From Candidatus Nomurabacteria bacterium (lineage in GTDB: Bacteria; Patescibacteriota; Minisyncoccia; Phycocordibacterales; UBA918): a DNA stretch of 64,000 nucleotides. The position numbers were made by a program, and so were the translations under genes. The notes beneath the pieces were generated by a model. It was given only the letters and a program-made list of their open reading frames with translations. It searched no databases and was not told where the DNA came from. The stretch spans positions 131,216 to 195,215 of the forward strand of contig JACKGH010000001.1 in the NCBI GenBank assembly GCA_020632075.1. The letters run 5' to 3'. Positions within the stretch are counted from its first letter, which is position 1. Each line of letters opens with the position of its first letter. Shown in pieces: positions 1-64,000 of the stretch.

Positions 1-12
1 ACGACTCTGTTT

Positions 13-1719
13 GTGAGCGCCGCCCTTTGGGCGGCGCTCACTGCGTCTGCTTCAGCAGAGGTCATTACTCGCTTTGATGCACATATACATCTCCAAGATG
101 ACGGAGTAATGGAGGTGACCGAGACCATTGCGTATGACTTTGGTGCGGAGTCTCGGCATGGTATCTATCGTGATCTGCTTGGCGCACATCCGCAGGAAGC
201 GTCCCATTGGTATAAGGAGCGATATGTCGAAATAGAGCCGCTGAGCGTTACTCGTAATGGTCTACCAGAGCCATATGATGTGTCGGAGCGTGGCGATGAT
301 GTTCACATTCGAATTGGTGATGCTGGTACGTATGTGAACGGTGAACAGATCTATTCGATCACATATAAGGTTCGTGGTGCGCTCGCATCGTACAAAGAGG
401 GTCTAGAGCTCTATTGGAATGTTACCGGGTTCGATTGGCAGGTGCCGATGGAATTGGTGACCGTATCGATCGAAGCACAAGGTCAAGTACTGCTCTTGGT
501 TGATCAGGCTTGTTATGCTGGACCACCTGGTGAACCCTCTCCGTGTGACAGCAAGCAAACAAATGGTCGCATGGCATACTTTACTGAAAAGAATCTGCCA
601 GCTGGACACAATCTTACCGTCGCTCAAAAGATCACTGTGCCGACCATCCCGCCACCACTTGAGCGCTACAATTCACTGTTGTTGGGGTTTGGCCTGGTCG
701 TTGTTTGGTTTGGCGGCTTGATCACCTGGCTGTATCGCTGGCGTACCAAGTATCGTATCGAGCAAGCGATTGTGCCGCAATACGAGCCGTTTGAAGACTT
801 TAAACCAATGTTCACTGGTGTGTTGTTTGACAACCGCCTTGACTCGCGTGACATCACAGCTGGAATTATCTATTTGGCTCAACAGGGTTTTATTAAGATC
901 ACTCAAACGACGGAAAAGGTTCTGTGGCTATTTGAGACGACAGACTATGAGATAACCCTCTTGCGTCCTGAGTCTGAGACAGAGACCGAGTTTCAAAAGC
1001 AAATATTGTCTCTTTTGTTTAGATATGCAGGTGCGGTTGGGACGAAAGTTAAATTGTCTGAGGTGTCTCGTGACACTAGTAAGCAGCGGGTTAACTACCA
1101 AACTATTCAGAAAATGATAAAGGCTGTGGTCAAGGATCTTGTAGACTTAGGTTTCTTGGAGCAGCGTATCAATCGTGTGTATTTAACAGGCATTCCGATC
1201 TTTATTTTCTTGGTGATATACATTCAATTTGAGTATGGCATACACTTAGAGCTTCTCCATAGCGGAATCGTAGCCTTCTTTGTTGTTGCTTTTTTGAGTC
1301 TCTTTGCACTACTGCTGGTTGGTGGCGAACGACGGACACAAAAAGGGTACGCTGCACTCGATCATTTAAGTGGATTTAAAGACTTCTTGTCAACTACTGA
1401 GTCTGAGCGTTACAAATTCCATAATGCGCCAAGTAAGAGTCCTGAACAGTTCATGGAGTATTTGCCGTACGCGATAGCTTTTGGAGTCGAAAAGGAATGG
1501 GCTGAAGTGTTCAAGGACGTGCAGATCAATGATCCAAGTTGGTACAGTTCGAATGTGTCTGGTTCGCACTTTAGTGCAGGTGCTTTTGCAACTGACATGG
1601 GATCATTCGCAAGTGCGTTCTCTGGTTCGACGAGAAGCGGCGGTTCTTCAGGGTCGGGTTCTTCCGGAGGCGGCTTCTCTGGCGGTGGCGGAGGTGGCGG
1701 AGGTGGGGGTTCCTGGTAG
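13..1719 (+). CDS. DUF2207-like membrane protein, probably 5'-truncated by the window edge. It has an N-terminal beta-rich ectodomain, TM helices and a Gly/Ser-rich C-terminal tail.
   Basis: The long ORF reads open to nt 1. The motif EVITRFDAHIHLQDDGVMEVTETIAYDFG...HGIYRD is typical of the DUF2207 N-domain. Hydrophobic segments follow, and the C-terminus is a poly-Gly tail (GSSGSGSSGGGFSGGGGGGGGGGSW). A 13-bp-stem hairpin sits at nt 13-41, on top of the annotated GTG start. Confidence 0.55.
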   Translation: MSAALWAALTASASAEVITRFDAHIHLQDDGVMEVTETIAYDFGAESRHGIYRDLLGAHPQEASHWYKERYVEIEPLSVTRNGLPEPYDVSERGDDVHIRIGDAGTYVNGEQIYSITYKVRGALASYKEGLELYWNVTGFDWQVPMELVTVSIEAQGQVLLLVDQACYAGPPGEPSPCDSKQTNGRMAYFTEKNLPAGHNLTVAQKITVPTIPPPLERYNSLLLGFGLVVVWFGGLITWLYRWRTKYRIEQAIVPQYEPFEDFKPMFTGVLFDNRLDSRDITAGIIYLAQQGFIKITQTTEKVLWLFETTDYEITLLRPESETETEFQKQILSLLFRYAGAVGTKVKLSEVSRDTSKQRVNYQTIQKMIKAVVKDLVDLGFLEQRINRVYLTGIPIFIFLVIYIQFEYGIHLELLHSGIVAFFVVAFLSLFALLLVGGERRTQKGYAALDHLSGFKDFLSTTESERYKFHNAPSKSPEQFMEYLPYAIAFGVEKEWAEVFKDVQINDPSWYSSNVSGSHFSAGAFATDMGSFASAFSGSTRSGGSSGSGSSGGGFSGGGGGGGGGGSW

Positions 1720-1755
1720 TTGCGAACCTAAAAATTATAGTATTATTACAACACT

Positions 1756-2139
1756 ATGTCAGAAATTAATCGTATCTACTACAACAAGTTGGTCCGCGAC
1801 AACGTGCCGGGCAAGATCGACGCAAAGCATATCGAGTGTAATGTTCGGAAGGTAACTGATATTCAAGAGCTGCAGCAAGAGTTGTTCAAAAAGGTTCAGG
1901 AGGAAGCTGCGTCAGTAGCGATGTGTCGCACTAAGGAATCGTTTCTTGAGGAGTACAGTGACTTGATGGTTGTGCTCGATACGCTGATAAAGCAGCTGGA
2001 TATAACCAAGGAAGAACTGATCAATGCTCGCAAGAGCAACCTATTACAAAAAGGTGGCTATAAACATGGCTATTTCCTAAATTGGTCAGCTGATGTGCAG
2101 TACCGGTCACATGAAAGTGTGCAAGGAATTCCTCTGTAG
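1756..2139 (+). CDS. All-alpha NTP pyrophosphohydrolase (MazG/PRA-PH superfamily, house-cleaning type)
   Basis: The N-terminal YYNKLVRDNVPGKI matches the KLVRDKIPEI signature of COG4997-type MazG-like proteins. EE-x-x-D acidic motifs are present (QEEAAS, EEYSD). Confidence 0.5.
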   Translation: MSEINRIYYNKLVRDNVPGKIDAKHIECNVRKVTDIQELQQELFKKVQEEAASVAMCRTKESFLEEYSDLMVVLDTLIKQLDITKEELINARKSNLLQKGGYKHGYFLNWSADVQYRSHESVQGIPL

Positions 2140-2169
2140 AGTAGTATAAAGAGTGAATCCTGATACGGT

Positions 2170-3063
2170 ATGTCGACTTTGTATACGCACCAAGCAAGTA
2201 ATGTTCGGAAGACCTTTGCACTCATGGGGGTGTTTTTGGTGTTTGTGATCGCTATTAGCTATGGTGTGTCCTGGTATCTCAACAGTTCAGCTATCTTGTA
2301 TGTTGGCGTGATCTTTGCGGTTGCTACGAGCATTGGTAGTTACTGGTTCTCAGACAAAATTGTACTGCGTATGACTAATGCGCGCCAAGTCAGTCATGCT
2401 GAAGCACCCGAGTTGTACAATATCGTTGAGAACCTTGCTATCACCGCTGGTCTGCCAATGCCGAAGGTGTATATCGTAGAAGACCCCGCACCGAATGCTT
2501 TTGCGACCGGGCGGGATCCAGAGCATGCTGTTGTGGCTGCTACTACAGGCCTTTTGCAGATACTCGACCGCACTGAGCTTGAGGGCGTGATGGCACACGA
2601 GCTTTCACATGTGGGTAATCGCGATATGTTGGTCATGACCGTCGCGGTTGTTCTCGCTGGCTTTATTGCGATCTTGGCAGACTTTTTCAGTCGTACACTC
2701 ATGTACGGGGGCGGGAACAACCGTGACCGCCACCCCGCCTTTTTGATCATCGGTATTGTCGGTATCATTTTGGCACCGATCGCTGCGAAGCTTATTCAGC
2801 TGGCGATTTCTCGCAAGCGAGAGTATTTGGCAGATGCGACTGGCGCGCTCCTAACTCGCTACCCAGAAGGTCTTGCGTCTGCACTTGAGAAGATCAGCAC
2901 ACATGCGCAGCCAATGCGGAAAGCTTCGCATGCGACTGCGCACCTGTTCATTTCTGATCCATTTAAAGGAGAGCGGGGAGTGATGCAGAAGATCGGCGGA
3001 CTCTTTCAGACACATCCACCAGCAGAAGAGCGTATCGCGCGCCTGCGCGATATGGATGCGTAG
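2170..3063 (+). CDS. htpX: Zinc metalloprotease HtpX (peptidase M48)
   Basis: N-terminal TM helices; HEXXH zinc motif (HELSHVGNRD); the conserved GRDPEHAVVAATTGLL block and C-terminal region are typical of HtpX. Confidence 0.9.
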   Translation: MSTLYTHQASNVRKTFALMGVFLVFVIAISYGVSWYLNSSAILYVGVIFAVATSIGSYWFSDKIVLRMTNARQVSHAEAPELYNIVENLAITAGLPMPKVYIVEDPAPNAFATGRDPEHAVVAATTGLLQILDRTELEGVMAHELSHVGNRDMLVMTVAVVLAGFIAILADFFSRTLMYGGGNNRDRHPAFLIIGIVGIILAPIAAKLIQLAISRKREYLADATGALLTRYPEGLASALEKISTHAQPMRKASHATAHLFISDPFKGERGVMQKIGGLFQTHPPAEERIARLRDMDA

Positions 3064-3095
3064 TGTCGGCTTGGTGTGGTATAAAAGTACCCACT

Positions 3096-3182
3096 GGAGA
3101 GATGGCAGAGTGGTCGATCGCGCATCCTTGGAAAGGATGTATACGTGAAAGCGTATCGGGGGTTCGAATCCCCCTCTCTCCG
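3096..3182 (+). tRNA. tRNA-Ser (anticodon GGA), type II with long variable arm; CCA not encoded
   Basis: Cloverleaf drawn by hand. The acceptor stem GGAGAGA/TCTCTCC is 7/7. The anticodon stem CATCC/GGATG has loop TTGGAAA, giving anticodon GGA. The long variable arm is ATACG-tgaaag-CGTAT. The T arm is GGGGG-TTCGAAT-CCCCC. The discriminator is G73, as expected for Ser. Confidence 0.85.
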
Positions 3183-3190
3183 CAGTTGGT

Positions 3191-3700
3191 ATGAAAAAGC
3201 AAGATGCGCTTAGTATCATCATTACGTTCGTCATGGGTTTTGCGGCCGGTGTCTATTTGTTTTTGTCTCAGGCGGCACCAGTCGTGCATAAGTATGACGT
3301 TCCGACTGAAGAGAAGGTGAGTCAGTTTATGATCGTAGGTGATGTGTATGGTGTTTGTCGTAATACCTGCCCATCGTTCCAGGTACAAGCAGATGGCACG
3401 TATCGTTACCTATACACGCCGAGAGCGGGCGCAGAGCAGATCTTGCGCGAAGGGGAGTTGCCAGCTGAACTTAAGCGCAAACTACGATCAGCGCTCACTG
3501 TATCAGCACTGAACATGCAGTCGCGTGAGATCGAACCAGCCATCTGCAATTCCTATACTGATGGTATCGATATTTTGTACGACATTACCCTTGATGGTAC
3601 GCAGTATTACCTAGATTCGTGTGGTACCGATGTTGATCCAGACGGTGCGGTGTGGAGTACGCTCAGCGATGTATGGGACTACTTTGAGCGTGGAGCATAG
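3191..3700 (+). CDS. Hypothetical exported/membrane-anchored protein (N-terminal TM, Cys-containing ectodomain)
   Basis: The ORF starts 8 nt after the tRNA. It has an N-terminal hydrophobic helix, and no family was recognised. Confidence 0.45.
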   Translation: MKKQDALSIIITFVMGFAAGVYLFLSQAAPVVHKYDVPTEEKVSQFMIVGDVYGVCRNTCPSFQVQADGTYRYLYTPRAGAEQILREGELPAELKRKLRSALTVSALNMQSREIEPAICNSYTDGIDILYDITLDGTQYYLDSCGTDVDPDGAVWSTLSDVWDYFERGA

Positions 3701-3801
3701 GCTCATAGACAAAGCAAACGGGTGTGCTATGCTCCTTTCTGGGTTTGTGGCAAAGATTATCTTGCTACTTGTCAGTACAAAGAAATGGAGTGGAGGGAGT
3801 T

Positions 3802-4191
3802 ATGACAATCATCGAGTTGTTTCGGTCTCGGTTTGATGCGAATCTGGCTACGATCGCGATCGCTGTCTATGCAGGAGTAAGCGGTAACTTCGAGACGGTG
3901 GCAGATCTGCTGCTGGTCTGGGCGCTGATGCTGTACGTCGTCGATGTCTTCAAGACACGCACGTTTTTGTTCTGGGAGCACGGCCCGTCGTCCAGCTTTA
4001 TCCTGGCACACATCTCCGCCTGGGCAACGGTCGTCTACTACGTGGCAAATTTCAATGCAGAGTGGTCACGAAACGTCGTGGCCTTGCTCACGGTCTCGTT
4101 CATCCTCACGATCGTCTTTGGGTCGGTGGCGTTGATGAGCGCTGCTGACGAGAAATACAAGCACCTCATCCATCCTCGGCAGCCGCAGTAA
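3802..4191 (+). CDS. Hypothetical small integral membrane protein (3-4 TM)
   Basis: ATG at 3802 is preceded by GGAGGGAG (3792-3799). The protein is hydrophobic. The 3724 GTG start given in the ORF track is less likely. Confidence 0.5.
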   Translation: MTIIELFRSRFDANLATIAIAVYAGVSGNFETVADLLLVWALMLYVVDVFKTRTFLFWEHGPSSSFILAHISAWATVVYYVANFNAEWSRNVVALLTVSFILTIVFGSVALMSAADEKYKHLIHPRQPQ

Positions 4192-4209
4192 CTACTGCCG
4201 AATGAACAA

Positions 4210-4232
4210 GCCCCGCAGATGCGGGGCTTTTT
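4210..4232 (+). terminator. Rho-independent terminator (GCCCCGC-agat-GCGGGGC + TTTTT)
   Basis: 7-bp GC stem followed by a T-run, directly after the 3802..4191 CDS. Confidence 0.7.
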
Positions 4233-4267
4233 AGTGGAAATATTTTCTGTCTGCGTGCGTACGTCTT

Positions 4268-4306
4268 CAAAGCGGGCCAATTCCATTTTGGAATTGGCCC
4301 GCTTTG
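4268..4306. promoter_or_regulatory. Perfect 18-bp-stem palindrome (CAAAGCGGGCCAATTCCA-ttt-TGGAATTGGCCCGCTTTG) in the intergenic region
   Basis: Read directly from the sequence. No T-run follows on either strand. It lies between a terminator and the start of the next gene, so it is an operator- or RNA-structure-like element. Confidence 0.5.
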
Positions 4307-4403
4307 AAACTTCTCTAGCTTCCGTGTCGTAATAACAGAAGCAAGTGGTCGCGAACTTGCATTCGGATATATCAATCAATTGAAATTTGAACTATTGAAT
4401 ACT

Positions 4404-5003
4404 ATGCAATCAAAATCGTTCCTTATAGCTATCGCTGCATTTGCCTTGACCGCCACTGGAGTGCAGGCGTATGGCGGCGCAAAAATACTTGGTCGAGCAG
4501 GTTTGACCGAAGAACAGGTAGAAGCCATTGAAGAAGCTCGTGAACTACGAGCCTTGGGTGATCATACTGGCGCACGCAACAAACTCTTAGAAGCCGGCAT
4601 CGATGAGGAGACATTGCGATCCATGCGCGATGCGGCACGAGAGGTAAAAGATGCCATCAGAGAGGCAATAGAAGCAGATGATTATGAAGCCTTCAAAGTT
4701 GCTGTCGCAGACGCTCCGCTGGCAGACATTATCACCTCAAAAGCAGACTTTGAGCAGTTGGTGGAAGCACACGAAATGCGCATGGCCGGAGAAGTGCAGG
4801 TCGCGAGTGAGATACTTGACGAACTAGGTCTTGAACCACATTTTGGCGGACATCCACACCGTGGCGATATGCCGCAACTGCAAGAGCTTACAGATGAGCA
4901 GCGCGAGACACTTCAGGTGGCACATCAGGCAAATGACCGAGCTACTATCCAAGCGATCCTTGAAGAAGCGGGTATTGACCTTGGTCCACGACACATGCAC
5001 TAA
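4404..5003 (+). CDS. Secreted LTXXQ-motif protein (CpxP/Spy-like periplasmic chaperone family)
   Basis: Signal peptide MQSKSFLIAIAAFALTATGVQA. The helical protein has two LT-x-x-Q motifs (LTEEQ, LTDEQ) inside an internal repeat (...LEEAGID). The start is taken at ATG 4404 rather than TTG 4380. Confidence 0.5.
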   Translation: MQSKSFLIAIAAFALTATGVQAYGGAKILGRAGLTEEQVEAIEEARELRALGDHTGARNKLLEAGIDEETLRSMRDAAREVKDAIREAIEADDYEAFKVAVADAPLADIITSKADFEQLVEAHEMRMAGEVQVASEILDELGLEPHFGGHPHRGDMPQLQELTDEQRETLQVAHQANDRATIQAILEEAGIDLGPRHMH

Positions 5004-5041
5004 AAGACATACTTCACCACGTTAGCCTCATACGTATTACA

Positions 5042-5072
5042 AACACAGCCCTCGCGAGGGGCTGTGTTTGTT
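5042..5072 (+). terminator. Rho-independent terminator (CACAGCCC..GGGGCTGTG + T-run)
   Basis: GC-rich hairpin and TTTGTTTG directly after the stop at 5003. Confidence 0.65.
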
Positions 5073-5087
5073 TGCTATGATAGTAGG

Positions 5088-5738
5088 ATGAAGTATTTTA
5101 CGTCTCTCTTTTTGTGGCTGTGTTTGGTTGCGCCAGCAATGGCGTATCAGCTTACGGTGACCGAGGTGGACGAACCATATGAGATCGTTCCGATCGCGGT
5201 GGATGAATTCAATAAGCAGGTGCAGCTTGGTACACTCAACAATTTTCCGGTGATGTATGAATTTGTCATTGATTCGACGACGGAACTCTCATTTCAGCTG
5301 AGCGAAGTAGCACGAATTGAACCTACTGGCTTTTCACTCATGCTCGTGCGACAGAATGACGACGACGGTGGTGTGACCGAAGTAGTCCGTCAACCCGGCA
5401 ATGAAAATGCCTGGACACGCCTTAAAGACTCGGTGTACGGACTTACTTTTCTAGAAGGCGAGAAACTGGTGCAGGAGTTAACACCAGGGATGTATCGTCT
5501 TGAAGTAAGTACGCCAGTTAATATTGGCTCATATCGACTCACTATCGGTAGTGAATCAGATCCCCTCGGGTACTTCGCGACAGTTGGGCAGGTGCGTACG
5601 ACGCAGGCTCACTTTGGATACTCGATCGTACGTATGCTCATGTCTTCGTATGTATACTACCCGCTCGGCATCATTTTCTTGCTACTCATCATTCATCGCA
5701 CCTGGAAGTATCGTAATGTGATCAAATATGATTCTTAA
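5088..5738 (+). CDS. Hypothetical secreted protein with C-terminal TM anchor
   Basis: ATG 5088 is preceded by AGGA. Signal peptide MKYFTSLFLWLCLVAPAMA; the C-terminal hydrophobic helix is followed by a basic tail (HRTWKYRNVIKYDS). Confidence 0.5.
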   Translation: MKYFTSLFLWLCLVAPAMAYQLTVTEVDEPYEIVPIAVDEFNKQVQLGTLNNFPVMYEFVIDSTTELSFQLSEVARIEPTGFSLMLVRQNDDDGGVTEVVRQPGNENAWTRLKDSVYGLTFLEGEKLVQELTPGMYRLEVSTPVNIGSYRLTIGSESDPLGYFATVGQVRTTQAHFGYSIVRMLMSSYVYYPLGIIFLLLIIHRTWKYRNVIKYDS

Positions 5739-5818
5739 AGCGATCGTCATCATCATAGCGGCATTTGTTTTGTTTTATTTTGCCAACTTGGCGTTTTTGG
5801 GTGAGATGTAAATAAAAA

Positions 5819-5835
5819 GCCCGCTTAGAGCGGGC
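5819..5835. terminator. Bidirectional hairpin GCCCGC-ttaga-GCGGGC, overlapping the stop codon of the minus-strand gene
   Basis: It lies between convergent genes (5088..5738 plus, 5825..6460 minus) and is flanked by A-runs and T-runs. Confidence 0.55.
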
Positions 5836-6460
5836 GATGCGGGCGACGTAGTCCGTTTTTCCAGAGGACGTAATCAGTCTCGCGAATACGTGCTTGAGTA
5901 AATGACCTCATTTTTGCGTCGCCATAAAAAATGCTCGCAAGAGTTGTATCTGGGAGATCGCGAAGATCCCTGAGGTGCTGAATCCCGCTGCAGATAAGCA
6001 TCATGGCAGTTTCTTCCGTGAAGCCACTTTGACAAAGTTTACTCTGAGCTACTGATCGGTGTGGAATGTCATTCTTTTCCAGCCAGTCACTGACAAGTAG
6101 GTTTTTGGAAGCATTGATCTTTTTGCCGCCGGCAATCTCTTCAATTTCACACAAATAGAGATGTCTCAAGCCACGGTAGCGCTTGTAGCCTCGATCCCAG
6201 AAACGATGTACCTTACTCAGCTTCAGGTCGTCAGAGGGTATGATGGTGTCGTCAGGGGAAAATGCTAGCGATCTGGCTTGCAGTGCTTTCGACAATGATT
6301 CCAGGTCTTGAGGGTAAAGTCCTGGCGTTTTTCTTATTAGCGTCCAGGGCTTGTGGCGGGCAAGTTGTCGGAATGTTTTGATTTTTGCTCTTGAGAGTTT
6401 CCTCCGTAGAGTTTTGGTCAGTTGTTGCTCTTCTTGGATCAAGTTGGAATGTTCTGACAT
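5825..6460 (-). CDS. Putative HhH-type DNA glycosylase, Ogg2-like 8-oxoguanine DNA glycosylase/lyase
   Basis: GGKKINASKNLL resembles the G-x-K-EASHFLRN helix-hairpin-helix block of Ogg2-type enzymes. C-terminal DYVLWK resembles DLYLWY. I recalled the motifs from memory and ran no alignment. Confidence 0.4.
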   Translation of the reverse strand: MSEHSNLIQEEQQLTKTLRRKLSRAKIKTFRQLARHKPWTLIRKTPGLYPQDLESLSKALQARSLAFSPDDTIIPSDDLKLSKVHRFWDRGYKRYRGLRHLYLCEIEEIAGGKKINASKNLLVSDWLEKNDIPHRSVAQSKLCQSGFTEETAMMLICSGIQHLRDLRDLPDTTLASIFYGDAKMRSFTQARIRETDYVLWKNGLRRPHRPL

Positions 6461-6573
6461 CAGACTGTGCCTCTTGAAGTGTTGGTTATCTTAGGTCACT
6501 GTAGCACAGTCTATATTTGATACAAGTCATATAGACAAAAGCGTTAAAACAACGTATTCTAGCGGTGTTCGTG

Positions 6574-6604
6574 GGCGGCGGCCCTTTAGGGCCGCCGCCT
6601 TTCT
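6574..6604 (+). promoter_or_regulatory. Terminator-like hairpin (GGCGGCGGCCC-ttta-GGGCCGCCGCC + TTTCT) inside a divergent intergenic region, ~45 nt upstream of typA
   Basis: 11-bp GC stem with a T-rich tail on the plus strand. An imperfect inverted repeat CAGACTGTGC...GCACAGTCTA precedes it at 6462-6515. It is a possible leader/attenuator or small-RNA 3' end. Confidence 0.4.
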
Positions 6605-6645
6605 CAACTATTATCAGGAGCACAGAACGTTTATTTTTAGTATTT

Positions 6646-8430
6646 ATGTCACAAGAGATCCGTAATATCGCCATTATCGCGCACGTAGACCACGGTAAGA
6701 CCACTTTGACTGATGGTCTTATGGAATTCACAGGTTCACGCGACGAGGGTGCGTCAATGGACAGTAACCAGCTCGAAAAGGAGCGTGGTATTACCATTTA
6801 TGCCAAGAACACCTCGGTGACGTACAAAGACACCAAGATCAACATCGTGGACACGCCTGGCCACGCCGACTTTGGTTCAGAGGTAGAGCGGGTGCTCCGC
6901 TCGATCGACTGTGTGCTTCTTGTGGTAGATGCCCAGGAAGGCCCAATGCCACAGACTCGCTTCGTGCTCAAGAAGTCACTCGAACTCGGCCACAAGCCGA
7001 TCGTAGTGATCAACAAGATCGATAAGCCAGCCGCTGATCCAGCACACTGTGCAGACTTAGTGCTCGAATTATTCTGGGAGCTTGGAGCTTCAGAAGAGCA
7101 ATGTGAATTCCCAGTCGTCTACGCGATCGGTCGCGATGGAGTAGCGAAGCGCAACATGGAGGATGAAATGAAGGATCTTTCACCGATCCTCGATGTAGTC
7201 CTCGAACACGTGCCAGCAGCAAAGGTGTACGAAGAAGGGCAAGATCTCCGTGCGCAGGTATTCAACCTTGGCTACGACAACTTCCTCGGCCGACTTGCTA
7301 TTGCTCGTATCTACGAAGGCAAGATCGCGAAAGGTCAGCAGGTCCTTATGAAGCATAAGGGTGAAGAAATGCATAAAGGCAAGGTGGTAAAGCTCTCAAA
7401 CTACGTCGGTATTCACCCGATCGAGCAGGACGAAGCGTTTGCTGGCGACATTGTCATGATCGCTGGACTTGAAGATATTAATATTGGAGACACGATCACC
7501 GACAGTGAAGATGCTGAGCCACTGCCAGCAATCAATGTAGACGAACCAACAGTCGAAATGCAGTTTCTCGTGAACTCATCACCATTTGCGGGTCGCGAAG
7601 GGAAGTATGTGACTTCTCGTCAGATCGGTGAGCGTCTTGAGAAGGAAATGGAGATCAACGTTGGTCTCCAGGTAGAGCCAGCTGGCGGAGATGCATATAA
7701 AGTAAAGGGTCGTGGTGAAATGCACATCGCGATTCTCCTTGAGAATATGCGTCGTGAAGGCTACGAGCTTTCTGTTTCACAGCCACAGGTGATCATCAAG
7801 GAAGTAGACGGTCAGAAACAAGAGCCGTTTGAAGAAGTGACCATCGACATCCCAAGCGAATATCAGGGAGCGGTCATTGAGCGTCTCAGTAATCGTGGCT
7901 TTATCATGCAAAACATGATCCCGCACGAGAACCAAGTGCGTCTCCTCTTCGAAGGCCCAACTCGTGGTCTCTTAGGCTACAAGAACCAATTCATCATCGA
8001 CACACGTGGCGAGGGTATTCTTGCGTCACGCTTTATCGAATTCCGCGAGTACTATGGTGAGATCAAGAAGCGTCAGGTTGGCTCGATGATCTCTATGGAA
8101 AACGGCAAGGCACTCGCCTTCGCGCTCTTCAATCTCCAGGATCGTGGTGAGCTCTATATCGGAGCTGGTACTGAAGTCTACGAAGGTATGGTGCTCGGTA
8201 ACACCTCAAAGGGTGAAGAAATGACCGTGAACCCAACCAAGGGTAAGCAGCTTACCAACATGCGTGCTTCAGGTAGCGACGATGCGGTGACACTCATTCC
8301 ACACCGCCCGCTCTCGATTGAGATTGGTCTTGAGATCATGCAGGAAGACGAGTACCTCGAAGTGTGTCCAGAATCTATTCGCTTGCGAAAGCAGAAGCTG
8401 AAGGAAAGTGATCGAAAGCGAGGAAAGTAG
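6646..8430 (+). CDS. typA: Translational GTPase TypA/BipA
   Basis: G1 motif [10 protein letters not shown]; DTPGHADF; NKID. Overall EF-G-like domain order without domain IV; BipA-type C-terminal domain; 594 aa from ATG 6646. Confidence 0.9.
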
Positions 8431-8506
8431 TTTTCATTTAAAAGAAGTATGTATAAAACTTGACGTTTTGTACGTACTAAGTAGTGTAGTATTAAAACTG
8501 TAAGTT

Positions 8507-8719
8507 TTGTGTATGAGTAAAAAAACTACAACACCAAGTTTTACTAAGCAGCACTATGGCAAGTGGGTCGCTTTAGGTAGTGGCGGTAAGATACTAGCTT
8601 ATTCAAGAGATTTAAAAACGCTCTCGAATAAGGTTGGTAATAAAAAAGTTGTCTACACGAAAGCTCTAGACCCTCGAAAGATTTACGCTTTTAGCAGCTA
8701 TGGCAGTACAAAGATTTAA
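8507..8719 (+). CDS. Small basic protein with GKWVAL motif (DUF5678-like?), in an AT-rich island
   Basis: 70 aa; its 3' end overlaps the next gene by 20 nt. Local GC is far below the window average. Confidence 0.35.
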   Translation: MCMSKKTTTPSFTKQHYGKWVALGSGGKILAYSRDLKTLSNKVGNKKVVYTKALDPRKIYAFSSYGSTKI

Positions 8720-9122
8720 TTACAGTTGCCAGATTGATGGAGCATCGGGTGATGTTTGTTGTGAAAGGCCTGTTATTGAAGTGACTCTTAGTAGCGGGGG
8801 GAAACAGTTTGTCACACATGGGTTGATCGATTCAGGTTGTGTATCGACGATGGCTGATTCAAGTATCGCTGACTTCTTAGGTATTGATTTAACAACTTGC
8901 CCAGAAACAGAAGTGGGAGGAATTTGTGGTGAAGGTACTGGGTATATGAGTGAGATTGATTTCTATGTCGCAGGTGGAGGTAAAATTTTTTCCGGCCCTG
9001 TTACCTTTGTACACAACTTGCCCTTTTCAATCTTGCTTGGACACAGAAACTTCTTTGATAAATTTGATATTTTGTTTAAGAAGTCCAAGGGTTATTTCAC
9101 CATTAATAGAGTAAGGGGGTAA
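8700..9122 (+). CDS. Retropepsin-like (clan AA) aspartic protease domain protein
   Basis: The motif hydrophobic-hydrophobic-D-S-G (GLIDSGCVSTM) matches the D-T/S-G-A catalytic signature. The downstream LLGHRNFFDKFDI resembles the retropepsin flap / ILG-x-DFL region. It sits in an AT-rich island. Confidence 0.4.
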   Translation: MAVQRFNYSCQIDGASGDVCCERPVIEVTLSSGGKQFVTHGLIDSGCVSTMADSSIADFLGIDLTTCPETEVGGICGEGTGYMSEIDFYVAGGGKIFSGPVTFVHNLPFSILLGHRNFFDKFDILFKKSKGYFTINRVRG

Positions 9123-9237
9123 CTCAGAAATTTAGAGTTACTACGGTGAAGCACTTTGCTGCACATTGTCGTATAATTAACAATAGACTTACTCACGAGG
9201 ACTAACTCACGACAACTATGGAAACTTCATATTTTTT

Positions 9238-9612
9238 TTGGCGCAATTCTTTGGTTTGCTGATCGTGATCTTTGCGGTCAGTGCGCTGTTTCGTCCGCAC
9301 TTCTTGCGTGACGTCACCGATGACCTTGCGCAGGCTTCACCGCTGGTGCGACTCTTCTTTAGCATGGTTGCGATCGGTGGCGGTCTCGCGATCGTACTGA
9401 CACACAATGTCTGGGTTGCTGGCTGGCCACTTATTATCACGCTCATTGGCTGGGGCGGGCTCATCAAGGGTGTTTTGGCGCTGGTGCGTCCACAGTCGCT
9501 TATCTTGGCTGCTGATGTGGTCTATGGCTCTGAGCGACGAGCTTGGGTCACACTAGTGCTGGCTGCGCTCTTTGGTGCGTATCTGACTGCGGTTGGGTTT
9601 GGGTGTTTGTAG
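9238..9612 (+). CDS. Hypothetical integral membrane protein (4 TM)
   Basis: TTG start; hydrophobic; followed by a conserved terminator element. Confidence 0.45.
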   Translation: MAQFFGLLIVIFAVSALFRPHFLRDVTDDLAQASPLVRLFFSMVAIGGGLAIVLTHNVWVAGWPLIITLIGWGGLIKGVLALVRPQSLILAADVVYGSERRAWVTLVLAALFGAYLTAVGFGCL

Positions 9613-9627
9613 GAGTGAAGGGGTGCA

Positions 9628-9678
9628 GGCCGCGTGAGCACGAACCTTTCGGAGAAAGGTCGCTCACGCGGCCTTTCT
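9628..9678 (+). terminator. Conserved extended hairpin terminator, family A (GGCCGCGTGAGC-ACGAACCTTTC-gga-GAAAGGTCGC-TCACGCGGCC + T-run), copy 1
   Basis: ~20-bp interrupted stem; near-identical copy at 10206; related copy at 14172. Confidence 0.7.
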
Positions 9679-9741
9679 CTTTACACAAAGGCATTTTGTG
9701 GTATTTTTCACTCAGATTAATCAAGAAGGAGGTATCGTCTG

Positions 9742-10215
9742 ATGACAACCGTCACCCTTAAAGACGTGTGGAATGACTTCTTGCACGAAAATCGAGTACG
9801 AAGACGTCTGCGAAAATTAGCAAAATCATTCGGGATCAGTAAAGGTTATGTGGGGGTGCTTGCGGTGCTTCCATCGCCAACCGGTCTGAGGCGCAGCTGG
9901 TCGGTGGTCATGCTTGGAGACGAAAAGACTACGTCAGCTGAATCGGATCGATGTTTGCATGTAACTTCTTTGATGACTCATGAATGGAATGCTCAAGGAA
10001 CAGAGCGTAGTGAGCTTGTGTTCTGGAACGGAGTATATTTTGCTGGCGTGAAAACTGGGTATGTTGGTGATCAGGGTCAGCGTGGATCTATCATGCTCAC
10101 ATCAGACATTGCTGGTGCCGGGTCGATAGAAATGCTTCAAAGTTGCATTGAGCATTTTACTGAGTTCTGGAACCTTGTGTATCCAAGGCACAAAGAAAGT
10201 ATTTTGGCCGCGTGA
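9742..10215 (+). CDS. Member A of a four-member paralogous family of small cytoplasmic proteins (function unknown)
   Basis: C-terminal GSIEMLQSCIEHF..FW aligns with the SP-x-V/I-EC-[VI]-x-x-L block of the other three members. The last codons ...LAA-stop are encoded by the terminator stem GGCCGCGTGA. Confidence 0.5.
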   Translation: MTTVTLKDVWNDFLHENRVRRRLRKLAKSFGISKGYVGVLAVLPSPTGLRRSWSVVMLGDEKTTSAESDRCLHVTSLMTHEWNAQGTERSELVFWNGVYFAGVKTGYVGDQGQRGSIMLTSDIAGAGSIEMLQSCIEHFTEFWNLVYPRHKESILAA

Positions 10216-10256
10216 GCGCGAACCTTTCGGAGAAAGGTCGCTCACGCGGCCTTTTT
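10206..10256 (+). terminator. Conserved extended hairpin terminator, family A, copy 2 (overlaps the stop codon of 9742..10215)
   Basis: GGCCGCGTGAGCGCGAACCTTTCGGAGAAAGGTCGCTCACGCGGCC + TTTTT. It differs from copy 1 by one base. Confidence 0.75.
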
Positions 10257-10316
10257 GTTGACAGTGTCAATCATACCGATTACCCTACATTTTAGGTAAT
10301 CAGAAGGGGAATACTG

Positions 10317-10832
10317 ATGCAAGAGACAGTACATACTGAAAGTCCAAGTGAGCGGCAGCCACTTCGCTTCTACTGGCGCCAAGGTGTCTCAGACGAGGAT
10401 CTTACCAATGCGGTATATGATCATGTGCTCGCTTTGGTTACATCGTACGGATATGGTCAAGAGGGGGTTGGTGGAGTGAAGATCTACCTGCCTTTCATCC
10501 TTCCAGAAGATGGTAGTCTCGCCAATGCACATCGATGGGTGGTGCCGATCAATACTGATGAGGTGTCGGACCGCGCCATGAATGCCTTCATGGCGCGGTG
10601 GGAAGAGTTGGAACAGATCTGGCGTCAAGATCCTGATATTCTCATCAGAACATCTGGCGACATCATTCATGTTGGCTACTCACTCGACATCGAGGACGGC
10701 AACATCGCTTCGCCTGCGGTGGAATGTATCTTATGCCTGCCAGGCTTCGATCTGGAAGAGTTGTTTGAAGATTTCCCTGACGAGCTCGTTGAACTCTGGG
10801 ATAAAGGAGAATTCTCTCGTGTGTTCTACTGA
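10317..10832 (+). CDS. Paralogous family member B
   Basis: Shares DIIHVGYSLDIEDGNIASPAVECILCLPGF with C (DVYHVAKRVGIETYGLASPTVECVALLRDPG) and D (DVYYVAERIGEVQKVGVMPSIECVMWLQGP). The N-terminal halves also align (FYWRQ / LGWRM...VPF...W). Confidence 0.6.
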   Translation: MQETVHTESPSERQPLRFYWRQGVSDEDLTNAVYDHVLALVTSYGYGQEGVGGVKIYLPFILPEDGSLANAHRWVVPINTDEVSDRAMNAFMARWEELEQIWRQDPDILIRTSGDIIHVGYSLDIEDGNIASPAVECILCLPGFDLEELFEDFPDELVELWDKGEFSRVFY

Positions 10833-10839
10833 CGGTCGA

Positions 10840-10865
10840 GGGCGCTTGGTACAAGCGCCCTTTTT
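10840..10865 (+). terminator. Rho-independent terminator GGGCGCTTG-gta-CAAGCGCCC + TTTTT
   Basis: 9-bp stem and T-run directly after the stop of member B. Confidence 0.7.
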
Positions 10866-10904
10866 GTTGCTACAATATTCACATTAGCAATTCACTCAAT
10901 TTGT

Positions 10905-11294
10905 ATGGAAGAACTACTTAGTAATCTTGATGTCGTGACTGTTCTAGTGTCATTTGTATTGGCATTCTTACTCGGTTGGTTGTGGTATTCGCCAAAGATG
11001 TTCCTTAAGCCGTGGGCAGCAGGACACGGCATAGATACGACGGGACCAAAGACTGGCATACTGAAACCAATGGTGGCACAAGCTGCCGGCACCCTCTTGC
11101 TAGCAGTCATTACCAACATGGCTGCTCAAGATGGACATGTAGGGCACGCAGTAATAGTGGCAGTGACAGTTGCGTTTTTCATCATGTCGAGCAACCTCTA
11201 CAAGAATCCAAAGGCATGCGTGCCTGCACGTATAGAAGCGGGGTACATATTGGCCATGGTCGCGGTTATGGTGGCTGTCAATATGGTGCTGTAG
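10905..11294 (+). CDS. DUF1761-like small membrane protein
   Basis: LGWLWYSPKMFLKPW matches the G-x-LWYSP-x-lFGK-x-W signature. 4 TM. Confidence 0.5.
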   Translation: MEELLSNLDVVTVLVSFVLAFLLGWLWYSPKMFLKPWAAGHGIDTTGPKTGILKPMVAQAAGTLLLAVITNMAAQDGHVGHAVIVAVTVAFFIMSSNLYKNPKACVPARIEAGYILAMVAVMVAVNMVL

Positions 11295-11315
11295 TTTTTA
11301 ACCATTTAGTAAAAT

Positions 11316-11504
11316 ATGAAAACTATTGCGTGTTTAGATTGCAGTCAGCAATTCAGTGGTGAAACTCCTGAAGAAGTAATGCAGGCTATGATGCCACACT
11401 ACATGGTGGACCATAAGGAAGTCATGGAAGGTGGAAATGAGGAAAAGAAGAAAGAATGGTTTGCTGAATTTCAACGACGCTGGAATGTAGCAGAGAATAG
11501 TTAG
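11316..11504 (+). CDS. DUF1059-like small protein
   Basis: MKTIACLDCSQQFSGETPEEVMQAMMPHYMVDH resembles DUF1059 (MK-x-x-C-x-D-x-G-x-x-C-x-F-x-x-x-x-ETEEE-x-x-x-x-x-x-x-H). Confidence 0.5.
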   Translation: MKTIACLDCSQQFSGETPEEVMQAMMPHYMVDHKEVMEGGNEEKKKEWFAEFQRRWNVAENS

Positions 11505-11599
11505 CAGAATTGCAAAAAGCCTAATGGACACACTAGGCTTCTTGTTGACTCTGTGCACTACATGTTGTATTGTCCAATGAGCAGAAGGGAGGAACGTAC

Positions 11600-12112
11600 A
11601 TGCTTCAAAGAGGGGAATTGGCGCTTGGTTGGAGAATGACCAAGCCAGTCGAAGTGTTTCAAGATGACATGCGTGAGATCATGAAAGCAATGCTGCTCTC
11701 GTCGGACTACATCGGTGATGGGCTTCTGGTCATGCGTATTCGTGTGCCGTTCGTCTACAGGCACAGCATGCCTGAATACAAAGACTTTCCACTGATGGCG
11801 CCAATTGGCGACATTCGCTTGTCGCAAGAGCAAGTTGGGCGCATGAATAAGACCTGGGTCGATCTGTACTACAGGTGGATCAGTGACAATGATGGAGTGC
11901 ATACTCAGATTCGTAGTGAGGGTGACGTGTATCATGTTGCCAAGCGTGTCGGGATCGAGACGTACGGTCTAGCATCACCGACGGTCGAGTGCGTCGCGCT
12001 CTTGCGTGATCCGGGTTGTCCCTTCATGGAACTGTGCGAAGGAGCACTCGACATCTTTTGGGAAGAGTCTGGGCTGATCGCGTTTGGTCCGACTATCGAA
12101 GACAGCAAATAG
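11600..12112 (+). CDS. Paralogous family member C
   Basis: ATG 11600 has a GGGAGG RBS. The conserved SPTVECVALLRDPGCP block is shown under member B. Confidence 0.6.
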   Translation: MLQRGELALGWRMTKPVEVFQDDMREIMKAMLLSSDYIGDGLLVMRIRVPFVYRHSMPEYKDFPLMAPIGDIRLSQEQVGRMNKTWVDLYYRWISDNDGVHTQIRSEGDVYHVAKRVGIETYGLASPTVECVALLRDPGCPFMELCEGALDIFWEESGLIAFGPTIEDSK

Positions 12113-12121
12113 TACTACTGA

Positions 12122-12146
12122 GGTCGCCCTTTGGGCGGCCTTTTTT
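12122..12146 (+). terminator. Rho-independent terminator GGTCGCCC-ttt-GGGCGGCC + TTTTTT (the GCCC-TTT-GGGC family)
   Basis: Hairpin and T6 directly after the stop of member C. Confidence 0.75.
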
Positions 12147-12162
12147 GATACACTGATTCAGT

Positions 12163-13380
12163 ATGAAAATTGCTTCTGGTTTTTTGGCTGCACTCGTCTT
12201 GCTAATGAGCGTGCCACAGGCGCAAGCGGCGGCAGTGAATGAGGAGTACGTGTGGCAACTCACTGCCATCTCTGAGTATGTGGAACGCTTACTTGGAGTG
12301 CATCCGCCACTTGATACCGCTGAAAAGCGAGACATCATCGCAGCCGGCACGGCGTGGACAGTGGCTTCGCAGGAGGAGAATGGGCACTTTGGATATGAGT
12401 ACGCACCATATGATGGTGTGTATCTGCGAGGAGAAGGGATGGTGCGGCAGGCGGGTACACTTTTTATGTTGTCTGAAGTATATCTGCAGCAGACTGAAAA
12501 AGATCCAAGGATCGCCACTGCAATTGAACAAGCGATCGATTATTTTGAAAGCATCAGTCTAGAAGAAGGCTCTTTTTGGTGCATCAAGAATTCAGAGCGT
12601 AGTACGAAGTGTGAACTTGGTAGCGCAAGTCTGGCTTTGATCGGCCTTGTGAACTATGTGACAGCGGTGCCAGAGAAAGAGAAGGTGTATGAGTCGCTGA
12701 TTGAAAATTATTTTAACTACCTCCGAGTAGCGAAGTTTGTTGGGAAGGGTTTTAGTGCAAATTACGACGCTGAAGATAGTTTTAGTGCAAAGGAGTCGCC
12801 ATTCTACAACGGTGAAGCTATGTTGGCTCTAGTGAAGTATTATCAGTACCGACCGGATAACGAGGTGAAAGATATGCTCCAAGAGACGTTTGAGCATTTA
12901 CGCAAGCAGGAGCACGAGTCGCCGCTTTATTTATGGATCATGGCCGCGCTCAAGGAAATGAAAGTGCTGTGGCCAAATGAAGCGTATGTAACATACGCAA
13001 AGGATTTTACTAATGAGCGATTGGTGAGCGCGGCCACTCGCCATCATCTTACTCATAACTATTGCGCGCCACTAGAAGGTTTGGTGAGTGCGTATAGCGT
13101 ACTTGAAGGAACCGCTGACGATGAACTGCTTACGCAACTGTACGATGAGATCCAGTATTGGCTGTCTCGCACGACGGCTTTGCAGGTTGGTCGTACGACA
13201 CCATATCGCGTGAACACTATAGATGGTGTGTTGCAACTACAAACAGTCACAGATCCTGCTCAAGCGTACGGTGGTTTCTTAACGGGTGAAGAGGTGTTGA
13301 CTCAGCGTATCGACTTTACGCAGCATTGTGTGAGTGCGTACTTACAAACGTTGGTGGATATTGAGGGTGAGGAGCTGTAA
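12163..13380 (+). CDS. Secreted hypothetical protein, alpha-helical repeat (possibly alpha/alpha-toroid-like)
   Basis: Signal peptide MKIASGFLAALVLLMSVPQAQA. Recurrent helical hairpin motifs (LALIGLVNY, GEAMLALVKYY, LWIMAALKEM). No confident family. Confidence 0.5.
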   Translation: MKIASGFLAALVLLMSVPQAQAAAVNEEYVWQLTAISEYVERLLGVHPPLDTAEKRDIIAAGTAWTVASQEENGHFGYEYAPYDGVYLRGEGMVRQAGTLFMLSEVYLQQTEKDPRIATAIEQAIDYFESISLEEGSFWCIKNSERSTKCELGSASLALIGLVNYVTAVPEKEKVYESLIENYFNYLRVAKFVGKGFSANYDAEDSFSAKESPFYNGEAMLALVKYYQYRPDNEVKDMLQETFEHLRKQEHESPLYLWIMAALKEMKVLWPNEAYVTYAKDFTNERLVSAATRHHLTHNYCAPLEGLVSAYSVLEGTADDELLTQLYDEIQYWLSRTTALQVGRTTPYRVNTIDGVLQLQTVTDPAQAYGGFLTGEEVLTQRIDFTQHCVSAYLQTLVDIEGEEL

Positions 13381-13383
13381 GGT

Positions 13384-13406
13384 GGCCGGCGCCGAAGGCG
13401 CCGGCC
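13384..13406 (+). terminator. Palindrome family B (GGCCGGCGCC-gaa-GGCGCCGGCC) directly after the stop of 12163..13380
   Basis: Perfect 10-bp stem. Its T-tail is weak. The identical 23-mer recurs at 14306 inside a CDS. Confidence 0.5.
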
Positions 13407-13427
13407 CTTGTGCTACACTATTTTCAT

Positions 13428-13634
13428 ATGGATCCAAAAGTACAAGAACAACTCGACGAGCTCGAAATGAAGGTTAATGCGGTGTATACGTCAGTCGAGA
13501 AGATCCGCAAGTACATGCTAATCACTGCTTGGGTGACGATCGCGGTGATCGTTTTGCCACTGGTGGGTCTTGTGTTTGCTATTCCTGCCTTACTTAGCAC
13601 GATCAGTGAAGCTACAGCGTTAATGCAGTTTTAG
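13428..13634 (+). CDS. Small membrane protein (one TM), hypothetical
   Basis: MDPKVQEQLDELEMKV... followed by a hydrophobic helix. The start could instead be 13410. Confidence 0.35.
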   Translation: MDPKVQEQLDELEMKVNAVYTSVEKIRKYMLITAWVTIAVIVLPLVGLVFAIPALLSTISEATALMQF

Positions 13635-13692
13635 TTGACAAAAACCCCTGACGTCGTAGGGTAGAGAAAAGTGTTCATTGGGAGAGCTTGTC

Positions 13693-14181
13693 ATGCGCAT
13701 ACGTGACTTGATGCAAGAGATGCTGCTTAGATTTGGTGAGGCATTTGTTCGTTTCGTGGTGCGTAACCGTATCATGCTGCATCTCAGTCGTAACAAATTC
13801 AGTTATGAAGCATACATCAGCTTGATCGTGTATATACCGGAAGCTAATGGTCGCCGAGTGTTTACGAAGATGTGGCAATTCCCGGTTCGTAAGCAGTCAG
13901 TGACGGAGCGTGAAGCAGTAAGAATGCAGGAGCACTATCGTGAGCTGCAAGTTAAGTGGTTGCGGGCGGGGGACAAAGACGACGTCTTTCGTCTCCATGA
14001 CGTCTACTATGTAGCTGAACGGATCGGTGAAGTACAAAAAGTTGGTGTTATGCCGTCGATCGAGTGTGTTATGTGGCTCCAAGGTCCTATGCACGATGAT
14101 CTGGCTGCCAGCATTCGAAAAAGCTTCCCGTACTTTTGGTGGATAGCAACTGGCCAGAAGTTGCCTGATGCGGCCGCGTGA
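13693..14181 (+). CDS. Paralogous family member D
   Basis: ATG 13693 is preceded by GGAGAG. The MPSIECVMWLQGP block is shown under member B. The C-terminal ...DAAA-stop is encoded inside the family-A terminator stem. Confidence 0.6.
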   Translation: MRIRDLMQEMLLRFGEAFVRFVVRNRIMLHLSRNKFSYEAYISLIVYIPEANGRRVFTKMWQFPVRKQSVTEREAVRMQEHYRELQVKWLRAGDKDDVFRLHDVYYVAERIGEVQKVGVMPSIECVMWLQGPMHDDLAASIRKSFPYFWWIATGQKLPDAAA

Positions 14182-14220
14182 GTGCCTTTCTTCGAAAGGC
14201 CGTGCTCACGCGGCCTTTTT
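14172..14220 (+). terminator. Conserved extended hairpin terminator, family A, copy 3 (GGCCGCGTGAG-TGCCTTTC-ttcg-GAAAGGC-CGTG-CTCACGCGGCC + TTTTT), overlapping the stop of member D
   Basis: Same outer arms as copies 1 and 2, with a diverged centre. Confidence 0.7.
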
Positions 14221-14244
14221 GTTTTGGGTGTATAGTAGAAGGGT

Positions 14245-14718
14245 ATGAAAAATGCTCTCATTGTTTTTGTCTTGCTCACTCTGGGTGGCATATTGTTGTA
14301 TAGTTGGCCGGCGCCGAAGGCGCCGGCCGAGAATCCGGCTGAACCTGAAGTCCCGCTGTCGAGCTATGCAATATTTATCCATGATGAAGTTAGTGTGCCG
14401 GTTGACTCCCGGAGGGTAGATCTCTCAGGCAGAGGTCTTAACGGATCGCTAAAGGCGGAAATTCGCCAGCTTACTGAGCTACGCGAACTTGATCTTGCAC
14501 ACAACAACTTCACTGGTTTACCCGCTGAAGTTGGTCAATTGTCGAAACTTGAAGTGCTCAATTTGTCCGATAATCCACTGACTGGACTGCCGCACGAGCT
14601 GGGGAATCTGCAAAACTTGAAGACACTTGATCTTCGTGGAACGCAGTATTCCACATATGATTTAAATGTGATTCAGGCTGCTCTGCCAAGTGAAGTTGAA
14701 ATACTGACAGATCAGTGA
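14245..14718 (+). CDS. Secreted leucine-rich-repeat (LRR) protein
   Basis: Signal peptide. Four or more LRRs (LRELDLAHNNFTGLP, LSKLEVLNLSDNPLTGLP, LQNLKTLDLRGT). The family-B palindrome is embedded at 14306-14328, encoding WPAPKAPAE. Confidence 0.7.
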   Translation: MKNALIVFVLLTLGGILLYSWPAPKAPAENPAEPEVPLSSYAIFIHDEVSVPVDSRRVDLSGRGLNGSLKAEIRQLTELRELDLAHNNFTGLPAEVGQLSKLEVLNLSDNPLTGLPHELGNLQNLKTLDLRGTQYSTYDLNVIQAALPSEVEILTDQ

Positions 14719-14744
14719 TTGGAATTACGGTATACTGATTTTAT

Positions 14745-15761
14745 ATGAAACGAAACACTTTTCTGATGCTGCTCGCGTTTTTGGTCGTGCCCGTAACTAC
14801 TTCCGCCTACGATGGGTTCGGTAGAATTGATCGTAACAATCTCGATGATGAGATCGTCGATCAATTTCCTCTCCCGATCTTGTTTGGTGTCGATCTCTCA
14901 ACAGTTGTACCAGACTTTGGTGACCCCAGAGACGGTGGAGAACGCTCTCATGAAGGGCAAGATATTCGCGCACCAAAAGGAACGCCGATCGTTTCCCCGA
15001 CCGAGGCGATCGTGATCAAGACCGGTGATGGTGTGTACTCGGGGAAGTATGTATACACTGCCAATCCTGGCGGTGAGACCTTCCGTTACATGCATCTTGA
15101 TACGATCGCTTCTGATCTTGATTCTGGCGACCTCCTTGATGTGGGGGACTTCATTGGTACTGTCGGTGATACAGGCAATGCTCCCGAGGGTGTCTATCAT
15201 CTCCATCTTGAGATCCTTAATGAAGACAATGATCCAACTGATCCATTTGAACGTTTTGATCCAGCAGGATTCACACTTAAGGAAAAAATGTCATTCTTGC
15301 GTGACATCTTTAGTGGAATGAAACAAGACGAGGAGTATGCTGAGTTTTTGGTAGAGACATTCAATAGTGACTTCATGACAGCGTATCAAAAAGGTTACTC
15401 CATGCCGAATGTGATCGATGAGGTGCTTGAAGATGCTGGTGCGAGTACGCAGTCGCAACAGTTGCAACGCTTTACTGAGCTTATTGCAGCACTCCCGATG
15501 GCGCTTCAAATGGAGCTTCGTAGTGGCGATCAGGGGCCGGCTGTGCAGCTGTTGCAGTTGTATCTTATTTACACCGGTAACGGGCCGGCGCGAGACAAGC
15601 TGCGAGCAGCGGGACCAACCGGGTACTTTGGGCTGGTCACAACTGCTGCGCTGGCAGAGTTTCAGAAAGATAAGCTCATTATTGATAACAAAGGTGTATA
15701 CGATGCACAGACCAGAACTGGTATGATGAAGTACCAGTATCCAAATTTAAATTTCAACTAA
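14745..15761 (+). CDS. M23 family metallopeptidase with C-terminal peptidoglycan-binding domain (PG_binding_1-like)
   Basis: HEGQDI...D and HLHLEI motifs (HxxxD / HxH). C-terminal GDQGPAVQLLQLYL...GYFGLVTTAALAEFQ. Signal peptide. Confidence 0.8.
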   Translation: MKRNTFLMLLAFLVVPVTTSAYDGFGRIDRNNLDDEIVDQFPLPILFGVDLSTVVPDFGDPRDGGERSHEGQDIRAPKGTPIVSPTEAIVIKTGDGVYSGKYVYTANPGGETFRYMHLDTIASDLDSGDLLDVGDFIGTVGDTGNAPEGVYHLHLEILNEDNDPTDPFERFDPAGFTLKEKMSFLRDIFSGMKQDEEYAEFLVETFNSDFMTAYQKGYSMPNVIDEVLEDAGASTQSQQLQRFTELIAALPMALQMELRSGDQGPAVQLLQLYLIYTGNGPARDKLRAAGPTGYFGLVTTAALAEFQKDKLIIDNKGVYDAQTRTGMMKYQYPNLNFN

Positions 15762-15762
15762 C

Positions 15763-15981
15763 ATGCAACTCTTCGGACTACTTTCGCTCATTATCGTAAT
15801 AGCCATCATTGGTTGGTGGATGAGTACAGGGCTGGTGCAGGTACCAGCTACTGCGCCATCTGCAGAGGATCGCTCAAGCTCGTTCTATGTCATCCCGCCA
15901 GATCCGGAAAGTTCACCGGTGCCAACCTACGGCGATGCACTCGATGCGGCTCGCGGTGCGGCTGACGCGATGGAACGGTAG
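15763..15981 (+). CDS. Small membrane protein, hypothetical
   Basis: The ATG lies 1 nt after the M23 stop. One TM, then a Pro/Ser-rich tail. Confidence 0.35.
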   Translation: MQLFGLLSLIIVIAIIGWWMSTGLVQVPATAPSAEDRSSSFYVIPPDPESSPVPTYGDALDAARGAADAMER

Positions 15982-16014
15982 GTAGACAACGGACACTTCC
16001 AGTGTCGCAAAGAC

Positions 16015-16332
16015 GTGCACACTAGAATCGGGTGTATACTGCAAAAGATGACATACATACCACAGAAATACTGTGATATGTGTTTGATGCCGTTCTCGCA
16101 AGATCCTGGGGTACGCGAGCACGAATACTACTGCAGCTACTGCTACAAAAATGGGGAACTAACATACAAAGGAGATGATCTCCATGCCTTTCAGAAACTC
16201 TGGTACGTGCGTATGCGACAAAACGGTATGAGCCGGTGGCGTGCCAAGTTTTCTGCTTGGATGATCCGCTTTGCGCCACACTGGAAGAGGGAGAAAAGGC
16301 TCTTCGTTGGCCCAGTAAACACCTATCACTAA
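16015..16332 (+). CDS. Putative zinc-ribbon protein (Zn_ribbon_2-like); the true start is probably ATG 16048
   Basis: YCDMCLMPF...YYCSYCYKNGELTY gives two CxxC pairs in the arrangement of the putative zinc ribbon family. Confidence 0.45.
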   Translation: MHTRIGCILQKMTYIPQKYCDMCLMPFSQDPGVREHEYYCSYCYKNGELTYKGDDLHAFQKLWYVRMRQNGMSRWRAKFSAWMIRFAPHWKREKRLFVGPVNTYH

Positions 16333-16336
16333 ATAG

Positions 16337-17245
16337 CTAGAGAGTGGTCACCCAGGCACTATTTGGGTCTGCTTGCTCTGCAGCAAGTGCAGTGCGGATT
16401 TTTTCTGTGATCGTGCCGGGGGTATGGTCATTGATCTCACGTCCGTCTATCTCAAGAATTGGTGCAATGAAAGCCGAAGTACCACTCGCAAAGACTTCGT
16501 CTGCAGTGTAGAGCTCGGTCAGTGCGACCTTGCGCTCGATGACTGGGATGTCGAGTCGCGCGGCCAGCTCGATCACACTCCGACGTGTGATGCCTTCTAG
16601 GATGTCTGACGCACAGTCGGGTGTGATCAGCTGGCCGCGCTTTACCATAAAGACATTGGCTGCAGAGAGCTCGCTTACATAGCCATTGTTGTTGAGAAAC
16701 AGACAATCGTCCATGCCTGCGTCAAGGGCGTCTTGTTTAGCGAGGGCAGAATTTACATAAGCTCCATTCACTTTGGCACGCGCGGGGATCGCACTGTCAG
16801 TGGTGCGTCGCCAGAGACTGGTCTTCAGTCTAGCGCCACTTTCAGGAAGGATCTTGTCAGCGTCCATCATGAACACACTAAAGGCGAGTTCAAGGTCTTT
16901 GGTGCGTACACCAGGCGCAAGGGAAGTTGCATGTACAGTGAGTCTAAAGAACTGATCTTTGGTTGGTTTGTTTGCTTCGATCAATGCTTGGATTTGTGCT
17001 TTAAATTGATCCTCGACCACATACTCTTCAGCTCCGTTTAAACCGATCATCCGTGCTGATTGCTTAAGTCGAATGAGGTGCTCCGGAATGCGAAAACAAA
17101 GCATTCCTTCGCTTGTGTGCTTGGCAAAAAAGACTGAGTAGACGCTGAGTCCGTAGAGCACAGCAGAGCTTGCAACAGAAAGGTGTGCTTCAGCTAAAGG
17201 CACGATCTTACCATTAATCAGTGCGTTTGGTGCGAGATTTGCCAT
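16337..17245 (-). CDS. ilvE: Class IV PLP-dependent aminotransferase (branched-chain amino acid aminotransferase-like)
   Basis: NGAYVNSALAKQDALDAGMDDCLFLNNNGYVSELSAANVFMVK and EGITRRSV motifs; 302 aa. It could alternatively be a D-amino-acid aminotransferase. Confidence 0.8.
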   Translation of the reverse strand: MANLAPNALINGKIVPLAEAHLSVASSAVLYGLSVYSVFFAKHTSEGMLCFRIPEHLIRLKQSARMIGLNGAEEYVVEDQFKAQIQALIEANKPTKDQFFRLTVHATSLAPGVRTKDLELAFSVFMMDADKILPESGARLKTSLWRRTTDSAIPARAKVNGAYVNSALAKQDALDAGMDDCLFLNNNGYVSELSAANVFMVKRGQLITPDCASDILEGITRRSVIELAARLDIPVIERKVALTELYTADEVFASGTSAFIAPILEIDGREINDHTPGTITEKIRTALAAEQADPNSAWVTTL

Positions 17246-17365
17246 AGTGATACTTAAGTATACCGTAGTGACATTGAAAAGGTTGCAGCCGGTCTGTGTG
17301 GAGTATCTATTGCTAATTGAAATGAGTTGTGCTCTAATAAAGTAATTACAGACATAAAGATTTAA

Positions 17366-18337
17366 ATGGAGGACTACTTAATATCCCTAGTCCTAGTGGT
17401 TTTATCAGGGCTCTTCTCGGGCTTAACACTAGGGCTACTCTCTCTCGATCTACAGTCATTGCGACGCCGTGCGAAGCATGGAGATCGAAGTGCAGCTATC
17501 ATTTACCCAGTACGAGAAAAGGGTAACTTACTACTCACGACATTGTTGCTTGGCAACGTGGCGGTTAATACGACGTTGTCTATTTATCTCGGTAGTATTG
17601 CGTCGGGTATTGTTGCTGGCATTATCGCAACCGCGCTCATCGTGATCTTTGGTGAGATCATTCCGCAGGCAGTGATCTCTCGCTACGCACTCTGGTTTGG
17701 CGCTAAGACGATCTGGTTCACTCGTGTGGTGATCGTGCTCTTTTTTCCGATCTCGTATCCAATTGCAAAGACTCTCGATTACTTTCTGGGTGCTGAATTG
17801 CCAACTACCTATTCACACAAGGAGCTCATGGATATCATCTCTGAGCATGAAGATTCTGAACTAAGTTCGATCGATGAAGATGAAGAACGCATTATGCATG
17901 GTGCGCTACGGTTTTCCCACATGTCAGTGCGTGAAGTAATGACTCCTGCTGAACGAGTGGTTTCATTTGATGAAAATCAGCGCCTCACTGACGCATTCTT
18001 CGAAGAGGTCAACGAGCATGGCTTCTCTCGCTTGCCGATCTATAGCGGCGAGAAGGCTAATGTAGTTGGCATTCTGTATGTTAAAGACTTGATCGTCGAA
18101 GATGACCATATTTCAATCAAAGAAACGGAGGAGGCATTCGATCGCAAATTCATAACTGTTCGCACGGACGATCTCCTTGACGCCGTTCTTGGAAAGATGC
18201 TCAAATCACGACAGCATCTGGCTATTGTACGTAATCGAAGCAAGCAGTACGCCGGTGTTATCTCGCTCGAAGATATTATCGAAGAGATCATTCAGCAGGA
18301 GATCGTCGATGAGGATGATGATATTGAAGAGGTATAG
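17366..18337 (+). CDS. CNNM/HlyC-CorC family membrane protein (DUF21 TM domain + CBS pair), without the CorC_HlyC C-domain
   Basis: N-terminal 4-TM DUF21-like region. CBS motifs (MTPAERVVSFDENQ, GFSRLPIY, VVGILYVKDLI). Acidic C-terminus. Confidence 0.8.
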   Translation: MEDYLISLVLVVLSGLFSGLTLGLLSLDLQSLRRRAKHGDRSAAIIYPVREKGNLLLTTLLLGNVAVNTTLSIYLGSIASGIVAGIIATALIVIFGEIIPQAVISRYALWFGAKTIWFTRVVIVLFFPISYPIAKTLDYFLGAELPTTYSHKELMDIISEHEDSELSSIDEDEERIMHGALRFSHMSVREVMTPAERVVSFDENQRLTDAFFEEVNEHGFSRLPIYSGEKANVVGILYVKDLIVEDDHISIKETEEAFDRKFITVRTDDLLDAVLGKMLKSRQHLAIVRNRSKQYAGVISLEDIIEEIIQQEIVDEDDDIEEV

Positions 18338-18427
18338 AGTGATTGACACTCCTCGTGGAGACGGTATAGTCGAACCTGGGGCGGCCATTGCCGTCAGATA
18401 GTAAAACCAATATGGAGGTATAGACTG

Positions 18428-18952
18428 ATGTGTAAAGCATCGATCTTCGCTGAGCGTTGGCGGTTTGCTGAAGAAGGCGAGCTGCTTTCGATCGGCATTA
18501 CCAAGACTCGTCATGGAGCGTTCCATGAGCCGGGTGTTCCGGTGAATGAGTGTGTGGTGTGCACGAAGACAGGAGACCGTCTGTCGGTCACGATTCCGCC
18601 TCTTCTGCAGCAACAGTACGGTCTTGCACCGATCGAGGAAGCTGTCTTCTGGCAGACGCCCGGCAGTGATTCTCAGGTGATCCAGGATCAGGTGGTATTT
18701 GTGAAGCATCCGAAACGGCCATCTGTTGCCCTCTCGCTTTTCGCTGCTGGCGGTGCGACCGCGGTGGTCCTCTCGGTGGTTGATCGGCAGTCCAGTGATG
18801 CTGAAGTCATCGATGAAATTCTGCTTCTTTCTAGCGAAACGGAAGCACTCATCAGAGTACTTGGAACAGGTGTTGATGAGGCTCGTCAGCAAGAGGAGTT
18901 GGTCATCACACCGGTGTCTGATGTGACAATCCGCACTGCTGCTGCAGCCTGA
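18428..18952 (+). CDS. Hypothetical protein with CVVC motif
   Basis: ATG preceded by GGAGG, followed by the terminator at 18989. It is preferred over the overlapping minus-strand ORF 18206..18997. Confidence 0.5.
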   Translation: MCKASIFAERWRFAEEGELLSIGITKTRHGAFHEPGVPVNECVVCTKTGDRLSVTIPPLLQQQYGLAPIEEAVFWQTPGSDSQVIQDQVVFVKHPKRPSVALSLFAAGGATAVVLSVVDRQSSDAEVIDEILLLSSETEALIRVLGTGVDEARQQEELVITPVSDVTIRTAAAA

Positions 18953-18988
18953 ACGTCCGGCTTCAGTATCGATGTGTGTACAATCCCA

Positions 18989-19012
18989 CCCGCGCAATAG
19001 CGCGGGTTTTTT
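18989..19012 (+). terminator. Rho-independent terminator CCCGCGC-aata-GCGCGGG + T6
   Basis: Read directly from the sequence. Confidence 0.75.
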
Positions 19013-19112
19013 GTGTATAGGATCATTTGACTGAGTGAAAGGTGCAGGCTATATTGCATCACCTGTAAAGGTGTTCTTTTGTAATTTGATCAAAACTGGG
19101 GAGAGTAGTGAC

Positions 19113-19550
19113 ATGACTGAAGCGAATGTGTGTGTGCAAGATCAGGTAGATGCCGTTGTTGGTGACTGGCTCAAGGTAGTGAGGCTCCCAAATGGCAGCA
19201 CGGCGCTTCATGCGTCTTGTAAAGGATGCGACCGCGGCGAGCTTGGTCCGCAAGTGCACTTGCATGACAACGATCGAGTGTGGATCGAATGTATCCCGCT
19301 GGCGGTTGTCAAGGCTAATCGGTTGCGGCAGGATTCTGGTGAGGCAGTCTTCTCTGCTGGGATCGGTGGTGTTGGTTCTCGTCGCGAGTCAAGCTTCGCA
19401 TTTGAGACGGGATCGCCGGTGCAACCAGTGCGCTGTGTCCACGCGTCAGACCTGGCTGTGCCTGGCGTTCGGATAAAGGTGTTGGAGCTCGCTTCAGTCG
19501 CTGTGGAAGCAGCGACATCAATCGAGGTTCTGACGGCCTTTGCTAACTGA
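19113..19550 (+). CDS. Hypothetical protein with CKGC motif
   Basis: ATG 19113 is preceded by GGGGAG. A terminator follows. Confidence 0.45.
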   Translation: MTEANVCVQDQVDAVVGDWLKVVRLPNGSTALHASCKGCDRGELGPQVHLHDNDRVWIECIPLAVVKANRLRQDSGEAVFSAGIGGVGSRRESSFAFETGSPVQPVRCVHASDLAVPGVRIKVLELASVAVEAATSIEVLTAFAN

Positions 19551-19578
19551 GTATCCACCGCTAGTGTGATCAACGAAT

Positions 19579-19603
19579 CCGCGCTGCTAGGCGCGGGTTT
19601 TTT
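19579..19603 (+). terminator. Rho-independent terminator CCGCGC-tgcta-GGCGCGG + T6
   Basis: Same CCGCGC stem type as the preceding terminator. Confidence 0.7.
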
Positions 19604-19747
19604 ATTTGGCCATAGTTAAGCACATTGTCGAATTGACACTTAATCCGCTAGAGAGTTATAGTCAAAAAGGAGTCGCGTGTACGAAGAAATTTGACTCTGC
19701 GGAGTCGCAATTTGCGGCATGTAAAATAGACAAGAGGAGAAACGTAG

Positions 19748-20161
19748 ATGCAAAGCAATGTGGCATCTGTTTGCGCAGTCGGTGAAACCGATCAGGAGGG
19801 TGACGCAGCTCACTTGAACGCGGTAGGAGGGGAGATCCTTCATGTAATGAATACTTCTCAAGGTCCAGCTTTGGTTGGTAACCACAACTGTCACCACGGT
19901 AATCCCGTCATGTTCCCGGATGGTGTGTCGGTAGTGATCTCTGAACTCCCTTGGGAGGTTATGGAATCGCACGGTGTACCTCGTCAGGTGTTGGCAGTCT
20001 GCTGCGTTCACCGGTTCGAGAAAGGCGATGAGCCTCAACCGGCTTTCCAGGTAAAGATCAAGGGGGCCGTTGTCGCGACTTTTTCATTGGCTGAACTCTG
20101 TGGTGCAGAAGAGCACTGGAGAACGGCGTTGCGAGTTGGCAAACTGGTGGAGGCACAGTAA
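19748..20161 (+). CDS. Hypothetical protein (Cys/His-rich: HNCHHG)
   Basis: AGGAGA RBS. Its stop overlaps the start of the next small ORF (TAATGA). Confidence 0.45.
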   Translation: MQSNVASVCAVGETDQEGDAAHLNAVGGEILHVMNTSQGPALVGNHNCHHGNPVMFPDGVSVVISELPWEVMESHGVPRQVLAVCCVHRFEKGDEPQPAFQVKIKGAVVATFSLAELCGAEEHWRTALRVGKLVEAQ

Positions 20162-20330
20162 TGAGCACTCCAGCAGCGTCTTCTGAAGAGAGGGGATTCT
20201 CGTCGATCGAAAGTCAGCCAGATGACAAGTCGACAATTGAGCGAACCGTGGATCCATACATGGATGCACTTCGCCAAGCCGAGACGGCTTTGACCGATCA
20301 GTATGACGGTCAGTGCGACGGCGGTTGATC
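20160..20330 (+). CDS. Small acidic protein (56 aa), possibly translationally coupled to the previous gene; below the 60-aa ORF-track cutoff
   Basis: I translated ATGAGCACTCCAGCAGCG...GGCGGTTGA by hand. The bidirectional terminator at 20353 follows it. Confidence 0.3.
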
Positions 20331-20352
20331 AACAGCGCTGAAGCTTCCGAAA

Positions 20353-20372
20353 GGGCCCACGTTAGTGGGCCC
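20353..20372. terminator. Bidirectional hairpin GGGCCCAC-gtta-GTGGGCCC between convergent genes
   Basis: Read directly from the sequence. It lies downstream of both the plus-strand small ORFs and minus-strand rsuA. Confidence 0.6.
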
Positions 20373-20390
20373 TTGATTTCTATATTATGA

Positions 20391-21104
20391 TTATGCAGCT
20401 AGATCGAGTTCTCTGAGGAAGGTAGCGAGCTTACTCCCTTGGATCTTTCGATATTGATTTGGCTTTAGTTTACCCATTTCAATGTTCATGATCCGTACTC
20501 GCTTGAGTGACTGTACTTGATAGCCAAGTGCAGCGCACATACGGCGGATCTGATGCTTCTTGCCTTCGGTAAGTACGATGGTGAAGCGCTTGTCATTGCG
20601 GTCATTGGCTACTAGGTGTGCTGTTTTTGTGCGGTAGCCTTCAATATCAACTCCGTTTTGCATGGCTCGAAGAAACATGCCAGAGACCTTTTTGTCGACA
20701 GTGACATCGTATTCTTTTTCATGACCAGCCTCAGGATCAAGCATTGGACCAGTGATCCGACCATCATTTGAAAGGATAATGAGACCTTCAGAGTCTTTGT
20801 CGAGCCGGCCGACTGGCGACACGTGGGTAATGCCAAAATCCTTCGCGAGTCGGCCGGCGATATCAGTTTCGCCCTCAGCTGGGGAATGGGTAATAACACC
20901 ACGGCCTTTGTAGTAGGCGAGGTAGGTCTTCGGTTTGGTCTTACCGGTTACTTCGACCGAATCAGTCTCCTGTACCTGTTGTCCCATTTCAGCGACTTTG
21001 CCGTTTACTTTGACCTTGCCTTTGGCAATGAGCTCGTCCGCTTCACGACGAGATGCAACACCGGTGTGTGCAAGGTATTTGTTGATTCGCATTGGGAATT
21101 CCAT
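20391..21104 (-). CDS. rsuA: Ribosomal RNA pseudouridine synthase, RsuA/RluB family (S4 domain + catalytic domain)
   Basis: S4 motif INKYLAHTGVASRREADELIAKGKVKVNG. The catalytic motif is VGRLDKDSEGLIILSNDG. The C-terminal KKHQIRRMCAALG is also present. The protein is ~232 aa from MRINKY. Confidence 0.85.
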   Translation of the reverse strand: MEFPMRINKYLAHTGVASRREADELIAKGKVKVNGKVAEMGQQVQETDSVEVTGKTKPKTYLAYYKGRGVITHSPAEGETDIAGRLAKDFGITHVSPVGRLDKDSEGLIILSNDGRITGPMLDPEAGHEKEYDVTVDKKVSGMFLRAMQNGVDIEGYRTKTAHLVANDRNDKRFTIVLTEGKKHQIRRMCAALGYQVQSLKRVRIMNIEMGKLKPNQYRKIQGSKLATFLRELDLAA

Positions 21105-21139
21105 GGCCGATACTATGTCATAGATTGAGCGATTTGTAC

Positions 21140-21177
21140 AGAAATGGCCGGCGCCCTTCGGGCGCCGGCCATTTCTG
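21140..21177. terminator. Palindrome family B variant (CAGAAATGGCCGGCGCCC-ttcg-GGCGCCGGCCATTTCTG), downstream of the minus-strand gene 21187..21717
   Basis: 17-bp perfect stem. Confidence 0.6.
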
Positions 21178-21186
21178 TCTCGTATA

Positions 21187-21717
21187 TTACAGATCGATCT
21201 CTGGTGTGTGATAGTACTGCAGTTCAGATGGATTTAGTTTGGCAGGTATCTCCACACCCTCGTCGATCATCGTAAACGGTAAATGTGTAACGAGTAGTGA
21301 AAGGTCAGGATTTGAGTCCAGCTCCTCATCAGTCACGCTCATGAGCGTGACCAGAGTAAAACTGGCAGCTTCACCTGCTGGTACTCGGTAGTATTTGCCG
21401 TCTTCGATTGCTACTGCAGGATGCTTGGTTAAGACAAGTCCAGCACTGGTGCCAAGTGCAGTGGTTGCCTTATCATCTTGGATCTCATAGCCCATCAGTG
21501 TGTCGCTGTCGCTTGACTCAGCTCGTGTCGCAAAGATCGGCATGAGCACGTCTCGCTCTGCAAAGCCAAAGGAGTAGGTGACTGTAAACAGGATATTGTT
21601 AGCAGTGAGCCGTGTGGCGGTCTGATCAGTAGTAAAATAAGCTTCCGATGCTTGTGGTATCAAAAATATAGAAAAGACGAATAGCCATCCGGCTAGTTTC
21701 AATTTGCATGTATTCAT
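21187..21717 (-). CDS. Secreted hypothetical protein (signal peptide)
   Basis: The start is taken at MNTCKLKLAGWLFVFSIFLIPQASEA. The longer track ORF would overlap the sigma-factor gene. Confidence 0.5.
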   Translation of the reverse strand: MNTCKLKLAGWLFVFSIFLIPQASEAYFTTDQTATRLTANNILFTVTYSFGFAERDVLMPIFATRAESSDSDTLMGYEIQDDKATTALGTSAGLVLTKHPAVAIEDGKYYRVPAGEAASFTLVTLMSVTDEELDSNPDLSLLVTHLPFTMIDEGVEIPAKLNPSELQYYHTPEIDL

Positions 21718-21742
21718 GCCACTATCATACAACACCAAACGT

Positions 21743-22327
21743 ATGGAACAACCACTGACATTACCACCAAGCGATGAAGAACTGGTGCAAAAGACGTTGG
21801 AGGACAAGGAGACCTTCGGCGAATTGGTTGACCGCTATCAGGCAAAGTTAACGCGGTATATTACGCGTCTTGGTGTTCGTGATCCTGAAGATCAGATGGA
21901 TGTGTTACAGGAGATCTTCCTGAAGGTCTATCGAAATCTCAATGGTTTTGATCCCTCTTTGCAATTTTCTTCCTGGATCTACCGTATTGCACACAATGAA
22001 GCGATCAGCTGGTACCGCAAGAAGAATGTGCGACCAGAAGGACATCTCATCGCTGATAGTGAGGAGATCATCTCTTTCATTAGCTCAAAGGAAGATGCGC
22101 AGGACGTCAGTTTTGATAAAGAGATCAATGCAGAGCGCGTAAAGGAGGCGTTGGCACAGATCGATGAAAAGTACCGCGAAGTCATTATTTTGCGCTTCTT
22201 CGAGCACAAGGAGTACGAGGAGATATCTGATATTTTGCAAATTCCTGTGGGTTCGGTTGGAACTTTGCTACATCGCGGCAAAAAACAGCTGGCAAGTGTT
22301 TTAAATCAAGAAGCTATACGTATATAA
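21743..22327 (+). CDS. ECF-type RNA polymerase sigma-70 factor
   Basis: Region 2 (LQEIFLKVYRNLNGFD...FSSWIYRIAHNEAISWYRKK) and region 4 HTH (REVIILRFFEHKEYEEISDILQIPVGSVGTLLHRGKKQL). Confidence 0.85.
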   Translation: MEQPLTLPPSDEELVQKTLEDKETFGELVDRYQAKLTRYITRLGVRDPEDQMDVLQEIFLKVYRNLNGFDPSLQFSSWIYRIAHNEAISWYRKKNVRPEGHLIADSEEIISFISSKEDAQDVSFDKEINAERVKEALAQIDEKYREVIILRFFEHKEYEEISDILQIPVGSVGTLLHRGKKQLASVLNQEAIRI

Positions 22328-22340
22328 GAGCGAGTTAGAT

Positions 22341-23258
22341 ATGGAATGTAAAGAAAACGACAAGAAGTGTCTCAAAACCAGTATTTTCGAACGAATCGAG
22401 TCCGAGCAGGTTTCACCGCGGTCGCGCTGGTTTTTCCATAGCCGAGAGTGTGTTGTGTGGTTCTTTTGGGGTATTTCTGTGCTCATCGGTGCTTTAGCGG
22501 TTGGTATTTCACTGTTCGTCATGATCCATCACCAGTATGCACTGTACGAAGCCACACATGAGAATTTCTTCACGTTCTTAGTAGATGTGCTTCCGTACCT
22601 TTGGTTTATGGTATTTGGCCTGATGATCGCTGTCGCTGTGTTCAATCTGCGCCACACTAAGCGTGGCTATCGCTGGCCAATGTGGATGATCATTGCTAGT
22701 AGCATGGTCTTTAGTTTTGCGGGAGGTTCAGCGATCCATCTGTTTGGTCTTGGGCACGAGGTTGATGAACTCTTGGGATCACACTTGGGTATGTACACCT
22801 CTCAGAGCAAACTTGAGCAGATCATGTGGCAAGTTCCTTCAGAAGGACGTCTGATCGGTCGGCAGGTATACACAACAGTCCAACCGACCAGTACGATCAT
22901 TTTTGAGGATACTACCGGGGCACGCTGGCGAGTTGATTTGAGTGAGCTTTCTACTCGCGATATGGATCTTCTTGCGTCAGAGCAGACGGTTCGTTTACTT
23001 GGAGTGCCAACTGAAGGAGAGGTCAAGATCTTTCATGCTTGTGGAGCGATGCCGTGGATGCTTGAACCAAAGGTAACGGTTAAAGATATGAGTACTGAGC
23101 GTGAAGAGTTCATTGAACGAGTAACACTCCATGCGAGACCACCAGAACCGATTTTTGTACATAAAGAGGGTGATGCGTTAGCGTCGACAACCTTGGCAGA
23201 GATCGGTCCTTGTGCTGAGTCGGCAGCAGTCAGGCGGATGCCAGTCAGGCCTCAGTAA
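22341..23258 (+). CDS. Putative membrane-bound anti-sigma factor, assigned by position and topology only
   Basis: It lies directly downstream of the ECF sigma. Short cytoplasmic N-terminus, 3-4 TM helices, then an extracytoplasmic domain. Confidence 0.4.
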   Translation: MECKENDKKCLKTSIFERIESEQVSPRSRWFFHSRECVVWFFWGISVLIGALAVGISLFVMIHHQYALYEATHENFFTFLVDVLPYLWFMVFGLMIAVAVFNLRHTKRGYRWPMWMIIASSMVFSFAGGSAIHLFGLGHEVDELLGSHLGMYTSQSKLEQIMWQVPSEGRLIGRQVYTTVQPTSTIIFEDTTGARWRVDLSELSTRDMDLLASEQTVRLLGVPTEGEVKIFHACGAMPWMLEPKVTVKDMSTEREEFIERVTLHARPPEPIFVHKEGDALASTTLAEIGPCAESAAVRRMPVRPQ

Positions 23259-23479
23259 GGAAGGAATGATCTCTTTTTTCAGAGCGCAGACAAGAAACCT
23301 TGCCAAAAGGTTATTTCTGTGTCAAAACTTGCAAAATTTGAAATACGGGAGTACTATTATACGTAGCACGACAACTAATTGATGGGATCGTGGTATTGGT
23401 GTGGGGCCACCAAATAAAAGTTATTACTAAGGTGAGATGTTAACAGCTAACTCTTATTGGTTTTTAACCGTAGAGGCTT

Positions 23480-26400
23480 ATGAATAATTCATTTATTTTT
23501 TCGCGACGGACAATTACTGCGCGTGTGTACGCAATTGTTACGATCGTGTCTTTACTATTGAGCGCTTTTCCAGCGTCTTTTTTTGTCGCTGAAGCGGCAG
23601 TTGGCCCAACAATTGAGCCGCAAGAAGAACCGGTAACGGTGTTCGTGACTGGTGAAGAAGTACCATTCACTGCCGACGATAACGGCTTTGCAGATGGACA
23701 GACTGTATATGTATCGCTTGCGTCAAGCAACGGCGGTGTGTTCAGTACTGGAAACAATGGTGGCGCTTGTACAAGTGACTTTGATAAGACAAGCATTACT
23801 ATTGCCAGCAACAAGAGCACTGCTTCATTCTGTTACAAGAATGATACAGCAGGTTCTGACACTATCACTGCAACATTCTCATCAGACGGTGAGACTGATG
23901 TGATCGTGACCTACGATGTCACGTTGGTTACAGCACCTGGTTACTTCTGTAAGGCAGAAGGTAACGAAGGTTTCCACAAGCAGACACTAAATCCAGCTGA
24001 AGCTCAGGAATTGCATGATGGTGATGATGCCGGTCTTATCGGACCTGGTGTCAATGAGCACAACATCATTCCACCGTTTGGCGATTTTCCTGGCTACAAC
24101 TGGGACGCTGCGGGAGAGGCTATCTTTGGCAACGATTGTGTTGAGCCAGTGGTCATTGACGTGTGTCCAAACATCGACGGACCACAATCAGAGGTGCCAG
24201 CCGATCATCATATTGACCAGGCAGGTAACTGTGTAGAGGATCAACAGCCACCAGAGAAGGTGGATAACACCTGTCTCCTTCCAGATGGTGATTTTGAGGC
24301 GTTCACTCGTGGCCCGATCTTGTACCCAGCAGAAGATACTCTCGAGGAGATCTTTGCAGCCGCTGGCTATGGTTCAGTAGATGTAGACAACGAGCAGATG
24401 AGTACTGAGACTTGGTCTCTAGAGTCTCTTGATACTGACACAGTAACGCTAAAGGTGACTGTGCTTGGCAAGCAGGCTGGAAATACTCAGACCTTCGGGT
24501 ATTACGCTGCTGGCAATACTGGAAGTTTTGTCTCACTGCTTTCGGTTCCGACTGCAGTCGTTGGAGACTCAGTGGAAGTTGAGATTCCAGGTCAGACTAT
24601 TGGTTTCGGCCTTATGACCGTTGGCAACCCATCAGGTAGTTGGTACTCAGAATTCGACTTGAATTCAGGAGACCAAGATAATCTCGCGGTATACAACCCA
24701 GAGGAGAATGTATACCTCTTAGCTTTTGAAGATCGCCCAGAAAGTCATGAAGGTTATGACAATGATCACAACGACTTGGTACTGAAGGTTGAAGTACTTG
24801 AATGTACTGAAGGTCCTGGTGAATGTGTCCCAGAACGATACGTGTTTGCTGACAATGTTGGGTCTTCAAACCAAGGTCTTACTAAGGGTGGTGCAGCAGT
24901 AGCTGTAAATCGTTCAAACCCAGAAGATGCAACTGGTGATCCAGATTGGACCTCAGGCGGTAGCACTGGTTTCTACAGTCTCGGCTTTGGTGGTTGGATC
25001 ATCGTTTCATTCGATAAGTACGTGGTAAACGTAGAAGGAAATGACTTGTCGATCCACGAAGCTACTAATGGCACCTATCCACTAGAAAAGGCACGTGTTG
25101 AGGTGAGTCAGAATGGCTCAGAGTGGCATGTGCTATCAGAAGAAGCTCACAATGACAGTTCAGAGGGTGGAGACGGCGTAACACTGCTTGATTTTGATGA
25201 GACAGGACTCTCATGGATCAAGTATGTCCTTATCACTGATACAACCGACCCATCACTTCATGGAAATGACGCAGACGGATTTGATCTCGACACTGTCGAC
25301 GCTACCTACGTAGTATGTGACGAGCCAGAACCAGATCCAGAAATGATCGCGATCCATACTTACAAGGTGGTGTGTACCGATGAAGCAGACCTGCCAAACT
25401 GGAATACCGTGCAAAATGGTGCACCGACCATTACCGGCAACACAGCCGCTGATTGGGTAGCAGAGCACGACAGTTGTCGACTAGTAGAAGGTTGGCAGTT
25501 CCAGTGGGCGCCATACGGCACCAGTAACCCAGGTGACGCACTCTATGGTGCGGCTGGCGGTAACTGGTCAACACCATTTACTGGTACCACTAATATCCTC
25601 TTGTCTGATCTCAATGACCAGAACAAGCTCTGGATGCGAGAAGTGCTTGAAGAGGACTACATCCCATTCACCTTTGCTTCTGAAGGAAGTAAGAATATCA
25701 ATGATGTTACAGCTGAATTCTACTGTCACCTCGATGGACTCAACTACGACAACTACGACCGTATTGATGGTGTAGAAGCTGATGGTGAGTACTACTGTGT
25801 CGCTTGGAATGCACCAGTAGAGCCAGATGTAGAATTCGGACCATACTGTGGAGACGGAGTTGTACAAGGCTGGGAGCAGTGTGACGAAGGTTCAGCTACT
25901 GACACCTGTACTGCGTACTGTACCAACCAATGTACAGACAACCTACAGCTCGTGAAGATCACTCTTGATCCACAGGCTCCTGAATCTGACAGTTTCGACG
26001 GTATGATCTACCTTGGTTCTGAGTCAAACCCGATCCCTAACGGAACTTGGTTCAACTTTGCTGAAGTTGGTGACGCTGCAGCTAATCACACTGCACTCGC
26101 AGCAACAGGTCTAGCGGTAGAACGTACTGCCACTGACCTTGTGTTGGCGGTAGAAGGTGGTAATGCAAACAATCACTTTGATTACGTCTTCGGTTCGATC
26201 GAGACCCTCGGTATTGACCTTGGTGCAGCTGATCGAAGCCCGATCACTGGTTGGCCACTTGAGAATACTGGTAGCTACGTAGACGTCTTTGACGTCGACG
26301 AAGATACTGACTCAGTAGACTTCAAGTTCTGGCTCACTACTGGTGACGATGCTGCTTCAGTAGCTGTAAACGCTGGTGAGGCATTCGATTGTCCAGAATG

Positions 26401-27883
26401 TAATGCAGAAGTAGAAGCACGTATCGTGCTTCAGGACGGTGAAGAGATCATGAACGGTGGTGAAGGTAACCTTCTTCCACAGGTGATCCTTGGTGATGGC
26501 TCAACGGTGCCATTTGGAGAGTGGTTCAAGCTTTCTGAGGCAAATCCTGGTCCATCAGCTACTTGGATCGATGATGCTGAGACAGTAACCAATTACCCAA
26601 GTCCAGCAGACCTCGACGGACTCTTTGTGAGCCGTGAGGGTAACGGACAGGTAAAGGTGGCGCTCTACGGCTTCCATAACCCTGGTGGTGATGTGAACTA
26701 CGAGTCACTCCGTGCGACGATCGAGTTCAATGATGCTTCTGTCGCGTCTGCAGCCCAGATTCCAGGTGACTTCAAGCTTGAGAATCACCCAGAAGACGAC
26801 CTTGTACTCTCAAACGACAACTTCGATTCATTCGCAGTTGCGGGAGATTCAATGTCAGTTGATTTTGACTTCTGGGTAGATACTGCTGCTGATGGTATTA
26901 CCATTACCCTCGACGAGGATTCAGTTGCGACTTGTGACGAAGACACAGATCCAAAAGACCCAGAGCCAGATACCTTCATCATTGATGGTAAGAAGTATGG
27001 TGTAGATGGTGAAATCGCAACTGGTTTGGCTGGTTGGACCATTAACTTGACTGATGGTGATGAGATCATCATGAGTACTACTACTGATGAGACCGGATAC
27101 TACTACTTTGTGGTTGAGGAAGGTTACTACGAGGTGCACGAGGCTATGCAGACCGACTGGGTGCAGGTAGAAGTCGACGAGAACGGTTATCCAGTAGATA
27201 CAGACTCTGATCTTGAGCACTGTTCATTTGAGGTCTACGAGTATGACTACCTCTATGCTCGCGTGACCGAACAGCTTGTACAGGTCGCGCCAAACGGATA
27301 CGACTGTGACTTCTACAACGAGTATGTGGGAGACGATGAGCCAGAAGATGTGCTTGGCTGTACTGATCCAGACGCATTGAACTATGTTGAAAATGCGACA
27401 CTGGGTAACAAGGACGCTGAGAACTGCAACTACTCAGATGATGGCGATAATGAAGAAGAGCCAGGTGATCAAACTGGTACCCGAACCCGACGTCCTGCAC
27501 CTGAAGGTCAGGTACTCGGCGCAACCACCCAGTGTCCATTCCTTGAGGACTATATGCAGATCGGTTGGGAGAATGATCCATGGGAGGTCACTAAGCTACA
27601 GCTCTTCCTCAGTGCTTTCCGCAGTCTCTTTGGTGGCGGTGAACAGCCAGTAACTGGTGTGTTCGACCGAACCACAGACGCAAACGTGAAGGCCTTCCAG
27701 GAGTACTTCCGTAGCGAAGTGCTTGATCCATGGTACGTGAAGGGAATTGTGCCGCATGACCAGCCAACTGGCTTTGTGTACAAGACCACACGATGGAAGA
27801 TCAACGATATCATCTGTCCAGGCTGGGAAGCATACCCAAGCTTCGATGGTGAGAATCTACAGTCTAACGTAGATATCGACTAA
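23480..27883 (+). CDS. Large secreted surface protein (1467 aa) with a DUF4114-like motif and a C-terminal peptidoglycan-binding-like domain
   Basis: Signal peptide. VLAFEDRPESHEGYDNDHNDLVLKVEV matches the EDL..GGD.DFNDLV signature of DUF4114. C-terminal GVFDRTTDANVKAFQEYF resembles PG_binding_1. The protein is acidic and Thr/Asp-rich. Confidence 0.75.
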   Translation: MNNSFIFSRRTITARVYAIVTIVSLLLSAFPASFFVAEAAVGPTIEPQEEPVTVFVTGEEVPFTADDNGFADGQTVYVSLASSNGGVFSTGNNGGACTSDFDKTSITIASNKSTASFCYKNDTAGSDTITATFSSDGETDVIVTYDVTLVTAPGYFCKAEGNEGFHKQTLNPAEAQELHDGDDAGLIGPGVNEHNIIPPFGDFPGYNWDAAGEAIFGNDCVEPVVIDVCPNIDGPQSEVPADHHIDQAGNCVEDQQPPEKVDNTCLLPDGDFEAFTRGPILYPAEDTLEEIFAAAGYGSVDVDNEQMSTETWSLESLDTDTVTLKVTVLGKQAGNTQTFGYYAAGNTGSFVSLLSVPTAVVGDSVEVEIPGQTIGFGLMTVGNPSGSWYSEFDLNSGDQDNLAVYNPEENVYLLAFEDRPESHEGYDNDHNDLVLKVEVLECTEGPGECVPERYVFADNVGSSNQGLTKGGAAVAVNRSNPEDATGDPDWTSGGSTGFYSLGFGGWIIVSFDKYVVNVEGNDLSIHEATNGTYPLEKARVEVSQNGSEWHVLSEEAHNDSSEGGDGVTLLDFDETGLSWIKYVLITDTTDPSLHGNDADGFDLDTVDATYVVCDEPEPDPEMIAIHTYKVVCTDEADLPNWNTVQNGAPTITGNTAADWVAEHDSCRLVEGWQFQWAPYGTSNPGDALYGAAGGNWSTPFTGTTNILLSDLNDQNKLWMREVLEEDYIPFTFASEGSKNINDVTAEFYCHLDGLNYDNYDRIDGVEADGEYYCVAWNAPVEPDVEFGPYCGDGVVQGWEQCDEGSATDTCTAYCTNQCTDNLQLVKITLDPQAPESDSFDGMIYLGSESNPIPNGTWFNFAEVGDAAANHTALAATGLAVERTATDLVLAVEGGNANNHFDYVFGSIETLGIDLGAADRSPITGWPLENTGSYVDVFDVDEDTDSVDFKFWLTTGDDAASVAVNAGEAFDCPECNAEVEARIVLQDGEEIMNGGEGNLLPQVILGDGSTVPFGEWFKLSEANPGPSATWIDDAETVTNYPSPADLDGLFVSREGNGQVKVALYGFHNPGGDVNYESLRATIEFNDASVASAAQIPGDFKLENHPEDDLVLSNDNFDSFAVAGDSMSVDFDFWVDTAADGITITLDEDSVATCDEDTDPKDPEPDTFIIDGKKYGVDGEIATGLAGWTINLTDGDEIIMSTTTDETGYYYFVVEEGYYEVHEAMQTDWVQVEVDENGYPVDTDSDLEHCSFEVYEYDYLYARVTEQLVQVAPNGYDCDFYNEYVGDDEPEDVLGCTDPDALNYVENATLGNKDAENCNYSDDGDNEEEPGDQTGTRTRRPAPEGQVLGATTQCPFLEDYMQIGWENDPWEVTKLQLFLSAFRSLFGGGEQPVTGVFDRTTDANVKAFQEYFRSEVLDPWYVKGIVPHDQPTGFVYKTTRWKINDIICPGWEAYPSFDGENLQSNVDID

Positions 27884-27910
27884 GTTAGGAGGGAAGTGAA
27901 GATACAAAAA

Positions 27911-27935
27911 GGACCCTATACACAGGGTCCTTTTT
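27911..27935 (+). terminator. Rho-independent terminator GGACCCT-atacac-AGGGTCC + TTTTT
   Basis: Read directly from the sequence; an A-run precedes it. Confidence 0.75.
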
Positions 27936-27980
27936 GTATGTGTTGACAAAACAATAATTTATGACGTAAAATACTAGGAC

Positions 27981-29120
27981 ATGAATATTGGTGAAGCGCC
28001 AGTCCGCGGTTTGCATACACTACAAAAGATCTCAATGTCACTCATGGGAGTGCTTGTTTTGTTGACGTTCATTGGCGCTAATCTTCATGCACTGTTGTGG
28101 CAGTCTTCAGAGTGGCTCGTTTCGACGGTATTGCCAGCAGTGGTTGTTGATCTCACTAATGAGGAGCGTGCGGAACTTTCAGCCGCGCCGCTTCAGCGAA
28201 ATGCGCTCTTAGACGAAGCGGCGCGGCTGAAGGCCGAACATATGGCTAAGAACGAGTACTTCGCTCACTACAGTCCATCTGGTGTTTCACCATGGCATTG
28301 GTTCAATGAAGTTGGCTATGTCTACGCACACGCCGGTGAAAACCTGGCGATCCACTTCACTGATTCAGATGAAGTGGTTGAGGCGTGGATGGATTCGCCA
28401 ACACACCGTCAGAATATTATTGATCCAAAGTACACCGAGATCGGTGTTGGTACTGCTAAAGGTACGTATGAAGGTTACAACACGGTATACGTCGTGCAAC
28501 TGTTTGGTGCTCCGGCTGTAGCGCCAGCGCCAAGACCTGTTCCAGTCGCACCAACTCCAACTCCGGCACCAGAACCACTTGTGGTGGCCAGTGCTCCTGA
28601 ACAAGTGGTTGAGGCTGTTCCAGAACTAGCTTCTCTGCCTGTTCCGGTGCCGGTTGCAGTAGATTCTGAATCTACATCTCGGGCTGAGGTGATCGAAGAG
28701 GCTGCTATAGAGACTCCGGTTGTGGTAGCTGTCGAAGAGACGTCAGCACCAGAATCTGCACCAATAGCAGAACCTGAGCCTACTGAAGAGCAAACTATTA
28801 GCTTCATCAATGATGTTGTGGTGGTCAGCTCGCCAGTCATCGCTACTTCTTCTGGCCTTGCTGTAGCTGAGATCATAGTGCCTCAAGAGCAGCCTGCAGG
28901 TGCAACCATTGTATCGTATGCTACGCGACCAAATGAAGTGTTGCAGTGGACCTACTTTGTACTTGGTACACTTGTGCTACTCATGCTCAGTACTTCGATT
29001 GCGCTTGGTCTGCGACGATTGCACTACGTGCAAGTGGCATATGGATTTGCTCTCATTATTGCAATGGGGGGACTTTGGTACGCACACTCACTTCTCACGA
29101 CTGGCGCAGTCATTGTCTAG
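27981..29120 (+). CDS. CAP/SCP/PR-1 domain protein (YkwD-like), with a Pro/Ala/Val-rich linker and C-terminal TM helices
   Basis: EAWMDSPTHRQNIIDPKYTEIGVGT is the CAP signature H-R-x-N-il..y..iG-G. The PAPxPV linker and two C-terminal hydrophobic helices follow. Confidence 0.7.
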   Translation: MNIGEAPVRGLHTLQKISMSLMGVLVLLTFIGANLHALLWQSSEWLVSTVLPAVVVDLTNEERAELSAAPLQRNALLDEAARLKAEHMAKNEYFAHYSPSGVSPWHWFNEVGYVYAHAGENLAIHFTDSDEVVEAWMDSPTHRQNIIDPKYTEIGVGTAKGTYEGYNTVYVVQLFGAPAVAPAPRPVPVAPTPTPAPEPLVVASAPEQVVEAVPELASLPVPVPVAVDSESTSRAEVIEEAAIETPVVVAVEETSAPESAPIAEPEPTEEQTISFINDVVVVSSPVIATSSGLAVAEIIVPQEQPAGATIVSYATRPNEVLQWTYFVLGTLVLLMLSTSIALGLRRLHYVQVAYGFALIIAMGGLWYAHSLLTTGAVIV

Positions 29121-29147
29121 TCGCCTTCTTTTGATACTATTAGTGGC

Positions 29148-29594
29148 ATGACAAAGCCACAGCATAAGGTTCTGGTCACTTCAGCTCGACCTGCCGTGTC
29201 CAAAGGGTCACAAGAGCACGACCTCTTTGCTTCAAGACCAGCTGCCGGCTTCCCTGCGCCTGGCGATGATCTGGTGGAGCGTCCACTTGATCTCAATGAT
29301 CTGATGGTTGAACATCCAACCGCAACCTTTTTCGTGCGGGTATCAGGTGATTCTATGGAAGGAGCTCGGATTTTTGATGGTGATATTCTTGTAGTAGATC
29401 GTTCGATTGAGCCTAAGAACGGCCTGATTGTAGTGGCTGCGGTCTACGGCGAGTTGGTAGTGAAGCGTTTGCGTAAGCTGTCTGGTGGTATGGCGCTCGT
29501 TTCAGAGCAAGAAGGCTACGAACCGATCAGTATTGATGAGGCCGAAGGATGTTATATTTGGGGTGTAGTGACCGGCAGTGCGCGGGTTTTTTAG
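29148..29594 (+). CDS. umuD: S24 LexA/UmuD-like self-cleaving peptidase; no HTH, so UmuD-like
   Basis: Ser nucleophile in SGDSM, Lys in VVKRL. ~148 aa with no DNA-binding N-domain. Confidence 0.7.
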   Translation: MTKPQHKVLVTSARPAVSKGSQEHDLFASRPAAGFPAPGDDLVERPLDLNDLMVEHPTATFFVRVSGDSMEGARIFDGDILVVDRSIEPKNGLIVVAAVYGELVVKRLRKLSGGMALVSEQEGYEPISIDEAEGCYIWGVVTGSARVF

Positions 29595-29627
29595 TAAGAA
29601 ATAGACAGTAAATTCGTCCTCGAACAT

Positions 29628-30812
29628 ATGAATACAAGAGTAACAAAATGGGGGTTTGTCGCCATGCTGGCGCTTTTTATCACAACGCCACTTTCGGTTG
29701 ACGCTCGTGAGCAAGTAGCAGCTTGGCTACCATGGTGGTCTGAAGAGGCTGGGATCGAAAGTGCGACAAAGCACATGAAGAAGATCGATATTCTGTACCC
29801 ATTCGTGTTCGAGGTGAAGGAGGACGGTTCCCTTTTGAATCGCGTTGATTTTGATGATAAGCAGTGGGAAGACCTCTTTGATGAGGCTGATGATGAGCGT
29901 GTAAAAGTGATCCCGACTGTGATGTGGTTCGATGGAGATGCGATCCATGAGGTTTTGAGCGACAGAAAGGCTCGCAAGGAGCACATCGATGAGATCGCGC
30001 GAATGGTGCGTAAATACCGCTTTGATGGGGTAAATATTGACTATGAAGGGAAGTTGTCGGAGACGATCGATGACTACTCTGATTTCCTCAAGGAACTCAA
30101 TGATGAGCTTGGCCGTCGTCGCTATCTTACCTGTACGGTAGAGGCTCGCACTCCCCCAGAATCACGATGGAAAGAAGTGCCAGAAGTAATCAACTATGCC
30201 AATGATTATGAAGCAATGAACAAGCACTGTGATTGGATCGAAATCATGGCCTATGACCAGCAGCGAGCCGACTTAAAGCTCAATGACGAGCGTCGTGGGG
30301 TACCGTATATGCCAGTGGCAGACACCGAATGGGTAGAAAAGGTGGTAGAACTTGCGCTTGAGGATTTTGATGAAGATAAGGTATTACTCGGCGTACCGAC
30401 TTACGGACGAGCCTGGGATGTGACGGTGGCGGCCGATTGGTATCGAGATTACGAGCGGGTAGCTTCGCTTAATCATCCACGCATCATGGAACTGGCTGAT
30501 AAGTACGACGCACCAATCGGCCGCACTGAAGGCGGCGAAGCAGTGATCAGCTACTTCCCTGAGGATTCTGTCTGGAAGATCTTTAATGCGCTACCGACCC
30601 CCAAAGGCACCCCAAAGGGCTTTGAAGCTGCCGCTAAAGCGCTTATGGTAGCGACTTATGCCGATATTGAGATCCCGGTTCGAGTCGTGATCTGGAGCGA
30701 TGCTGAAGCGATCGATGAGAAGCTTGATCTGGTGAAAAAGTACGACCTCAAGGGAACTGCGATCTTTAAGGTTGACGGCGAGGAAGATCCGGACGTGTGG
30801 AAGCTTTTCTAG
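29628..30812 (+). CDS. Glycoside hydrolase family 18 (chitinase/peptidoglycan-hydrolase-like), secreted
   Basis: Signal peptide. Catalytic motif FDGVNIDYEG (D-x-x-D-x-D-x-E). IEIMAYDQQ. Confidence 0.7.
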   Translation: MNTRVTKWGFVAMLALFITTPLSVDAREQVAAWLPWWSEEAGIESATKHMKKIDILYPFVFEVKEDGSLLNRVDFDDKQWEDLFDEADDERVKVIPTVMWFDGDAIHEVLSDRKARKEHIDEIARMVRKYRFDGVNIDYEGKLSETIDDYSDFLKELNDELGRRRYLTCTVEARTPPESRWKEVPEVINYANDYEAMNKHCDWIEIMAYDQQRADLKLNDERRGVPYMPVADTEWVEKVVELALEDFDEDKVLLGVPTYGRAWDVTVAADWYRDYERVASLNHPRIMELADKYDAPIGRTEGGEAVISYFPEDSVWKIFNALPTPKGTPKGFEAAAKALMVATYADIEIPVRVVIWSDAEAIDEKLDLVKKYDLKGTAIFKVDGEEDPDVWKLF

Positions 30813-30832
30813 GATAGAAGACAGAGAGGAAA

Positions 30833-30868
30833 AACCGGCCCCCGAAGGGGCCGGCCGGTTCTTTTATT
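30833..30868 (+). terminator. Rho-independent terminator (AACCGGCCCC-cgaa-GGGGCCGG(ccgg)TT + T-run), related to palindrome family B
   Basis: Read directly from the sequence. Confidence 0.65.
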
Positions 30869-30977
30869 TTCTCCCAGTAGAAACACAAACTCTAGGTCTT
30901 ATATTGACATAATGTTTTATTTGGTACATAATTATCAACTAGTTGTAGACCTGAATCACAATATCAACCAGGAGATG

Positions 30978-31523
30978 CTCATGAGCAAAAAGGTATTTAA
31001 TGTTGTTTGGGTGTCGACGATGCTCTTCATCGTCCTCGCGTTCTATTCAATGGAGGATGTGTCATGGTGGTGGAGTCTTTGGCCGTTCTCCGGCCTCGCC
31101 AGCTGGATGGTCCATATGTATCAGATTTTCCGCTGGAGGGAGACTGATCCACTGGAATTCAATCGTGTGAGTCGTGATTGGGATGGTCCAGACGACACCG
31201 GCGGTGACCTACCGATTATGCTGGGGTTTGGTCCGATCGTGTTAGTGTTCGAAATCGCATTTTTGGCACACAACTGGAACGACCTTAAGATAAGGAGAAG
31301 TTCCCAGCAGTCTTCCGGTAGGGCGCACAGTACGAAGCGTTGTCCTGAATGCGGCAGCATCATGTCGTACGACGATGGTGTCTCCAGTTGTCATTCCTGC
31401 GACGTGCATGTCAATTCGAGGTGTGAGCAGCTCGATGATGCAGTAAGGTCAATTGACATGGAAGCGCTTAAGAAAATGATGGATGAGAAGGGTTTGAGCA
31501 GTATCACCATTCCCATCCGTTAA
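30978..31523 (+). CDS. Membrane protein with C-terminal zinc ribbon, hypothetical
   Basis: GGAG RBS before ATG 30978. Trp-rich TM region; CPECGS...CHSC. Confidence 0.45.
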   Translation, partial: LMSKKVFNVVWVSTMLFIVLAFYSMEDVSWWWSLWPFSGLASWMVHMYQIFRWRETDPLEFNRVSRDWDGPDDTGGDLPIMLGFGPIVLVFEIAFLAHNWNDLKIRRSSQQSSGRAHSTKRCPECGSIMSYDDGVSSCHSCDVHVNSRCEQLDDAVRSIDMEALKKMMDEKGLSSITIPIR

Positions 31524-31538
31524 CATCAAAGTTCCCTC

Positions 31539-31570
31539 ATCGCCCGGTTCTGACACCGGGCGATTTTTTA
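31539..31570 (+). terminator. Rho-independent terminator ATCGCCCGGT-tctgac-ACCGGGCGAT + T6
   Basis: 10-bp perfect stem. Confidence 0.75.
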
Positions 31571-31617
31571 TGATTCAATTTGAGTTTTACTACTCAAAGA
31601 TTGCTATACTATCCAGA

Positions 31618-32868
31618 ATGAAACATGCCTGGATCGGTCTCCTTGATTGCAACAACTTCTTTGCGTCGTGCGAGCGGCTGTTTCGGCCGGATCTGGTAGG
31701 GAAGCCGGTTTTGGTACTTTCAAGTAATGACGGTTGTGTGGTGGCGCGCTCCCAAGAGGTAAAGGACATTGGTGTCCCCATGGGTGTCCCTTACTTTCAG
31801 ATAAAGGACATAGTGAAAAAACATAGTATTACAACGTTTTCTTCGCATTTCGCACTCTATCGCGATATTTCGCGGCGAGTGATGACGGTCTTACGTGAAC
31901 AGCTCGATACTGTCGAACAGTACTCGGTAGATGAGGCATTTTTTACTGTCACTGAGCACCCTGAAGAGGTAGCAAAGCGACTGAAACAGGAAGTGGAACG
32001 AGTGGTAGGGATCCCGGTTTCGGTTGGTATCGCACGCACCAAAACCCTCGCAAAATACGCCAATGTTCTTGCCAAAAAAGGCGTAGGAATTAGGGTACTT
32101 GATACGCCTGAATTGCTCACAACTGCCTCACAGATCCCCCTAGTAGCCATCTGGGGAGTAGGAGGCAAAATGGAGCTTCGTTACAAGCAACACGGCCTTG
32201 CAACGGTGGCGGATTTGCTGGCGGCAGACACTGCTCGGATCAGTCGATTGTTTGGTATTTCTGGCCTGCGTTTGCAGCGTGAACTCAGTGGCGAGCCGTC
32301 GTATTTTGTAGCGCCACGACTCGAACCGCAGCAGAGCATTATGAGCTCGCGTTCGTTTAAAAATACCGTTTCTGACTCATCTACGCTCATGGATGCAGTG
32401 GCGTATCACGTACGTCATGTGGCGGCTGATCTCCGCAAAATGGAGCAGGGTGCAACGCAGCTTGCAGTCTCCATTCGGCCGAGTAGACACGGGGATTTTA
32501 TGCTGCGTGGCGGTACGGTTTTGACTACGTTTGATACACCGACCAGTGACTCGTTTGAGCTTATGCGGGCTGCTGCACGGTTGACGGAGAAGCTGTATGA
32601 GGCGGGTGTGCCATACAAGAAAGCTGGAGTGACGGTGAGTGGCTTGCGTTCACTTGAGGTGCAGCAGGAATCGCTATTTGAACCAGCATCTACACCCAAG
32701 GCTACGGCGGCGGTTTCTGAGCTTATCGATACACTCAATGATCATACAGGCAGGGAAGTAGTGTTGCTTGGTAGTCGACTTAAAAGCCAGAAGTGGCAGT
32801 CGCGCCATGATGTGCGCTCGCCGGCATATACGACGCGTTGGTCTGATGTTGCTTCTGTGTCCGCATAA
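31618..32868 (+). CDS. umuC: Y-family translesion DNA polymerase (UmuC/DinB-like)
   Basis: The N-terminal motif is LLDCNNFFASCERLFRPDL (the DCNSFYASCE signature). SVDEAFF carries the catalytic D-E. A GIA..K-LAK HhH block is present. The start is taken at MKHAWIG (31618) rather than 31570. Confidence 0.85.
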   Translation: MKHAWIGLLDCNNFFASCERLFRPDLVGKPVLVLSSNDGCVVARSQEVKDIGVPMGVPYFQIKDIVKKHSITTFSSHFALYRDISRRVMTVLREQLDTVEQYSVDEAFFTVTEHPEEVAKRLKQEVERVVGIPVSVGIARTKTLAKYANVLAKKGVGIRVLDTPELLTTASQIPLVAIWGVGGKMELRYKQHGLATVADLLAADTARISRLFGISGLRLQRELSGEPSYFVAPRLEPQQSIMSSRSFKNTVSDSSTLMDAVAYHVRHVAADLRKMEQGATQLAVSIRPSRHGDFMLRGGTVLTTFDTPTSDSFELMRAAARLTEKLYEAGVPYKKAGVTVSGLRSLEVQQESLFEPASTPKATAAVSELIDTLNDHTGREVVLLGSRLKSQKWQSRHDVRSPAYTTRWSDVASVSA

Positions 32869-33184
32869 AACATAATCGACATTTGTACTTAACTTTCTAT
32901 AAGCGTCATGTCTCATCGAACTCAATTTTTCATTGAAAATGCACGATTTTACACTAATGCAAAGGTCAGTCAAAAATAGTTATCAACAGATACTTTCGGA
33001 CAAAGTAAAAAAGACCTAGTAGAATGTTGGAAGATCGATTGAAGTGACGAAGTGTCCATAACAGGCTGAGCCTTTTCAAAACATTGGATACCGAGTCATC
33101 TCCACAGAAAACTTCAATCGAGAACTTCCTCGTTTGTACAACGCAGAAGTAAAAGTTATTCACAAAACTATATAAATAATAAAC

Positions 33185-34330
33185 ATGTTCGCAAAAGCAA
33201 CTAATGTTGGCTTTGCGCAACGGGTGGTCGCGACACTTGTTGCTAGTGCAATGTTACTCTGGTCAATCGGAGTGTATAGCACTGCGCAAGCAGCCAACCT
33301 AACAGTTATTAGTGATACCCTCTCAGACTCAGATTTGTCAGCTGTATCAAATCACACCATTACCTTCTCCACTCCTTCGGGAGTAGCTGCTGATGGTTCA
33401 ACAATCACCATCGACTTTACTGATGGTCCGTTTGATACAACGGGTCTCTCATTTGATGATGTTGATGTAAGTGTTGTTGGTACTGGTGACCTTACACTTG
33501 CAGCAGTTTGTGGAGGTGGTGGTGATGATATTGGCGCTGCCTTCGCTGGTAATGTGCTTACTCTAACAGTTTGTACTGGTGAAGGTGGTGCAATCGCTGC
33601 ATTCGGCACAACTACTATTGAGATCGGAACAAACGCAACGTTCCAAACAACTGGTAACAATCAGATCGTAAATCCAGGTGTAGCTGGCTCATACGAGTTT
33701 GTCGTTACTGCGGGGACAGCTCCAGATACAGGTCGCATGAGGGTAGCTATCATTGACAACGTACTCGTTACGGCTATCGTCGATACGTCCTTTGACTTCA
33801 CTATTTATGGTACTGCAACTGGTACCGCAGTTAACGGAACAACCACTAGCGGTTCATCCACTCCAACCACGATTCCATTCGGAACTATTGGTAACGGTGA
33901 TGTAAAGACCATTGCACAACGCCTAACAGTAGCTACTAACGCTCGTAACGGATTCGTAGTAACGGTGCACACAGACGGTGACCTTCAGTCTTCAACTGGT
34001 GCTATCATAGACACCTTTGCCAACGGGGCAGACTTATCAACTACCTCGAACTCCTGGGTGTCGCCAGCCAACATCGTAACCGATGAAACTACGTGGGGTC
34101 ACTGGGGTATGACCTATGACGATGATGCTACAGTAGACCTTGGAGCAAATGAATACGTAGCAGCTTCAACAACGCCGCGAGAAGTCTTCAGTCACGATGG
34201 TCCAGCAGATGAATGGACAACAAATATTGGTTCAACAACTGTTGGATACCAGATCGAGATCACGGCACTTCAAGAAGCGGCAGATGACTATAGTACTATC
34301 TTGACGTACATAGCAACTCCGACCTTCTAA
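33185..34330 (+). CDS. Secreted Thr/Gly-rich surface protein; its N-terminal motif is shared with 36017..37918
   Basis: Signal peptide. SDTLSDSDLSAVSNHTITF has a parallel SDTLSDSGPNEQSNHTFKF in the dockerin protein. The C-terminal Y-x-T-I-L-T-Y-I-A-T-P weakly resembles a WxL-type C-terminal motif. Confidence 0.55.
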   Translation: MFAKATNVGFAQRVVATLVASAMLLWSIGVYSTAQAANLTVISDTLSDSDLSAVSNHTITFSTPSGVAADGSTITIDFTDGPFDTTGLSFDDVDVSVVGTGDLTLAAVCGGGGDDIGAAFAGNVLTLTVCTGEGGAIAAFGTTTIEIGTNATFQTTGNNQIVNPGVAGSYEFVVTAGTAPDTGRMRVAIIDNVLVTAIVDTSFDFTIYGTATGTAVNGTTTSGSSTPTTIPFGTIGNGDVKTIAQRLTVATNARNGFVVTVHTDGDLQSSTGAIIDTFANGADLSTTSNSWVSPANIVTDETTWGHWGMTYDDDATVDLGANEYVAASTTPREVFSHDGPADEWTTNIGSTTVGYQIEITALQEAADDYSTILTYIATPTF

Positions 34331-34351
34331 GTTCTAACGATGCAAACAAAA

Positions 34352-34376
34352 AACTTCCTTTACTGGAAGTTTTTTG
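34352..34376 (+). terminator. Rho-independent terminator AACTTCC-tttact-GGAAGTT + T-run
   Basis: Read directly from the sequence. Confidence 0.65.
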
Positions 34377-34437
34377 TTGTATACAACCCGGGTCTCACAC
34401 TGCTGTAAGGTGGTATGATGGTAAGGTTAATCTTTAA

Positions 34438-35538
34438 TTGAACACTTATTATTATATGCTATCGCATCGCTCTGTTGTGGCTCTGTCTGCTCGATTTCTC
34501 ATTATATTTTCTGCTTTTCTTGCGCTCAGTTTTTTCTTCTCACTTCCAGTTCATGCACAAGAAGGACTTGGTATCAAGCCTGCCGTTATCGAAGAATCTC
34601 TTGATCCTGGTGCGGTGCAGCAGTATGTGATCGAGGTAGAGAACTTGAATCCTAGAGATCAAGAATACTTTGTGTTCACTAGAAACATCTCTGGTGTTGG
34701 ACCTGGTGGTGTTCCGATCTTTGCACAAGATAATTTGGAGAAGACAGGATATGAGTTAGCTGACTGGATAGAGCTTCCATACACACAGGTTACCATCCCT
34801 GCAGGTCAGAAGGTTTCTCTTTCCATCACTATGAACGTGCCTGAAAATGCTTCACCTGGTAGTCACTTTGGTGGTGTATTCTTCTCAGTAGAACCTCCTG
34901 AGGTGGATATGGTGGGCGCAGCGATTGGTTACCAAGTTGCCAATATCATCAGTATTCGTATTTCTGGTGATGTGATCGAGAAGGCAAATATCCGACAGTT
35001 TTCAACAGATAAATTTATCTATGGTGCACCAAAGGTCAATTTTAACGTGCGTATCGAGAACGAAGGTAATGTGCTCGTTCGTCCGGTTGGTCCGCTTGAG
35101 ATCCACAACATGCTTGGTAACAAGGTTGGTACGATCATTTTCAATGAAGCACAAGCTGGAGTCTTTCCAAAGTCAACCAAGGAGTTTGACGAAATCGTCT
35201 GGGATGGTGGTACGACTGGTTTTGGTCGCTATGAAGCGATTTTGAGTCCGGTATACGGTGAAACAGGAGCTATCAATACAATGTCGAGTACGGTAACCTT
35301 CTGGGTTCTGCCGATGAACATCATTGGTCCGGCACTGATCGTGTTGGCGGTGGTTCTTTTGGTCACATTCGTTTTTGTGCGGTTGTATATCAAGCGTTCA
35401 CTTGCACACATGACTCAAGGTCGTCGCATTATTAGACAGCGTCGTCGTGGTGGTCCGTCATCCCTCATGCTGTTCACTGTTGTGATGCTTACCGTGACCG
35501 CACTATTCCTCATCGTATTGCTAGCGCTCTTTGCGTAA
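34438..35538 (+). CDS. Cell-surface protein with signal peptide, two beta-rich domains, and a C-terminal TM anchor with an Arg-rich tail (DUF916/DUF3324-like architecture)
   Basis: The topology is read from the sequence. The family call rests on a weak motif impression only. Confidence 0.5.
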   Translation: MNTYYYMLSHRSVVALSARFLIIFSAFLALSFFFSLPVHAQEGLGIKPAVIEESLDPGAVQQYVIEVENLNPRDQEYFVFTRNISGVGPGGVPIFAQDNLEKTGYELADWIELPYTQVTIPAGQKVSLSITMNVPENASPGSHFGGVFFSVEPPEVDMVGAAIGYQVANIISIRISGDVIEKANIRQFSTDKFIYGAPKVNFNVRIENEGNVLVRPVGPLEIHNMLGNKVGTIIFNEAQAGVFPKSTKEFDEIVWDGGTTGFGRYEAILSPVYGETGAINTMSSTVTFWVLPMNIIGPALIVLAVVLLVTFVFVRLYIKRSLAHMTQGRRIIRQRRRGGPSSLMLFTVVMLTVTALFLIVLLALFA

Positions 35539-35557
35539 GCTGCGGTACACTATCTGT

Positions 35558-35965
35558 ATGGATATACAGCACAGCACATATCACAAATTTTTACGCGTAG
35601 CACTTGTCGTGTGTGCGGTGGTGTTGGTGTTTGAGAGTGGGCTGTTGAGTGAATCAACCGCACGAGTTGCTGAGGGTACACATGCATATCTCGCAAACGC
35701 AGTTGGAATGTCTGCCTCTGTACAGCCAACAGAACTCAATACCCTTACAGCTGAATTGACTGCTAAACAGCGTGAACTTGATGCTCGCGAAGCAGCACTT
35801 CGTGAGCGAGAAATTGCAGTCGATCTTAACTCTGGTGCTGTTAGCTCGAATACGTCTTCATATGTACTCTCCAGCATCCTGTTCGTACTGTTGGTGCTTA
35901 TCATACTCAACTACGCATTAGACTATTTACGGTCTCGTGAGGAGCGTGAGGTGCAACCTGTGTAA
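35558..35965 (+). CDS. Small membrane-anchored coiled-coil protein
   Basis: TM helix, an AELTAKQRELDAREAALREREIAV coiled coil, then a C-terminal TM. Its frame overlaps the previous gene's 3' end. Confidence 0.4.
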   Translation: MDIQHSTYHKFLRVALVVCAVVLVFESGLLSESTARVAEGTHAYLANAVGMSASVQPTELNTLTAELTAKQRELDAREAALREREIAVDLNSGAVSSNTSSYVLSSILFVLLVLIILNYALDYLRSREEREVQPV

Positions 35966-36016
35966 TGCTGCAAAAACCCTTAGTTCGGCAGGGTACAATG
36001 TACTAGAAAGTACGAC

Positions 36017-37918
36017 ATGAAAGCTGCTTTGAGACAGTGGATTCAGTTATTTGTGGTGCTCATCGTGTGTGTGATGGGGTACTTGTCTGTGCCACAATCT
36101 GCCGAAGCCCTCAACAACATCATTGAGTACAGCGACACCCTCTCCGACTCAGGTCCTAACGAGCAGTCAAATCATACGTTTAAGTTTGTGCTCAATGCTG
36201 ATGCAGGTCCTGGTACTGTGTTTGAATTTACACCACCAGCTGGGTTTGCCATTCTGTCTACCACTACGTTTGCTGAGCGTAATGTTGAACTGTGGGTCAA
36301 CGGCGCGGTTCGCACCTCAGCTGCAGTTGCCTCTCCGGGGGTAGATCAAGTTGATATCACGACAGGATCTCCTGGTCTTATCCAGTATACTCTCGCGCCT
36401 GACTACAGCATTACCTCGGGAAGTAGATTAGAGTTTAGGGTTGGAAGTCAGGCATCAACAGCTATCCAGCCCTATGCTGTGTATAGTACAAGCACCGGGT
36501 CTACGACGGTGCCTGGTGATGCTGAACCGATCGTGAATGCAGGAACGACCGGTCTTCAGAAGGTCGCACTTGAAGTTATTGATGGCACAACGATCGCGAA
36601 CATCGATTTTCTCATTTTCCTGGTGGAAAAAGTGTCAGTTCCGGGTGTTGATACCACTGAGGAAATTCCACCGTATCGATTCAATGGTTCTCCGACTAGC
36701 TCAGTTGGTGGTACGACACTCAGTGTAGAGATCTCTCTCGAAACCGATGAGTTCGCGATCTGTAAGTTTGATACGGTCGCTGGCACATCTTTTGCAGCTA
36801 TGCCTCATACTTTTTCAAACACCGGTCTCATCTTCCATTCGCAAGTAGTAGCTGTGACGCCAGACTCGGTACAGCAGTTCTATGTGCGCTGTATTGACGA
36901 CGAGGATAACTTCAATATTGATGACTACTTGATCATCTTTACGGTCAACGAGATCCCAACCGGTAGTGCAAACACTGAAGGTAGCACGAGTGGAGACGGT
37001 TCAGGTTCTGGTGATGAGGGTACAGGTACTGGTAGTGGAGGCGGAGGTGAGTCTGGTGATTCAAACGGAGAACAACCACTTGAAGGTGGTTCGTCAGGCT
37101 CTGGTGGTTCAGGCGGTGGCGGTGGCGGTGGTTCAGGCGGCAATAGTGGCGGCACTTCCGGTGGCGGCTTTGAGGATGATGCACCGTATCAGAGCGGAGA
37201 CGGTCGCGTTATCATTTCTGGATACGCATATCCAAATAGTACGGTTGGTATTTTGGTTGATGGTAATTTCTTCGACACCACGCGTGCCAATTCTTCTGGT
37301 GAGTACTCGATCACGCTCGATGAGATCGCGCGTGGTGTGTACACGTTCGGTGTGTACGCAAGTGGTCCAGACGATACAAGGTCTTCAACTTTCAGCACCT
37401 CGTTTACAGTTACAGGAGCACGAACGTCCGAGCTTACAAACGTAAACGTCGCTCCATCAATTTTAGTTGAACCAGATCCAGTCGATCCTGGTGAGACACT
37501 GACAGTGTCAGGATACGCGCTGCCAAATGCAACAGTTTCGGTGCAAAACGGTAAGTTACGCTCGACGATCATTAAAGATTTTACACTTACGTCAAACGCT
37601 TCTGGTTTTTGGAGCACGACGATAGATACGTCTAGTTTTTCAGAAGGGACTTACCAGATCAGGGCAAAATCTGAGCAGACCGGGGGAGCAAAGACAAACT
37701 GGTCTGAGTACACATATTATGGTGTTGGTGGGGAAGCGGATGTGCCGATCAATGCCGACCTGAACCGTGACGGAAAGGTTAACCTAGTCGACTTCTCGAT
37801 CCTTCTTTTCTGGTGGGCTTCTAATGGCGGGGATTCAGATCCGCCAGCAGATATCAATCGCGATGGTACAGTGAGCCTTACTGACTTTTCAATCATGCTC
37901 TTTAACTGGACAGGTTAG
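36017..37918 (+). CDS. Secreted surface protein with a Gly/Ser-rich linker and a C-terminal type-I dockerin domain
   Basis: Signal peptide. The dockerin duplicated segment is DLNRDGKVNLVDFSILLFWW ... DINRDGTVSLTDFSIMLFNW. The poly-Gly linker GGSGGGGGGGSGG is also present. Confidence 0.7.
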   Translation: MKAALRQWIQLFVVLIVCVMGYLSVPQSAEALNNIIEYSDTLSDSGPNEQSNHTFKFVLNADAGPGTVFEFTPPAGFAILSTTTFAERNVELWVNGAVRTSAAVASPGVDQVDITTGSPGLIQYTLAPDYSITSGSRLEFRVGSQASTAIQPYAVYSTSTGSTTVPGDAEPIVNAGTTGLQKVALEVIDGTTIANIDFLIFLVEKVSVPGVDTTEEIPPYRFNGSPTSSVGGTTLSVEISLETDEFAICKFDTVAGTSFAAMPHTFSNTGLIFHSQVVAVTPDSVQQFYVRCIDDEDNFNIDDYLIIFTVNEIPTGSANTEGSTSGDGSGSGDEGTGTGSGGGGESGDSNGEQPLEGGSSGSGGSGGGGGGGSGGNSGGTSGGGFEDDAPYQSGDGRVIISGYAYPNSTVGILVDGNFFDTTRANSSGEYSITLDEIARGVYTFGVYASGPDDTRSSTFSTSFTVTGARTSELTNVNVAPSILVEPDPVDPGETLTVSGYALPNATVSVQNGKLRSTIIKDFTLTSNASGFWSTTIDTSSFSEGTYQIRAKSEQTGGAKTNWSEYTYYGVGGEADVPINADLNRDGKVNLVDFSILLFWWASNGGDSDPPADINRDGTVSLTDFSIMLFNWTG

Positions 37919-37975
37919 TTCATAGTGTGGGTAATTATGATTTTATTTACGAGCGAGACAGTATAATGTTGTTGT

Positions 37976-38449
37976 ATGTCCTTTCTGCAAAGACTCAAGG
38001 GTAGGGGCGTCCGCGATGGTGAGGGGCTTTTGTCTGACGCTGAAGAAACAGCGGTTGATAAAGTTGCTCAGCTACATGTAGACGTATTTCAAACAGAGCG
38101 TCTCATTGTGGTGTATGCGCAGTCAGCAGGCGCAGACATGAATGATGTACATGTGTCTATCGAGGGCGATGCTGACATTGTGTTGATCGAAGGTAAGCGT
38201 GTGCGACCAGAGTACATCGTCTTCCCAAAGAAAAAAGTTAAAGGATCATTTGTGGCCGAAGAGTGTGTCTGGGGTGATTTTTACCGTCGTATCATTTTGC
38301 CTGAGAGTGTGAACATCGATAAGGCGGAAGCAAAGATTAAAAACGGTGTGCTTATCTTGGTACTCCCACTGCTTAAGCCAAGTGAGAAAGAGAAGGTCGA
38401 ACTTCGAGTTACTACTGGACGTAAGCCACTAAAGAGAGATACCAAATAA
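37976..38449 (+). CDS. Hsp20/alpha-crystallin family small heat-shock protein
   Basis: ACD core ...VEECVWGDFYRRIILPESVNIDKAEAKIKNGVLILVLP. Confidence 0.8.
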   Translation: MSFLQRLKGRGVRDGEGLLSDAEETAVDKVAQLHVDVFQTERLIVVYAQSAGADMNDVHVSIEGDADIVLIEGKRVRPEYIVFPKKKVKGSFVAEECVWGDFYRRIILPESVNIDKAEAKIKNGVLILVLPLLKPSEKEKVELRVTTGRKPLKRDTK

Positions 38450-38455
38450 TTGTAA

Positions 38456-40006
38456 TTGTTCATTTGTTCTATGTTGTACCTTGTGAGACGAATTGTTCCT
38501 TACCTAATACTCCTCGTCAGTGCGTGGGTATTTTGTGCGTTTGGAGCACTGACTGCTTTTGCAGCAGATCTCTCACTTTCTCCAAGTACAGGTTCGTATT
38601 CTGTCGGTCAGACATTCACTGCGACCATTCGTGCCTTGCCAAGTGGCGATAACATTAACGCAGTTGAGGCGACTTTAAAATTTGACCCTGCTGTTCTCTC
38701 GGTTGTCAGCTTGAGTAAGAATGGTTCTGCATTTTCACTTTGGACGACAGAGCCAAAGTTCTCTAACTCTGCCGGAACCATTGAATTTGGCGGCGGAAGT
38801 CCAACTCCATTTACTACGAACTCTGATCTGGTAGTTGTTACCTTTAGAACTGTTGCTGAAGGTTCTGGTTCTGTCACATTTTCAAATGCATCAGTGCTCG
38901 CTGCAGATGGTCGCGGTACAGATGTTTACAAAAATGGAGCTAGTGCAAACTACACCATCACCGGTGCAGCAACTCCAACCCCTACACCGACACCAGACAC
39001 AACTCCAACCCCTACCCCAACTCCAGATGAGGAAGATGATGACCAGGCGATTATCTTCGGGGATCCGCCTAGACAGCCAGAAATTGGTTCACAAGTTTTC
39101 TTAGACCCGGATGTCTGGTACAGCGAAACTGAAGGTTTGTTTACCTGGACTCTACCATTTGATGTTAACGTAGTTGCAATCGAGATCACTGACGATCCAG
39201 AAAACCGTCCAGAGGAAAATGAGGATGCGGTTATCGATCCACCAGTTGAGGAATTCTTGATTACAAAAGATATCATTACTGATGGTGTCCAGTATGTAAG
39301 CGTCAACTTCAAGAACCAAGTTGGTTGGGGAGCAGTGACAAACCGTAAGCTCATGATCGACACAACTGCACCTGAGCCATTTGCGATCAATGTGCAGGCT
39401 GGTACTTCTAAAGACTCATTCCCGATTCTTCGGTTTGAGGCAAATGACCGCACGTCAGGCGTCGAGTACTATGACATGACCATCGCTGATAAGGAGCCGA
39501 TCCGCATCACGCCTGATGAAGCTCGCCTTGGCTATTTGCTCAAAGAACTTGAGGATGGTACCTACACTGTGAAAGTTGTAGCGTCTGACATGGCCGGTAA
39601 CACCCGTGAAAGTAGTGTGGCTGTACTGATCACTGCTGGTTGGGTAAAACCAGTTGAGGTGGTAGACGAAGGATCATTCTGGGATTTTCTCACACCGATC
39701 AATCTCTTCATCTTCTTCTTGCTTGTTATCATCATTCTGCAGATCATCTACTTCTGGTACGAGCACAAGAAACTTAAGGAGCGAGAGGAAAAACTGCGTC
39801 GCGAAACGAGAGAGATCCAGGATCAGATGGAGAAGATCTTCTCAGCACTTCGCGATGAGATTTACGATCAAATAAACACCATCACAAAACGAAAGCGTTT
39901 GTCAGCAAAGGAGAAGGAAGCAGTTGAAGCACTTACACAAGCACTTGAAGTCTCCGAGACCTTGATTGAAAAGGAAATCAATGATGTAAAGACAATTCTC
40001 AAGTAA
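38456..40006 (+). CDS. Cohesin-domain surface protein with a Thr/Pro linker, a C-terminal TM helix and a cytoplasmic coiled coil
   Basis: Signal peptide. The cohesin-like beta-sandwich segment runs LSLSPSTGSYSVGQTFTATIRA...ATLKFDPAVLSVVSLSKN...VVVTFRTVAEGSGSVTF. The TPTPTPTPD linker, the TM helix INLFIFFLLVIIILQIIYFW and the KLKEREEKLRRE coiled coil follow. Confidence 0.6.
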   Translation: MFICSMLYLVRRIVPYLILLVSAWVFCAFGALTAFAADLSLSPSTGSYSVGQTFTATIRALPSGDNINAVEATLKFDPAVLSVVSLSKNGSAFSLWTTEPKFSNSAGTIEFGGGSPTPFTTNSDLVVVTFRTVAEGSGSVTFSNASVLAADGRGTDVYKNGASANYTITGAATPTPTPTPDTTPTPTPTPDEEDDDQAIIFGDPPRQPEIGSQVFLDPDVWYSETEGLFTWTLPFDVNVVAIEITDDPENRPEENEDAVIDPPVEEFLITKDIITDGVQYVSVNFKNQVGWGAVTNRKLMIDTTAPEPFAINVQAGTSKDSFPILRFEANDRTSGVEYYDMTIADKEPIRITPDEARLGYLLKELEDGTYTVKVVASDMAGNTRESSVAVLITAGWVKPVEVVDEGSFWDFLTPINLFIFFLLVIIILQIIYFWYEHKKLKEREEKLRRETREIQDQMEKIFSALRDEIYDQINTITKRKRLSAKEKEAVEALTQALEVSETLIEKEINDVKTILK

Positions 40007-40037
40007 CGTTTACGAAAAATCCACAACTTTGATGCAT

Positions 40038-40069
40038 ATACCGCGCACTTCTACCAAAGTGCGCGGTAT
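40038..40069 (+). terminator. Hairpin ATACCGCGCAC-(10-nt loop)-GTGCGCGGTAT; its right arm overlaps two TATAAT -10-like hexamers (40067-40078) upstream of the giant gene
   Basis: Read directly from the sequence. It may act as both terminator and promoter. Confidence 0.5.
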
Positions 40070-40096
40070 AATTATAATTAGCCCTTTCTCTACCAA

Positions 40097-43000
40097 GTGG
40101 GGAATGGGGCTGTAGTTGATGTGAGTGTAAGTAGATTGCACAACTCAATAAAGAATAGAATAAAAGCCAATTTTAAAGCGCCGGAGCGGAGGAAGCAGTG
40201 TTTTAGTGGTGTCAAAAAAGTCTTGCATCCAAAGGTCTTTGTTTTACTTCTTCTGGCTCTGGTGGCGCTTCCTTACGTGCATGCGCAATTTTCATCAGAT
40301 GCGTACTCTATTCGAACCGTACATGTCTTTCCGTCAGTAGTTACGGGTGATGGTTGGAATAATCTTGAATCTATTACTTTCCAGAATCTTGAAGAATACG
40401 CTTTGTTTGATGAGTTTAATGACATCAATTCAGCGACCATGAATCTCAGCAGAGCTTCAATGTATCAGCGTGGGAAAGAGTACGTTGATTCGTCTATTGA
40501 AACAGTGGTCGATCAGAATTCAGATTTGAATGAAGTAGTAGATGATGTTGTGGTTCCATCTGCAGAATCAGTTGCTGGTGGTGAGCAAAGTGGCACATCA
40601 ACACCTGGAATTGAGTCTGCCGAGATGTATGCTTCCACGAGTGCTAAAGCTGAGTCACAAGCTCCTACAGAAGCTGATATTTTGATAGTGCCAGAAACTA
40701 GCGTAGTAACAACAACTGATTCTGTCTCGACTGATCTCTCAACGACGACAGTGCTGAAAAAAGTAGAATCCGTATTTGCCTTAGCGGTTGAGGCAGTTAC
40801 CGAATTCTTTGGTATGGAGACTGCAACTACAACAGTTGAGAAGGTTGTGTCCACGTCTACTCCAGAGCTTGATTTGGAGACATCTCCAACAAGTACTGAC
40901 TCAGTCGTCTTTGGTGCGCAAAGTGAGATGGTGTCAACGAGTGCACTGTTATTAAGCGCAAGCACTTCAGTTGTCGCTGATGTTGTTGCAACATCAGCGA
41001 CAACGACTGTGCAGAGTGAAGTGTCTGTGGAGACAGAGCCTGTTGATTTTGTAGAACCTTCTCAGAACACTGAGTCTGCATCTAGTACTCCGTGCGCTGA
41101 AAATTGTGGATCGTACGAGATAGCTCTTAATGATTTTGGTTATCCACTTGGTGAGCAGGTTGAGATAACTGGTGCTCAATTACGGCTATCATTTGCTGCA
41201 CAAACTCGAACCACCAGAGATGCTATTCCTGAATTTTCTCTTGTATACAGTGTCGATGGTGAACAAACGTGGCTGGCAGCAGGAACTATTCTTATTGATG
41301 AGGAGGTTTCAAATAGTATCAACGGCGGTTTCTTCCTTTTTGCATTGCCTGAGGTCACTGATCAGGTCTCGCTTAATACCTTGTCGGTTAAGCTCAAGTA
41401 CAATGACGATCCATACAATCTTTCTGGCCTGTTTGTCGAGAGTGTCTGGCTTGAGCTCTTTACGATTGAGCCCCCTGAAATGGAACCCCTTCAGGATGTT
41501 GCAGCTCTTTTGGCTGATGATGGCTACTCAGATGAGATGTTGAGCGGCGATATTTTACAGTTGCCAGATGGTGAGCATTTACGCTTTAAATTTACTGACG
41601 ACAACACTGATGAGTCGTTGGTAATCAAGACAACTGAACGTACGTACGAAGGTTTTTCTGAGGTGGCAACCTATTTCAGTGTAACGAACACGAGCGACGA
41701 GGTTGATGACATTACGGTACAAGCGTACTTCCCAGATGGGGTTGGAGAAGTGGTGTCAATAGAAAAGTTTACACAAAATAAGCCTAGAGATGTTGTCGTT
41801 CCTGAGTATCGACCGTATGTGTATCACTGTGAAGCTGGCTGGGAATACGCTGGTGAAGTTACGGCGGAGAGTCTCGAGGAGTTGTCGCAGCAGCTTTCTT
41901 TGCCAAGAATTTCCGCTCCAGCAGAAATACTGGAAACCAGCACGTCGACTGCTTCTGATAATTCAGTAAATCAGGTTGAACAGGTGGCTACTTCGACTGA
42001 GGAGATAGAAGTTCCTACGGTAGAATTTGATCTTCCAGCATCATCTGCAACAACCACTGTGCTACGGCAACTGCCAGGTGTTTCTGCGCTATTGCAGTTT
42101 TCTACTACAACTTTGATCGACAATGACAACGAGTTGTCGGATGTAACAAGTTCGTCGTCAGAGGCTAATTCTGATGAAGCTAATCTTGGCGACGGTGAAG
42201 ATCTGATTGAAGCATATGCTTGTCGAAACACAAATGTTGTGCGTAAGTGTGATGAGTTAGATGGTTCAAATACCGCATGTCGGGTGAATCAGGTAAAGGT
42301 GGCAGAATATGAGGTTGTGAAGTATGCGCCGGGTTGGGTGCAGACAGCTATAGCTGAAGGGGCAATGTCAGAGCCGGGATTCTTCAAAAGGGCGATTCAG
42401 TTTATTGGCTTTGGTCCTGATGTGAAGGAGGTTCCTGAGCAATTTGAAGTACGTACACATACGCCTGATACTCACACTATTCAGCCAGGTGAGACGCTGT
42501 ACTTCAAGATGAATATTGCATTTCCACCGTTCTCTCGTGGTGAGTACTGGATTGAAGCTGTTGGTGATAGTGAGTATGGTCTACTTGACCCGTTCTGGTC
42601 TTCTGAGTGGTCATATCGAATGCCGATACGGGTTTCTAACCCTACAGGAAGCGATCAAACAGAGTACCAAGTCTTCTTTGAACTCGACAGCGCTTTAACG
42701 GATTTCTGGAGTAATGTAAACAGTGATGGTTCAGACATCCGATTCATCCAAGAGTTGCCAAGTGGCACATTTAGCAATGAAGGTACAGCTGTCAATAATT
42801 GGCTTGACTTTGATTTTACGCATCGCATTCCAATCGAAATTCCTGCTGGATCAGTTGATGCTGATCTAACTGATTTCCCAATTTCAATTGATTTGTCTTC
42901 GCTTGGGTCTGACTTTTGGACAAATGTTAAAAGCGATGGTGGTGATGTGCGCGTGTACACATCAGGAGGTACAGAAGTGGCCATTGACCTGGCACACTTC

Positions 43001-46000
43001 GATTCTGCGACTGAGCTGGGTGAGTTGCATTTCCTGGCGTCATCTGTGCCGGCCCAGTCTGCAACAACATATTACTTGTACTATGGAGATAGTACGTTGT
43101 CTGGATATGCTGACACGGACCCGCTTGGATCTCAGGCAGTATGGGTAAATTATAATGCGGTGTATCACTTTAATGATGATCCAACGACAGTTGGAAATAT
43201 CATCGCCGACGAAACTGGTAATGGTAATGATTTAGAGGTGTTCAGTGCTGGTCTTGCCACAACTACAGGTCAGTTTGGTTTGGCTGTTGACCTTACCGGG
43301 ACAGGGTCTGGATACCTTTCGAGTACTACTTGGTCATTCCCTGGTGGAGATCCGCTGATTGTAACAGGTTCGTACTACATGACTTCTGAGCAGAACGAAG
43401 GCCTGTTTCAGTGGGGTAATGGCGGTGCTGGAGATCAGATAGAGTTTAGACCATGGTACAACACAACCAATGGATTGTTCTACTTTGGTGTTACTGGTGG
43501 CGCTACATACAACACCTTACCGCAGGCGACGACATCCTGGCATGGCTTTGCGGTGATGGGTACAACCTCCGCTTCTGGGGAGAATATAGCGTTTGAAGAC
43601 GGTAAGGAGGTGCTTCGTGTTGCTCAGACAATTGCTAACCCTTCCAACACGATCGGATTTGAAGTGGGTCGAGAAGGGGGTGGCTCAATCAATGCCTTTA
43701 TTGATGAGCTTCGAGTTGCAACGAGTACCCGTTCAGAAGCTCGCATAAAAGCAGAATCAATCGCCCTTGAAGCTCCTGAGCAGTTGTACGTACTACAACC
43801 GATTCAGGTGCCTAATAATGCCGCCAACTTGTCATGGTATAGCACTAGTTGGGATGGTCGCATCAGATTATCGATTCCAGCAGCAAAGATCCAAGAGGAT
43901 CTAACAGATTTCCCGGTGTATCTAGATCTTGGAACACTGGGTAGCTCATTCTTTACGAGTGTAGCAAGTGATGGTCGAGATATACGAGTGACTGAAGGTG
44001 ATGGTGTGACTGAGGTGCCAATTGAAATAGTAGAGATTAATACAGGAGCAGGGACAGGTGAAATGTACTTTAAGGCTGACTTATCAACCTCAGGCGCCAA
44101 TGATTTTTACGTCTACTTCGATAATTCTGACGTAAGTGCGTATGGTGATGATGATACCTACGGTGCGCACAACGTGTGGACCAACGGGTTCCAAGCTGTT
44201 TACCACCTTAGCGAAGACGCTAGTGGTACCGGTAATCCAGATGTGTACTTAGACTCAACAGCCAACGAATATCATGGTGATGACGAAAACTCATCAAATG
44301 GTAAGAGTGGACTTTTTGGGTCAGGTCAGGAGTTTGGCGACAGTCAAGTTGACTACATTAGTTTGCCATATCAAGTCATGGATGGACTCACTGATAATAC
44401 TGTATCGTGGTGGCATATTTCTTCAACTTCTGGAGATCAGACGATTGTAAGCGGTGCGAATAGTACTCAATTCAATGAGTTCTGGGAACGTCTTGATAAC
44501 AATACGACAATTGTTGTGTACTCACAGGGTGCTGGAGAGACATTTACTCTTGATAACCCATCCACTTACAACGATGACACTTGGCAGTTCTTCATGACCA
44601 CATCACAGGATGATATTGACGAAATGAATCTCTATCGTAATGGTGTGCCCGATAATGAAAATCCAGACCCACAACCGATCGTTGCGCTCGATATCGAACC
44701 AGGTGGTCTGATCATTGGTCAAGATCAGGACGCCCTTGGCGGTAGCTTTAGTACAGCTGAGAACTTCGAAGGTATTTTGGACGAACTACGCTTTGCAAGT
44801 GTTGTTCGTAGTGAAGGTTGGGCTGCAGCTGTGTATGACAACATGGCTAATCAAAGCTCATTCATCTCGACCTCATCATCTGAAAGCCTCCAGGCCACTA
44901 CTTTCGTTGAGTTAGATTATTGGTTGCAGTATTTTGACAGCACTGCTGATGAGGCTGACATCTGGGTTCAGGTTGAAGATTTGCCGGCTGACGAAGATGC
45001 AGTCATTTATCTTTACTACGGCAACGTAGGTGCCCCAAGTGTTAGTGATGAGCTAGCAACCTTCTCGTACAGCACTTCGACTGATCTGTACTACGTTGTA
45101 GATAATAGCGGTGTAACGCAGTTGTCGGTAACAAGCTTGATTGATGGTAACGAGGTGTCACTCGATGGCGCAGCCGCAATCGCTCTTGATCAAGGAGAGT
45201 CAACTACGTTTGGTTCAGTCTCAAACACGTCTGTGATTAGTGCGCTTGGTCCTATTTCAGGAACGCTCACTGGTTCTGGTAATGATAGCTCAGATAGTAT
45301 TGCGCCTATTAGTTTTGCTACCACAACATTTGCGATTCCGCTTAACCGCTCAGCCAACCGTTGGTACATGCTGTCTCCGTACGCGAGCACGACAGTACGC
45401 ACGTACATTGGTAATAGCGGAACAGCAAACCAAACATTTAACATCACTACAGGGGCTGGTGCTACTGCAACCACTGATCCAGCAGATTCGGGAACCGGGA
45501 CGGACGGTAGTGGTGTTGTGATCGAGTCTACCAGTCCTATTTTGGTCTCTCACAGAAGTACCAATCCTGGTGATGGTATTGTTGCTTACCCACCAACAAC
45601 AAGAGACATTTTCGGTGTCGATTCTCAGTATTTCCATCTATCTGCTACTGCTGATGATCCGGATCCAACAGTATATTGTTCAAATGGTTCTGGAGGAAGT
45701 CCTACAGGTACAACTCGGGGTGAGAAAGATGATATCACTCAGTGTACAACCGGTTCTGAAGGTACAGGTTCTGCTGTGCGTTTTGCTGGTGCAGCAACAC
45801 CAATCGCAGCGGTACAGTTTGCAGACTCTGATGGTAATGAGGCTACAGCGTTTTGGGCGCAGCATGATTTTGGAACTCGCTATGCAATGACAAACGACAG
45901 TGCGTACGCAGCCGTTGTCTGTTCGCCCCGTTTTGCAAGTGTTGATCTTGAAGTAATTGACTCCTCTGGTAGTACGATCAGTTCTGGCACCTGCACGCCA

Positions 46001-49000
46001 GGAGCAAATGATCCTGGCAAGGCGTACTTCGGTACGGATGGTGACTCTGTTGTCTACACTGCTGGTCACCAGGTCATATCTACAAATGGTGTGCCATTCT
46101 ACGTTACGTACGAGGATGTGTCAGTTGAGCAAGATGAAAAGAACATAATGGGTACTGTGCAAGGACGAAAAAGTAGTGGTGAGTTTGCTTCATATGTATT
46201 TGGTCCTCAAGAACTTGCTATAGATGCCGAGTGGGAGCAGTTATCCTTCATGTGGTATGAAAATACAGCTGCGGTAACCCCGACTACACCATGGCAAATT
46301 GGCACTGAAGGAGTGACTGAAGGTGTGGCTATTACTGGTGCAGGAGCTGTTGACAATGGAGATGTACTGCGATTGCGTCTAAATCTAGAGGCAAGTAATG
46401 CAACTGGTTCAGTAGATACGAATGCCTTTACGCTTCAGTATGCAGCTGCAGCAAGTGGGCAGTGTGATTTGGTGACAGCGTGGTTTGACCTTGGTGAGCA
46501 AGGGAGTACAACAGCCTCGTTTTCTGGCTACAATAACGCTGGGGTGGCGGATGGTGCTACACTCCCAAGCACGCTCCTGACCGACACAACTATCTCGGGT
46601 ACGTACGAGGAGCGAAATTACTCAGATTTCTTGCCGAGTGACGTTCCGGTTGGTGATGTAGTCGAATATGATTGGGTGATTGAGGCAACAAACGTGAGTG
46701 TTAACACTAATTACTGCTTCCGTTTGACACGAGCTCAAGGATCTGCGCTTGAGATATACACGACGTATCCTGAGCTTGAAACAGTTGGTCCACCAAATGT
46801 TCCAACATTGCTTGTCTTTTTCGATAATGAACGCACAACCGTCTTAACTCCGGTGCTGGAGTTTACTACGGTTGACATTGCAGACGATGATATCAATTAT
46901 CAAGTTCAGGTAGACGATGACTATGACTTCAGTTCAACTGTTATTGATAAGAATTCAGACGATAACTTTACTTTGTTTGAAAATATCAACACTCCTTCCG
47001 ATAAAGCCCCGTTTACTTCTGGAGCACGAATTCGGTTTACGGCCCTCACCGCGCTTTCACCAACGACGACATACTACTGGCGTGTCCGTGCCGATGATCC
47101 AAATGGTTCTGCTACTTCTAGTGCGTGGTCAACACCGTTTAGCTTCACAACTGACACAACACTGACTGTTTCGGAGTGGTTCCAGACTACTGACGAGCAA
47201 TTTAATACAAACACTAATAGTGGGGTGACTATTGGTAGCGATCAGGTTGCTGTAAGTGCTAGTCCAGGCACTGTTGTGAGTACTGCAATTGATTTCGACG
47301 ACGCAACACTTGGTAATGCTTGGGGTGAGCTTGACTGGAATGACACTGAAACCAGTGGCTCCATCACGTATCAAATTGAGTACAACAACAATGGCAGTTG
47401 GACGCTAGTGCCTGATTCAGTATTACCTGACAATAGTACTGGTACTTCTACTGGGCCAATCAGCTTGCTAGACCTTGATACCAGCACATACAACGAAATT
47501 CGTGTAGTAGCCACTCTCACCGGCACGACTCTCTCAATACAAGATTGGGTGGTTCGATGGGGCTTGCGCGTAGAGACTCCGACCCAAGGTGATCCATTTG
47601 ATAATCAGAAGGTTCCAACGACAACACCAGTGTTTGATTTTGTGTCGAGCGACCCGCAAGGTGATGATCTTGAGTATGAAATCTCATTTAGTACAGATAT
47701 TGATTTTGTAGCAGCATCAACCACGTACAACTCTAGCACCAGTCCGCAGTTTGCTAATACTCTAGATGGTGGAGACACGTCTCCGTTTACTACTGATCAG
47801 ACAATTACCTTCAGTACTCCATTTGGAACTCCGTTTACAAACGGTGCTACGTACTGGTGGCGCACTCGCGCTAAGGATCCAAATGGTGGTGATTCGTGGT
47901 CTCCATGGTCGCAACCTGATTCGTTCACGGTCGATACTGCGGTTACGCTTTCGACTTGGTACCAAACAACTCAGGCGCAGTTTGAGCAAGGGGAATTGAC
48001 TGGGGTGGTTGCTTCAACGAGTGATTCAGTTGTTGTTAGTGGTGAAATTGGTGAGTACGGCACAGCAGTAGTTACAAATAACAATTGGCTCACCATTAAC
48101 ACCCTGCGCTCATACACTGATATGGTGGTGGTTGCTTCGGCTGAGTTTGACGGCTCTTCGCATGGCAATAGTCGTACGCCACGGATACGCAACAAAACAA
48201 CTGATAGTTTTGAGATCAAGGTTGATGATTATACAGACGGCTTCACAGGCTCAACCATTGTCGACTACATAGTCATGGAAGCAGGAGATTGGACCATCGC
48301 AGATGGAGGTTCTGGTACCCGCGTACTGGCTGGTACAGAGGCTGATGTCTCCGACGTTCAGATCGATACATATAACGATACGACTGGTGTAACAATCAAC
48401 TTCAGTCCAGCGTTCTCAACTCCGCCGGTGGTGCTCGCAACAGTCTCTAGTAACAACGACAGCAATTGGATTGCGACTCATGTGGACGGAGGAAGCACGC
48501 GTGATGGCGAGGTTACAGCATCAACTATGCGTCTCGCGCTCGCGGTAAGTCGCCATACTACGAGTGCACATTCGGGACCTGAAGACATTGACTACATAGT
48601 CATGGCGCCTCAGAACAACGGTACCAACAACAGTGTGCAATTTGAGGCGTTTAATTCAAACGACGCTGTTGACGACGTGCCAACCAATGGTGGCTACTCA
48701 CAGACATTCCCGACTGCCTTTGCAAGCGCACCAGCTGTAACGGTCGTCCACAATAACGCAGAGGACGGTGGTAACGGAGGTTTCGCGCTTAAAGACACCT
48801 CTGGCACGCAGAACGGAACTTCAATCTTCATGAGTATTCTAGAAGATGGTGCGTCAGCTGATCAGCATACGCAGGAAGTTGTAAGTGTGATCGCTTTCCA
48901 GAATAGTTCTGGTCTTATTGATCGACATAATACTGGAGCACTGAGTGGCACGATCGCAGGTGAAGATATTATCTTTAGTGATGGAGCTGGCCCGAAGTTT

Positions 49001-52000
49001 GATAATTTCTCCTGGAGTAGCACCACGGCAGGTACAAGTGATCTTACAGTGCAGATACAATACCGAGTGAGTGAAGGCGTGTATGCGCTTGTCCCAGATT
49101 CTCAAATACCTGGCAACAGTAGCGGCATAAACAGTGGTCTAATTGACCTGACTAGTGTCGACATAAATACGTACCCAGTTATTCGGGCGTACGCAACGCT
49201 GACGTGTGGCGGGGGTGGTTGTCCGACTTTGGATGATTGGCAGCTCGAGTGGGGTGAAGGAGTCAATATGTCGGGCACAATCAAGGAGTATGATCGCATA
49301 ACTAATGTTACGTCAGGTACGGTGCGTGCGGCAGTTAATGGATCGCTTGTTGCTGGCACCGGATCGATCAGCGCGGGAACGTGGACAATGAGTAATGTTA
49401 CTGCCTTTGCAGGAGACATTGTGACGGTGTGGGTTGATGGTGCCGCAGAGGCTAATGAAGCTGTTGCCGCCTTTGTGTACGACGGAACTGGTGACATCAC
49501 CGGAGTTGAGATGTTTGAACAACATCTCTCAATTTCAGCTGATGAAAATGGTACTACCACCAATGCGTTGCTCGGACTCAACGACAGTACCGCAATCGGT
49601 GATGAAGACATTTTCTACCAGGTTGACGGATTCAATAATCTCACTGTGTGTGGTCAAGGGACCTGTACTGATGCCAATTTGTATGTTGGCTCAGGTAACA
49701 TTTACATTCCAAATAGTGCTGGAGGTGTTGTTACGAATACACATGATTTTGTAAATGATGGTTTTATTGAGCTTGATAGTAATACCTTCAATATTTCTGG
49801 TTCCTGGTACAACAACGCAACCTCATCAAATGATACTTCTACAATTAACCTCACTGCGTCTACCGGAACAGAAACCATCGTGAGCAGCGAAGATCCATTA
49901 GCCTTCCATAATCTAAGTTTTGGTAGTGGTGCGGGTGGTGCGACATTTACCATCGCTGCAGATCTAGATCTTTCAGGAAATCTTACAGTAGCGAGTGGTA
50001 CATTGGCGCGTGATGGGTATGATTTCACCGTTGCTGGCAATATTACAAATGGAACTGGAGGATATTGGAGTGGTACGGGAACCACAACCTTTGACGGCTC
50101 TGGCAGCAAGACCTGGACCGATAACAATCCTGCTACTCAGAATATCGGTAATGTGGTCGTTGATGGGGCGAGCACCTTCCTAACGGTTACTACGGATGTG
50201 GCCGCATATGATGTCGTTATCGGTGCAAACGATACGTTAGCTGGTGGCAATAATACTATTTACGTCGGCGGTGACTGGGTCAATGCAGGTACGTTCAATG
50301 CTGAGTCAAGTACAGTTGAGGTAACAGTTGACGACCGTACGTACCCGCCGATTATCCCCGGTTCTGCGGACTGGTATGCAGATACAGCTTTCACTGACCG
50401 TATTCCGGTCGTGATTCAAGACAGTGAAGTGCCGGGCACGCTTACCAATTTCCCGGTGTACGTGGACCTTTCTCACTTAGGTGATGACTTCTGGAGCGAT
50501 GTGCAAAGCGACGGTGACGATATCCGTATTACTAGAAGTGATGGTCAGACTGAGTTGCCGTACGAGATAGTGTCGTTTGACCCGACAAACAAAACTGGTG
50601 AATTGCACTTCTTGGCTAACTCTATCAGTGGTACAGCGACTACAACGTTCTACCTGTATTACAACAATCCAAGCGCGAGTGGTTACCTTGTCTCTGGCAC
50701 ATACGGACGAAACGCGGTTTGGTCTGAGTACACTGCTGTGTACCACATGCATGATGATCCAACGACCATCGGTAATCAAGTGACCGACGCTACTGGTAAT
50801 GGGTATGATTTGCTTGTGGAGACAGAAGCTCTGGCTACTTCGACTGGACAGCTTGGTTACGGTATCTCGTTAGTAGGGGTAAGCGGTTTGCTGCGTGCGT
50901 CTGACTTCCAGTGGACAACAGGTAGTCCACTTACAACGTCTGGCTGGTACAAGATGCCTGCTGCCTCAGGTGAAGCTATCTGGCAGTTTGGTACCGGCGC
51001 AGATCCAGATCAGCTGTTCTTCCGCCCATGGTACGCCACCAACAATGGTGAGTTTGATTTTGGTAACACTACTGGTGATACATACACATTCTCGCCGCGT
51101 GATACCTCTAACTGGAACCATTTCTTCACACTAGGTGCGACTTCTACCAGTGACTTTAACTATGTCTATCACGACAATATTCTTCGAGAGTCACAGGCTC
51201 AGACTGTGGCTAATCCTGGTAATACAAACGGAACTGGTTTGCAGATCGGTCGACAAGGAACCACAGGCTCACTCGAGGCTGAAATTGATGAATTGCGTTT
51301 TGCCGCCCTGCTTCGCGACACGGATTGGATGACTGCTGAGTACAACAACCAGTACACGCCGCAAAATTTCTATGCGACGAGTTCGATTGAATCATATGTT
51401 GCAGATCTGGTTATCGATGAAGCAACTCACAATATTACTGCAGGAGGCTCAGCTTTCAATCACATTACATTTGACGATGCTACGACCACTCCTGCGTTCA
51501 CTGAAGCATCGGTGGTGGTGAATGGGGACTTCACAGTGGCGACTGGTACCGTAACATTGCCAAATAGTAAGCTGACTGTTGGTGGTTCATTCATCAACAA
51601 TTCATACTTCATGCACAATAATGCCGAAGTTGAGTTCATAAGTAACGGCGCTGCTACGATCACATTGAACGGAACGCAGTTCTTCAACGCTCTGTATGAT
51701 GTGACATTCGACGGATCAGGTACATTTACTTTCACTGACGCGAACGCAACAACAAGCGGTGATCTGATCATCGATGACGGTACTGTTGTTTTCCCATCAG
51801 GCACTCTCAGTATAGGGGGCACACTACAGAACACCGGCGGGTCATTTAATGCAAACGGAGGCTTGGTAGTATTTGCGTCACTTGAAAATGAGAGTGTGAT
51901 GACTGGTGGTTCATCATTTGCAGATGTGTCCTTTGGACAGAGTGGTGTTAGTGCGGGGTGGTACGATCCAGCATGGGATAATAGAATCTACATTCAGATC

Positions 52001-55000
52001 GCATCAACGTCAGTTCCGGGAGCTCTGTCTAACTTCCCAGTGTATGTTGATCTTGGATCTCTTGGAGCAACGTTCTGGTCGGCAGTTGCTTCAGACGGTG
52101 CTGACATTCGAGTTACAACAGCTGACGGTAGTACAGAAGTGCCAGTTGAAGTCGTTGAGATCGATCCAGGCACCAAAACTGGCGAATTGCACTTCTTGGC
52201 ACCATTACTATCAGGTATCGCTGATACAAGTTTTTATCTATACTTTGGGAACACCTCGGCTGAACTGCCCGCTGCAAACAGCGTGTACGGTTCAGAAAAT
52301 GTGTGGGTTGGATATGAAGCGGTATACCACTTCAATGAAGATCCAACATTTGGTGTAACTGACGTCACTGGCAACGGTAAAGACTTGGCGCCAACAGTCG
52401 GTACGCCGTCGACTACGGCTGGTTTACTGGGCGTAGCTCTCGATACTACAGCTACAAACGTTATGATGGAAGATTCTGACTGGGCCTGGCAATCTGGAGA
52501 TGACCTTATTTCATCAGGTCTCTACTTCCAGAACAACTTTGACACAGGAGCATTGTGGGAATTTGGTACTTCATGTGCCACAGATGATTGTTTGGCGTTT
52601 CGACCTTGGTATGACAATGCGACACGAGGGTATCACAACTTTGGTGAAACGACGGGAACTGACTACAACTTCACACGAGACAATTCCGTATGGCACCACT
52701 TTACGACTATTGGCCGTGCTGCCAATGGTGAGTCGGTAGAGATTTATGAAGATGCCGTGCAGCGAGATGTGTACACGCAGTCAGGATCAGGAGAAAACCC
52801 CTCACAGACCGGTCTCCAGATTGGACGCTTTACTACTAACACATACATGGATATTGATATCGATGAGCTGCGTTTTGCAACAACGGTACCAAGCTCTGTC
52901 TGGATCGAGACTGAGTACAACAACTTGACCGATGTGGCTAATTTTTACAGCACATCGTCACAAGCGTATTTGGAAGTAGTGCCGTCATTTACTCTTAGTG
53001 AGTCTATTACTGATGTCAATGGTGATGTCTCGATCTACTTCTCAAATTTGGTGGCACCAAGCAATAATTTTACCATTGGTGGCTCCGCTCAGAATACTGG
53101 TGGATCGTATGATCCAAATAATGCGACGACAACATTCGACAGTAATGACACTGGCGAGACTTTTGATTTTGGGGATGTTTCTTTTTACAACCTTGCGTTT
53201 GACGGAGTTGGTGGCGGTTGGACTGTTTCGACAACGACAGTTCTAGCGAATCTTACCCTTGCAAATGGTGCTAGCTATACTCAGGCAACCAACACAACAA
53301 TGGCAGTAGGTGGTATCTTCTCAAATCAATTTGCAGCTGCTGCAACAGATTGGACTCAAAGTACGCTGGCTCTGTCAGGTGGGGATTATACAGTAACAGG
53401 ACGGCTAGATTCTGGTGACAGTTACGCAACAGTTATCGTGTTGGGTGATACTGATATTGTCATCTGGAATTCAAGTATTGCGACAACATCAGTCCGCGAT
53501 ACTTCATCAATTTACCTTCCAGATTACAATAACAGCGATGGGGTGTTGAGAATTTATGGTGACTATATCCGCACTAGCGGCAGTGAGTATTGGTCGTATG
53601 CGACTGACTTTGATGGTACTGATCTCACTGGAGGTGGTGAGCGACAAGTAACCGTCCAGCTTGGTCATGGTGCAAGTGTGCAAATGGCAACGGGAACCAC
53701 GTTGGGTGTGATCGGTGCAAGCGGTGCTACCACTTCGGTCTCTGCGATCTCCGGAATATACTCACTGTCTGTTAATGCTGGTACAGTTGCTGTTGACTAT
53801 GCTTCATTCCAAAATACCGGCAAAATTGGCTTGGCACTTACGGGCGGAACATCAGTCTCTACCCTGACGCGTGCTGCATTTTCAGTTGCTGGCGGTCGCT
53901 CAGGTATCACTGTAGATGCAGATACGGTTAATGCGCAGCCGTCATCTGAGTTCGGAAGCGTGTACTTCGCAACTTCTTCTGCAAACAGTATTTACGAGCC
54001 AGCTTGGAATGATCAAGTAGTTGTTACTGTGCCGTCAGGGGTGGTTAGTGAGACAATGACTGAGTTCCCGTTGTATGTTGATCTTTCAACTTTGGGTGCT
54101 GGTTTCTGGGCGGGAGTTCAGTCTGACGGTCGAGACATTCGTGTGACCACTGATGCGGGAGTTGAGTTGCCAATCGACCTAGTTGAAATTGATAGCGCTG
54201 CACAGACTGGTGAATTGCACTTCTTAGCACCAGAACTATCGACTGTTAATGACACAGCATTCTACATCCACTTTGATAATCCTGCCGCAACAGCATATGG
54301 TGCAGATGATGAATATGGCGCAAATGCTGTATGGGTAAATTACGAAGCGGTGTACCACTTTGATGAAGATCCATCAATTCAGATTACTGATATGACAGGG
54401 AATGAACGCAACCTATTTCCAACTGTTGGTGCTGCGGCTACAACGTCTGGCCAGATAGGTACGGCGATCGATATGACAGCAGGAAATGTTACGTTGCAAA
54501 GTATTGGCTGGACGTGGCCAGCTGGTCAAGATCTAATTTCTTCAGGTTTGTACTTCCAGTCAGCGGCTGATACAGGAGCATTGTGGGAATTTGGAACTAG
54601 TTGTGTTGCTGATACCTGTATTGCGTTCCTACCGTGGTACACCGGTACTACTGGGTATAACCGCTTTGGTGAACTGACTGGTAGCGACTATGCCTTTGCT
54701 CGCAACAATACCATCTGGCATCATTTCACGACAATTGGCCGGTCTGCAGATACAGAGTCTGTTGATATTTATGAGGACAACATATTGCGCGATACGTATC
54801 CGCAGACCGCTAGTGGTGAAAATCCTTCACAGACCGGTCTCCAGATCGGTCGGTATACAGGTGGTACATACATGGATATCGATATCGACGAATTGCGCTT
54901 TACAACATCTGAACCATCGACTGCGCGCATTGATGCTGAGTACAATAACCTTTTGACACCTAGCGCTTTCTATGCGACCAGTGCCGCGCAGACATTCCAG

Positions 55001-58000
55001 TACAACGTTTCAGTCGATGGCGTTCCTTCTACTTTTTGGCTTTTCTCAAATGGTTCAGGCAATTTATACGGTGAAGCATTTGATAATGATGATGGAGATC
55101 CGGGTTCGATTCAGTGGGATGATAGTAACTTCGCAATTACGATCTCAGGTATCGTGTTCCAAGATGATGGCGTGACTCCAGAAACGTACCCAGTATGTAA
55201 CGGTTCTACCGAAGTTGTAACTGTTGTGCTTGATGGTACTGATACATACACTGCACCATGTGATCCGTTTGATGGTAGTTATGCTGTTACTGGTATCACG
55301 TATACTGGTGAGCCTGAGATAGTTACGTATCTTGAAAGTAGCGCTGCAACGCCGCAGGTCAATGTGTCAATTTACGATGAGACTACTGGTACTGGCACAG
55401 TGGGGGGCGGTGTAATGACAGTGAGTCGGCCAAGTGTAGTTGATGGGTCGGTGTTGGTGCTGATTGCCGGTAAAGATGATGATCCGACTATCACTGAGCC
55501 AGCCGGTTGGACCGCAATCGATACCTTGGGTAATACTACGGGTGATCAAATTGATACCGGTGCCTGGTACAGAGTGGTAGCTGATGCAAGTACGGAACCC
55601 GCCACATACGATTTTACTGCTGATAACGGTGAGGGATTTAGTTATTGGATGGGTTCATTAATAAATGTTGATACAAGCACACCGATTGATGTGGCGAGTA
55701 CCTGGACGAAGTTACAGAATCAATATGCAGCAGTTTCTCCAGAAGTGACCACGGTTACCAATGGTGCCTTAGTACTTTCTGCTTGGTATACCTATCGTGA
55801 TACCGAAACTGTGCCACCAGTTTATGCATGGGAGAGTCGAGCTGACAATTTGGTAGGTCCTGAAACGAACAACTTGAGCGTTGCATCGCTTGCGATGCCA
55901 ACTGCTGGGGCAACTGGTGATGCAACCACCACAGGTATCATTGCAAGTCGTGAGACACATGTAGGTCAGTTTGTGTTCCGTCCTGCGGCAAGTCCAACAG
56001 GCAGTAGTTCGGCAATTGCGGCAGCAGTCACAAAGACACCGCTTGGTAATAGTGGTTCTCCGTATGGCGTGGTGATGTTGCGAGACCAGGCAAATGATTA
56101 CGGCACTGTTGCTGCAGCAGCTGATATTGTTGTACCAAGTCCACATGTTGAAAATGGTGATGTGCTAGTGGTGGTGATTGGTAAGGAAGACGACTTCAAT
56201 ATTACAGCGCCATCTGGTTGGGTGCTTGGTTCTGAACGAATCGAGGCTACCGGTAATGATATGTACACTGCAATCTGGTATCACGTAGTGACCAATGCTG
56301 GATTAGAGCCGTCGACTTACAACTTTACGAGTAATGATACTAGTGTTGAGGAGTACTCATACTGGATCGGGTCATTTGATGGGGTAGATACGACAAATAT
56401 TTTTGATGTTTCTCCGTCATGGAGTAATCTCCAAAACGATTCTTCACCTGCTGCACCGGCAGTTACCACCGTGACGGATGGAGCCTATGTGCTTGCTGCG
56501 TGGTACGTCATTGATGATTCAAACTTGGATATGCCAGGCACTCCTTGGGACACGCTTGTTCAGGACGCTGTCACTAATAATCGCCTCTTGGCTCTGGCAG
56601 GCCGCTCAATGCCATCATACGGCAATACCGGCGCAGCTGTGATTACCGGTGGTAGCACTGACGACGTGAATACTGGACAGTTTGCACTTCGTCCTGCTGC
56701 CATATCAGTCCCGAGTGAAATCGCTGATATGGATCTGTACGAGAATCGAGTTATCGTGCGTCATGAAGATTCAGCACCGCTTACTATTGCTGACATGGTG
56801 ATCTTTGATAACAGTGATGATGTTGATCTCCCATTTAGTGCTACTGCCGGATCTCCTGATGACCTCGCTATACTGCCAGGCAGTGGTCTTTACGTGTGGA
56901 ACAATAAAGAATTCGCTCCATACGGAACAATTGATCTCCAGGGTAACGGTACCACTACGGCTGATGGCTCATTGGCAATCGGTGCGGGGGCGACCTTCAC
57001 CAGTTCAAGTACCCATAGCATTACTATCGGCGGCTCATTCCATGGTGAGACAGGTGCTACCTTTACTGGTGCTTCAAGTTTGGTGACCTTCACATCGACC
57101 TCAACTGGACAAACTATAACCTCGTCTGCAAGTTCTACCTTTACTTTTTACGATCTTGCGTTCACGGGAACTGGAGGTGAGTGGCGCGTATTGACTCCTA
57201 TCACAGCCCAGACTGACATTCTTGTGGCTGATGGTACGCTTTCCGGTATTGCAAATGTAACAGTTACTAATGGTTCTCTCTACGGTGATGGTCTTGTTGA
57301 TATGACCGGAGGCACGACAAGAATCAATAATACAAACACACTAGGTGGTTCTAACGAATGGAATTTCTATAACCTAACGCTCGGTAGTGGCTCTGTTGCC
57401 GGTGTTACTACTCGCGCCTCAAATGCGACAACTACAGTACGTAACATTCTTACGATTTCTACGGCGCACTTCCTTGATGCTTTTGGTTCTGTGTGGGATA
57501 TTCAAGGAAACGGCAACACGTTTGTTGAGAGTGGAACCTTCCTCGAAGGAACGAGTACCATTCGATATAGTGGTGCGACACCAAATGTCTTGCGTACTAC
57601 ATATAGAAACTTAGTCATTGATACTGAAAGTGGCGGTAGTGTCACTGCGGCTGCGCCTAGTACTGGATTACAGGTCTTGGGCAATCTAACCGTTGGTGCG
57701 CTTGGTACTTCGACTCTTAATCTAAACACCAATGACCCTGTAACTGCTGTTGGTGGATCGGTGCATATTGGCACGCTTGGCTCACTGCTTGGAAGTAACT
57801 CAGCACTTTTGACTGTGCTCGGTAACTGGGATAACGACGGAACCTTTACTGCGAATGGTGGAACAGTCCAGTTCTCTAAGTCTGGTGGTAGCGCATCGGT
57901 TGCTGCGGGCGGATCATCATTTGCAAATGTCAATGTTCTTGGTACTGCGACATACACCTTTACAGAGAGTGCTACTGCAACAGCGAGTTTCACATTGAAT

Positions 58001-61000
58001 ACTGGCTCATTTACTTTAGCGAGCGGGGAGGCTTTGGCGGTTGGTGGCTCGTTCACGAACAGCATGTCAGACACAAACACAACCTGGACCAACACAACTT
58101 TGAGTTTATACAGTGGAACGGCATATGTAATAAATAGTAAGTCTACAGGCGATGCGTATGAGAATGTAGTTGTATCAAATAATACGCATCCTCGATTCTG
58201 GAATTCGACCACTACCGCAGTTACCACAGCAGCTGGAAGTTCGCTATATTCAATGGATCATCAAGGTGTTGACGGATACTTGTATATTTATGGTGATCTG
58301 ATGAGTGACACATACGACGATCATTGGAGCTACGCGACAGACTTTGATGGAACTGCACTTGGCGGTTCGTCACGTCAGGCGGTTGTAGAGATCGAGAGCG
58401 GAGGTTCGGTTTTGTACACAAGTGGTTCGCTTTCTGTCATTGGCGCTGATACAGCTTCAACAACCATCTCAGCAACGAGCGGAACCTACGAAATGACACT
58501 TGCAGGTGACACTGATGTGGTAATGAATTACTACGTGGTGCGAGACACTACGAGCGATGGTCTCATCTTCACCGGTGTGCCGAATGTTTCGGATCTGTCA
58601 TATGGTGATTTTGAAGTGGCGATTGCAGGCGGCTCGACCATGACAGTGGGTGGCATGGTAATCGACGTAAATCCAGCACAAGAATACAACTACATCAGTA
58701 TGGCAACTACGACAGCGATAAGTGCCTTCAACGTAACTGCAACTGGAACCAGTGCGAGTGCGTGGCGTTATGTGAACATATACGGGAACCTTGGCGGTGA
58801 AGCAAAAGATGTTGATCCGGGGGGAGATCCTGGCTACATCACTTGGCAAGATTCAGCTGCTATTATCAACATCTCTGGTACTGTCTACAGTGATGAAGGT
58901 TCATCACCAATGGGTGCGACGGTTTGTGATAGTTCTACAAATAGTATTCGCCTCAGCGTGAATGGTTCAACCTTCTACGACACGACATGTGCTATTGGTA
59001 CGGGTGTGTATTCATTTACAGGTGTTAGTTATGGCTTGGGCAATACGTTGACTGTGTATATTAATGGAGAGGCTGAAAAGGCTACAACCATCACTCAAGA
59101 TCCGATTTCTTCAATTAACAATTTTGATTTGTATGAAGATCGAGTCATCATTAAGCATGAAGCTGCGGCTCCGATGACAGTGGCTGATATGGGCACATGG
59201 GATAGTGACGATGACCCCGATGTACTATTCGATGTTGAGACAGCGGGCGGCGACTCTTTGACACTCCCATCAGATACAAAATTGATCGTATGGAACAATA
59301 AGCAATTTGATCCAAATGGCGACGTCACTATCTCTGGAGGTGGTGCTGGAGGAGCGCATGATGGAACGTTTGAGCTTCGAACGGGCGCAACCTTTAGTGG
59401 CGGCTCTGGCGAGGTGTACACGATCGGTGGAAGTCTCATTTCTGGATCAAGTGCAGTCTTTAATCCAGGACAGTCAACCACCACGTTCACAACATCGGGT
59501 GCAGCAAGAACTATCGATACAAACGAAAGTGGATTCTACAATCTTGAGCTTAACGGTAGTGGTAGCTGGACAGTTTCAGACACAAACCTTTCAGTTGCAG
59601 GTGATTATGTGCAGTCAACTGGATCAATTACTTTGCCGGCTGCGACAACCACCATCGGCGGATCTTTCACAGTTAGTGGCGGTACATTCGACGCAAATAG
59701 CGGCGTTCTTGCGTTCACAGCGAGTGACGCAGGGAATGATGTCTCCTTTAATGGATCAGATGCTGCAACTGTGTTCTTTGCTGGAGCAGGTAGTTGGTCG
59801 ATGTCAGATGTGAGAGCAACAACAACGGCTGACTTTATTGTAGCAAACGGTACAGTGACACTCCCAGGTGGAACGATAACTGTTGATGGAAATTTTGTGG
59901 TGCTCGATACGGTGCTGCACAACAACGGTCTGGTGAAGCTTATCGATACGGCTGGTAGCTCAATCCTTACACTTAGCGGCAGTGATCTGTATAGCGTTGA
60001 TGTTCAGGCGGGTGGTGGTGACTACACTTTGTCTGATGCGTCAGCGGCACTTCTTGGTGATCTGACAATCACTTCAGGCACTTTCACTGCTGGTGCTGGC
60101 ACGCTGTCTGTTGCTGGTTCCTTTGACACGAGTGCTGCAGTGTTTGCACACAATAATGGTACCGTCTTGTTCAACTCAAGTGATACTGGAGAAACGGTCG
60201 ATCTGGGTGACAATGCTCTCTATAATGCAACCTTCGGTAGTCTAGCTGGTGGCTGGACAGTGTTGAGTAATGCAACGACCACACGTAACTTTGCACTCAC
60301 TGGAGCGACTTCGTTCACCATGAGTTCAGGAACTCGCTTGTACGTTGGTGGAGTCTTCACCAATCTCGTTGGTGGTAGTGCGACTGACTGGCAAGGTACA
60401 CGCATAGTACTTGACGGAGCCAATGAGTACGAAATTGGTGGTAAACTGATCAGTACTGAGCAATACAATATTCTTGAGATTGGTGCAAACAGTGATATTA
60501 GTACTTGGAACACTGCTGCGACCGCGACCGTAGTTGCTGCGACCGCCTCATGGTATTCGCAAGATCATGCTGGTACTGATGGTGCGTTAAACATTTATGG
60601 TGATTATCACATTGCCACTACGACTGAATACTGGAACTACTCGACAGATTTTGATGGAACTGCTCTTGGTGGTTCGTCACGACAGGCTATGGTTTCAATT
60701 GCGGGCGGTGCAGCAGTGACTCTCGATGGTGGTGTGCTCAATATGCTTGGCGGCTCAGGTGCAACGACATCAGTAACTAATCAGGGTTCTGGTACGTACA
60801 CCTTTAGTGCGACAGATGGTATCTTGAATGCTGATACCTACTCCTTCCGAAATCTCGATGCAGCTGGTCTGCAGTTGCTCGGCACGCTAATGATCACTTC
60901 TTTGGATGATGGTGATTTTGAACAGGCAGCAAACGGCGGGACATTAATTACACTAGCGTCGACGACGTTGGACACAAACGCGTCACTACTCATTACAGAT

Positions 61001-63439
61001 ACTCGATTTGCGACTGGTGGCTTCACTCCTGGGGCTAACGTCACACTTGACGCAACAACCACAAACAGTTGGAGCTTTACAGGATCTCTGGGTGATCTCT
61101 GGGGTGAGGCATATGACGTTGATGGAAGCGATGATTGTAGTTCGGTGCGTTGGGACGATAGTCAGTGTCTCCTCACTGAACAAACTACGTACCGCTGGAG
61201 AAATGATGATGGCGGGGAAGGAGCTGTTTCGAGTACTTGGTTCAACACCAGTTGGAGTAAGCGGCAACGAGTTCGTGTCATTAACTCTGACGCAACACCG
61301 TACACAGACGTCGCAGTTAAGTTGACAGTGCCGTACGATGCCGACATGCAAACTGACTTCGATGATCTTCGCTTTACTGACGCATCAGGCACAACTTCAA
61401 TTGAATACTGGAAGGAGCGCTACAATACTGGCTCGGAAGCTACAGTGTGGATTAAGGTGCCAACACTTGCTGCTGATGCAGTAACAGAGATTTACATGTA
61501 CTACGGTAATGTGTCTGCTACATCAAGTAGTGATGCGAGCAATACCTTTGATGTGTACGATGACTTTGAGGACAATGACATCAGTGAATATTCAGGTGAT
61601 ACACACTTGTTCAATACGGCTGGCACCTTTGCTTACGGTGGAGGATATGGACTTGATACTGCCGGGAATGAGAGCGCTAAAGCGACTGATGGTATTGCTC
61701 GTACCGACGTAACTGTTTCGCAAGGGCAGATCATCAGATACATGCAGTATGTCGATACTACAGCCGGTAGTGGTGATGAGGTGTGTACCATGTTCGCGGT
61801 GCAGTCTCCAGTGACCAATAACAACAACTATGCTGTTTGTCTTGAACAATTTGGAACAGATCGAATCTCTTTGGTAAAGGATGTGCAGAACACAGATTCA
61901 ACAGGTACGCTACTTGATACTGCTAATGCGACATTTAGTACCGGTTGGTATGAAGTTGAAATTGACTGGCAAACTGACGATACCATTGATGTTGCGCTCT
62001 ATACGGCTGCAGGAAGTTTGGTAGCCACTACTTCAGCCACTGACAGTACGTATTCATCAGGAGGTATTGGATTCACCTTCTGGTTCCAAAATGGTGGCTG
62101 GGATAGTGTCGTCGCATGGCCGCGGACAGATTCTGTACCGGTGGTGTACTTTGGTGACGAGCAAGTAACAGGCGGTGCAACATGGGCTGCTGCTCAAGAT
62201 ACTGCGCTGAGTGGACTGGCCTTTAATGAAACAGCACGCTTGCGTATCGGTATTGAAAATACAGGTCTCGATATTGAGAATCAAAACTTCAGACTTGAGT
62301 TCGCTCCTCGCCTCGCTGCTCCGAGCTGTCAGGCTGTCTCAGGTGGTTCGTTTACGGCGGTGCCGGTTGCTGCTAGTTGTGGCACTTCAGCAATCTGTAT
62401 GACCACTTCTGCGAGTACTACAAATGGCGATCCGACAACGGATCATTTGGTGACAGCAGCTGGTGATTTTGTGGCTGGTGAAATTGTGGCAAATACCAGT
62501 AATCAGACCAGCAATCTTGATCTCATTCAGAATCGGTACACTGAAGTTGAATATGCTATTGCTCTGACGGTGAACGCAACCAATGACGCATACTGTTTCC
62601 GAGTAACTGATGGAGGTGCAACCTTGGACTCCTACGCGAAGCTTCCTGAGTTAACGCTCGCATTTGACCCATCGTTGGATACTGTTAGCCTTAACAGTGG
62701 TCTTGATATCACATTGACACCAGGAGCAACCACGACAGTTGTAGCCTCCACCACAGTTACTGACCTAAATGGTGTTGCTGATTTGTACCTCGCAACCACA
62801 ACCTTCTACAAGACCTCTGTTGGTGCGTCCTGTACACCAGATAACAATGATTGTTATGTTGCTACCAGTACCTGTAGCTTTAGTAGCTGCACAGCAACTA
62901 CGTGTACGCTGTCGTGTAGCGCTGATTTCCAATTCCACGCAGATCCAACTGATAATGATGGTGGCGAGGAATGGTTTGCTTTTATGGAAGTAAGCGATCT
63001 TGGAGGAGGTGTTGACTTTGACACATCTATTGGCGTGGAACTACTGACTCTACGGGCACTTGAAGTCCAGAGTGCAATCAACTATGGAACTGTAGATATA
63101 AATCAAAATACCGGAGCATTTAATCCTTCTGTTTCACTTCTGAATCTTGGAAATGAGGCGATTGATGTTGAGATTGCTGGTACTGATATGACCGATGGTG
63201 TCGCATCGATTATCCCAGCTGCTCAGCAATTGTATGCAACGTCCACGTTTAACTATGAATCCTGTACTAGCTGTTCAGCTCTGAGTGTAGTTGGTAGTGA
63301 TCTTGAGGTAGATCTGAATAAGCCACTCGTCGATAGTCCGCTTATTAGTGATGATGTCTACTGGGGAGTAGAGGTGCCATTCGGAGTTGCAAGTAACCCA
63401 CATAGTGGCGTCAACACTTTTACAGCAATCTCAGATTAG
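40097..63439 (+). CDS. Giant secreted surface protein (7780 aa; 23.3 kb) with at least 6 DUF2341-like modules, 5 LamG-like (concanavalin-A-like) domains, FN3-like units and beta-helix-like G/T/S-rich repeats
   Basis: A single uninterrupted ORF. The N-terminal hydrophobic segment VFVLLLLALVALPYVHA is a signal peptide, so the real start may be the TTG near 40226. The DUF2341 signature is a (P/I)xxIx...FP(V/I)Y(V/L)DL(S/G)xLGxxFWxxVxSDGxD(I/V)R(V/I)T...GELHFLA...(F/Y)YLYYxN...(A/N)VWxxYxAVYH block. It recurs at ~42.6, 43.85, 50.36, 51.96, 53.99 and 61.24 kb. Each of the first five is followed by a LamG-like block ending (I/L)DELR(F/V)A...EYNN. FN3-like YYWRVRADDPNG and YWWRTRAKDPNG blocks are at ~47.1 and 47.9 kb. 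Large internal duplications are at 55.4/56.1 kb, 56.7/59.1 kb and 53.5/58.25/60.55 kb. Confidence 0.85.
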   Translation: MGNGAVVDVSVSRLHNSIKNRIKANFKAPERRKQCFSGVKKVLHPKVFVLLLLALVALPYVHAQFSSDAYSIRTVHVFPSVVTGDGWNNLESITFQNLEEYALFDEFNDINSATMNLSRASMYQRGKEYVDSSIETVVDQNSDLNEVVDDVVVPSAESVAGGEQSGTSTPGIESAEMYASTSAKAESQAPTEADILIVPETSVVTTTDSVSTDLSTTTVLKKVESVFALAVEAVTEFFGMETATTTVEKVVSTSTPELDLETSPTSTDSVVFGAQSEMVSTSALLLSASTSVVADVVATSATTTVQSEVSVETEPVDFVEPSQNTESASSTPCAENCGSYEIALNDFGYPLGEQVEITGAQLRLSFAAQTRTTRDAIPEFSLVYSVDGEQTWLAAGTILIDEEVSNSINGGFFLFALPEVTDQVSLNTLSVKLKYNDDPYNLSGLFVESVWLELFTIEPPEMEPLQDVAALLADDGYSDEMLSGDILQLPDGEHLRFKFTDDNTDESLVIKTTERTYEGFSEVATYFSVTNTSDEVDDITVQAYFPDGVGEVVSIEKFTQNKPRDVVVPEYRPYVYHCEAGWEYAGEVTAESLEELSQQLSLPRISAPAEILETSTSTASDNSVNQVEQVATSTEEIEVPTVEFDLPASSATTTVLRQLPGVSALLQFSTTTLIDNDNELSDVTSSSSEANSDEANLGDGEDLIEAYACRNTNVVRKCDELDGSNTACRVNQVKVAEYEVVKYAPGWVQTAIAEGAMSEPGFFKRAIQFIGFGPDVKEVPEQFEVRTHTPDTHTIQPGETLYFKMNIAFPPFSRGEYWIEAVGDSEYGLLDPFWSSEWSYRMPIRVSNPTGSDQTEYQVFFELDSALTDFWSNVNSDGSDIRFIQELPSGTFSNEGTAVNNWLDFDFTHRIPIEIPAGSVDADLTDFPISIDLSSLGSDFWTNVKSDGGDVRVYTSGGTEVAIDLAHFDSATELGELHFLASSVPAQSATTYYLYYGDSTLSGYADTDPLGSQAVWVNYNAVYHFNDDPTTVGNIIADETGNGNDLEVFSAGLATTTGQFGLAVDLTGTGSGYLSSTTWSFPGGDPLIVTGSYYMTSEQNEGLFQWGNGGAGDQIEFRPWYNTTNGLFYFGVTGGATYNTLPQATTSWHGFAVMGTTSASGENIAFEDGKEVLRVAQTIANPSNTIGFEVGREGGGSINAFIDELRVATSTRSEARIKAESIALEAPEQLYVLQPIQVPNNAANLSWYSTSWDGRIRLSIPAAKIQEDLTDFPVYLDLGTLGSSFFTSVASDGRDIRVTEGDGVTEVPIEIVEINTGAGTGEMYFKADLSTSGANDFYVYFDNSDVSAYGDDDTYGAHNVWTNGFQAVYHLSEDASGTGNPDVYLDSTANEYHGDDENSSNGKSGLFGSGQEFGDSQVDYISLPYQVMDGLTDNTVSWWHISSTSGDQTIVSGANSTQFNEFWERLDNNTTIVVYSQGAGETFTLDNPSTYNDDTWQFFMTTSQDDIDEMNLYRNGVPDNENPDPQPIVALDIEPGGLIIGQDQDALGGSFSTAENFEGILDELRFASVVRSEGWAAAVYDNMANQSSFISTSSSESLQATTFVELDYWLQYFDSTADEADIWVQVEDLPADEDAVIYLYYGNVGAPSVSDELATFSYSTSTDLYYVVDNSGVTQLSVTSLIDGNEVSLDGAAAIALDQGESTTFGSVSNTSVISALGPISGTLTGSGNDSSDSIAPISFATTTFAIPLNRSANRWYMLSPYASTTVRTYIGNSGTANQTFNITTGAGATATTDPADSGTGTDGSGVVIESTSPILVSHRSTNPGDGIVAYPPTTRDIFGVDSQYFHLSATADDPDPTVYCSNGSGGSPTGTTRGEKDDITQCTTGSEGTGSAVRFAGAATPIAAVQFADSDGNEATAFWAQHDFGTRYAMTNDSAYAAVVCSPRFASVDLEVIDSSGSTISSGTCTPGANDPGKAYFGTDGDSVVYTAGHQVISTNGVPFYVTYEDVSVEQDEKNIMGTVQGRKSSGEFASYVFGPQELAIDAEWEQLSFMWYENTAAVTPTTPWQIGTEGVTEGVAITGAGAVDNGDVLRLRLNLEASNATGSVDTNAFTLQYAAAASGQCDLVTAWFDLGEQGSTTASFSGYNNAGVADGATLPSTLLTDTTISGTYEERNYSDFLPSDVPVGDVVEYDWVIEATNVSVNTNYCFRLTRAQGSALEIYTTYPELETVGPPNVPTLLVFFDNERTTVLTPVLEFTTVDIADDDINYQVQVDDDYDFSSTVIDKNSDDNFTLFENINTPSDKAPFTSGARIRFTALTALSPTTTYYWRVRADDPNGSATSSAWSTPFSFTTDTTLTVSEWFQTTDEQFNTNTNSGVTIGSDQVAVSASPGTVVSTAIDFDDATLGNAWGELDWNDTETSGSITYQIEYNNNGSWTLVPDSVLPDNSTGTSTGPISLLDLDTSTYNEIRVVATLTGTTLSIQDWVVRWGLRVETPTQGDPFDNQKVPTTTPVFDFVSSDPQGDDLEYEISFSTDIDFVAASTTYNSSTSPQFANTLDGGDTSPFTTDQTITFSTPFGTPFTNGATYWWRTRAKDPNGGDSWSPWSQPDSFTVDTAVTLSTWYQTTQAQFEQGELTGVVASTSDSVVVSGEIGEYGTAVVTNNNWLTINTLRSYTDMVVVASAEFDGSSHGNSRTPRIRNKTTDSFEIKVDDYTDGFTGSTIVDYIVMEAGDWTIADGGSGTRVLAGTEADVSDVQIDTYNDTTGVTINFSPAFSTPPVVLATVSSNNDSNWIATHVDGGSTRDGEVTASTMRLALAVSRHTTSAHSGPEDIDYIVMAPQNNGTNNSVQFEAFNSNDAVDDVPTNGGYSQTFPTAFASAPAVTVVHNNAEDGGNGGFALKDTSGTQNGTSIFMSILEDGASADQHTQEVVSVIAFQNSSGLIDRHNTGALSGTIAGEDIIFSDGAGPKFDNFSWSSTTAGTSDLTVQIQYRVSEGVYALVPDSQIPGNSSGINSGLIDLTSVDINTYPVIRAYATLTCGGGGCPTLDDWQLEWGEGVNMSGTIKEYDRITNVTSGTVRAAVNGSLVAGTGSISAGTWTMSNVTAFAGDIVTVWVDGAAEANEAVAAFVYDGTGDITGVEMFEQHLSISADENGTTTNALLGLNDSTAIGDEDIFYQVDGFNNLTVCGQGTCTDANLYVGSGNIYIPNSAGGVVTNTHDFVNDGFIELDSNTFNISGSWYNNATSSNDTSTINLTASTGTETIVSSEDPLAFHNLSFGSGAGGATFTIAADLDLSGNLTVASGTLARDGYDFTVAGNITNGTGGYWSGTGTTTFDGSGSKTWTDNNPATQNIGNVVVDGASTFLTVTTDVAAYDVVIGANDTLAGGNNTIYVGGDWVNAGTFNAESSTVEVTVDDRTYPPIIPGSADWYADTAFTDRIPVVIQDSEVPGTLTNFPVYVDLSHLGDDFWSDVQSDGDDIRITRSDGQTELPYEIVSFDPTNKTGELHFLANSISGTATTTFYLYYNNPSASGYLVSGTYGRNAVWSEYTAVYHMHDDPTTIGNQVTDATGNGYDLLVETEALATSTGQLGYGISLVGVSGLLRASDFQWTTGSPLTTSGWYKMPAASGEAIWQFGTGADPDQLFFRPWYATNNGEFDFGNTTGDTYTFSPRDTSNWNHFFTLGATSTSDFNYVYHDNILRESQAQTVANPGNTNGTGLQIGRQGTTGSLEAEIDELRFAALLRDTDWMTAEYNNQYTPQNFYATSSIESYVADLVIDEATHNITAGGSAFNHITFDDATTTPAFTEASVVVNGDFTVATGTVTLPNSKLTVGGSFINNSYFMHNNAEVEFISNGAATITLNGTQFFNALYDVTFDGSGTFTFTDANATTSGDLIIDDGTVVFPSGTLSIGGTLQNTGGSFNANGGLVVFASLENESVMTGGSSFADVSFGQSGVSAGWYDPAWDNRIYIQIASTSVPGALSNFPVYVDLGSLGATFWSAVASDGADIRVTTADGSTEVPVEVVEIDPGTKTGELHFLAPLLSGIADTSFYLYFGNTSAELPAANSVYGSENVWVGYEAVYHFNEDPTFGVTDVTGNGKDLAPTVGTPSTTAGLLGVALDTTATNVMMEDSDWAWQSGDDLISSGLYFQNNFDTGALWEFGTSCATDDCLAFRPWYDNATRGYHNFGETTGTDYNFTRDNSVWHHFTTIGRAANGESVEIYEDAVQRDVYTQSGSGENPSQTGLQIGRFTTNTYMDIDIDELRFATTVPSSVWIETEYNNLTDVANFYSTSSQAYLEVVPSFTLSESITDVNGDVSIYFSNLVAPSNNFTIGGSAQNTGGSYDPNNATTTFDSNDTGETFDFGDVSFYNLAFDGVGGGWTVSTTTVLANLTLANGASYTQATNTTMAVGGIFSNQFAAAATDWTQSTLALSGGDYTVTGRLDSGDSYATVIVLGDTDIVIWNSSIATTSVRDTSSIYLPDYNNSDGVLRIYGDYIRTSGSEYWSYATDFDGTDLTGGGERQVTVQLGHGASVQMATGTTLGVIGASGATTSVSAISGIYSLSVNAGTVAVDYASFQNTGKIGLALTGGTSVSTLTRAAFSVAGGRSGITVDADTVNAQPSSEFGSVYFATSSANSIYEPAWNDQVVVTVPSGVVSETMTEFPLYVDLSTLGAGFWAGVQSDGRDIRVTTDAGVELPIDLVEIDSAAQTGELHFLAPELSTVNDTAFYIHFDNPAATAYGADDEYGANAVWVNYEAVYHFDEDPSIQITDMTGNERNLFPTVGAAATTSGQIGTAIDMTAGNVTLQSIGWTWPAGQDLISSGLYFQSAADTGALWEFGTSCVADTCIAFLPWYTGTTGYNRFGELTGSDYAFARNNTIWHHFTTIGRSADTESVDIYEDNILRDTYPQTASGENPSQTGLQIGRYTGGTYMDIDIDELRFTTSEPSTARIDAEYNNLLTPSAFYATSAAQTFQYNVSVDGVPSTFWLFSNGSGNLYGEAFDNDDGDPGSIQWDDSNFAITISGIVFQDDGVTPETYPVCNGSTEVVTVVLDGTDTYTAPCDPFDGSYAVTGITYTGEPEIVTYLESSAATPQVNVSIYDETTGTGTVGGGVMTVSRPSVVDGSVLVLIAGKDDDPTITEPAGWTAIDTLGNTTGDQIDTGAWYRVVADASTEPATYDFTADNGEGFSYWMGSLINVDTSTPIDVASTWTKLQNQYAAVSPEVTTVTNGALVLSAWYTYRDTETVPPVYAWESRADNLVGPETNNLSVASLAMPTAGATGDATTTGIIASRETHVGQFVFRPAASPTGSSSAIAAAVTKTPLGNSGSPYGVVMLRDQANDYGTVAAAADIVVPSPHVENGDVLVVVIGKEDDFNITAPSGWVLGSERIEATGNDMYTAIWYHVVTNAGLEPSTYNFTSNDTSVEEYSYWIGSFDGVDTTNIFDVSPSWSNLQNDSSPAAPAVTTVTDGAYVLAAWYVIDDSNLDMPGTPWDTLVQDAVTNNRLLALAGRSMPSYGNTGAAVITGGSTDDVNTGQFALRPAAISVPSEIADMDLYENRVIVRHEDSAPLTIADMVIFDNSDDVDLPFSATAGSPDDLAILPGSGLYVWNNKEFAPYGTIDLQGNGTTTADGSLAIGAGATFTSSSTHSITIGGSFHGETGATFTGASSLVTFTSTSTGQTITSSASSTFTFYDLAFTGTGGEWRVLTPITAQTDILVADGTLSGIANVTVTNGSLYGDGLVDMTGGTTRINNTNTLGGSNEWNFYNLTLGSGSVAGVTTRASNATTTVRNILTISTAHFLDAFGSVWDIQGNGNTFVESGTFLEGTSTIRYSGATPNVLRTTYRNLVIDTESGGSVTAAAPSTGLQVLGNLTVGALGTSTLNLNTNDPVTAVGGSVHIGTLGSLLGSNSALLTVLGNWDNDGTFTANGGTVQFSKSGGSASVAAGGSSFANVNVLGTATYTFTESATATASFTLNTGSFTLASGEALAVGGSFTNSMSDTNTTWTNTTLSLYSGTAYVINSKSTGDAYENVVVSNNTHPRFWNSTTTAVTTAAGSSLYSMDHQGVDGYLYIYGDLMSDTYDDHWSYATDFDGTALGGSSRQAVVEIESGGSVLYTSGSLSVIGADTASTTISATSGTYEMTLAGDTDVVMNYYVVRDTTSDGLIFTGVPNVSDLSYGDFEVAIAGGSTMTVGGMVIDVNPAQEYNYISMATTTAISAFNVTATGTSASAWRYVNIYGNLGGEAKDVDPGGDPGYITWQDSAAIINISGTVYSDEGSSPMGATVCDSSTNSIRLSVNGSTFYDTTCAIGTGVYSFTGVSYGLGNTLTVYINGEAEKATTITQDPISSINNFDLYEDRVIIKHEAAAPMTVADMGTWDSDDDPDVLFDVETAGGDSLTLPSDTKLIVWNNKQFDPNGDVTISGGGAGGAHDGTFELRTGATFSGGSGEVYTIGGSLISGSSAVFNPGQSTTTFTTSGAARTIDTNESGFYNLELNGSGSWTVSDTNLSVAGDYVQSTGSITLPAATTTIGGSFTVSGGTFDANSGVLAFTASDAGNDVSFNGSDAATVFFAGAGSWSMSDVRATTTADFIVANGTVTLPGGTITVDGNFVVLDTVLHNNGLVKLIDTAGSSILTLSGSDLYSVDVQAGGGDYTLSDASAALLGDLTITSGTFTAGAGTLSVAGSFDTSAAVFAHNNGTVLFNSSDTGETVDLGDNALYNATFGSLAGGWTVLSNATTTRNFALTGATSFTMSSGTRLYVGGVFTNLVGGSATDWQGTRIVLDGANEYEIGGKLISTEQYNILEIGANSDISTWNTAATATVVAATASWYSQDHAGTDGALNIYGDYHIATTTEYWNYSTDFDGTALGGSSRQAMVSIAGGAAVTLDGGVLNMLGGSGATTSVTNQGSGTYTFSATDGILNADTYSFRNLDAAGLQLLGTLMITSLDDGDFEQAANGGTLITLASTTLDTNASLLITDTRFATGGFTPGANVTLDATTTNSWSFTGSLGDLWGEAYDVDGSDDCSSVRWDDSQCLLTEQTTYRWRNDDGGEGAVSSTWFNTSWSKRQRVRVINSDATPYTDVAVKLTVPYDADMQTDFDDLRFTDASGTTSIEYWKERYNTGSEATVWIKVPTLAADAVTEIYMYYGNVSATSSSDASNTFDVYDDFEDNDISEYSGDTHLFNTAGTFAYGGGYGLDTAGNESAKATDGIARTDVTVSQGQIIRYMQYVDTTAGSGDEVCTMFAVQSPVTNNNNYAVCLEQFGTDRISLVKDVQNTDSTGTLLDTANATFSTGWYEVEIDWQTDDTIDVALYTAAGSLVATTSATDSTYSSGGIGFTFWFQNGGWDSVVAWPRTDSVPVVYFGDEQVTGGATWAAAQDTALSGLAFNETARLRIGIENTGLDIENQNFRLEFAPRLAAPSCQAVSGGSFTAVPVAASCGTSAICMTTSASTTNGDPTTDHLVTAAGDFVAGEIVANTSNQTSNLDLIQNRYTEVEYAIALTVNATNDAYCFRVTDGGATLDSYAKLPELTLAFDPSLDTVSLNSGLDITLTPGATTTVVASTTVTDLNGVADLYLATTTFYKTSVGASCTPDNNDCYVATSTCSFSSCTATTCTLSCSADFQFHADPTDNDGGEEWFAFMEVSDLGGGVDFDTSIGVELLTLRALEVQSAINYGTVDINQNTGAFNPSVSLLNLGNEAIDVEIAGTDMTDGVASIIPAAQQLYATSTFNYESCTSCSALSVVGSDLEVDLNKPLVDSPLISDDVYWGVEVPFGVASNPHSGVNTFTAISD

Positions 63440-63443
63440 TAAC

Positions 63444-64000
63444 ATGAGTGCTCATTTGTTTCAAAAACTACATGTTACACTGACAGGAATGAAGGCCCCT
63501 GTAGCTTTATTGATATGCAGTTTACTCTTGTTTTCCTCTAGTGTTCACCTTGCTGTGGCTCAATCGAGTGACAAAGAGGCTCCAGGCATTACAAATGTAG
63601 AAGTCTCTCAAGTTTCTGAAACATCTGTGACGATCACCTGGGAGACAGACGAGGATGCTGACTCTGCAGTGAACTACGGCTTGCAGCCAGACTACGGTAT
63701 TGTGCGTATTCCAGTTGCTGAGCGTACCTCTCACTCGATCACACTCGATAATCTCGAGCCAGGTCGCGTGTATTACTTCCGCGTGGTCTCAGCAGATGAT
63801 AACGGCAACCAAGGCATCTCTGCTGATTACCGAGTGCAGACCTCAGGTACGCCACAGACTGGTGACGGTACCGGTACTGGCGAAGGCAATTCACCGGCGC
63901 AAGGCGACGGCGCAGGACAACAAGCGGGTGATAGTGATAGTTCCCAAACAGAATCGCAGACCCAAAGCACAACGCAAAGCCAGACCCAGAGTCAGACCAC
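63444..64000 (+). CDS. Secreted FN3-domain protein, 3'-truncated by the window end
   Basis: I translated it by hand. Signal peptide MKAPVALLICSLLLFSSSVHLAVAQS. The FN3 segment is ITNVEVSQVSETSVTITWETDEDADSAVNYGL...LEPGRVYYFRVVSADDNGN. A QTQSQT low-complexity run follows. It is absent from the ORF track because no stop codon occurs before the window end. Confidence 0.65.
   Translation, partial: MSAHLFQKLHVTLTGMKAPVALLICSLLLFSSSVHLAVAQSSDKEAPGITNVEVSQVSETSVTITWETDEDADSAVNYGLQPDYGIVRIPVAERTSHSITLDNLEPGRVYYFRVVSADDNGNQGISADYRVQTSGTPQTGDGTGTGEGNSPAQGDGAGQQAGDSDSSQTESQTQSTTQSQTQSQT

What the first reader, a model, noticed from the sequence alone, without database searches (positions are those of the whole stretch)
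8431..9237. AT-rich islet carrying an overlapping two-gene module: a small GKWVAL-motif protein and a retropepsin-like aspartic protease
GC drops sharply here, to roughly 37% against ~50% in the flanks. The 8507..8719 ORF overlaps 8700..9122 by 20 nt. The second product has a D-S-G active-site-like motif (GLIDSGCVSTM) and a C-terminal LLGHRNFFDKFDI, consistent with a clan-AA (retropepsin-like) protease. Standalone bacterial retropepsin-like proteases paired with a small partner protein are poorly characterised and could be a toxin/antitoxin-like or phage-derived module. Its compositional contrast with the flanking typA gene suggests horizontal acquisition.
Basis: partly seen in the sequence, partly recalled or inferred. 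Interest (0 to 1): 0.6.

Follow-up and report, generated by a model that had tools for sequence, protein, structure and literature searches.

The report
Small-protein plus retropepsin-like protease cassette
The AT-rich islet after typA in this Candidatus Kaiserbacteria genome is a real two-gene cassette, a small DUF5678-type protein followed by an HIV-protease-like aspartic protease, that recurs as a fixed pair across candidate-phyla-radiation bacteria, sits in a different place in each genome, and has no known function.

Summary
Window 8431-9237 is 37.8% GC against a 47.8% window mean, the lowest 807-nt stretch in all 64 kb. It carries two + strand ORFs that overlap by 20 nt.

The 140-aa product is a retropepsin-like (clan AA) aspartic protease:
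- Its own Pfam hits are sub-threshold, but it belongs to a family of 480 cluster representatives with an invariant D-S-G and LLG.
- 77 of 83 relatives hit Asp_protease_2, and the family profile hits DDI1 protease domains.
- An AF2 model (pLDDT 92) matches Rickettsia APRc and HIV-1 protease.

The 68-aa product is a basic DUF5678-family protein.

The pair is a fixed unit. All 10 looked-up homologue contexts carry the partner, as do 75 of 78 testable metagenome loci. The partner lies immediately upstream on the same strand, usually with a 4-nt or 1-nt overlap. The three exceptions are decayed protease fragments. Flanks differ everywhere, and no third gene is conserved. None of 80 related typA loci carries the pair. 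Module GC is below its flanks in 83% of loci.

No phage or plasmid sequence match was found, and I found no paper on the pair.

My best reading, which is inferred, is a mobile toxin-antitoxin-like cassette in which the small protein restrains the protease, possibly through its conserved C-terminal Tyr-x-Pro/Phe tail.

The parts
8431..8512 (+). AT-rich intergenic leader (25.6% GC) between the typA stop and the small gene. It contains the 8-bp palindrome GTACGTAC (8470-8477) and the inverted repeat AAAACT-gta-AGTTTT (8493-8507). Presumed promoter or operator region (inferred).
   Evidence: GC. Repeats. No sigma-70 consensus promoter or intrinsic terminator was found. Inverted repeats upstream of the family's small genes are only marginally enriched (5.73 against 5.11 nt, p=0.02).
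8513..8719 (+). Gene for a 68-aa basic (pI 10.3) DUF5678-family small protein (NCBI KC877_01885). An alternative TTG start lies at 8507. Conserved core H14, W18-V19-A20, L34. C-terminal Y58-A59-F60 at nt 8684-8692.
   Evidence: Pfam DUF5678 E 3e-4, 21.0 bits against a cutoff of 23.2. 36 of 39 orthologous partners hit DUF5678, best 3.8e-8. Conservation. pI.
8700..8719 (+). 20-nt overlap of the two reading frames (translational coupling inferred).
   Evidence: In relatives the junction is a 4-nt overlap (22 of 60), a 1-nt overlap (11 of 60) or a gap of at most 14 nt.
8700..9122 (+). Gene for a 140-aa acidic (pI 5.2) standalone retropepsin-like (clan AA) aspartic protease (NCBI KC877_01880). No signal peptide or transmembrane segment is evident in the sequence.
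   Evidence: 480 representatives at E<=1e-3. Invariant D44/G46/G114. 77 of 83 relatives hit Asp_protease_2. Profile against PDB hits DDI1 at E 5e-6. AF2 pLDDT 91.9. Foldseek hits APRc 5c9f and HIV-1 protease.
8829..8840 (+). Codons for the catalytic motif D44-S45-G46-C47 (the D-S-G-C variant of the retropepsin D-[ST]-G-A).
   Evidence: Read from the sequence. D44 and G46 are invariant and S45 is at least 90% conserved in 83 relatives. D/S/G are invariant in a second set of 80.
9033..9044 (+). Codons for L112-L113-G114-H115, the second retropepsin signature (hydrophobic-hydrophobic-Gly, equivalent to I-I-G-R of retroviral proteases).
   Evidence: G114 is invariant and L113 is at least 90% conserved. 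It aligns with the LLG of DDI1 in the profile alignment.
9123..9237 (+). AT-rich (35.7% GC) downstream spacer before the next gene (9238..9612, a small hydrophobic protein). It contains a 14-nt tandem duplication at 9186-9213.
   Evidence: No terminator was found by the consensus scan.

Best explanation
The islet is a self-contained, horizontally mobile bicistronic cassette.

Shown:
- Gene 1 encodes a small basic DUF5678-family protein.
- Gene 2, which overlaps gene 1, encodes a standalone retropepsin-like aspartic protease with a single D-S-G per chain.
- The two genes are inherited as a unit across candidate-phyla-radiation bacteria and land in unrelated genomic contexts.

Inferred:
- The protease is cytosolic and must homodimerise to form an active site, as all retropepsins do.
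- The two genes are translationally coupled, and the proteins bind each other.
- The small protein keeps the protease in check, like a type II antitoxin restraining its toxin. It may do this by laying its conserved C-terminal [Y/F]-x-[P/F] tail into the substrate cleft as a pseudo-substrate.
- Loss or degradation of the small protein would release the protease onto cellular or invader proteins, causing growth arrest, plasmid-addiction-like stabilisation or abortive defence.

Confidence by layer:
- About 0.9 that it is a DUF5678 plus retropepsin-like accessory module.
- About 0.75 that it was acquired horizontally.
- About 0.4 that it works as a toxin-antitoxin-like pair in which the partner inhibits the protease.
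For: Identity of the protease:
- Family of 480 representatives.
- D44/G46/G114 invariant.
- Asp_protease_2 in 77 of 83 relatives and gag-asp_proteas in 74 of 83.
- DDI1, Ty3, EIAV and FIV proteases hit by the family profile.
- AF2 pLDDT 91.9 and Foldseek hits to APRc and HIV-1 protease at E 8e-6 to 1e-4.
- NCBI names relatives 'retropepsin-like aspartic protease'.

Identity of the partner: DUF5678 in 36 of 39 partners.

Fixed pairing:
- All 10 looked-up homologue contexts carry the partner, one of them with two copies and one with an uncalled partner ORF.
- 75 of 78 testable metagenome loci carry it. The 3 exceptions are truncated remnants that lack D-S-G.
- Junctions are 4-nt or 1-nt overlaps or tiny gaps.
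- Distance matrices of the two proteins correlate, r=0.78, Mantel p<=0.001.

Autonomy and mobility:
- 110 different Pfam families among 147 neighbouring ORFs, none seen more than twice.
- 0 of 80 related typA loci carry the pair.
- Module GC is below its flanks in 83% of 52 loci, mean -4.4 points, p=3e-7.
- In the window it is the lowest-GC stretch and the lowest-GC3 gene.
- Two copies occur in one locus (L020).

TA or defence flavour:
- ParE, HicAB, PIN, HepT-MNT and Gp49/HigB genes sit beside some copies.
- The protease family matches the PADLOC candidate-defence models PDC-M52B (63 of 83) and PDC-M08B (57 of 83).

Tail hypothesis:
- [Y/F]-x-P is conserved 3 residues from the C-terminus in most partners.
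- All 5 partners of the D-S-G-C protease clade have Y-[A/S]-F, whereas D-S-G-A proteases pair with [Y/F]-x-P.
Against: - No experiment exists, and I found no paper on the pair.
- The small protein has no recognisable DNA-binding domain. Its fold could not be modelled (pLDDT 58). Similarity to HicB-type antitoxins is not significant (hhalign probability 2.4%).
- The partners match no PADLOC model, so the module is not PDC-M52 or PDC-M08 as defined.
- Neighbours are mostly housekeeping genes, not defence islands.
- The small protein is basic and the protease acidic, the reverse of many type II pairs.
- The A-to-C and P-to-F co-variation is probably a single evolutionary event.
- Low GC may partly reflect the Lys/Asn/Ile-rich composition rather than foreign origin.
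- No flanking direct repeats, integrase or tRNA junction marks an insertion, and no clean empty site was found.
Confidence: 0.4

Rival explanations
1. Protease plus dedicated substrate. The small DUF5678 protein is a precursor that the co-translated protease cleaves at or near the conserved [Y/F]-x-P site (retropepsins favour aromatic-Pro junctions). Cleavage would release or activate a small basic protein that carries the real function.
For: The C-terminal [Y/F]-x-P motif is nearly universal (56 of 59 Y, 56 of 59 P). The pairing is strict and co-evolving. The motif and the residue after the catalytic D-S-G change together between clades.
Against: Only 0-9 residues, typically 3 and variable, follow the motif. 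Four partners end right at it, so there is little to release. The motif is Y-x-P, not Y-P. The mobile, context-free distribution and the decayed copies fit a selfish module better than a maturation pathway.
Confidence: 0.2
2. Housekeeping proteostasis or regulatory protease with an adaptor. A DDI1-like cytosolic aspartic protease would use the DUF5678 protein as a substrate-recruiting or activating subunit, serving protein quality control in reduced candidate-phyla-radiation (CPR) genomes.
For: The best sequence-profile matches are DDI1 protease domains. Copies sit next to translation and chaperone genes: typA in the window, fusA in L020, grpE-dnaK-dnaJ in L018, and groEL, clpP and tRNA synthetases elsewhere. 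The catalytic residues are under strong conservation.
Against: The pair is absent from the same position in all 80 related genomes examined, and its location varies everywhere. Composition is atypical. There are multiple copies and pseudogenised remnants. CPR genomes are dense in translation genes, so such neighbours are expected by chance.
Confidence: 0.15
3. Remnant of a phage or prophage. The protease would be a phage maturation or accessory protease left behind after prophage decay.
For: The best structural matches among viral proteins are standalone 127-142-aa aspartic proteases of uncultured siphoviruses and marine phages (TM 0.60-0.72, 16-19% identity). Composition is AT-rich.
Against: There is no tblastn hit in 50,697 phage genomes or 72,556 plasmids, no PHROG hit, and no IMG/VR locus for the main clade. 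No phage genes occur in the flanks here or in the relatives. The cassette is always just two genes.
Confidence: 0.05

Closest known systems
APRc (RC1339) of Rickettsia conorii, the 'ApRick' retropepsin-like protease (PDB 5c9b/5c9d/5c9f; PMC4140852)
   Same: A bacterial single-domain retropepsin fold with one D-[ST]-G per chain. It is the best Foldseek match to the model (E 8e-6, TM 0.64).
   Different: By my knowledge and the paper's abstract, APRc is membrane-embedded and surface-associated with autoprocessing. Sequence identity is only 14-20%. No DUF5678 partner is described for it. The window protein has no evident membrane or signal segment.
DDI1/DDI2 retroviral-protease-like (RVP) domain (PDB 3s8i, 4rgh, 4z2z, 2i1a)
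   Same: It is the best sequence-profile match (E 5e-6 to 2e-5). The alignment covers D-S-G-A, the flap region and LLG.
   Different: DDI1 is a eukaryotic multidomain protein with ubiquitin-like and ubiquitin-associated domains, acting in ubiquitin-dependent proteolysis. The protein here is a 140-aa standalone enzyme with a separately encoded small partner.
NCBIfam TIGR03698 (clan_AA_DTGF) and TIGR02281 (clan_AA_DTGA) prokaryotic clan AA proteases; Pfam Asp_protease_2 and gag-asp_proteas
   Same: Same superfamily. 19 of 83 and 13 of 83 relatives hit the two TIGRFAMs, and 77 of 83 hit Asp_protease_2.
   Different: The window protein hits neither TIGRFAM at E<=1 and is below the Pfam gathering scores. 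It has D-S-G-C instead of D-T-G-F or D-T-G-A.
Type II toxin-antitoxin modules (for example HicAB and ParDE, which lie beside some copies)
   Same: A small upstream gene overlaps a larger downstream gene. The cassette is autonomous, scattered and strain-variable in location, atypical in GC, and occurs as multiple and decayed copies.
   Different: I know of no established TA toxin that is an aspartic protease. The partner lacks a recognised DNA-binding domain. Neither toxicity nor neutralisation has been tested.
PADLOC-DB v2 candidate defence systems PDC-M52 and PDC-M08 (B components)
   Same: The protease family matches the B-component HMMs (63 of 83 and 57 of 83 relatives, best E about 1e-10). 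The window protein matches weakly (E 0.002-0.004).
   Different: The DUF5678 partners match no PADLOC model, so the partner gene differs or is too divergent. These candidates are themselves uncharacterised, and I found no paper on them.
Secreted retropepsin-like Rlo peptidases of Pseudomonas aeruginosa (PMC11957051)
   Same: Bacterial retropepsin-like aspartic proteases with a physiological role in stress tolerance.
   Different: They are secreted enzymes according to that paper's title and abstract, whereas the one here is apparently cytosolic and partner-linked. Sequence relatedness was not tested here.

Membership tests
Clan AA retropepsin-like aspartic proteases (Pfam Asp_protease_2 PF13650 / gag-asp_proteas PF13975) | Catalytic Asp in a hydrophobic-hydrophobic-D-[S/T]-G-[A/small] motif, one per roughly 100-140-aa chain | tested here: met
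   L42-I43-D44-S45-G46-C47. D44 and G46 are invariant and S45 is at least 90% conserved in 83 relatives. D/S/G are invariant in 80 others.
Clan AA retropepsin-like aspartic proteases (Pfam Asp_protease_2 PF13650 / gag-asp_proteas PF13975) | Second signature hydrophobic-hydrophobic-Gly near the C-terminus (I-I-G-R/L-L-G type) | tested here: met
   L112-L113-G114-H115. G114 is invariant, and the motif aligns to the LLG of DDI1.
Clan AA retropepsin-like aspartic proteases (Pfam Asp_protease_2 PF13650 / gag-asp_proteas PF13975) | Score at or above the Pfam gathering threshold | tested here: not met
   The window protein scores 14.5 bits against 24.3 for PF13650 and 13.6 against 28.2 for PF13975. 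At family level, 77 of 83 and 74 of 83 relatives match at E<=0.01. Membership therefore rests on transitive homology and on fold.
Clan AA retropepsin-like aspartic proteases (Pfam Asp_protease_2 PF13650 / gag-asp_proteas PF13975) | Retropepsin beta-barrel fold | tested here: met
   AF2 model with pLDDT 91.9 and pTM 0.84. There are 112 PDB matches at E<=1e-3. All 50 matches listed are APRc and HIV-1 protease.
Clan AA retropepsin-like aspartic proteases (Pfam Asp_protease_2 PF13650 / gag-asp_proteas PF13975) | Homodimerisation and pepstatin-type-sensitive peptidase activity | not testable with these tools
   Needs biochemistry or multimer modelling.
DUF5678 (Pfam PF18929) | Match to the family HMM at the gathering threshold | tested here: inconclusive
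   The window protein has E 3e-4 and 21.0 bits against a cutoff of 23.2. 36 of 39 orthologous partners match at E<=1, best 3.8e-8. The matched region covers the H-x-G-K-W-V-A core.
NCBIfam TIGR03698 clan_AA_DTGF | HMM match and D-T-G-F active-site variant | tested here: not met
   The window protein has no hit at E<=1. The motif is D-S-G-C. Only 19 of 83 relatives hit at E<=0.01.
Type II toxin-antitoxin system | Two adjacent co-oriented small genes, tightly spaced or overlapping, conserved as a pair | tested here: met
   20-nt overlap here. 75 of 78 testable loci are paired.
Type II toxin-antitoxin system | Accessory, horizontally mobile distribution (variable context, patchy presence) | tested here: met
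   0 of 80 related typA loci carry it. Neighbours span 110 families with none recurrent. There is a GC deficit relative to flanks.
Type II toxin-antitoxin system | Antitoxin with a DNA-binding domain that autoregulates the operon | tested here: inconclusive
   No DNA-binding Pfam domain was found. The protein is basic (pI about 9.7-10.3). Upstream inverted repeats are only marginally enriched (p=0.02). The HicB-like comparison gave a probability of 2.4%.
Type II toxin-antitoxin system | Toxin arrests growth and the cognate antitoxin neutralises it by direct binding | not testable with these tools
   Requires expression and toxicity assays.
PADLOC candidate systems PDC-M52 / PDC-M08 | Both component HMMs (A and B) present in the locus | tested here: not met
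   B is matched weakly by the window protein (E 0.0019 and 0.0041) and well by relatives. No A-component or other PADLOC model is matched by 8 partners at E<=1.

The most novel reading that the evidence does not exclude
A previously undescribed class of toxin-antitoxin or abortive-defence module, widespread in candidate-phyla-radiation bacteria. Its effector would be a cytosolic retropepsin-like aspartic protease. It would be held inactive by a DUF5678 antitoxin whose C-terminal Tyr-x-Pro/Phe tail plugs the substrate cleft. That would be a bacterial counterpart of pseudo-substrate inhibition of HIV-type proteases.
Probability: 0.3. Interest if true: 0.7.

Novelty: new variant of a known kind. 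Interest (0 to 1): 0.45.

Why it matters
Standalone prokaryotic retropepsin-like proteases are numerous but almost none has a known role, and DUF5678 is a pure 'unknown function' family. This work shows that in candidate-phyla-radiation bacteria the two form an obligate, mobile two-gene unit, and it gives both families a concrete, testable hypothesis: protease plus cognate inhibitor.

If the toxin-antitoxin reading holds, it would add aspartic proteolysis to the repertoire of toxin or defence effectors. It would also provide a natural protein inhibitor of a retropepsin, and it would explain why such cassettes persist in some of the smallest bacterial genomes.

If it does not hold, the module is still a clean entry point into the ancestry of the retroviral and DDI1 protease fold.

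Tried and rejected
- The word-indexed homologue searches found only the query itself for both proteins. The exhaustive HMMER search was needed to find relatives.
- PHROGs gave no hit. tblastn against phages and plasmids gave no hit. An IMG/VR scan with the main-clade alignment gave none. Phage origin is therefore not supported by sequence.
- Rfam found nothing in the islet, only tRNA-Ser at 3096. No consensus promoter or terminator was found.
- No flanking direct repeats mark an insertion. The only repeats are short, chance-size matches. The tRNA is 5 kb away.
- I searched for an empty site in relatives. The region downstream of typA is not syntenic even among the closest genomes, so no before-and-after comparison was possible.
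- Contigs L006 and L008 appeared to give alternative upstream contexts. They are chimeric assembly joins at short shared k-mers.
- Longer family members (P0017, P0131, P0170 and others) were checked for DUF5678-protease fusions. Their extensions look like mis-called starts, not fusions.
- PDB hits of the small-protein profile to WD40 repeats are artefacts of summed weak matches to the 'VAFSPDG' repeat.
- A HicB-like fold for the partner was a lead from sub-threshold DUF1902 and HicB hits. hhalign gave the expected register but a probability of only 2.4%, so this is inconclusive.
- The search for related loci with the broad alignments failed for lack of conserved stretches.
- The census of neighbours found no conserved third gene and no clear defence-island enrichment.
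Full report
**1. Source and observation**

The window comes from a Candidatus Kaiserbacteria metagenome-assembled genome (candidate phyla radiation, CPR). The two products are identical to NCBI entries KC877_01880 (140 aa) and KC877_01885 (68 aa), both annotated as hypothetical.

The composition claim holds:
- The interval 8431-9237 is 37.8% GC against 47.8% for the window. It is the lowest of all 807-nt windows, about 4.4 sd below the mean.
- The profile drops from about 52% to 36-40% and recovers to 54-57%.
- Among the 41 ORFs of at least 100 aa, the protease gene has the lowest GC and the lowest GC3.

The two + strand ORFs overlap by 20 nt:
- The small gene most likely starts at ATG 8513.
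- The protease start at 8700 matches the N-termini of its homologues.

The gene upstream is typA (TIGR01394).

**2. The 140-aa protein is a retropepsin-like aspartic protease**

On its own it is only marginal in Pfam: Asp_protease_2 at E 0.059 and gag-asp_proteas at E 0.1, both far below gathering. It has no NCBIfam hit. Word-indexed searching found only the protein itself.

The evidence for the assignment is at family level:
- An exhaustive HMMER search found 480 cluster representatives at E<=1e-3 and 73 at E<=1e-10. Nearly all are standalone proteins of 130-150 aa.
- In an 83-sequence alignment the invariant columns are D44, G46 and G114. S45, A57, G74, L113 and F119 are at least 90% conserved. 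These are the retropepsin D-S-G, flap Gly and L-L-G signatures.
- 77 of 83 members hit Asp_protease_2, 74 hit gag-asp_proteas and 20 hit RVP.
- 19 of 83 hit TIGR03698 and 13 hit TIGR02281.
- The family profile hits DDI1 and DDI2 protease domains (E 5e-6 to 2e-5), then the Ty3, EIAV and FIV proteases.
- NCBI names some relatives 'retropepsin-like aspartic protease' in Candidatus Taylorbacteria, Paceibacterota and Parcubacteria.
- An AlphaFold2 model built on an 80-sequence alignment is confident (pLDDT 91.9, pTM 0.84). Its best PDB matches are Rickettsia APRc (5c9f, E 8e-6, TM 0.64) and many HIV-1 protease entries.

The sequence shows no signal peptide or membrane segment (my reading of it), so the enzyme is probably cytosolic. 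With one D-S-G per chain it must dimerise to be active. That follows from established retropepsin biochemistry and was not tested here.

**3. The 68-aa protein is a DUF5678-family member**

The window copy scores just under the Pfam cutoff (21.0 against 23.2 bits, E 3e-4). The orthologous partners are clearer: 7 of 8 match DUF5678, then 36 of 39 with a best E of 3.8e-8.

- The family core is L-x-x-L-L-K-x-H-x-N-K-W-V-A-L-S-x-D-Y-K-K-V-L-A-x-G-x-x-L. W18 is invariant and V19, A20 and L34 nearly so.
- Near the C-terminus there is a conserved Y58 (56 of 59) followed by x-P (56 of 59). It is usually 3 residues from the end.
- The proteins are basic, with median pI 9.7 and 10.3 in the window. The proteases are neutral to acidic, with median pI 6.8 and 5.2 in the window.
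- The fold is unresolved.
- A HicB-like resemblance is not significant (hhalign probability 2.4%).

**4. The two genes form an obligate, autonomous cassette**

Every homologue context I looked up has a 62-78-aa DUF5678-like gene immediately upstream on the same strand. These contexts are L011, an ERZ27296333 contig, L013, L014, L018, L020 (two copies), L024, L030, L032 (partner uncalled but present) and L194.

In 80 metagenome loci retrieved with a main-clade alignment, I found 81 protease matches:
- 75 have the partner.
- 3 lie at contig ends.
- 3 are N-terminally truncated remnants without D-S-G or a partner.

Further points:
- Of 60 resolved junctions, 22 overlap by 4 nt, 11 by 1 nt, and the rest have gaps of at most 14 nt.
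- The pairwise-distance matrices of the two proteins correlate (r=0.78, Mantel p<=0.001).
- There is no conserved third gene. 147 neighbouring ORFs hit 110 different Pfam families, none more than twice, and most are housekeeping.
- Some copies sit beside ParE, HicAB, PIN, HepT-MNT or Gp49/HigB genes.

**5. The cassette is accessory and compositionally foreign**

A scan of one genome per GTDB species with the TypA C-terminus returned 80 loci, including relatives at 76-86% identity. None has the protease or the partner within 5 kb of typA.

The region downstream of typA is not syntenic among the closest relatives. The module is therefore non-core, but no clean empty site could be shown.

Across 52 loci the module is on average 4.4 GC points below its flanks, lower in 83% of cases (p=3e-7). 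The AT-rich islet is thus a property of the family.

The window has a single copy. There are no flanking direct repeats, integrase or adjacent tRNA. Exact copies of the window locus occur in several metagenomes. Two apparent alternative contexts are assembly chimeras.

**6. Mechanism**

The following are shown:
- the identities of the two proteins;
- their strict pairing and overlap;
- their co-inheritance;
- the context-free distribution;
- the conservation of the catalytic residues.

The rest is inferred. I think the most likely reading is a toxin-antitoxin-like cassette in which the co-translated small protein binds and restrains the protease.

One specific, testable idea is that the conserved C-terminal [Y/F]-x-[P/F] tail occupies the substrate cleft. 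Retropepsins favour aromatic and Pro residues around the scissile bond (general knowledge). The residue after D-S-G, which lines the substrate pockets in HIV-1 protease (general knowledge), co-varies with the tail:
- All five D-S-G-C proteases (window, L011, L012, L193, L194) pair with Y-[A/S]-F.
- D-S-G-A proteases pair with [Y/F]-x-P.

This is probably a single evolutionary event, so it counts only as a hint.

The protease family also matches the PADLOC candidate-defence components PDC-M52B and PDC-M08B. The partners match no PADLOC model, so the cassette is not a member of those candidates as defined.

Against the TA reading:
- The partner has no recognisable DNA-binding domain.
- Upstream inverted repeats are only marginally enriched (p=0.02).
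- The charge pattern is the reverse of many type II pairs.
- The neighbours are mostly housekeeping genes.
- There are no experimental data.

Rivals:
- A protease plus a dedicated substrate or precursor.
- A DDI1-like proteostasis enzyme with an adaptor.
- A phage remnant. This is unsupported by sequence, although standalone phage aspartic proteases are structurally similar.

**7. Comparison with known systems, and novelty**

The protease belongs to a known superfamily (clan AA) and the partner to a catalogued DUF, so neither protein is new in kind.

Seven full-text searches found no description of the DUF5678 plus retropepsin pairing, and no retropepsin-like protease described as a TA or defence effector. 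That library is incomplete.

The characterised bacterial retropepsin-likes are surface, secreted or membrane enzymes without such a partner: APRc (PMC4140852), the Pseudomonas Rlo enzymes (PMC11957051), and PerP and SpoIIGA from my own knowledge.

I rate this a new variant of a known kind and of moderate interest. It is a solid, widespread and uncharacterised module with a clear experimental path, but its function is still inferred.

Noticed in passing
window 9628-9676 and 10206-10254: Two near-identical (97-98%) copies of a roughly 49-nt GC-rich hairpin: GGCCGCGTGAGC...GAACCTTTCGGAGAAAGGTC...GCTCACGCGGCC plus a T-rich tail. Each lies at the 3' end of a + strand gene (ending 9612 and 10215). 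It looks like a repeated terminator-like element.
   Followed up: partly
window 40097-63439 (+): My ORF scan lists a single open reading frame of about 23.3 kb (about 7,780 aa) with low GC3 (0.399). It is a giant gene of the kind seen in candidate-phyla-radiation (CPR) genomes. It was not analysed.
   Followed up: no
L020 2080-2716 (also L021-L023, and probably L156): A second, divergent copy of the DUF5678 plus protease pair (71 aa + 138 aa) lies about 1 kb upstream of the first. It sits directly after fusA (EF-G), echoing the window's position directly after typA. This may be coincidence in translation-gene-dense genomes.
   Followed up: partly
window 8700-9122; protease residues C10, C21, C47 (and C67): The window's sub-clade (D-S-G-C) has conserved cysteines at positions 10, 21 and 47 in most of its 13 closest members, and often at 67. 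The main D-S-G-A clade lacks them. This may be a clade-specific metal or redox site next to the active site. Distances in the model could not be inspected.
   Followed up: no
L136, L139, L141 (about 3001-3273): Decayed copies. Only the C-terminal roughly 66-88 residues of the protease survive (no D-S-G), and there is no partner gene. In L136 the remnant sits next to a 581-aa gene.
   Followed up: partly
L006 1-108 and L008 1-176: Metagenome contigs that carry the exact module but diverge from the window upstream of 8342 and 8388. The joins fall at short shared k-mers, and one flank is very GC-rich. They are most likely chimeric assemblies rather than alternative insertion contexts.
   Followed up: yes
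window 6565-8430: The mechanical typA ORF starts at GTG 6565, but the TypA model aligns from residue 32. Gene calls on other contigs give 594 aa, so the real start is probably the ATG at 6649, protein MSQEIRN....
   Followed up: partly
window 9238-12112: The genes downstream of the islet have no Pfam assignment and almost no homologues next to typA in related genomes. They include the ORFs at 9238-9612, 9742-10215 and 10317-10832. Only the 10905-11294 ORF has a counterpart, about 740 nt after typA in L035. The whole stretch after typA seems to be a variable region.
   Followed up: partly

Follow-up and report, generated by a model that had tools for sequence, protein, structure and literature searches.

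A repeated terminator-like hairpin at unrelated gene ends in a variable island beside typA of a Candidatus Kaiserbacteria genome

Three near-identical hairpins, each followed by a T-run, were found at 9628, 10206 and 14172 of the window (the whole 64-kb stretch of DNA that was analysed, part of the 1.0-Mb genome of an uncultured bacterium), as the original prediction had stated. Two of them contain the stop codon of the gene that they follow, which raises the question of how one hairpin came to stand at several gene ends: was it duplicated together with the genes, does it move by itself, or is it a terminator that spread locally on its own? We favor the last answer with a probability of roughly 0.6. 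On sequence comparison, the three elements would be copies of one strong Rho-independent terminator, forming a local REP-like family copied without the upstream genes.

Hairpin anatomy and predicted termination

Copy 1 (9628-9682, plus strand; covariance model score 73.2 bits) comprises a hairpin at 9628-9673 and a T-run at 9674-9682. Its outer arms occupy 9628-9639 and 9662-9673 and its inner stem 9644-9650 and 9654-9660, with a 5' bulge ACGA and a loop GGA, the whole reading GGCCGCGTGAGC ACGA ACCTTTC GGA GAAAGGT C GCTCACGCGGCC, then TTTCTCTTT. The hairpin of copy 2 (10206-10259, plus strand, 76.9 bits; hairpin 10206-10251, T-run 10252-10259) differs from that of copy 1 by a single base change, A to G at position 13, and the 2 copies are 93% identical over 58 nt; the tail of copy 2 is TTTTTGTT, and its T-run merges into TTGACA at 10256-10261. 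Copy 3 (14172-14225, plus strand, 79.6 bits; hairpin 14172-14215, T-run 14216-14225) reads GGCCGCGTGAGT GCCTTTC TTC GAAAGGC CGT GCTCACGCGGCC, then TTTTTGTTTT, with a 3' bulge CGT, a G-C closing pair and a loop TTC. The outer arms had been described as identical 12-mers, which is correct for copies 1 and 2, while the left arm of copy 3 matches at 11 of 12 positions (GAGT, giving a G-U pair). An inverted interior, with respect to copies 1 and 2, is the best reading for copy 3, as suggested by an edit distance of 5-6 in inverted orientation against 11 in direct orientation and by blastn, which also chooses the minus strand.

The element is described here as a unit of 44-46 nt with 2 tiers in each of the 3 copies, a 12-bp outer stem and a 6-7-bp inner stem, and with 89-98% identity among copies. 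Conservation is concentrated in the outer arms, where a single change was found in 96 arm positions when a copy from a sister species (see below) was included, whereas the interior is variable. We counted 6 occurrences of the 11-nt arm core GGCCGCGTGAG, in both arms of the 3 copies, against 0.03 expected from shuffled sequences, and none of 100 shuffles attained 6; the repetition is therefore not due to chance. Within the 64-kb window the arm 12-mer is confined to the three hairpins even when up to 2 mismatches are allowed.

RNA folding gave -36.7 to -37.3 kcal/mol for the 3 copies (z = -5.6 to -6.2), and none of 200 shuffles folded as stably. The minus strand also folds, but no U-run lies behind it. 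All 18 aligned stem pairs are either invariant or altered on one side only, so that covariation lends the structure no support and the structure rests on thermodynamics.

The T-tracts TTTCTCTTT, TTTTTGTT and TTTTTGTTTT, each with at least 5 T, lie directly 3' of the hairpins and on the plus strand only, and copy 3 was also caught by a terminator consensus scan. A stable GC-rich hairpin, a U-tract on the coding strand and a co-oriented position at ORF 3' ends are thus found together, and the three copies look like intrinsic (Rho-independent) terminators, in line with the use first proposed for them; we infer their activity from these features. Other terminators of the window start 5-35 nt past stop codons, often with long perfect stems, and this similar build indicates that the design of the element fits the genome. 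A scan against Rfam, at gathering and at permissive thresholds, gave no match at the hairpins.

Gene ends and stop codons at the copies

The hairpins start at +15, -10 and -10 nt relative to the ends of plus-strand ORFs (copies 1, 2 and 3, respectively). Copy 1 begins past the TAG stop of a predicted 124-aa membrane ORF (9238-9612, plus strand), which is unrelated to ORFs A-D and whose transcript it would terminate. ORF A (157 aa, 9742-10215, plus strand; KC877_01870 of a Candidatus Kaiserbacteria MAG) ends in ..ESILAA*, its stop being the TGA at 10213-10215 within copy 2. ORF D (167 aa from a TTG start, 162 aa in its database form; 13678-14181, plus strand) ends in ..LPDAAA*, and its last codons, GCG GCC GCG TGA, overlap copy 3, with the stop at 14179-14181. 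In both cases the TGA corresponds to positions 8-10 of the left arm and is read in the same frame, so the element does supply an in-frame stop codon to both ORFs as had been proposed; the further statement that the same first bases encode Ala-Ala-stop in both needs correction, GCGGCCGCGTGA being found in copy 3 alone and copy 2 having TTGGCCGCGTGA (Leu-Ala-Ala-stop).

The reading frame offers an explanation for these fusions. Frame 2 of the element stops immediately (GCC GCG TGA), whereas an ORF entering in frame 1 or 3 would be extended by about 29 or 17 residues, respectively, and the immediate-stop frame is the one used in 3 of 3 fused cases (ORF A, ORF D and an ORF of the sister species). 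As only one frame stops at once and all cases use it, the fused stops may be a by-product of tight packing and frame selection and, as part of the reading that we favor, no sign of common gene ancestry. Bacteria whose transcription is uncoupled ("runaway") are described as typically having terminators only a few nt from stop codons (PMC7858274), and that stop codon and terminator often overlap here agrees with this published proxy for transcription uncoupled from translation.

We also looked at the relationships of the genes themselves. ORF B (171 aa, 10317-10832, plus strand), ORF C (180 aa, 11570-12112, plus strand) and ORF D are true paralogs, but old ones, with 19-28% amino acid identity among them, and B and C have their own unrelated terminators (10838-10862 and 12120-12142). 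ORF A had been counted in the same family, which now appears doubtful: it matched D with E = 0.016 at 17% identity and C with E = 5.9, did not match B, and its status as a paralog is not demonstrable. This orphan gene has itself as its sole database match, and homolog searches with ORF A and with a B/C/D profile found nothing beyond the same MAG. The AlphaFold model of the B/C/D family (pLDDT 53) was too low in confidence for use. Exact-protein look-ups gave only short same-strain contigs, ending at the repeats.

Of the two origins first supposed, joint duplication of gene 3' end and terminator or in-frame insertion of the element, joint duplication is not supported: similarity begins exactly at the first hairpin base. 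Considering this boundary, the age of the paralogs and the unrelated gene before copy 1, the gene ends were not duplicated with the terminator. Mechanistically, a terminator hairpin of about 19-20 bp in 2 tiers with a U-run would close the transcription units to which ORF A, ORF D and the 124-aa membrane gene belong, and would have been copied alone, leaving no target-site duplication behind. Spread of the hairpin most likely took place through recombination at the palindrome or through template switching there, with homologous exchange among the copies as a later step.

A variable island and alternative origins of the copies

A sister species, whose TypA is 96% identical to that of the window in amino acids and 84% in DNA, has one copy (L031:3981-4024), about 91% identical and 4 edits from copy 3. 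This copy has a T-run, overlaps an ORF by 10 nt and occupies a non-orthologous position: it lies at the end of a 159-aa membrane ORF, also unrelated, for which the arm TGA once more provides the stop (..SLAA*), just upstream of the ortholog of a 405-aa gene, where the window has another terminator. The flanking genes show 64.6% and 70.5% DNA identity, and the element is therefore more conserved than the DNA around it. In relatives whose TypA is 88-89% identical, the genes downstream of typA are different sets, and no copy is present. All copies lie in a variable island downstream of typA, which in the window genome extends between typA and LRR/M23 genes (Candidatus Kaiserbacteria). A covariance model found one copy over ~183 kb of relatives' loci (~130 kb with near-duplicate loci counted once) and, over the 64-kb window, none in the 59 kb beyond the fast-changing 4.6-kb stretch with the three copies; the term "local" refers to these sequences, that is, the 64-kb window of the 1.0-Mb genome and the ~183 kb of relatives' loci. 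Together, these data suggest that the repeats form a small family, propagated locally in a hypervariable island of lineage-specific genes and represented by a fourth copy in the sister species.

Two other hairpins detected by the model at 21-28 bits, a long one at L035:17789 and one at L045:9355, were rejected as members, as they share only a generic GGCCG/GCCGCG stem base. A second GGCC-based palindrome family recurs in the same lineage. The terminator of a D-family gene of the sister species (L031:5359-5856, ending GCC GCG TAA) was considered as a decayed element and rejected, its alignment score to copy 3 (17) being lower than those of the unrelated terminators of B (24) and C (22); this gene shares with the element only the GCCGCGTAA gene end.

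We asked whether the family could be a true mobile element, a REP/REPIN or a very small MITE served by a RAYT or IS200/IS605-type enzyme encoded elsewhere and present in many copies outside the window. The perfect palindrome with sharp boundaries and unrelated flanks, the non-orthologous positions in two species, the interior in both orientations and the second palindrome family would all fit, and of the mobile cassette of REP/MITE type initially proposed one part is supported, namely that the repeated unit is independent of its flanks. We nonetheless consider such an element unlikely. Flanks of the copies (TGCA/TTTC, TTTT/TTTT, ATGC/TTTT and GCTT/TTTT) revealed neither consistent target-site duplications nor a common target sequence, and no transposase, RAYT or integrase domain was found among the ORFs of the 64-kb window scanned against Pfam. 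The 3 copies are clustered in 4.6 kb of 64 kb (P ~0.015 under random placement), with no other in the window by any search, covariance model included; in every copy, including where the interior is flipped, the T-run keeps to one side, and a GTAG-type head is absent. We also scanned public collections, which do not contain the genome of the window, with the exact-arm pattern GGCCGCGTGAG-N14-28-CTCACGCGGCC. Matches in GTDB representative genomes (7) and JGI metagenomes (16) were single hairpins with unrelated interiors and no T-run, in DNA of 55-74% GC, and were treated as chance, while IMG/VR gave none; BLAST of the element against plasmids and phages returned partial matches only (E >= 0.04).

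Somewhat less probable still is a role as a joint in gene-cassette recombination, where small ORFan units would enter, leave or be amplified, by plain homologous recombination between copies or by a site-specific enzyme not yet known, with termination as a secondary or combined role. ORF A invites this idea, as it lies with a promoter-like site (9680-9707) and AGGAGG ahead of its ATG between copies 1 and 2, which bracket it as 578-bp direct repeats. Moreover, contig L010, an independent assembly from another sample, joins the membrane-gene end, copy 1, ORF A and the copy-2 hairpin to the downstream flank of copy 1, as expected from an unequal crossover within the shared 36-nt core and compatible with a tandem duplicate or a circle, although this hybrid junction could be an assembly artefact. 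Island content varies among close relatives, and the arms are invariant across species while the interior varies. Against this, no integrase or recombinase was found in the 64 kb, attC-type core sites (GTTRRRY) are absent from the sequence, including the 3' end of every copy, and other terminators delimit most genes of the island, among them B, C and the 405-aa gene. The suggestion that the copies mark duplication units is supported for the pair around ORF A, which behaves in this way at the L010 junction. The same junction also speaks for exchange between copies under the terminator reading, in which the element could serve as a recombination substrate altering the copy number of an enclosed gene.

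Conservation of the arm sequence, beyond structure, could mean, instead of a simple terminator role, that a protein recognises the specific sequence. We regard as very unlikely a regulatory hairpin recognised by a protein or an RNA, with the invariant 12-bp arm as a putative binding site, acting for example on mRNA stability, on translation at the stop codon (down-regulation) or through a C-terminal Ala-Ala degron. E. coli hairpins separated from a stop codon by fewer than 16 nt reportedly reduce translation of the upstream gene, according to PMC12306157 (its ref. 17), and the element gives ..AA-COOH to 3 unrelated proteins and ..LAA to 2. However, the hairpin has no known binding partner, and with n = 4 copies recent copying accounts for the invariance equally well. 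The degron idea is weakened by window proteins without the element that also end in AA or LAA (18428-18952 and the minus-strand gene at 20391-21104), showing that AA-COOH is not avoided.

Joining several of these ideas, the 46 nt could make up, in a CPR bacterium, a portable 3'-end module composed of last codons (Ala-Ala, and in two cases Leu-Ala-Ala, similar to how the ssrA degradation tag ends), stop and strong terminator, whose invariant 12-bp arms would serve as a cassette joint to capture, excise and amplify orphan-gene cassettes by typA, as an integron without known integrase; we give this very little credence.

Finally, co-duplication of the hairpin and last codons with paralogous genes, the hairpin alone staying conserved, is the least credible reading and is largely refuted: 2 of 3 copies end ORFs with ..AA*, ORF D belongs to the B/C/D family and its sister-species relative also ends in ..TAA*, but the membership of A is not demonstrable, the terminators of the true paralogs B and C are unrelated to the element, the genes before copy 1 and before the sister-species copy encode unrelated membrane proteins, no DNA similarity extends upstream of the hairpin base, the element (89-98%) is far better conserved than the paralogs (19-28%), and the terminator of the sister-species D-family gene is no nearer copy 3 than unrelated terminators are.

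Comparison with known repeat systems

Repeated stem-loop families are well known in proteobacteria and, within the literature searched, have hardly been reported from Candidate Phyla Radiation genomes, which are small and streamlined. Like Rho-independent terminators, the element stands at ORF 3' ends and has, on the coding strand, a GC-rich hairpin with a U-run directly behind it; unlike the usual ones, it is a single sequence of 44-46 nt reused at unrelated gene ends and in a second species, and its stem is long and two-tiered (about -37 kcal/mol), with a stop codon inside.

How REP-type repeats are maintained, by gene conversion or by copying, has long been discussed. With REP, BIME, ERIC and SLS stem-loop families (for SLS, Cozzuto et al. 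2008, PMC2267715), the element shares short near-identical palindromes at gene 3' ends, unrelated flanks and both orientations; it differs from REP families in the lack of a GTAG-type head and the overlap with coding sequence, and in the 64 kb only 3 copies, clustered, and no RAYT are seen. REP elements are extragenic, and the criteria of PMC12306157 describe them as short (14-40 nt) palindromes without a T-rich tail, the tail marking a terminator. The element is longer, has a T-rich tail on every copy, and overlaps ORFs by 10 nt in copies 2 and 3 and the sister-species copy; by the criteria of that paper, the T-run always on the same side would class it as a terminator and not as a REP.

Integron attC sites and Vibrio cholerae repeats resemble the element as conserved imperfect palindromes at the 3' ends of small cassette ORFs, with frequent stop overlap and direct-repeat bracketing of the cassettes. 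Unlike attC, the element has no R'' (RYYYAAC)/R' (GTTRRRY) core sites, no IntI is found in the window and most neighbouring genes lack the element, while its T-run and the sites resembling promoters suggest ordinary transcription units. Among MITE-type elements, Correia/NEMIS elements of Neisseria and Rickettsia palindromic elements are also palindromic repeats that can end transcripts or add codons to ORFs; they measure 100-150 bp, carry TIRs, make target-site duplications and reach tens to hundreds of copies, and such size, TIRs with duplications and copy number were not seen here. Neisseria DUS and Pasteurellaceae USS can be paired as terminator stems (Kingsford et al. 2007, as cited in PMC12306157), giving an identical stem sequence to many terminators of one genome, a likeness to the element; unlike these signals, which occur at about 1 per kb and as single copies within genes too, the 12-mer of the element is found only in the three hairpins.

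If the copies are truly confined to the island, the family is a modest curiosity; if they occur genome-wide, it would be the first REP-like family for the lineage. In either case it marks a hypervariable island beside typA in Kaiserbacteria and provides a clean example of a terminator that would be copied independently of genes and donates its stop codon to unrelated ORFs. In conclusion, set against known systems, the element neatly illustrates a kind of repeat that is already known and is not a new system.

A repeated hairpin in the island next to typA

The region downstream of typA (6646-8430) is a hypervariable island, in which twelve small plus-strand ORFs separate typA from an LRR/M23-peptidase gene pair (14245-15761). 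We compared the stretch 8431-14244, from typA to the LRR/M23/CNNM genes, with contigs of other assemblies (L031, L035, L037, L040, L043, L045 and L047) and found a different gene content in each, even in the sister species with 96% TypA identity; relatives with 88-89% TypA identity carry quite different gene sets downstream of typA. Most island genes are orphans, including the family of ORFs B (10317-10832), C (11570-12112) and D (13678-14181), which share a conserved ..SP.VEC.. motif. TGA is rare as a stop codon in the window (6/45 ORFs), and four of these six ORFs, namely A, B, D and LRR, are located in the island or its flank.

Among the twelve ORFs lie three copies of one hairpin, as the original prediction had proposed. 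Copy 1 (9628-9673) consists of left arm GGCCGCGTGAGC, interior ACGA-ACCTTTC-GGA-GAAAGGT-C, right arm GCTCACGCGGCC and tail TTTCTCTTT; copy 2 (10206-10251) has the same arms around the interior GCGA-ACCTTTC-GGA-GAAAGGT-C, with tail TTTTTGTT; copy 3 (14172-14215) combines left arm GGCCGCGTGAGT, interior GCCTTTC-TTC-GAAAGGC-CGT, right arm GCTCACGCGGCC and tail TTTTTGTTTT. Six occurrences of the 11-nt arm core were counted where 0.03 would be expected. The RNA of each copy folds into 12-13 outer and 7 inner pairs (about -37 kcal/mol, z about -6), and nothing resembling the element was found in Rfam. The complementary strand also folds, but U's follow only the plus-strand hairpin, so that the element would be a one-way signal for plus-strand genes. 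Functionally, it is a predicted intrinsic terminator.

We also located relatives through TypA. The closest species (TypA 96% identical in amino acids and 84% in DNA; contigs L031, L032 and L033, GCA_020428785.1) contains exactly one copy, at L031:3981-4024, with the sequence GGCCGCGTGAGC-GCCTTTC-GGA-GAAAGGC-CGT-GCTCACGCGGCC-TTTTTGTG, which is four edits away from copy 3. In the alignment of the four copies, each of the 18 stem pairs is maintained in every copy; 17 are invariant, and the single varying pair has a C to U change that retains pairing as G-U. Covariation thus lends no support, and it is the sequence that is conserved. The bulge is on the 5' side (A/GCGA) in copies 1 and 2 and on the 3' side (CGT) in copy 3 and the L031 copy, and the pair closing the inner stem is A-U in the former two and G-C in the latter two. 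The loop is GGA in every copy except copy 3, where it is TTC. Copy 3 differs by 5-6 edits from copies 1 and 2 when these are reverse-complemented and by 11 edits when they are taken in their direct form, and BLAST aligned it to them on the minus strand. Since every copy has its T-run on the same side, whatever the orientation of the interior, we infer that a segment was flipped between perfect inverted arms, rather than that the element was inserted in two orientations. Such flipping is a familiar behaviour of palindromes.

Position of the hairpin at gene ends

The 124-aa membrane ORF upstream of copy 1 (9238-9612) ends in TAG, 15 nt ahead of the hairpin, while copies 2 and 3 overlap the genes they follow. 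The claim that the left arm carries the stop codons of ORFs A (9742-10215; KC877_01870 in NCBI) and D was borne out: A ends within copy 2 as ..AGT ATT TTG GCC GCG TGA (SILAA*) and D within copy 3 as ..GAT GCG GCC GCG TGA (DAAA*), the arm TGA being read in the identical frame. In the sister species, the copy lies 3' of a membrane ORF of 159 aa that has no relative in the window island and likewise ends at the arm TGA (..AGC TTG GCC GCG TGA, SLAA*); thus, the element is fused to the stop codons of three unrelated ORFs. Frame 2 of the element gives Ala-Ala-stop, and reading in either of the others would append about 29 or 17 residues, which accounts for the use of frame 2 in every fused case.

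The interpretation first attached to these fusions is only partly supported. B, C and D are genuine but old paralogs (19-28% amino acid identity, E 1e-13 to 3e-6), so D does have paralogs in B and C, but membership of A in the proposed family could not be demonstrated: it matches D with E = 0.016 and C, not significantly, with E = 5.9, gives no match to B, and is at best a very remote relative. Homologs of all four were found in this MAG only, making them orphans. Joint duplication of gene end and terminator is very unlikely, since the paralogs are old, the terminators of B (10838-10862) and C (12120-12142) are ordinary and unrelated to the element, and similarity between copies starts precisely with the hairpin's first G and extends 3' only into a short T-rich tail, of a kind shared by unrelated terminators here.

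By its canonical anatomy, the hairpin with its U-run would halt RNA polymerase at the 3' ends of the membrane gene and of ORFs A and D. The T-runs are continuous with -35-like hexamers (TTTACA at 9680, with an extended -10, and TTGACA at 10256), so that the small island genes resemble individual, tightly packed transcription units. Terminators elsewhere in the window, too, start 5-35 nt past stop codons, and short stop-to-terminator distances have served as a proxy for the uncoupling of transcription from translation (PMC7858274). E. coli REPs less than 16 nt from a stop codon are reported to slow translation termination (PMC12306157); by analogy, and as a speculation, an element this near the stop codon may do so as well.

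Spread of the element and other palindromes

Run over the 64-kb window with filters off, a covariance model of the four copies detected, beyond the three copies, nothing above the level of generic terminators. The three are confined to 4.6 kb of 64 kb (P ~ 0.015 for three random points). Exact-arm scans gave 7 matches in GTDB representative genomes and 16 in JGI metagenomes, all unrelated GC-rich hairpins, and 0 in IMG/VR, and plasmid and phage collections held no significant match. No copy was present at the typA loci examined in more distant relatives (TypA 88-89%). The L031 copy lies just upstream of the ortholog of a 405-aa gene, a place taken in the window by ORF C and another terminator; the element thus occupies non-orthologous sites in the two species. 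Although only four edits separate the L031 copy from copy 3, DNA identity of the adjoining genes is no more than 64.6% for the 405-aa gene and 70.5% for DUF1761. Contigs identical to the window and those of relatives come from neighbouring runs (SRR14234111-16, SRR15882951), which suggests a shared habitat and therefore makes exchange between species possible.

MITE-like mobility, as originally suggested, found no support: neither target-site duplications nor a common target sequence were seen at the copies, and transposase, RAYT and integrase domains were absent from the 30 ORFs scanned (upstream of typA, the island and 27981-40006). Recombination between copies is suggested by L010, a 730-nt contig from another sample's assembly (ENA ERZ28655585, WANG18-1_SAMN08389260 scaffold_207593). 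It runs from the membrane-gene end through copy 1 and ORF A to a hairpin with the diagnostic G of copy 2, followed by the downstream flank of copy 1, equivalent to window 9543-10254 joined to 9677-9694. Such a junction would arise by unequal crossover, or by circularization, in the 36-nt core common to copies 1 and 2, and is what a 578-bp ORF A unit duplicated in tandem or excised as a circle would show. Alternatively, it may be an artefact of the assembly. Short-k Logan contigs end at the repeats.

A second repeated palindrome, GGCCGGCGCC-GAA-GGCGCCGGCC, was found at window positions 13384-13406, 14306-14328 and 21146-21170, and at L031:8115-8137, L043:13904 and L035:14373 (10 matches to its arm, against 1.15 expected). 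Two window copies are identical and 922 bp apart, one of them 3 nt past the stop of the 405-aa gene, without a T-run, and the other within the LRR ORF, coding for ..WPAPKAPAE..; the third has a flipped loop (TTC) and sits inside a palindrome with 19-nt arms (21138-21178). The sister species has an identical copy and more distant relatives have variants, of which one carries a compensatory exchange of G and C. This lineage seems to reuse GGCC-based palindromes more widely. Hairpins with long stems are common in this genome, with further perfect palindromes of 14-20-nt arms at 4266-4308, 27902-27939, 28178-28231 (17-nt arms and a 20-nt interior, within a CAP-domain ORF), 34345-34378 and 40037-40070. 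A 109-aa ORF of a relative whose TypA is 89% identical is followed by a perfect hairpin of 18 bp (L035:17791-17830; GCCGCGGGAGAAAACGAC-AGCC-GTCGTTTTCTCCCGCGGC followed by T6; -46 kcal/mol); this hairpin has the stem base GCCGCG.GAG in common with the element (27.7 bits) and was not counted as a member. Elsewhere in the window, a Peptidase_S24 ORF (UmuD/LexA-like, 29148-29594) and an IMS-family polymerase ORF (UmuC/DinB-like, 31570-32868) flank a GH18 gene and a small zinc-ribbon-like ORF, and 40097-63439 is one ORF of 7780 aa that contains several families of internal repeats, 60-80% identical (e.g. 52628-52924 and 54653-54949).

Comparison with known repeat families

That orphan genes use the element as a cassette joint and 3'-end module appears very improbable to us. 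As a repeat, it resembles REP and stem-loop families (PMC2267715, PMC12306157), but differs from REPs by its T-tail, its overlap with ORFs and its length above 40 nt, and no REP-associated RAYT was seen in the 30 window ORFs scanned. Unlike MITEs it has no target-site duplication, unlike attC sites it has no core sites and no IntI, and its density is low compared with uptake sequences. We class the element as a repeated stem-loop/terminator family of a known type, although such families are, as far as the literature was searched, little described for this lineage.

Follow-up and report, generated by a model that had tools for sequence, protein, structure and literature searches.

The 64 kb window analyzed here (the whole stretch of 64,000 nucleotides), from an uncultured Candidatus Kaiserbacteria genome, encodes a dispersed array of strongly diverged paralogs which, as judged from sequence, belong to an uncharacterized, lineage-restricted family with no relative in curated libraries. 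The genes sit downstream of typA, in an interval that varies among strains, and diverge far faster than their neighbors. In what we regard as nearly an even call, we explain this array as a clade-restricted family of small cytoplasmic proteins that act as nonenzymatic, diversified binding modules.

A small family of strongly diverged paralogs

The four predicted ORFs, denoted A to D, are all present on the plus strand, and the peptide blocks originally quoted for them are found verbatim in their translations:

9742 to 10215, plus strand: paralog A, 157 aa, pI 8.6 (NCBI KC877_01870), without the E-C...W-L-P motif
10317 to 10832, plus strand: paralog B, 171 aa, pI 4.2, acidic branch, placed by pairwise E-values and family alignments and corresponding to P0002 in the profile search
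11600 to 12112, plus strand: paralog C, 170 aa, pI 4.9 (KC877_01850), the structure-modelled member
13693 to 14181, plus strand: paralog D, 162 aa, pI 9.6 (KC877_01835), basic branch

The dispersed array of strongly diverged paralogs described in the original prediction is real. BLASTP pairs B with C at E 9e-14 (28% identity over 145 aa), C with D at E 1e-7 (28% over 72 aa), and B with D at E 2e-6 (19% over 113 aa), similarities beyond chance that show these three to be paralogs; the 25 to 35% identity first estimated was too high, with values of 19 to 28% for B, C, and D. The family falls into two charge classes with pI values of 4.2 to 5.0 and 8.6 to 9.6, and D is nearest to the homologs P0004 and P0005 (34–36% identity).

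The suggestion that the family may be novel or lineage-specific has held up in searches of large protein sets. A profile HMMER scan of 1.84 billion (1.84e9) representative proteins recovers only three other true homologs; A to D find no match in Pfam, NCBIfam, PADLOC, PHROGs, or the PDB sequences, and PDB sequence profile searches return nothing significant. Four further diverged members are found in two related genomes, two each in L028 and L009, again between typA and CNNM; in L008, a member directly follows typA across an 86-nt gap, and that TypA is 94% identical at the protein level; and P0004 is located in L007. Word-index homolog searches with C, with a six-sequence alignment, and with A return only the query itself or already known members, a D-type alignment search for related loci finds no relatives among genome contigs or metagenome contigs, and the family has no matches among phage and plasmid sequences. 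An identical C protein is present in at least six independent samples, with the same strain found across several samples. Outside the typA loci, the family is encoded only by short contigs (0.9 and 2.2 kb for P0004 and P0005, respectively), and the genomic context there is therefore thin; a fragment upstream in L007 resembles the C-terminus of an IS30-type transposase but has no match in NCBIfam, and we make no such assignment.

Several candidate members were set aside. P0006 (2240 aa, 13 stretches) is a repeat artefact on reading its sequence; two ORFs from the four-ORF run of small genes in L028 that also holds its members (10924–11430 and 11549–11992) reach a shuffle p of only ~0.03 to 0.05 and show nothing in hhalign; and L026 6009–6482 and L036 400–834 give short local matches only.

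Gene A as a probable fourth member

We place A, with moderate confidence, in the basic D-type branch as a probable fourth member that is strongly degenerated or far diverged; the case consists of several marginal statistics and no single decisive one. Its original placement in the family is not borne out by direct comparison with B or C, to which A has no significant similarity (BLASTP, E > 5), and a B/C/D HMM finds A only at E 8.9. With D itself A reaches only E 0.014, and with the D-like homolog P0004 from elsewhere E 8e-5, at 23% identity over 132 colinear residues (both BLASTP). A seven-sequence HMM scores A at 8.3 bits, a value that none of 1000 shuffles attains, and hhalign of A against a nine-sequence profile runs over the full length (134 colinear columns) at P 5.8e-4, ranking best among ~400 size-matched control ORFs. 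The ends of genes A and D also have an unusual 3′ hairpin in common. An AF2 model of A computed without an alignment has a pLDDT of 37 and is unusable either way on membership. The segment originally proposed as the motif equivalent in A, GSIEMLQSCIEHF, is the wrong one: the alignments put it on the C-terminal helix and place RGSIMLTSDIAGAG at the P-x-V-E-C...W-L-P position.

Predicted fold and sequence variability

The AF2 model of C, built from an input alignment of only six sequences, has a pLDDT of 83.7 and a pTM of 0.78, with all five models at 82 to 84. It contains the alpha-beta-beta-alpha-beta-beta-beta(-alpha) sandwich of Roadblock/LC7-MglB proteins, and we assign the family, with moderate confidence, a predicted Roadblock/LC7-MglB/GAF-like alpha-beta-beta-alpha-beta-beta-beta-alpha sandwich to which a single N-terminal strand is added. 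The conserved C-terminal module singled out in the original prediction, the SP-x-V-E-C-...-L-x-x-P block, would map with similarly moderate confidence to beta4, beta5, and the turn that leads into the final helix. The top Foldseek ranks for the C model are weak and comprise Rag, LAMTOR, MglB, and IclR C-terminal domains; these matches are generic (3–13% identity, TM-scores of 0.4–0.5), with none at E ≤ 1e-3 against the PDB, and a BFVD fold search gives weak, generic GAF-like matches only. With hmmscan, no Pfam family, Robl_LC7 (PF03259) included, matches A to D at E ≤ 1 or any of the ten members at E ≤ 5, and neither a Pfam GAF match nor a conserved ligand pocket is found.

No column is invariant in the ten-member alignment. 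P0005 has Met in place of the motif Cys, and other members carry Glu-Phe, Val-Phe, or Ile-Met where Glu-Cys is expected; conservation of Cys and Glu fails in P0005, P0007, L028 12330, L009 5525, and A. The hydrophobic core pattern is kept among members, and the reading frames are intact and full-length (156–175 aa) in several genomes. None of the family sequences has a signal-peptide or TM-like N-terminus, and GRAVY values range from −0.5 to 0.05, from which these small proteins (~160 aa) are predicted to be soluble and cytoplasmic.

A hypervariable interval between typA and CNNM

The array lies in an interval delimited by Pfam scans and by synteny across 80 typA loci:

6565 to 8430: typA, left flank
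8431 to 16336: hypervariable interval
16337 to 17245, minus strand: class-IV aminotransferase, right flank
17366 to 18337: CNNM/CBS, right flank

Besides the paralogs, the interval contains DUF5678, a retropepsin-like ORF, a 124-aa membrane ORF, DUF1761, DUF1059, a 405-aa secreted-looking protein (p405), a 74-aa TM protein, an LRR protein, an M23 peptidase, a 72-aa protein, and a Zn-ribbon protein, with intergenic gaps of ~50 to 100 nt. Two of the interleaved genes named originally keep their assignments, DUF1761 (E 7e-9) and DUF1059 (24.6 bits, cutoff 21.1); the third, p405, described as a secreted helical-repeat protein, has a signal-peptide-like N-terminus and no family match. The 80 related genomes differ in gene content and in the distance from typA to CNNM, which spans ~30 bp (L021) to 9 kb, and in at least 76 of them typA has no detectable family member. 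DUF1761, p405, and LRR are each present without the family in many relatives, and no partner gene is consistently linked to it. D and L009 8456–8929, both directly upstream of an LRR gene, share 18% identity (E 3.2), while the flanks of the same genome pair are 69% (LRR), 61% (M23), 69% (aminotransferase), 78% (CNNM), and 88% (TypA) identical. These comparisons indicate that the family diverges far faster than its neighbors, which could reflect relaxed constraint rather than conflict.

Each copy is preceded by an RBS-like sequence and followed by a strong terminator of its own, as originally described, with a terminator-like hairpin and then a T-run after each paralog:

9628 to 9685, plus strand: extended 20-bp hairpin with U-run upstream of A, first copy of a 58-nt direct repeat, with a −35-like TTTACA directly after it
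10206 to 10263, plus strand: second hairpin copy and A terminator, its left arm overlapping A's last codons, with TTGACA and then B's 5′ region after it
10838 to 10862, plus strand: terminator-like hairpin after B
12120 to 12142, plus strand: terminator-like hairpin after C
14172 to 14223, plus strand: third hairpin copy and D terminator, with the same outer stem and another inner stem, overlapping D's last codons

The hairpin upstream of A has a folding energy of −37.3 kcal/mol (z −5.9), and the repeat copies are 93% identical. The extended motif occurs at only three sites in the 64 kb, and the outer stem of the D hairpin is also found 3′ of P0004 in L007. With a promoter-like site on one side and a terminator on the other, each gene is probably transcribed as a separate unit. 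A reading of the hairpins as integron cassettes was dropped because no integrase is found among the window ORFs scanned and the hairpins carry U-runs like those of ordinary intrinsic terminators. Rfam identifies one tRNA in the window and nothing else.

Candidate functions

We infer that these proteins are nonenzymatic binding modules because no residue, the Glu-Cys pair included, is conserved in all members. The hydrophobic core would be kept while the surfaces diversify, such that each paralog recognizes another partner protein or ligand, and the diversified set would be maintained by duplication, differential loss, and recombination inside the hotspot. The function we prefer, at odds clearly below even, is partner-specific sequestration or neutralization in an intracellular biological conflict, immunity-like or anti-effector; a hypervariable island in which the gene at one fixed position diverges very fast is compatible with such a role. 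More speculative, and quite unlikely as it stands, is the proposal that these are unrecognized, hyper-divergent Roadblock-like intracellular neutralizers, either orphan immunity or anti-effector proteins, and that episymbiotic Paceibacteria/Kaiserbacteria keep them as a diversified repertoire in a recombination hotspot where the hairpin-promoter modules serve as cassette-exchange junctions.

In an alternative that strikes us as unlikely, A to D belong to a polymorphic-toxin system or to contact-dependent antagonism as orphan immunity proteins, each neutralizing a different competitor toxin, in the manner of esaG (DUF600) strings or of acquired islands for interbacterial defense. The proteins are small, cytoplasmic, and without a catalytic motif; they form a diverged paralog array in a strain-variable locus, as immunity proteins do, with extreme divergence at a fixed position; and the near-identical intergenic hairpin and promoter modules that flank A are possible recombination substrates. 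Strings of immunity paralogs are documented for the T7SS (PMC9484751). However, the earlier statement that no toxin is evident nearby proved correct, in that Pfam scans of the ORFs of the 64 kb window, including the ends of a 7780-aa giant protein, find no toxin domain, and the suggested check for homologs beside toxin domains in other genomes was negative: in the window, L007, L008, L009, and L028, none of the copies has a toxin gene, a C-terminal toxin fragment, or a gene for a secretion system as its neighbor, and no effector or defense gene was found adjoining any copy. Imm, SUKH, and SMI1 models give no Pfam match at E ≤ 1–5 and none in NCBIfam or PADLOC, and the Colicin-E9 immunity protein appears in a profile search of the PDB at E 1.2, which is chance level. 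PADLOC provides no anti-phage defense component, its sole match (D with DpdE, E 0.006, 12 bits, 62 of 1083 positions) being treated as chance. The copies are interleaved with unrelated genes and form no tight string, the predicted Roadblock/GAF-like fold is outside the classical immunity folds, and the array-plus-divergence pattern is the sole positive evidence for an immunity or phage-defense-decoy role.

The predicted fold raises the possibility of Roadblock/MglB-type regulatory platforms, in which homo- or heterodimers scaffold or regulate an NTPase or signaling partner and the acidic B and C might pair with the basic A and D. The two charge classes and the L008 member directly downstream of the GTPase gene typA are in keeping with this idea, which we nonetheless judge rather improbable. 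No member matches Robl_LC7, no Ras-like or MglA-like GTPase is present among the window ORFs scanned (the nearby GTPase is the translational TypA only), typA goes without a detectable member in nearly all relatives, and insertion into a hotspot interval accounts for the closeness of the family to typA; furthermore, regulators of conserved machinery do not as a rule fall below 20% identity where TypA is 88% identical. A stand-alone GAF-like small-molecule binder or sensor, or a GAF-fold enzyme, e.g. a free methionine-R-sulfoxide reductase acting via the conserved Cys, is very improbable given the five members in which Cys and Glu are not conserved, the lack of a GAF match or output domain, and a rarity and divergence not expected of housekeeping ligand binders. 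Even less probable is that these are "junk" ORFs in an accessory island, decaying or effectively neutral and kept for no function. Extreme divergence, patchy distribution, and the loss of the family motif in A would fit decay; intact frames across several genomes, a conserved core pattern that yields a confident fold from six sequences only, the translation and termination signals of each copy, and the identical C protein in independent samples all speak against it.

In the small genomes of CPR/Patescibacteria, many genes lack an assigned function. At this locus, a group of hypothetical genes becomes a coherent family with a confidently modelled fold and extremely fast evolution. It is restricted to one plasticity zone, typA to CNNM, whose limits are defined and which many genomes offer for comparison, and the gain so far is an 11-member seed alignment, a fold assignment, and a mapped hotspot. 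If the proteins are partner-specific binders that take part in conflict or in interaction with a host, the locus would be a marker of antagonism between strains or of host specificity among episymbionts; otherwise, this is a routine lineage-specific family. Were the neutralizer proposal true, immunity proteins would gain a new fold class, and this CPR clade would have its first defined locus of conflict.

Comparison with known systems

A Roadblock protein is usually conserved and serves as the single partner of an NTPase. The family has no sequence-level relation to Roadblock/LC7, MglB, or LAMTOR/Ragulator proteins (5–11% identity) and differs from Roadblock in its extra N-terminal strand, its multiple hyper-divergent copies, and the absence of a small GTPase partner gene nearby. 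From GAF and IclR C-terminal domains it is distinguished by the absence of a GAF or IclR Pfam match, of an output or DNA-binding domain, and of conserved pocket residues. Relative to EsaG/DUF600-type T7SS strings, the family lacks a cognate or orphan toxin, a secretion-system context, and similarity to curated immunity families, and its copies are interleaved with unrelated genes for membrane and secreted proteins. The likeness to these arrays and to orphan immunity islands consists in several non-identical ~160-aa paralogs in one variable locus and their rapid divergence. T7SS immunity genes, as described in PMC9484751, occur as strings of non-identical paralogs that evolve via recombination between tandem copies, and the repeated flanking sequences here could likewise mediate recombination.

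Paralogy of the small ORFs

The analysis supports A–D and their homologs as a real, new, and clade-restricted family of paralogous small cytoplasmic proteins, carried in a hypervariable accessory interval. All four ORFs named in the original prediction are found on the plus strand, the peptide blocks quoted from them occur in their translations, and the copies are interleaved with unrelated genes as described, with DUF1761 and DUF1059 matched between copies.

Paralogs A to D and the genes among them
9742–10215, plus strand: paralog A, 157 aa, KC877_01870
10317–10832, plus strand: paralog B, 171 aa
10905–11294: DUF1761 membrane protein (Pfam E 7e-9)
11316–11504: DUF1059 protein (24.6 bits, cutoff 21.1)
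11600–12112, plus strand: paralog C, 170 aa, KC877_01850
12163–13380: 405-aa protein (p405), N-terminus signal-peptide-like, without a family match
13410–13634: 74-aa TM-like ORF
13693–14181, plus strand: paralog D, 162 aa, KC877_01835

Judged from pairwise BLASTP (E 9e-14 for B–C, 1e-7 for C–D, and 2e-6 for B–D), B, C, and D are clearly paralogs; the relationship stands, although their identity of 19–28% is lower than the 25–35% first proposed. B, C, the homolog P0007, and the copies in related loci L028 and L009 are acidic (pI 4.2–5.0), and A, D, and the D-like homologs P0004 and P0005 are basic (pI 8.6–9.6).

Paralog A is harder to place. It has no detectable similarity to B or C in pairwise BLASTP, reaches no better than E 0.014 against D, and scores E 8.9 against a B/C/D HMM among the window's 511 ORFs. 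We nevertheless count A as a probable member, because P0004 matches it with a BLASTP E of 8e-5 (23% over 132 colinear residues), a seven-member HMM gives it 8.3 bits, a score reached by 0 of 1000 shuffles, and hhalign against a nine-member profile returns P 5.8e-4 over 134 colinear columns, the best among ≈400 size-matched control ORFs, whose alignments span just 11–33 columns. When that nine-member profile is built without A, A ranks top outside the profile's own members among ≈15,000 ORFs, and it is among the top few subthreshold matches of the seven-member profile. Furthermore, the 3′ ends of A and D both lie inside the same unusual hairpin, with outer stem GGCCGCGTGAGC/GCTCACGCGGCC. A is a degenerate copy of the basic, D-type branch: the stretch originally taken for its conserved motif, GSIEMLQSCIEHF, aligns instead with the C-terminal helix, and the alignments put the true motif position at RGSIMLTSDIAGAG, where the E-C...W-L-P signature is lost.

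Hairpins and intergenic junctions

Each paralog does have its own putative terminator, as originally described, with a strong hairpin and U-run 3′ of A, B, C, and D (all z −4.2 to −6.2 versus shuffled sequence).

Hairpins associated with the paralogs
9628–9685: long-hairpin copy
10206–10263: long-hairpin copy 3′ of A, 20-bp stem
10838–10862: hairpin 3′ of B (terminator scan)
12120–12142: hairpin 3′ of C (terminator scan)
14194–14219: hairpin 3′ of D (terminator scan), with the long copy at 14172–14223
703–730 of L007 (a related-genome locus): same outer stem, 3′ of P0004

The long hairpin (≈46 nt, 20 bp, −37 kcal/mol, followed by a U-run) has three copies in the window, and its outer stem occurs at just three sites in the 64 kb (9628, 10206, and 14172). 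The copy 3′ of D keeps the outer stem and has a different inner stem, and the outer stem recurs 3′ of P0004 in another organism (L007). The 58-nt hairpin modules upstream of A and of B are 93% identical, and after each come a −35-like hexamer and a TAATCA...GAAGG...ATG leader that is similar in the two cases, while the genes bordered by the modules can barely be aligned; the noncoding junctions are thus conserved to a far greater degree than the adjoining coding sequences.

Distribution of the family

No member matches a model in Pfam, NCBIfam, PADLOC, or PHROGs, profile searches of PDB sequences return nothing significant, and phage and plasmid records hold no family match. Run through HMMER against the complete set of 1.84 billion representative proteins, the B/C/D profile recovers the three queries and three further small proteins of 156–175 aa (P0004, P0005, and P0007). 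One additional match proved to be a repeat artefact rather than a homolog.

More diverged members, which lie beyond the reach of the B/C/D profile on its own, come from 80 loci fetched around typA in related genomes. L028 12938–13435 is a member with E 1.6e-3 among 14,476 ORFs, and L009 8456–8929 matches it with E 4e-6 and carries SVMEGQLWLPKP. L028 12330–12845 and L009 5525–6022 are each beaten by 0 of 1000 shuffles and match one another with E 4e-3. Two further ORFs, L028 10924–11430 and 11549–11992 (147–168 aa), bring to four the small genes that follow typA in succession in this UBA3466 genome; sequence comparison does not tie them to the family (shuffle p 0.03–0.05), but they may be still more diverged copies. 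The family's range is thus, as far as can be seen, a narrow Paceibacteria/Kaiserbacteria clade, and the family looks rare partly because it diverges so fast. The species that carries A–D is present in several samples, SRR15882951, ERZ27309210, and ERZ28655870 among them.

Gene content between typA and CNNM

In the window, the paralogs lie in an interval of ≈8 kb and 15 genes that runs from typA to an aminotransferase and a CNNM/CBS protein.

Genes bounding the interval
6565–8430: typA
16337–17245, minus strand: class-IV aminotransferase
17366–18337: CNNM/CBS protein

In 80 related Patescibacteria genomes, this interval can be as short as ≈30 bp (L021, typA then CNNM) or as long as about 9 kb; it holds shuffled subsets of LRR, DUF1761, p72 (a 72-aa product), M23 peptidase, DUF1059, Zn-ribbon, p405, and other ORFs, and is thus a plasticity zone, or hotspot of gene content. 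Family members occupy it in at least four other organisms. P0005 begins 86 nt after typA in L008, whose typA is 94% identical in protein and 81% in DNA; L028 has four successive ORFs of ≈150–170 aa after typA, two of which are family members; L009 has two members scattered among p405, DUF1761, and LRR genes; and in L007, the gene after P0004 is homologous to the 72-aa gene of the window. D and L009 8456–8929 each sit immediately 5′ of the LRR gene, yet they are only 18% identical; flanking genes of these two genomes are 61–88% identical. Either evolution of the family far outpaces that of its neighbors or paralogs replace one another at fixed sites, and both options suit a diversifying repertoire.

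Other small genes are also found here. At 8507–8719 and 8700–9122 of the window, a DUF5678-like 70-aa ORF and a retropepsin-like one of 140 aa share 20 nt, and the Pfam matches of both are weak and under their gathering thresholds. Since this pair recurs at different positions in two related genomes (L032 6001–6708 and L037 15779–16513), it suggests a portable two-gene module. L015 5412–5765 and 5784–6119, in the same interval, are tandem ORFs of 111–117 aa that are visibly related (MRAKNGFHCSL... and MRAPNGQSCTV...) and unrelated to A–D. Upstream of P0004, a reading frame at L007 1–90 ends in ...LNCRPRKVLDWATPTEVLLESFG, which may resemble the C-terminus of IS30-family transposases; NCBIfam finds no match to this 28-aa fragment.

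Elsewhere in the window, a region with features at 29148–29594, 29628–30812, and 31570–32868 contains an S24 (LexA/UmuD-like) peptidase and a Y-family polymerase (IMS, IMS_C, and DUF4113), between which lie a GH18 glycosyl hydrolase and a 203-aa ORF. A single plus-strand ORF of 7780 aa spans 40097–63439; DUF2341 domains are all that is detected in its first and last 1500 residues, with no toxin domain at the C-terminus. Two neighboring proteins, at 36017–37918 and 38456–40006, carry dockerin type I and Big_6, and cohesin and Big_13, respectively, possibly a cohesin–dockerin surface assembly in a CPR genome.

Predicted structure and candidate functions

A confident AlphaFold2 model of C from a six-sequence alignment has a mean pLDDT of 83.7 and a pTM of 0.78 (82–84 pLDDT over five models), with element order β0-α1-β1-β2-α2-β3-β4-β5-α3. 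The model resembles Roadblock/LC7 proteins (3kye, 9.3; Asgard Roadblocks, 8.8), MglB (8.8), MglC, LAMTOR2/3, Rag C-terminal domains, GAF domains, and the β-lactamase α/β core. Foldseek against the PDB yields none at E ≤ 1e-3, with the same families ranking weakly at TM-scores of 0.4–0.5, and BFVD gives generic GAF-like matches only. Because of these structural matches, the predicted fold class is a Roadblock/GAF-type α/β sandwich, a resemblance rather than a demonstrated membership. On this model, the conserved block originally described corresponds to β4 (D-V-Y-H-V), β5 (P-x-V-E-C-x-x-x-L), and the turn into α3, and the W/R-rich N-terminal block is β0. None of the columns is invariant across ten aligned members, and the Glu-Cys pair is substituted in half of them, which argues for a structural core with variable surfaces rather than for catalysis. 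The proteins are probably nonenzymatic binding modules.

The rival readings are a Roadblock-type regulatory dimer, a GAF-like ligand binder, and neutral decay of the copies. Neither the Robl_LC7 nor the GAF profile matches the family, and the window ORFs scanned encode no small GTPase of the Ras-like kind. As to the proposal that these are immunity proteins or decoys, none of the copies in the window or related loci adjoins a toxin domain, a fragment of a toxin, or a secretion gene, the window ORFs scanned, including both ends of the 7780-aa ORF, contain no toxin domain, and no immunity or defense model matches the family. The proposal is therefore without direct support, and its own remark that no cognate toxin lies nearby is borne out. 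A role in biological conflict nonetheless remains our preferred guess, held with modest confidence, because the array organization, the extreme divergence at fixed positions, and the hotspot location suit it. Neither fold nor context indicates a new mechanism, and CPR genomes commonly carry families of hypothetical proteins that are specific to a lineage.
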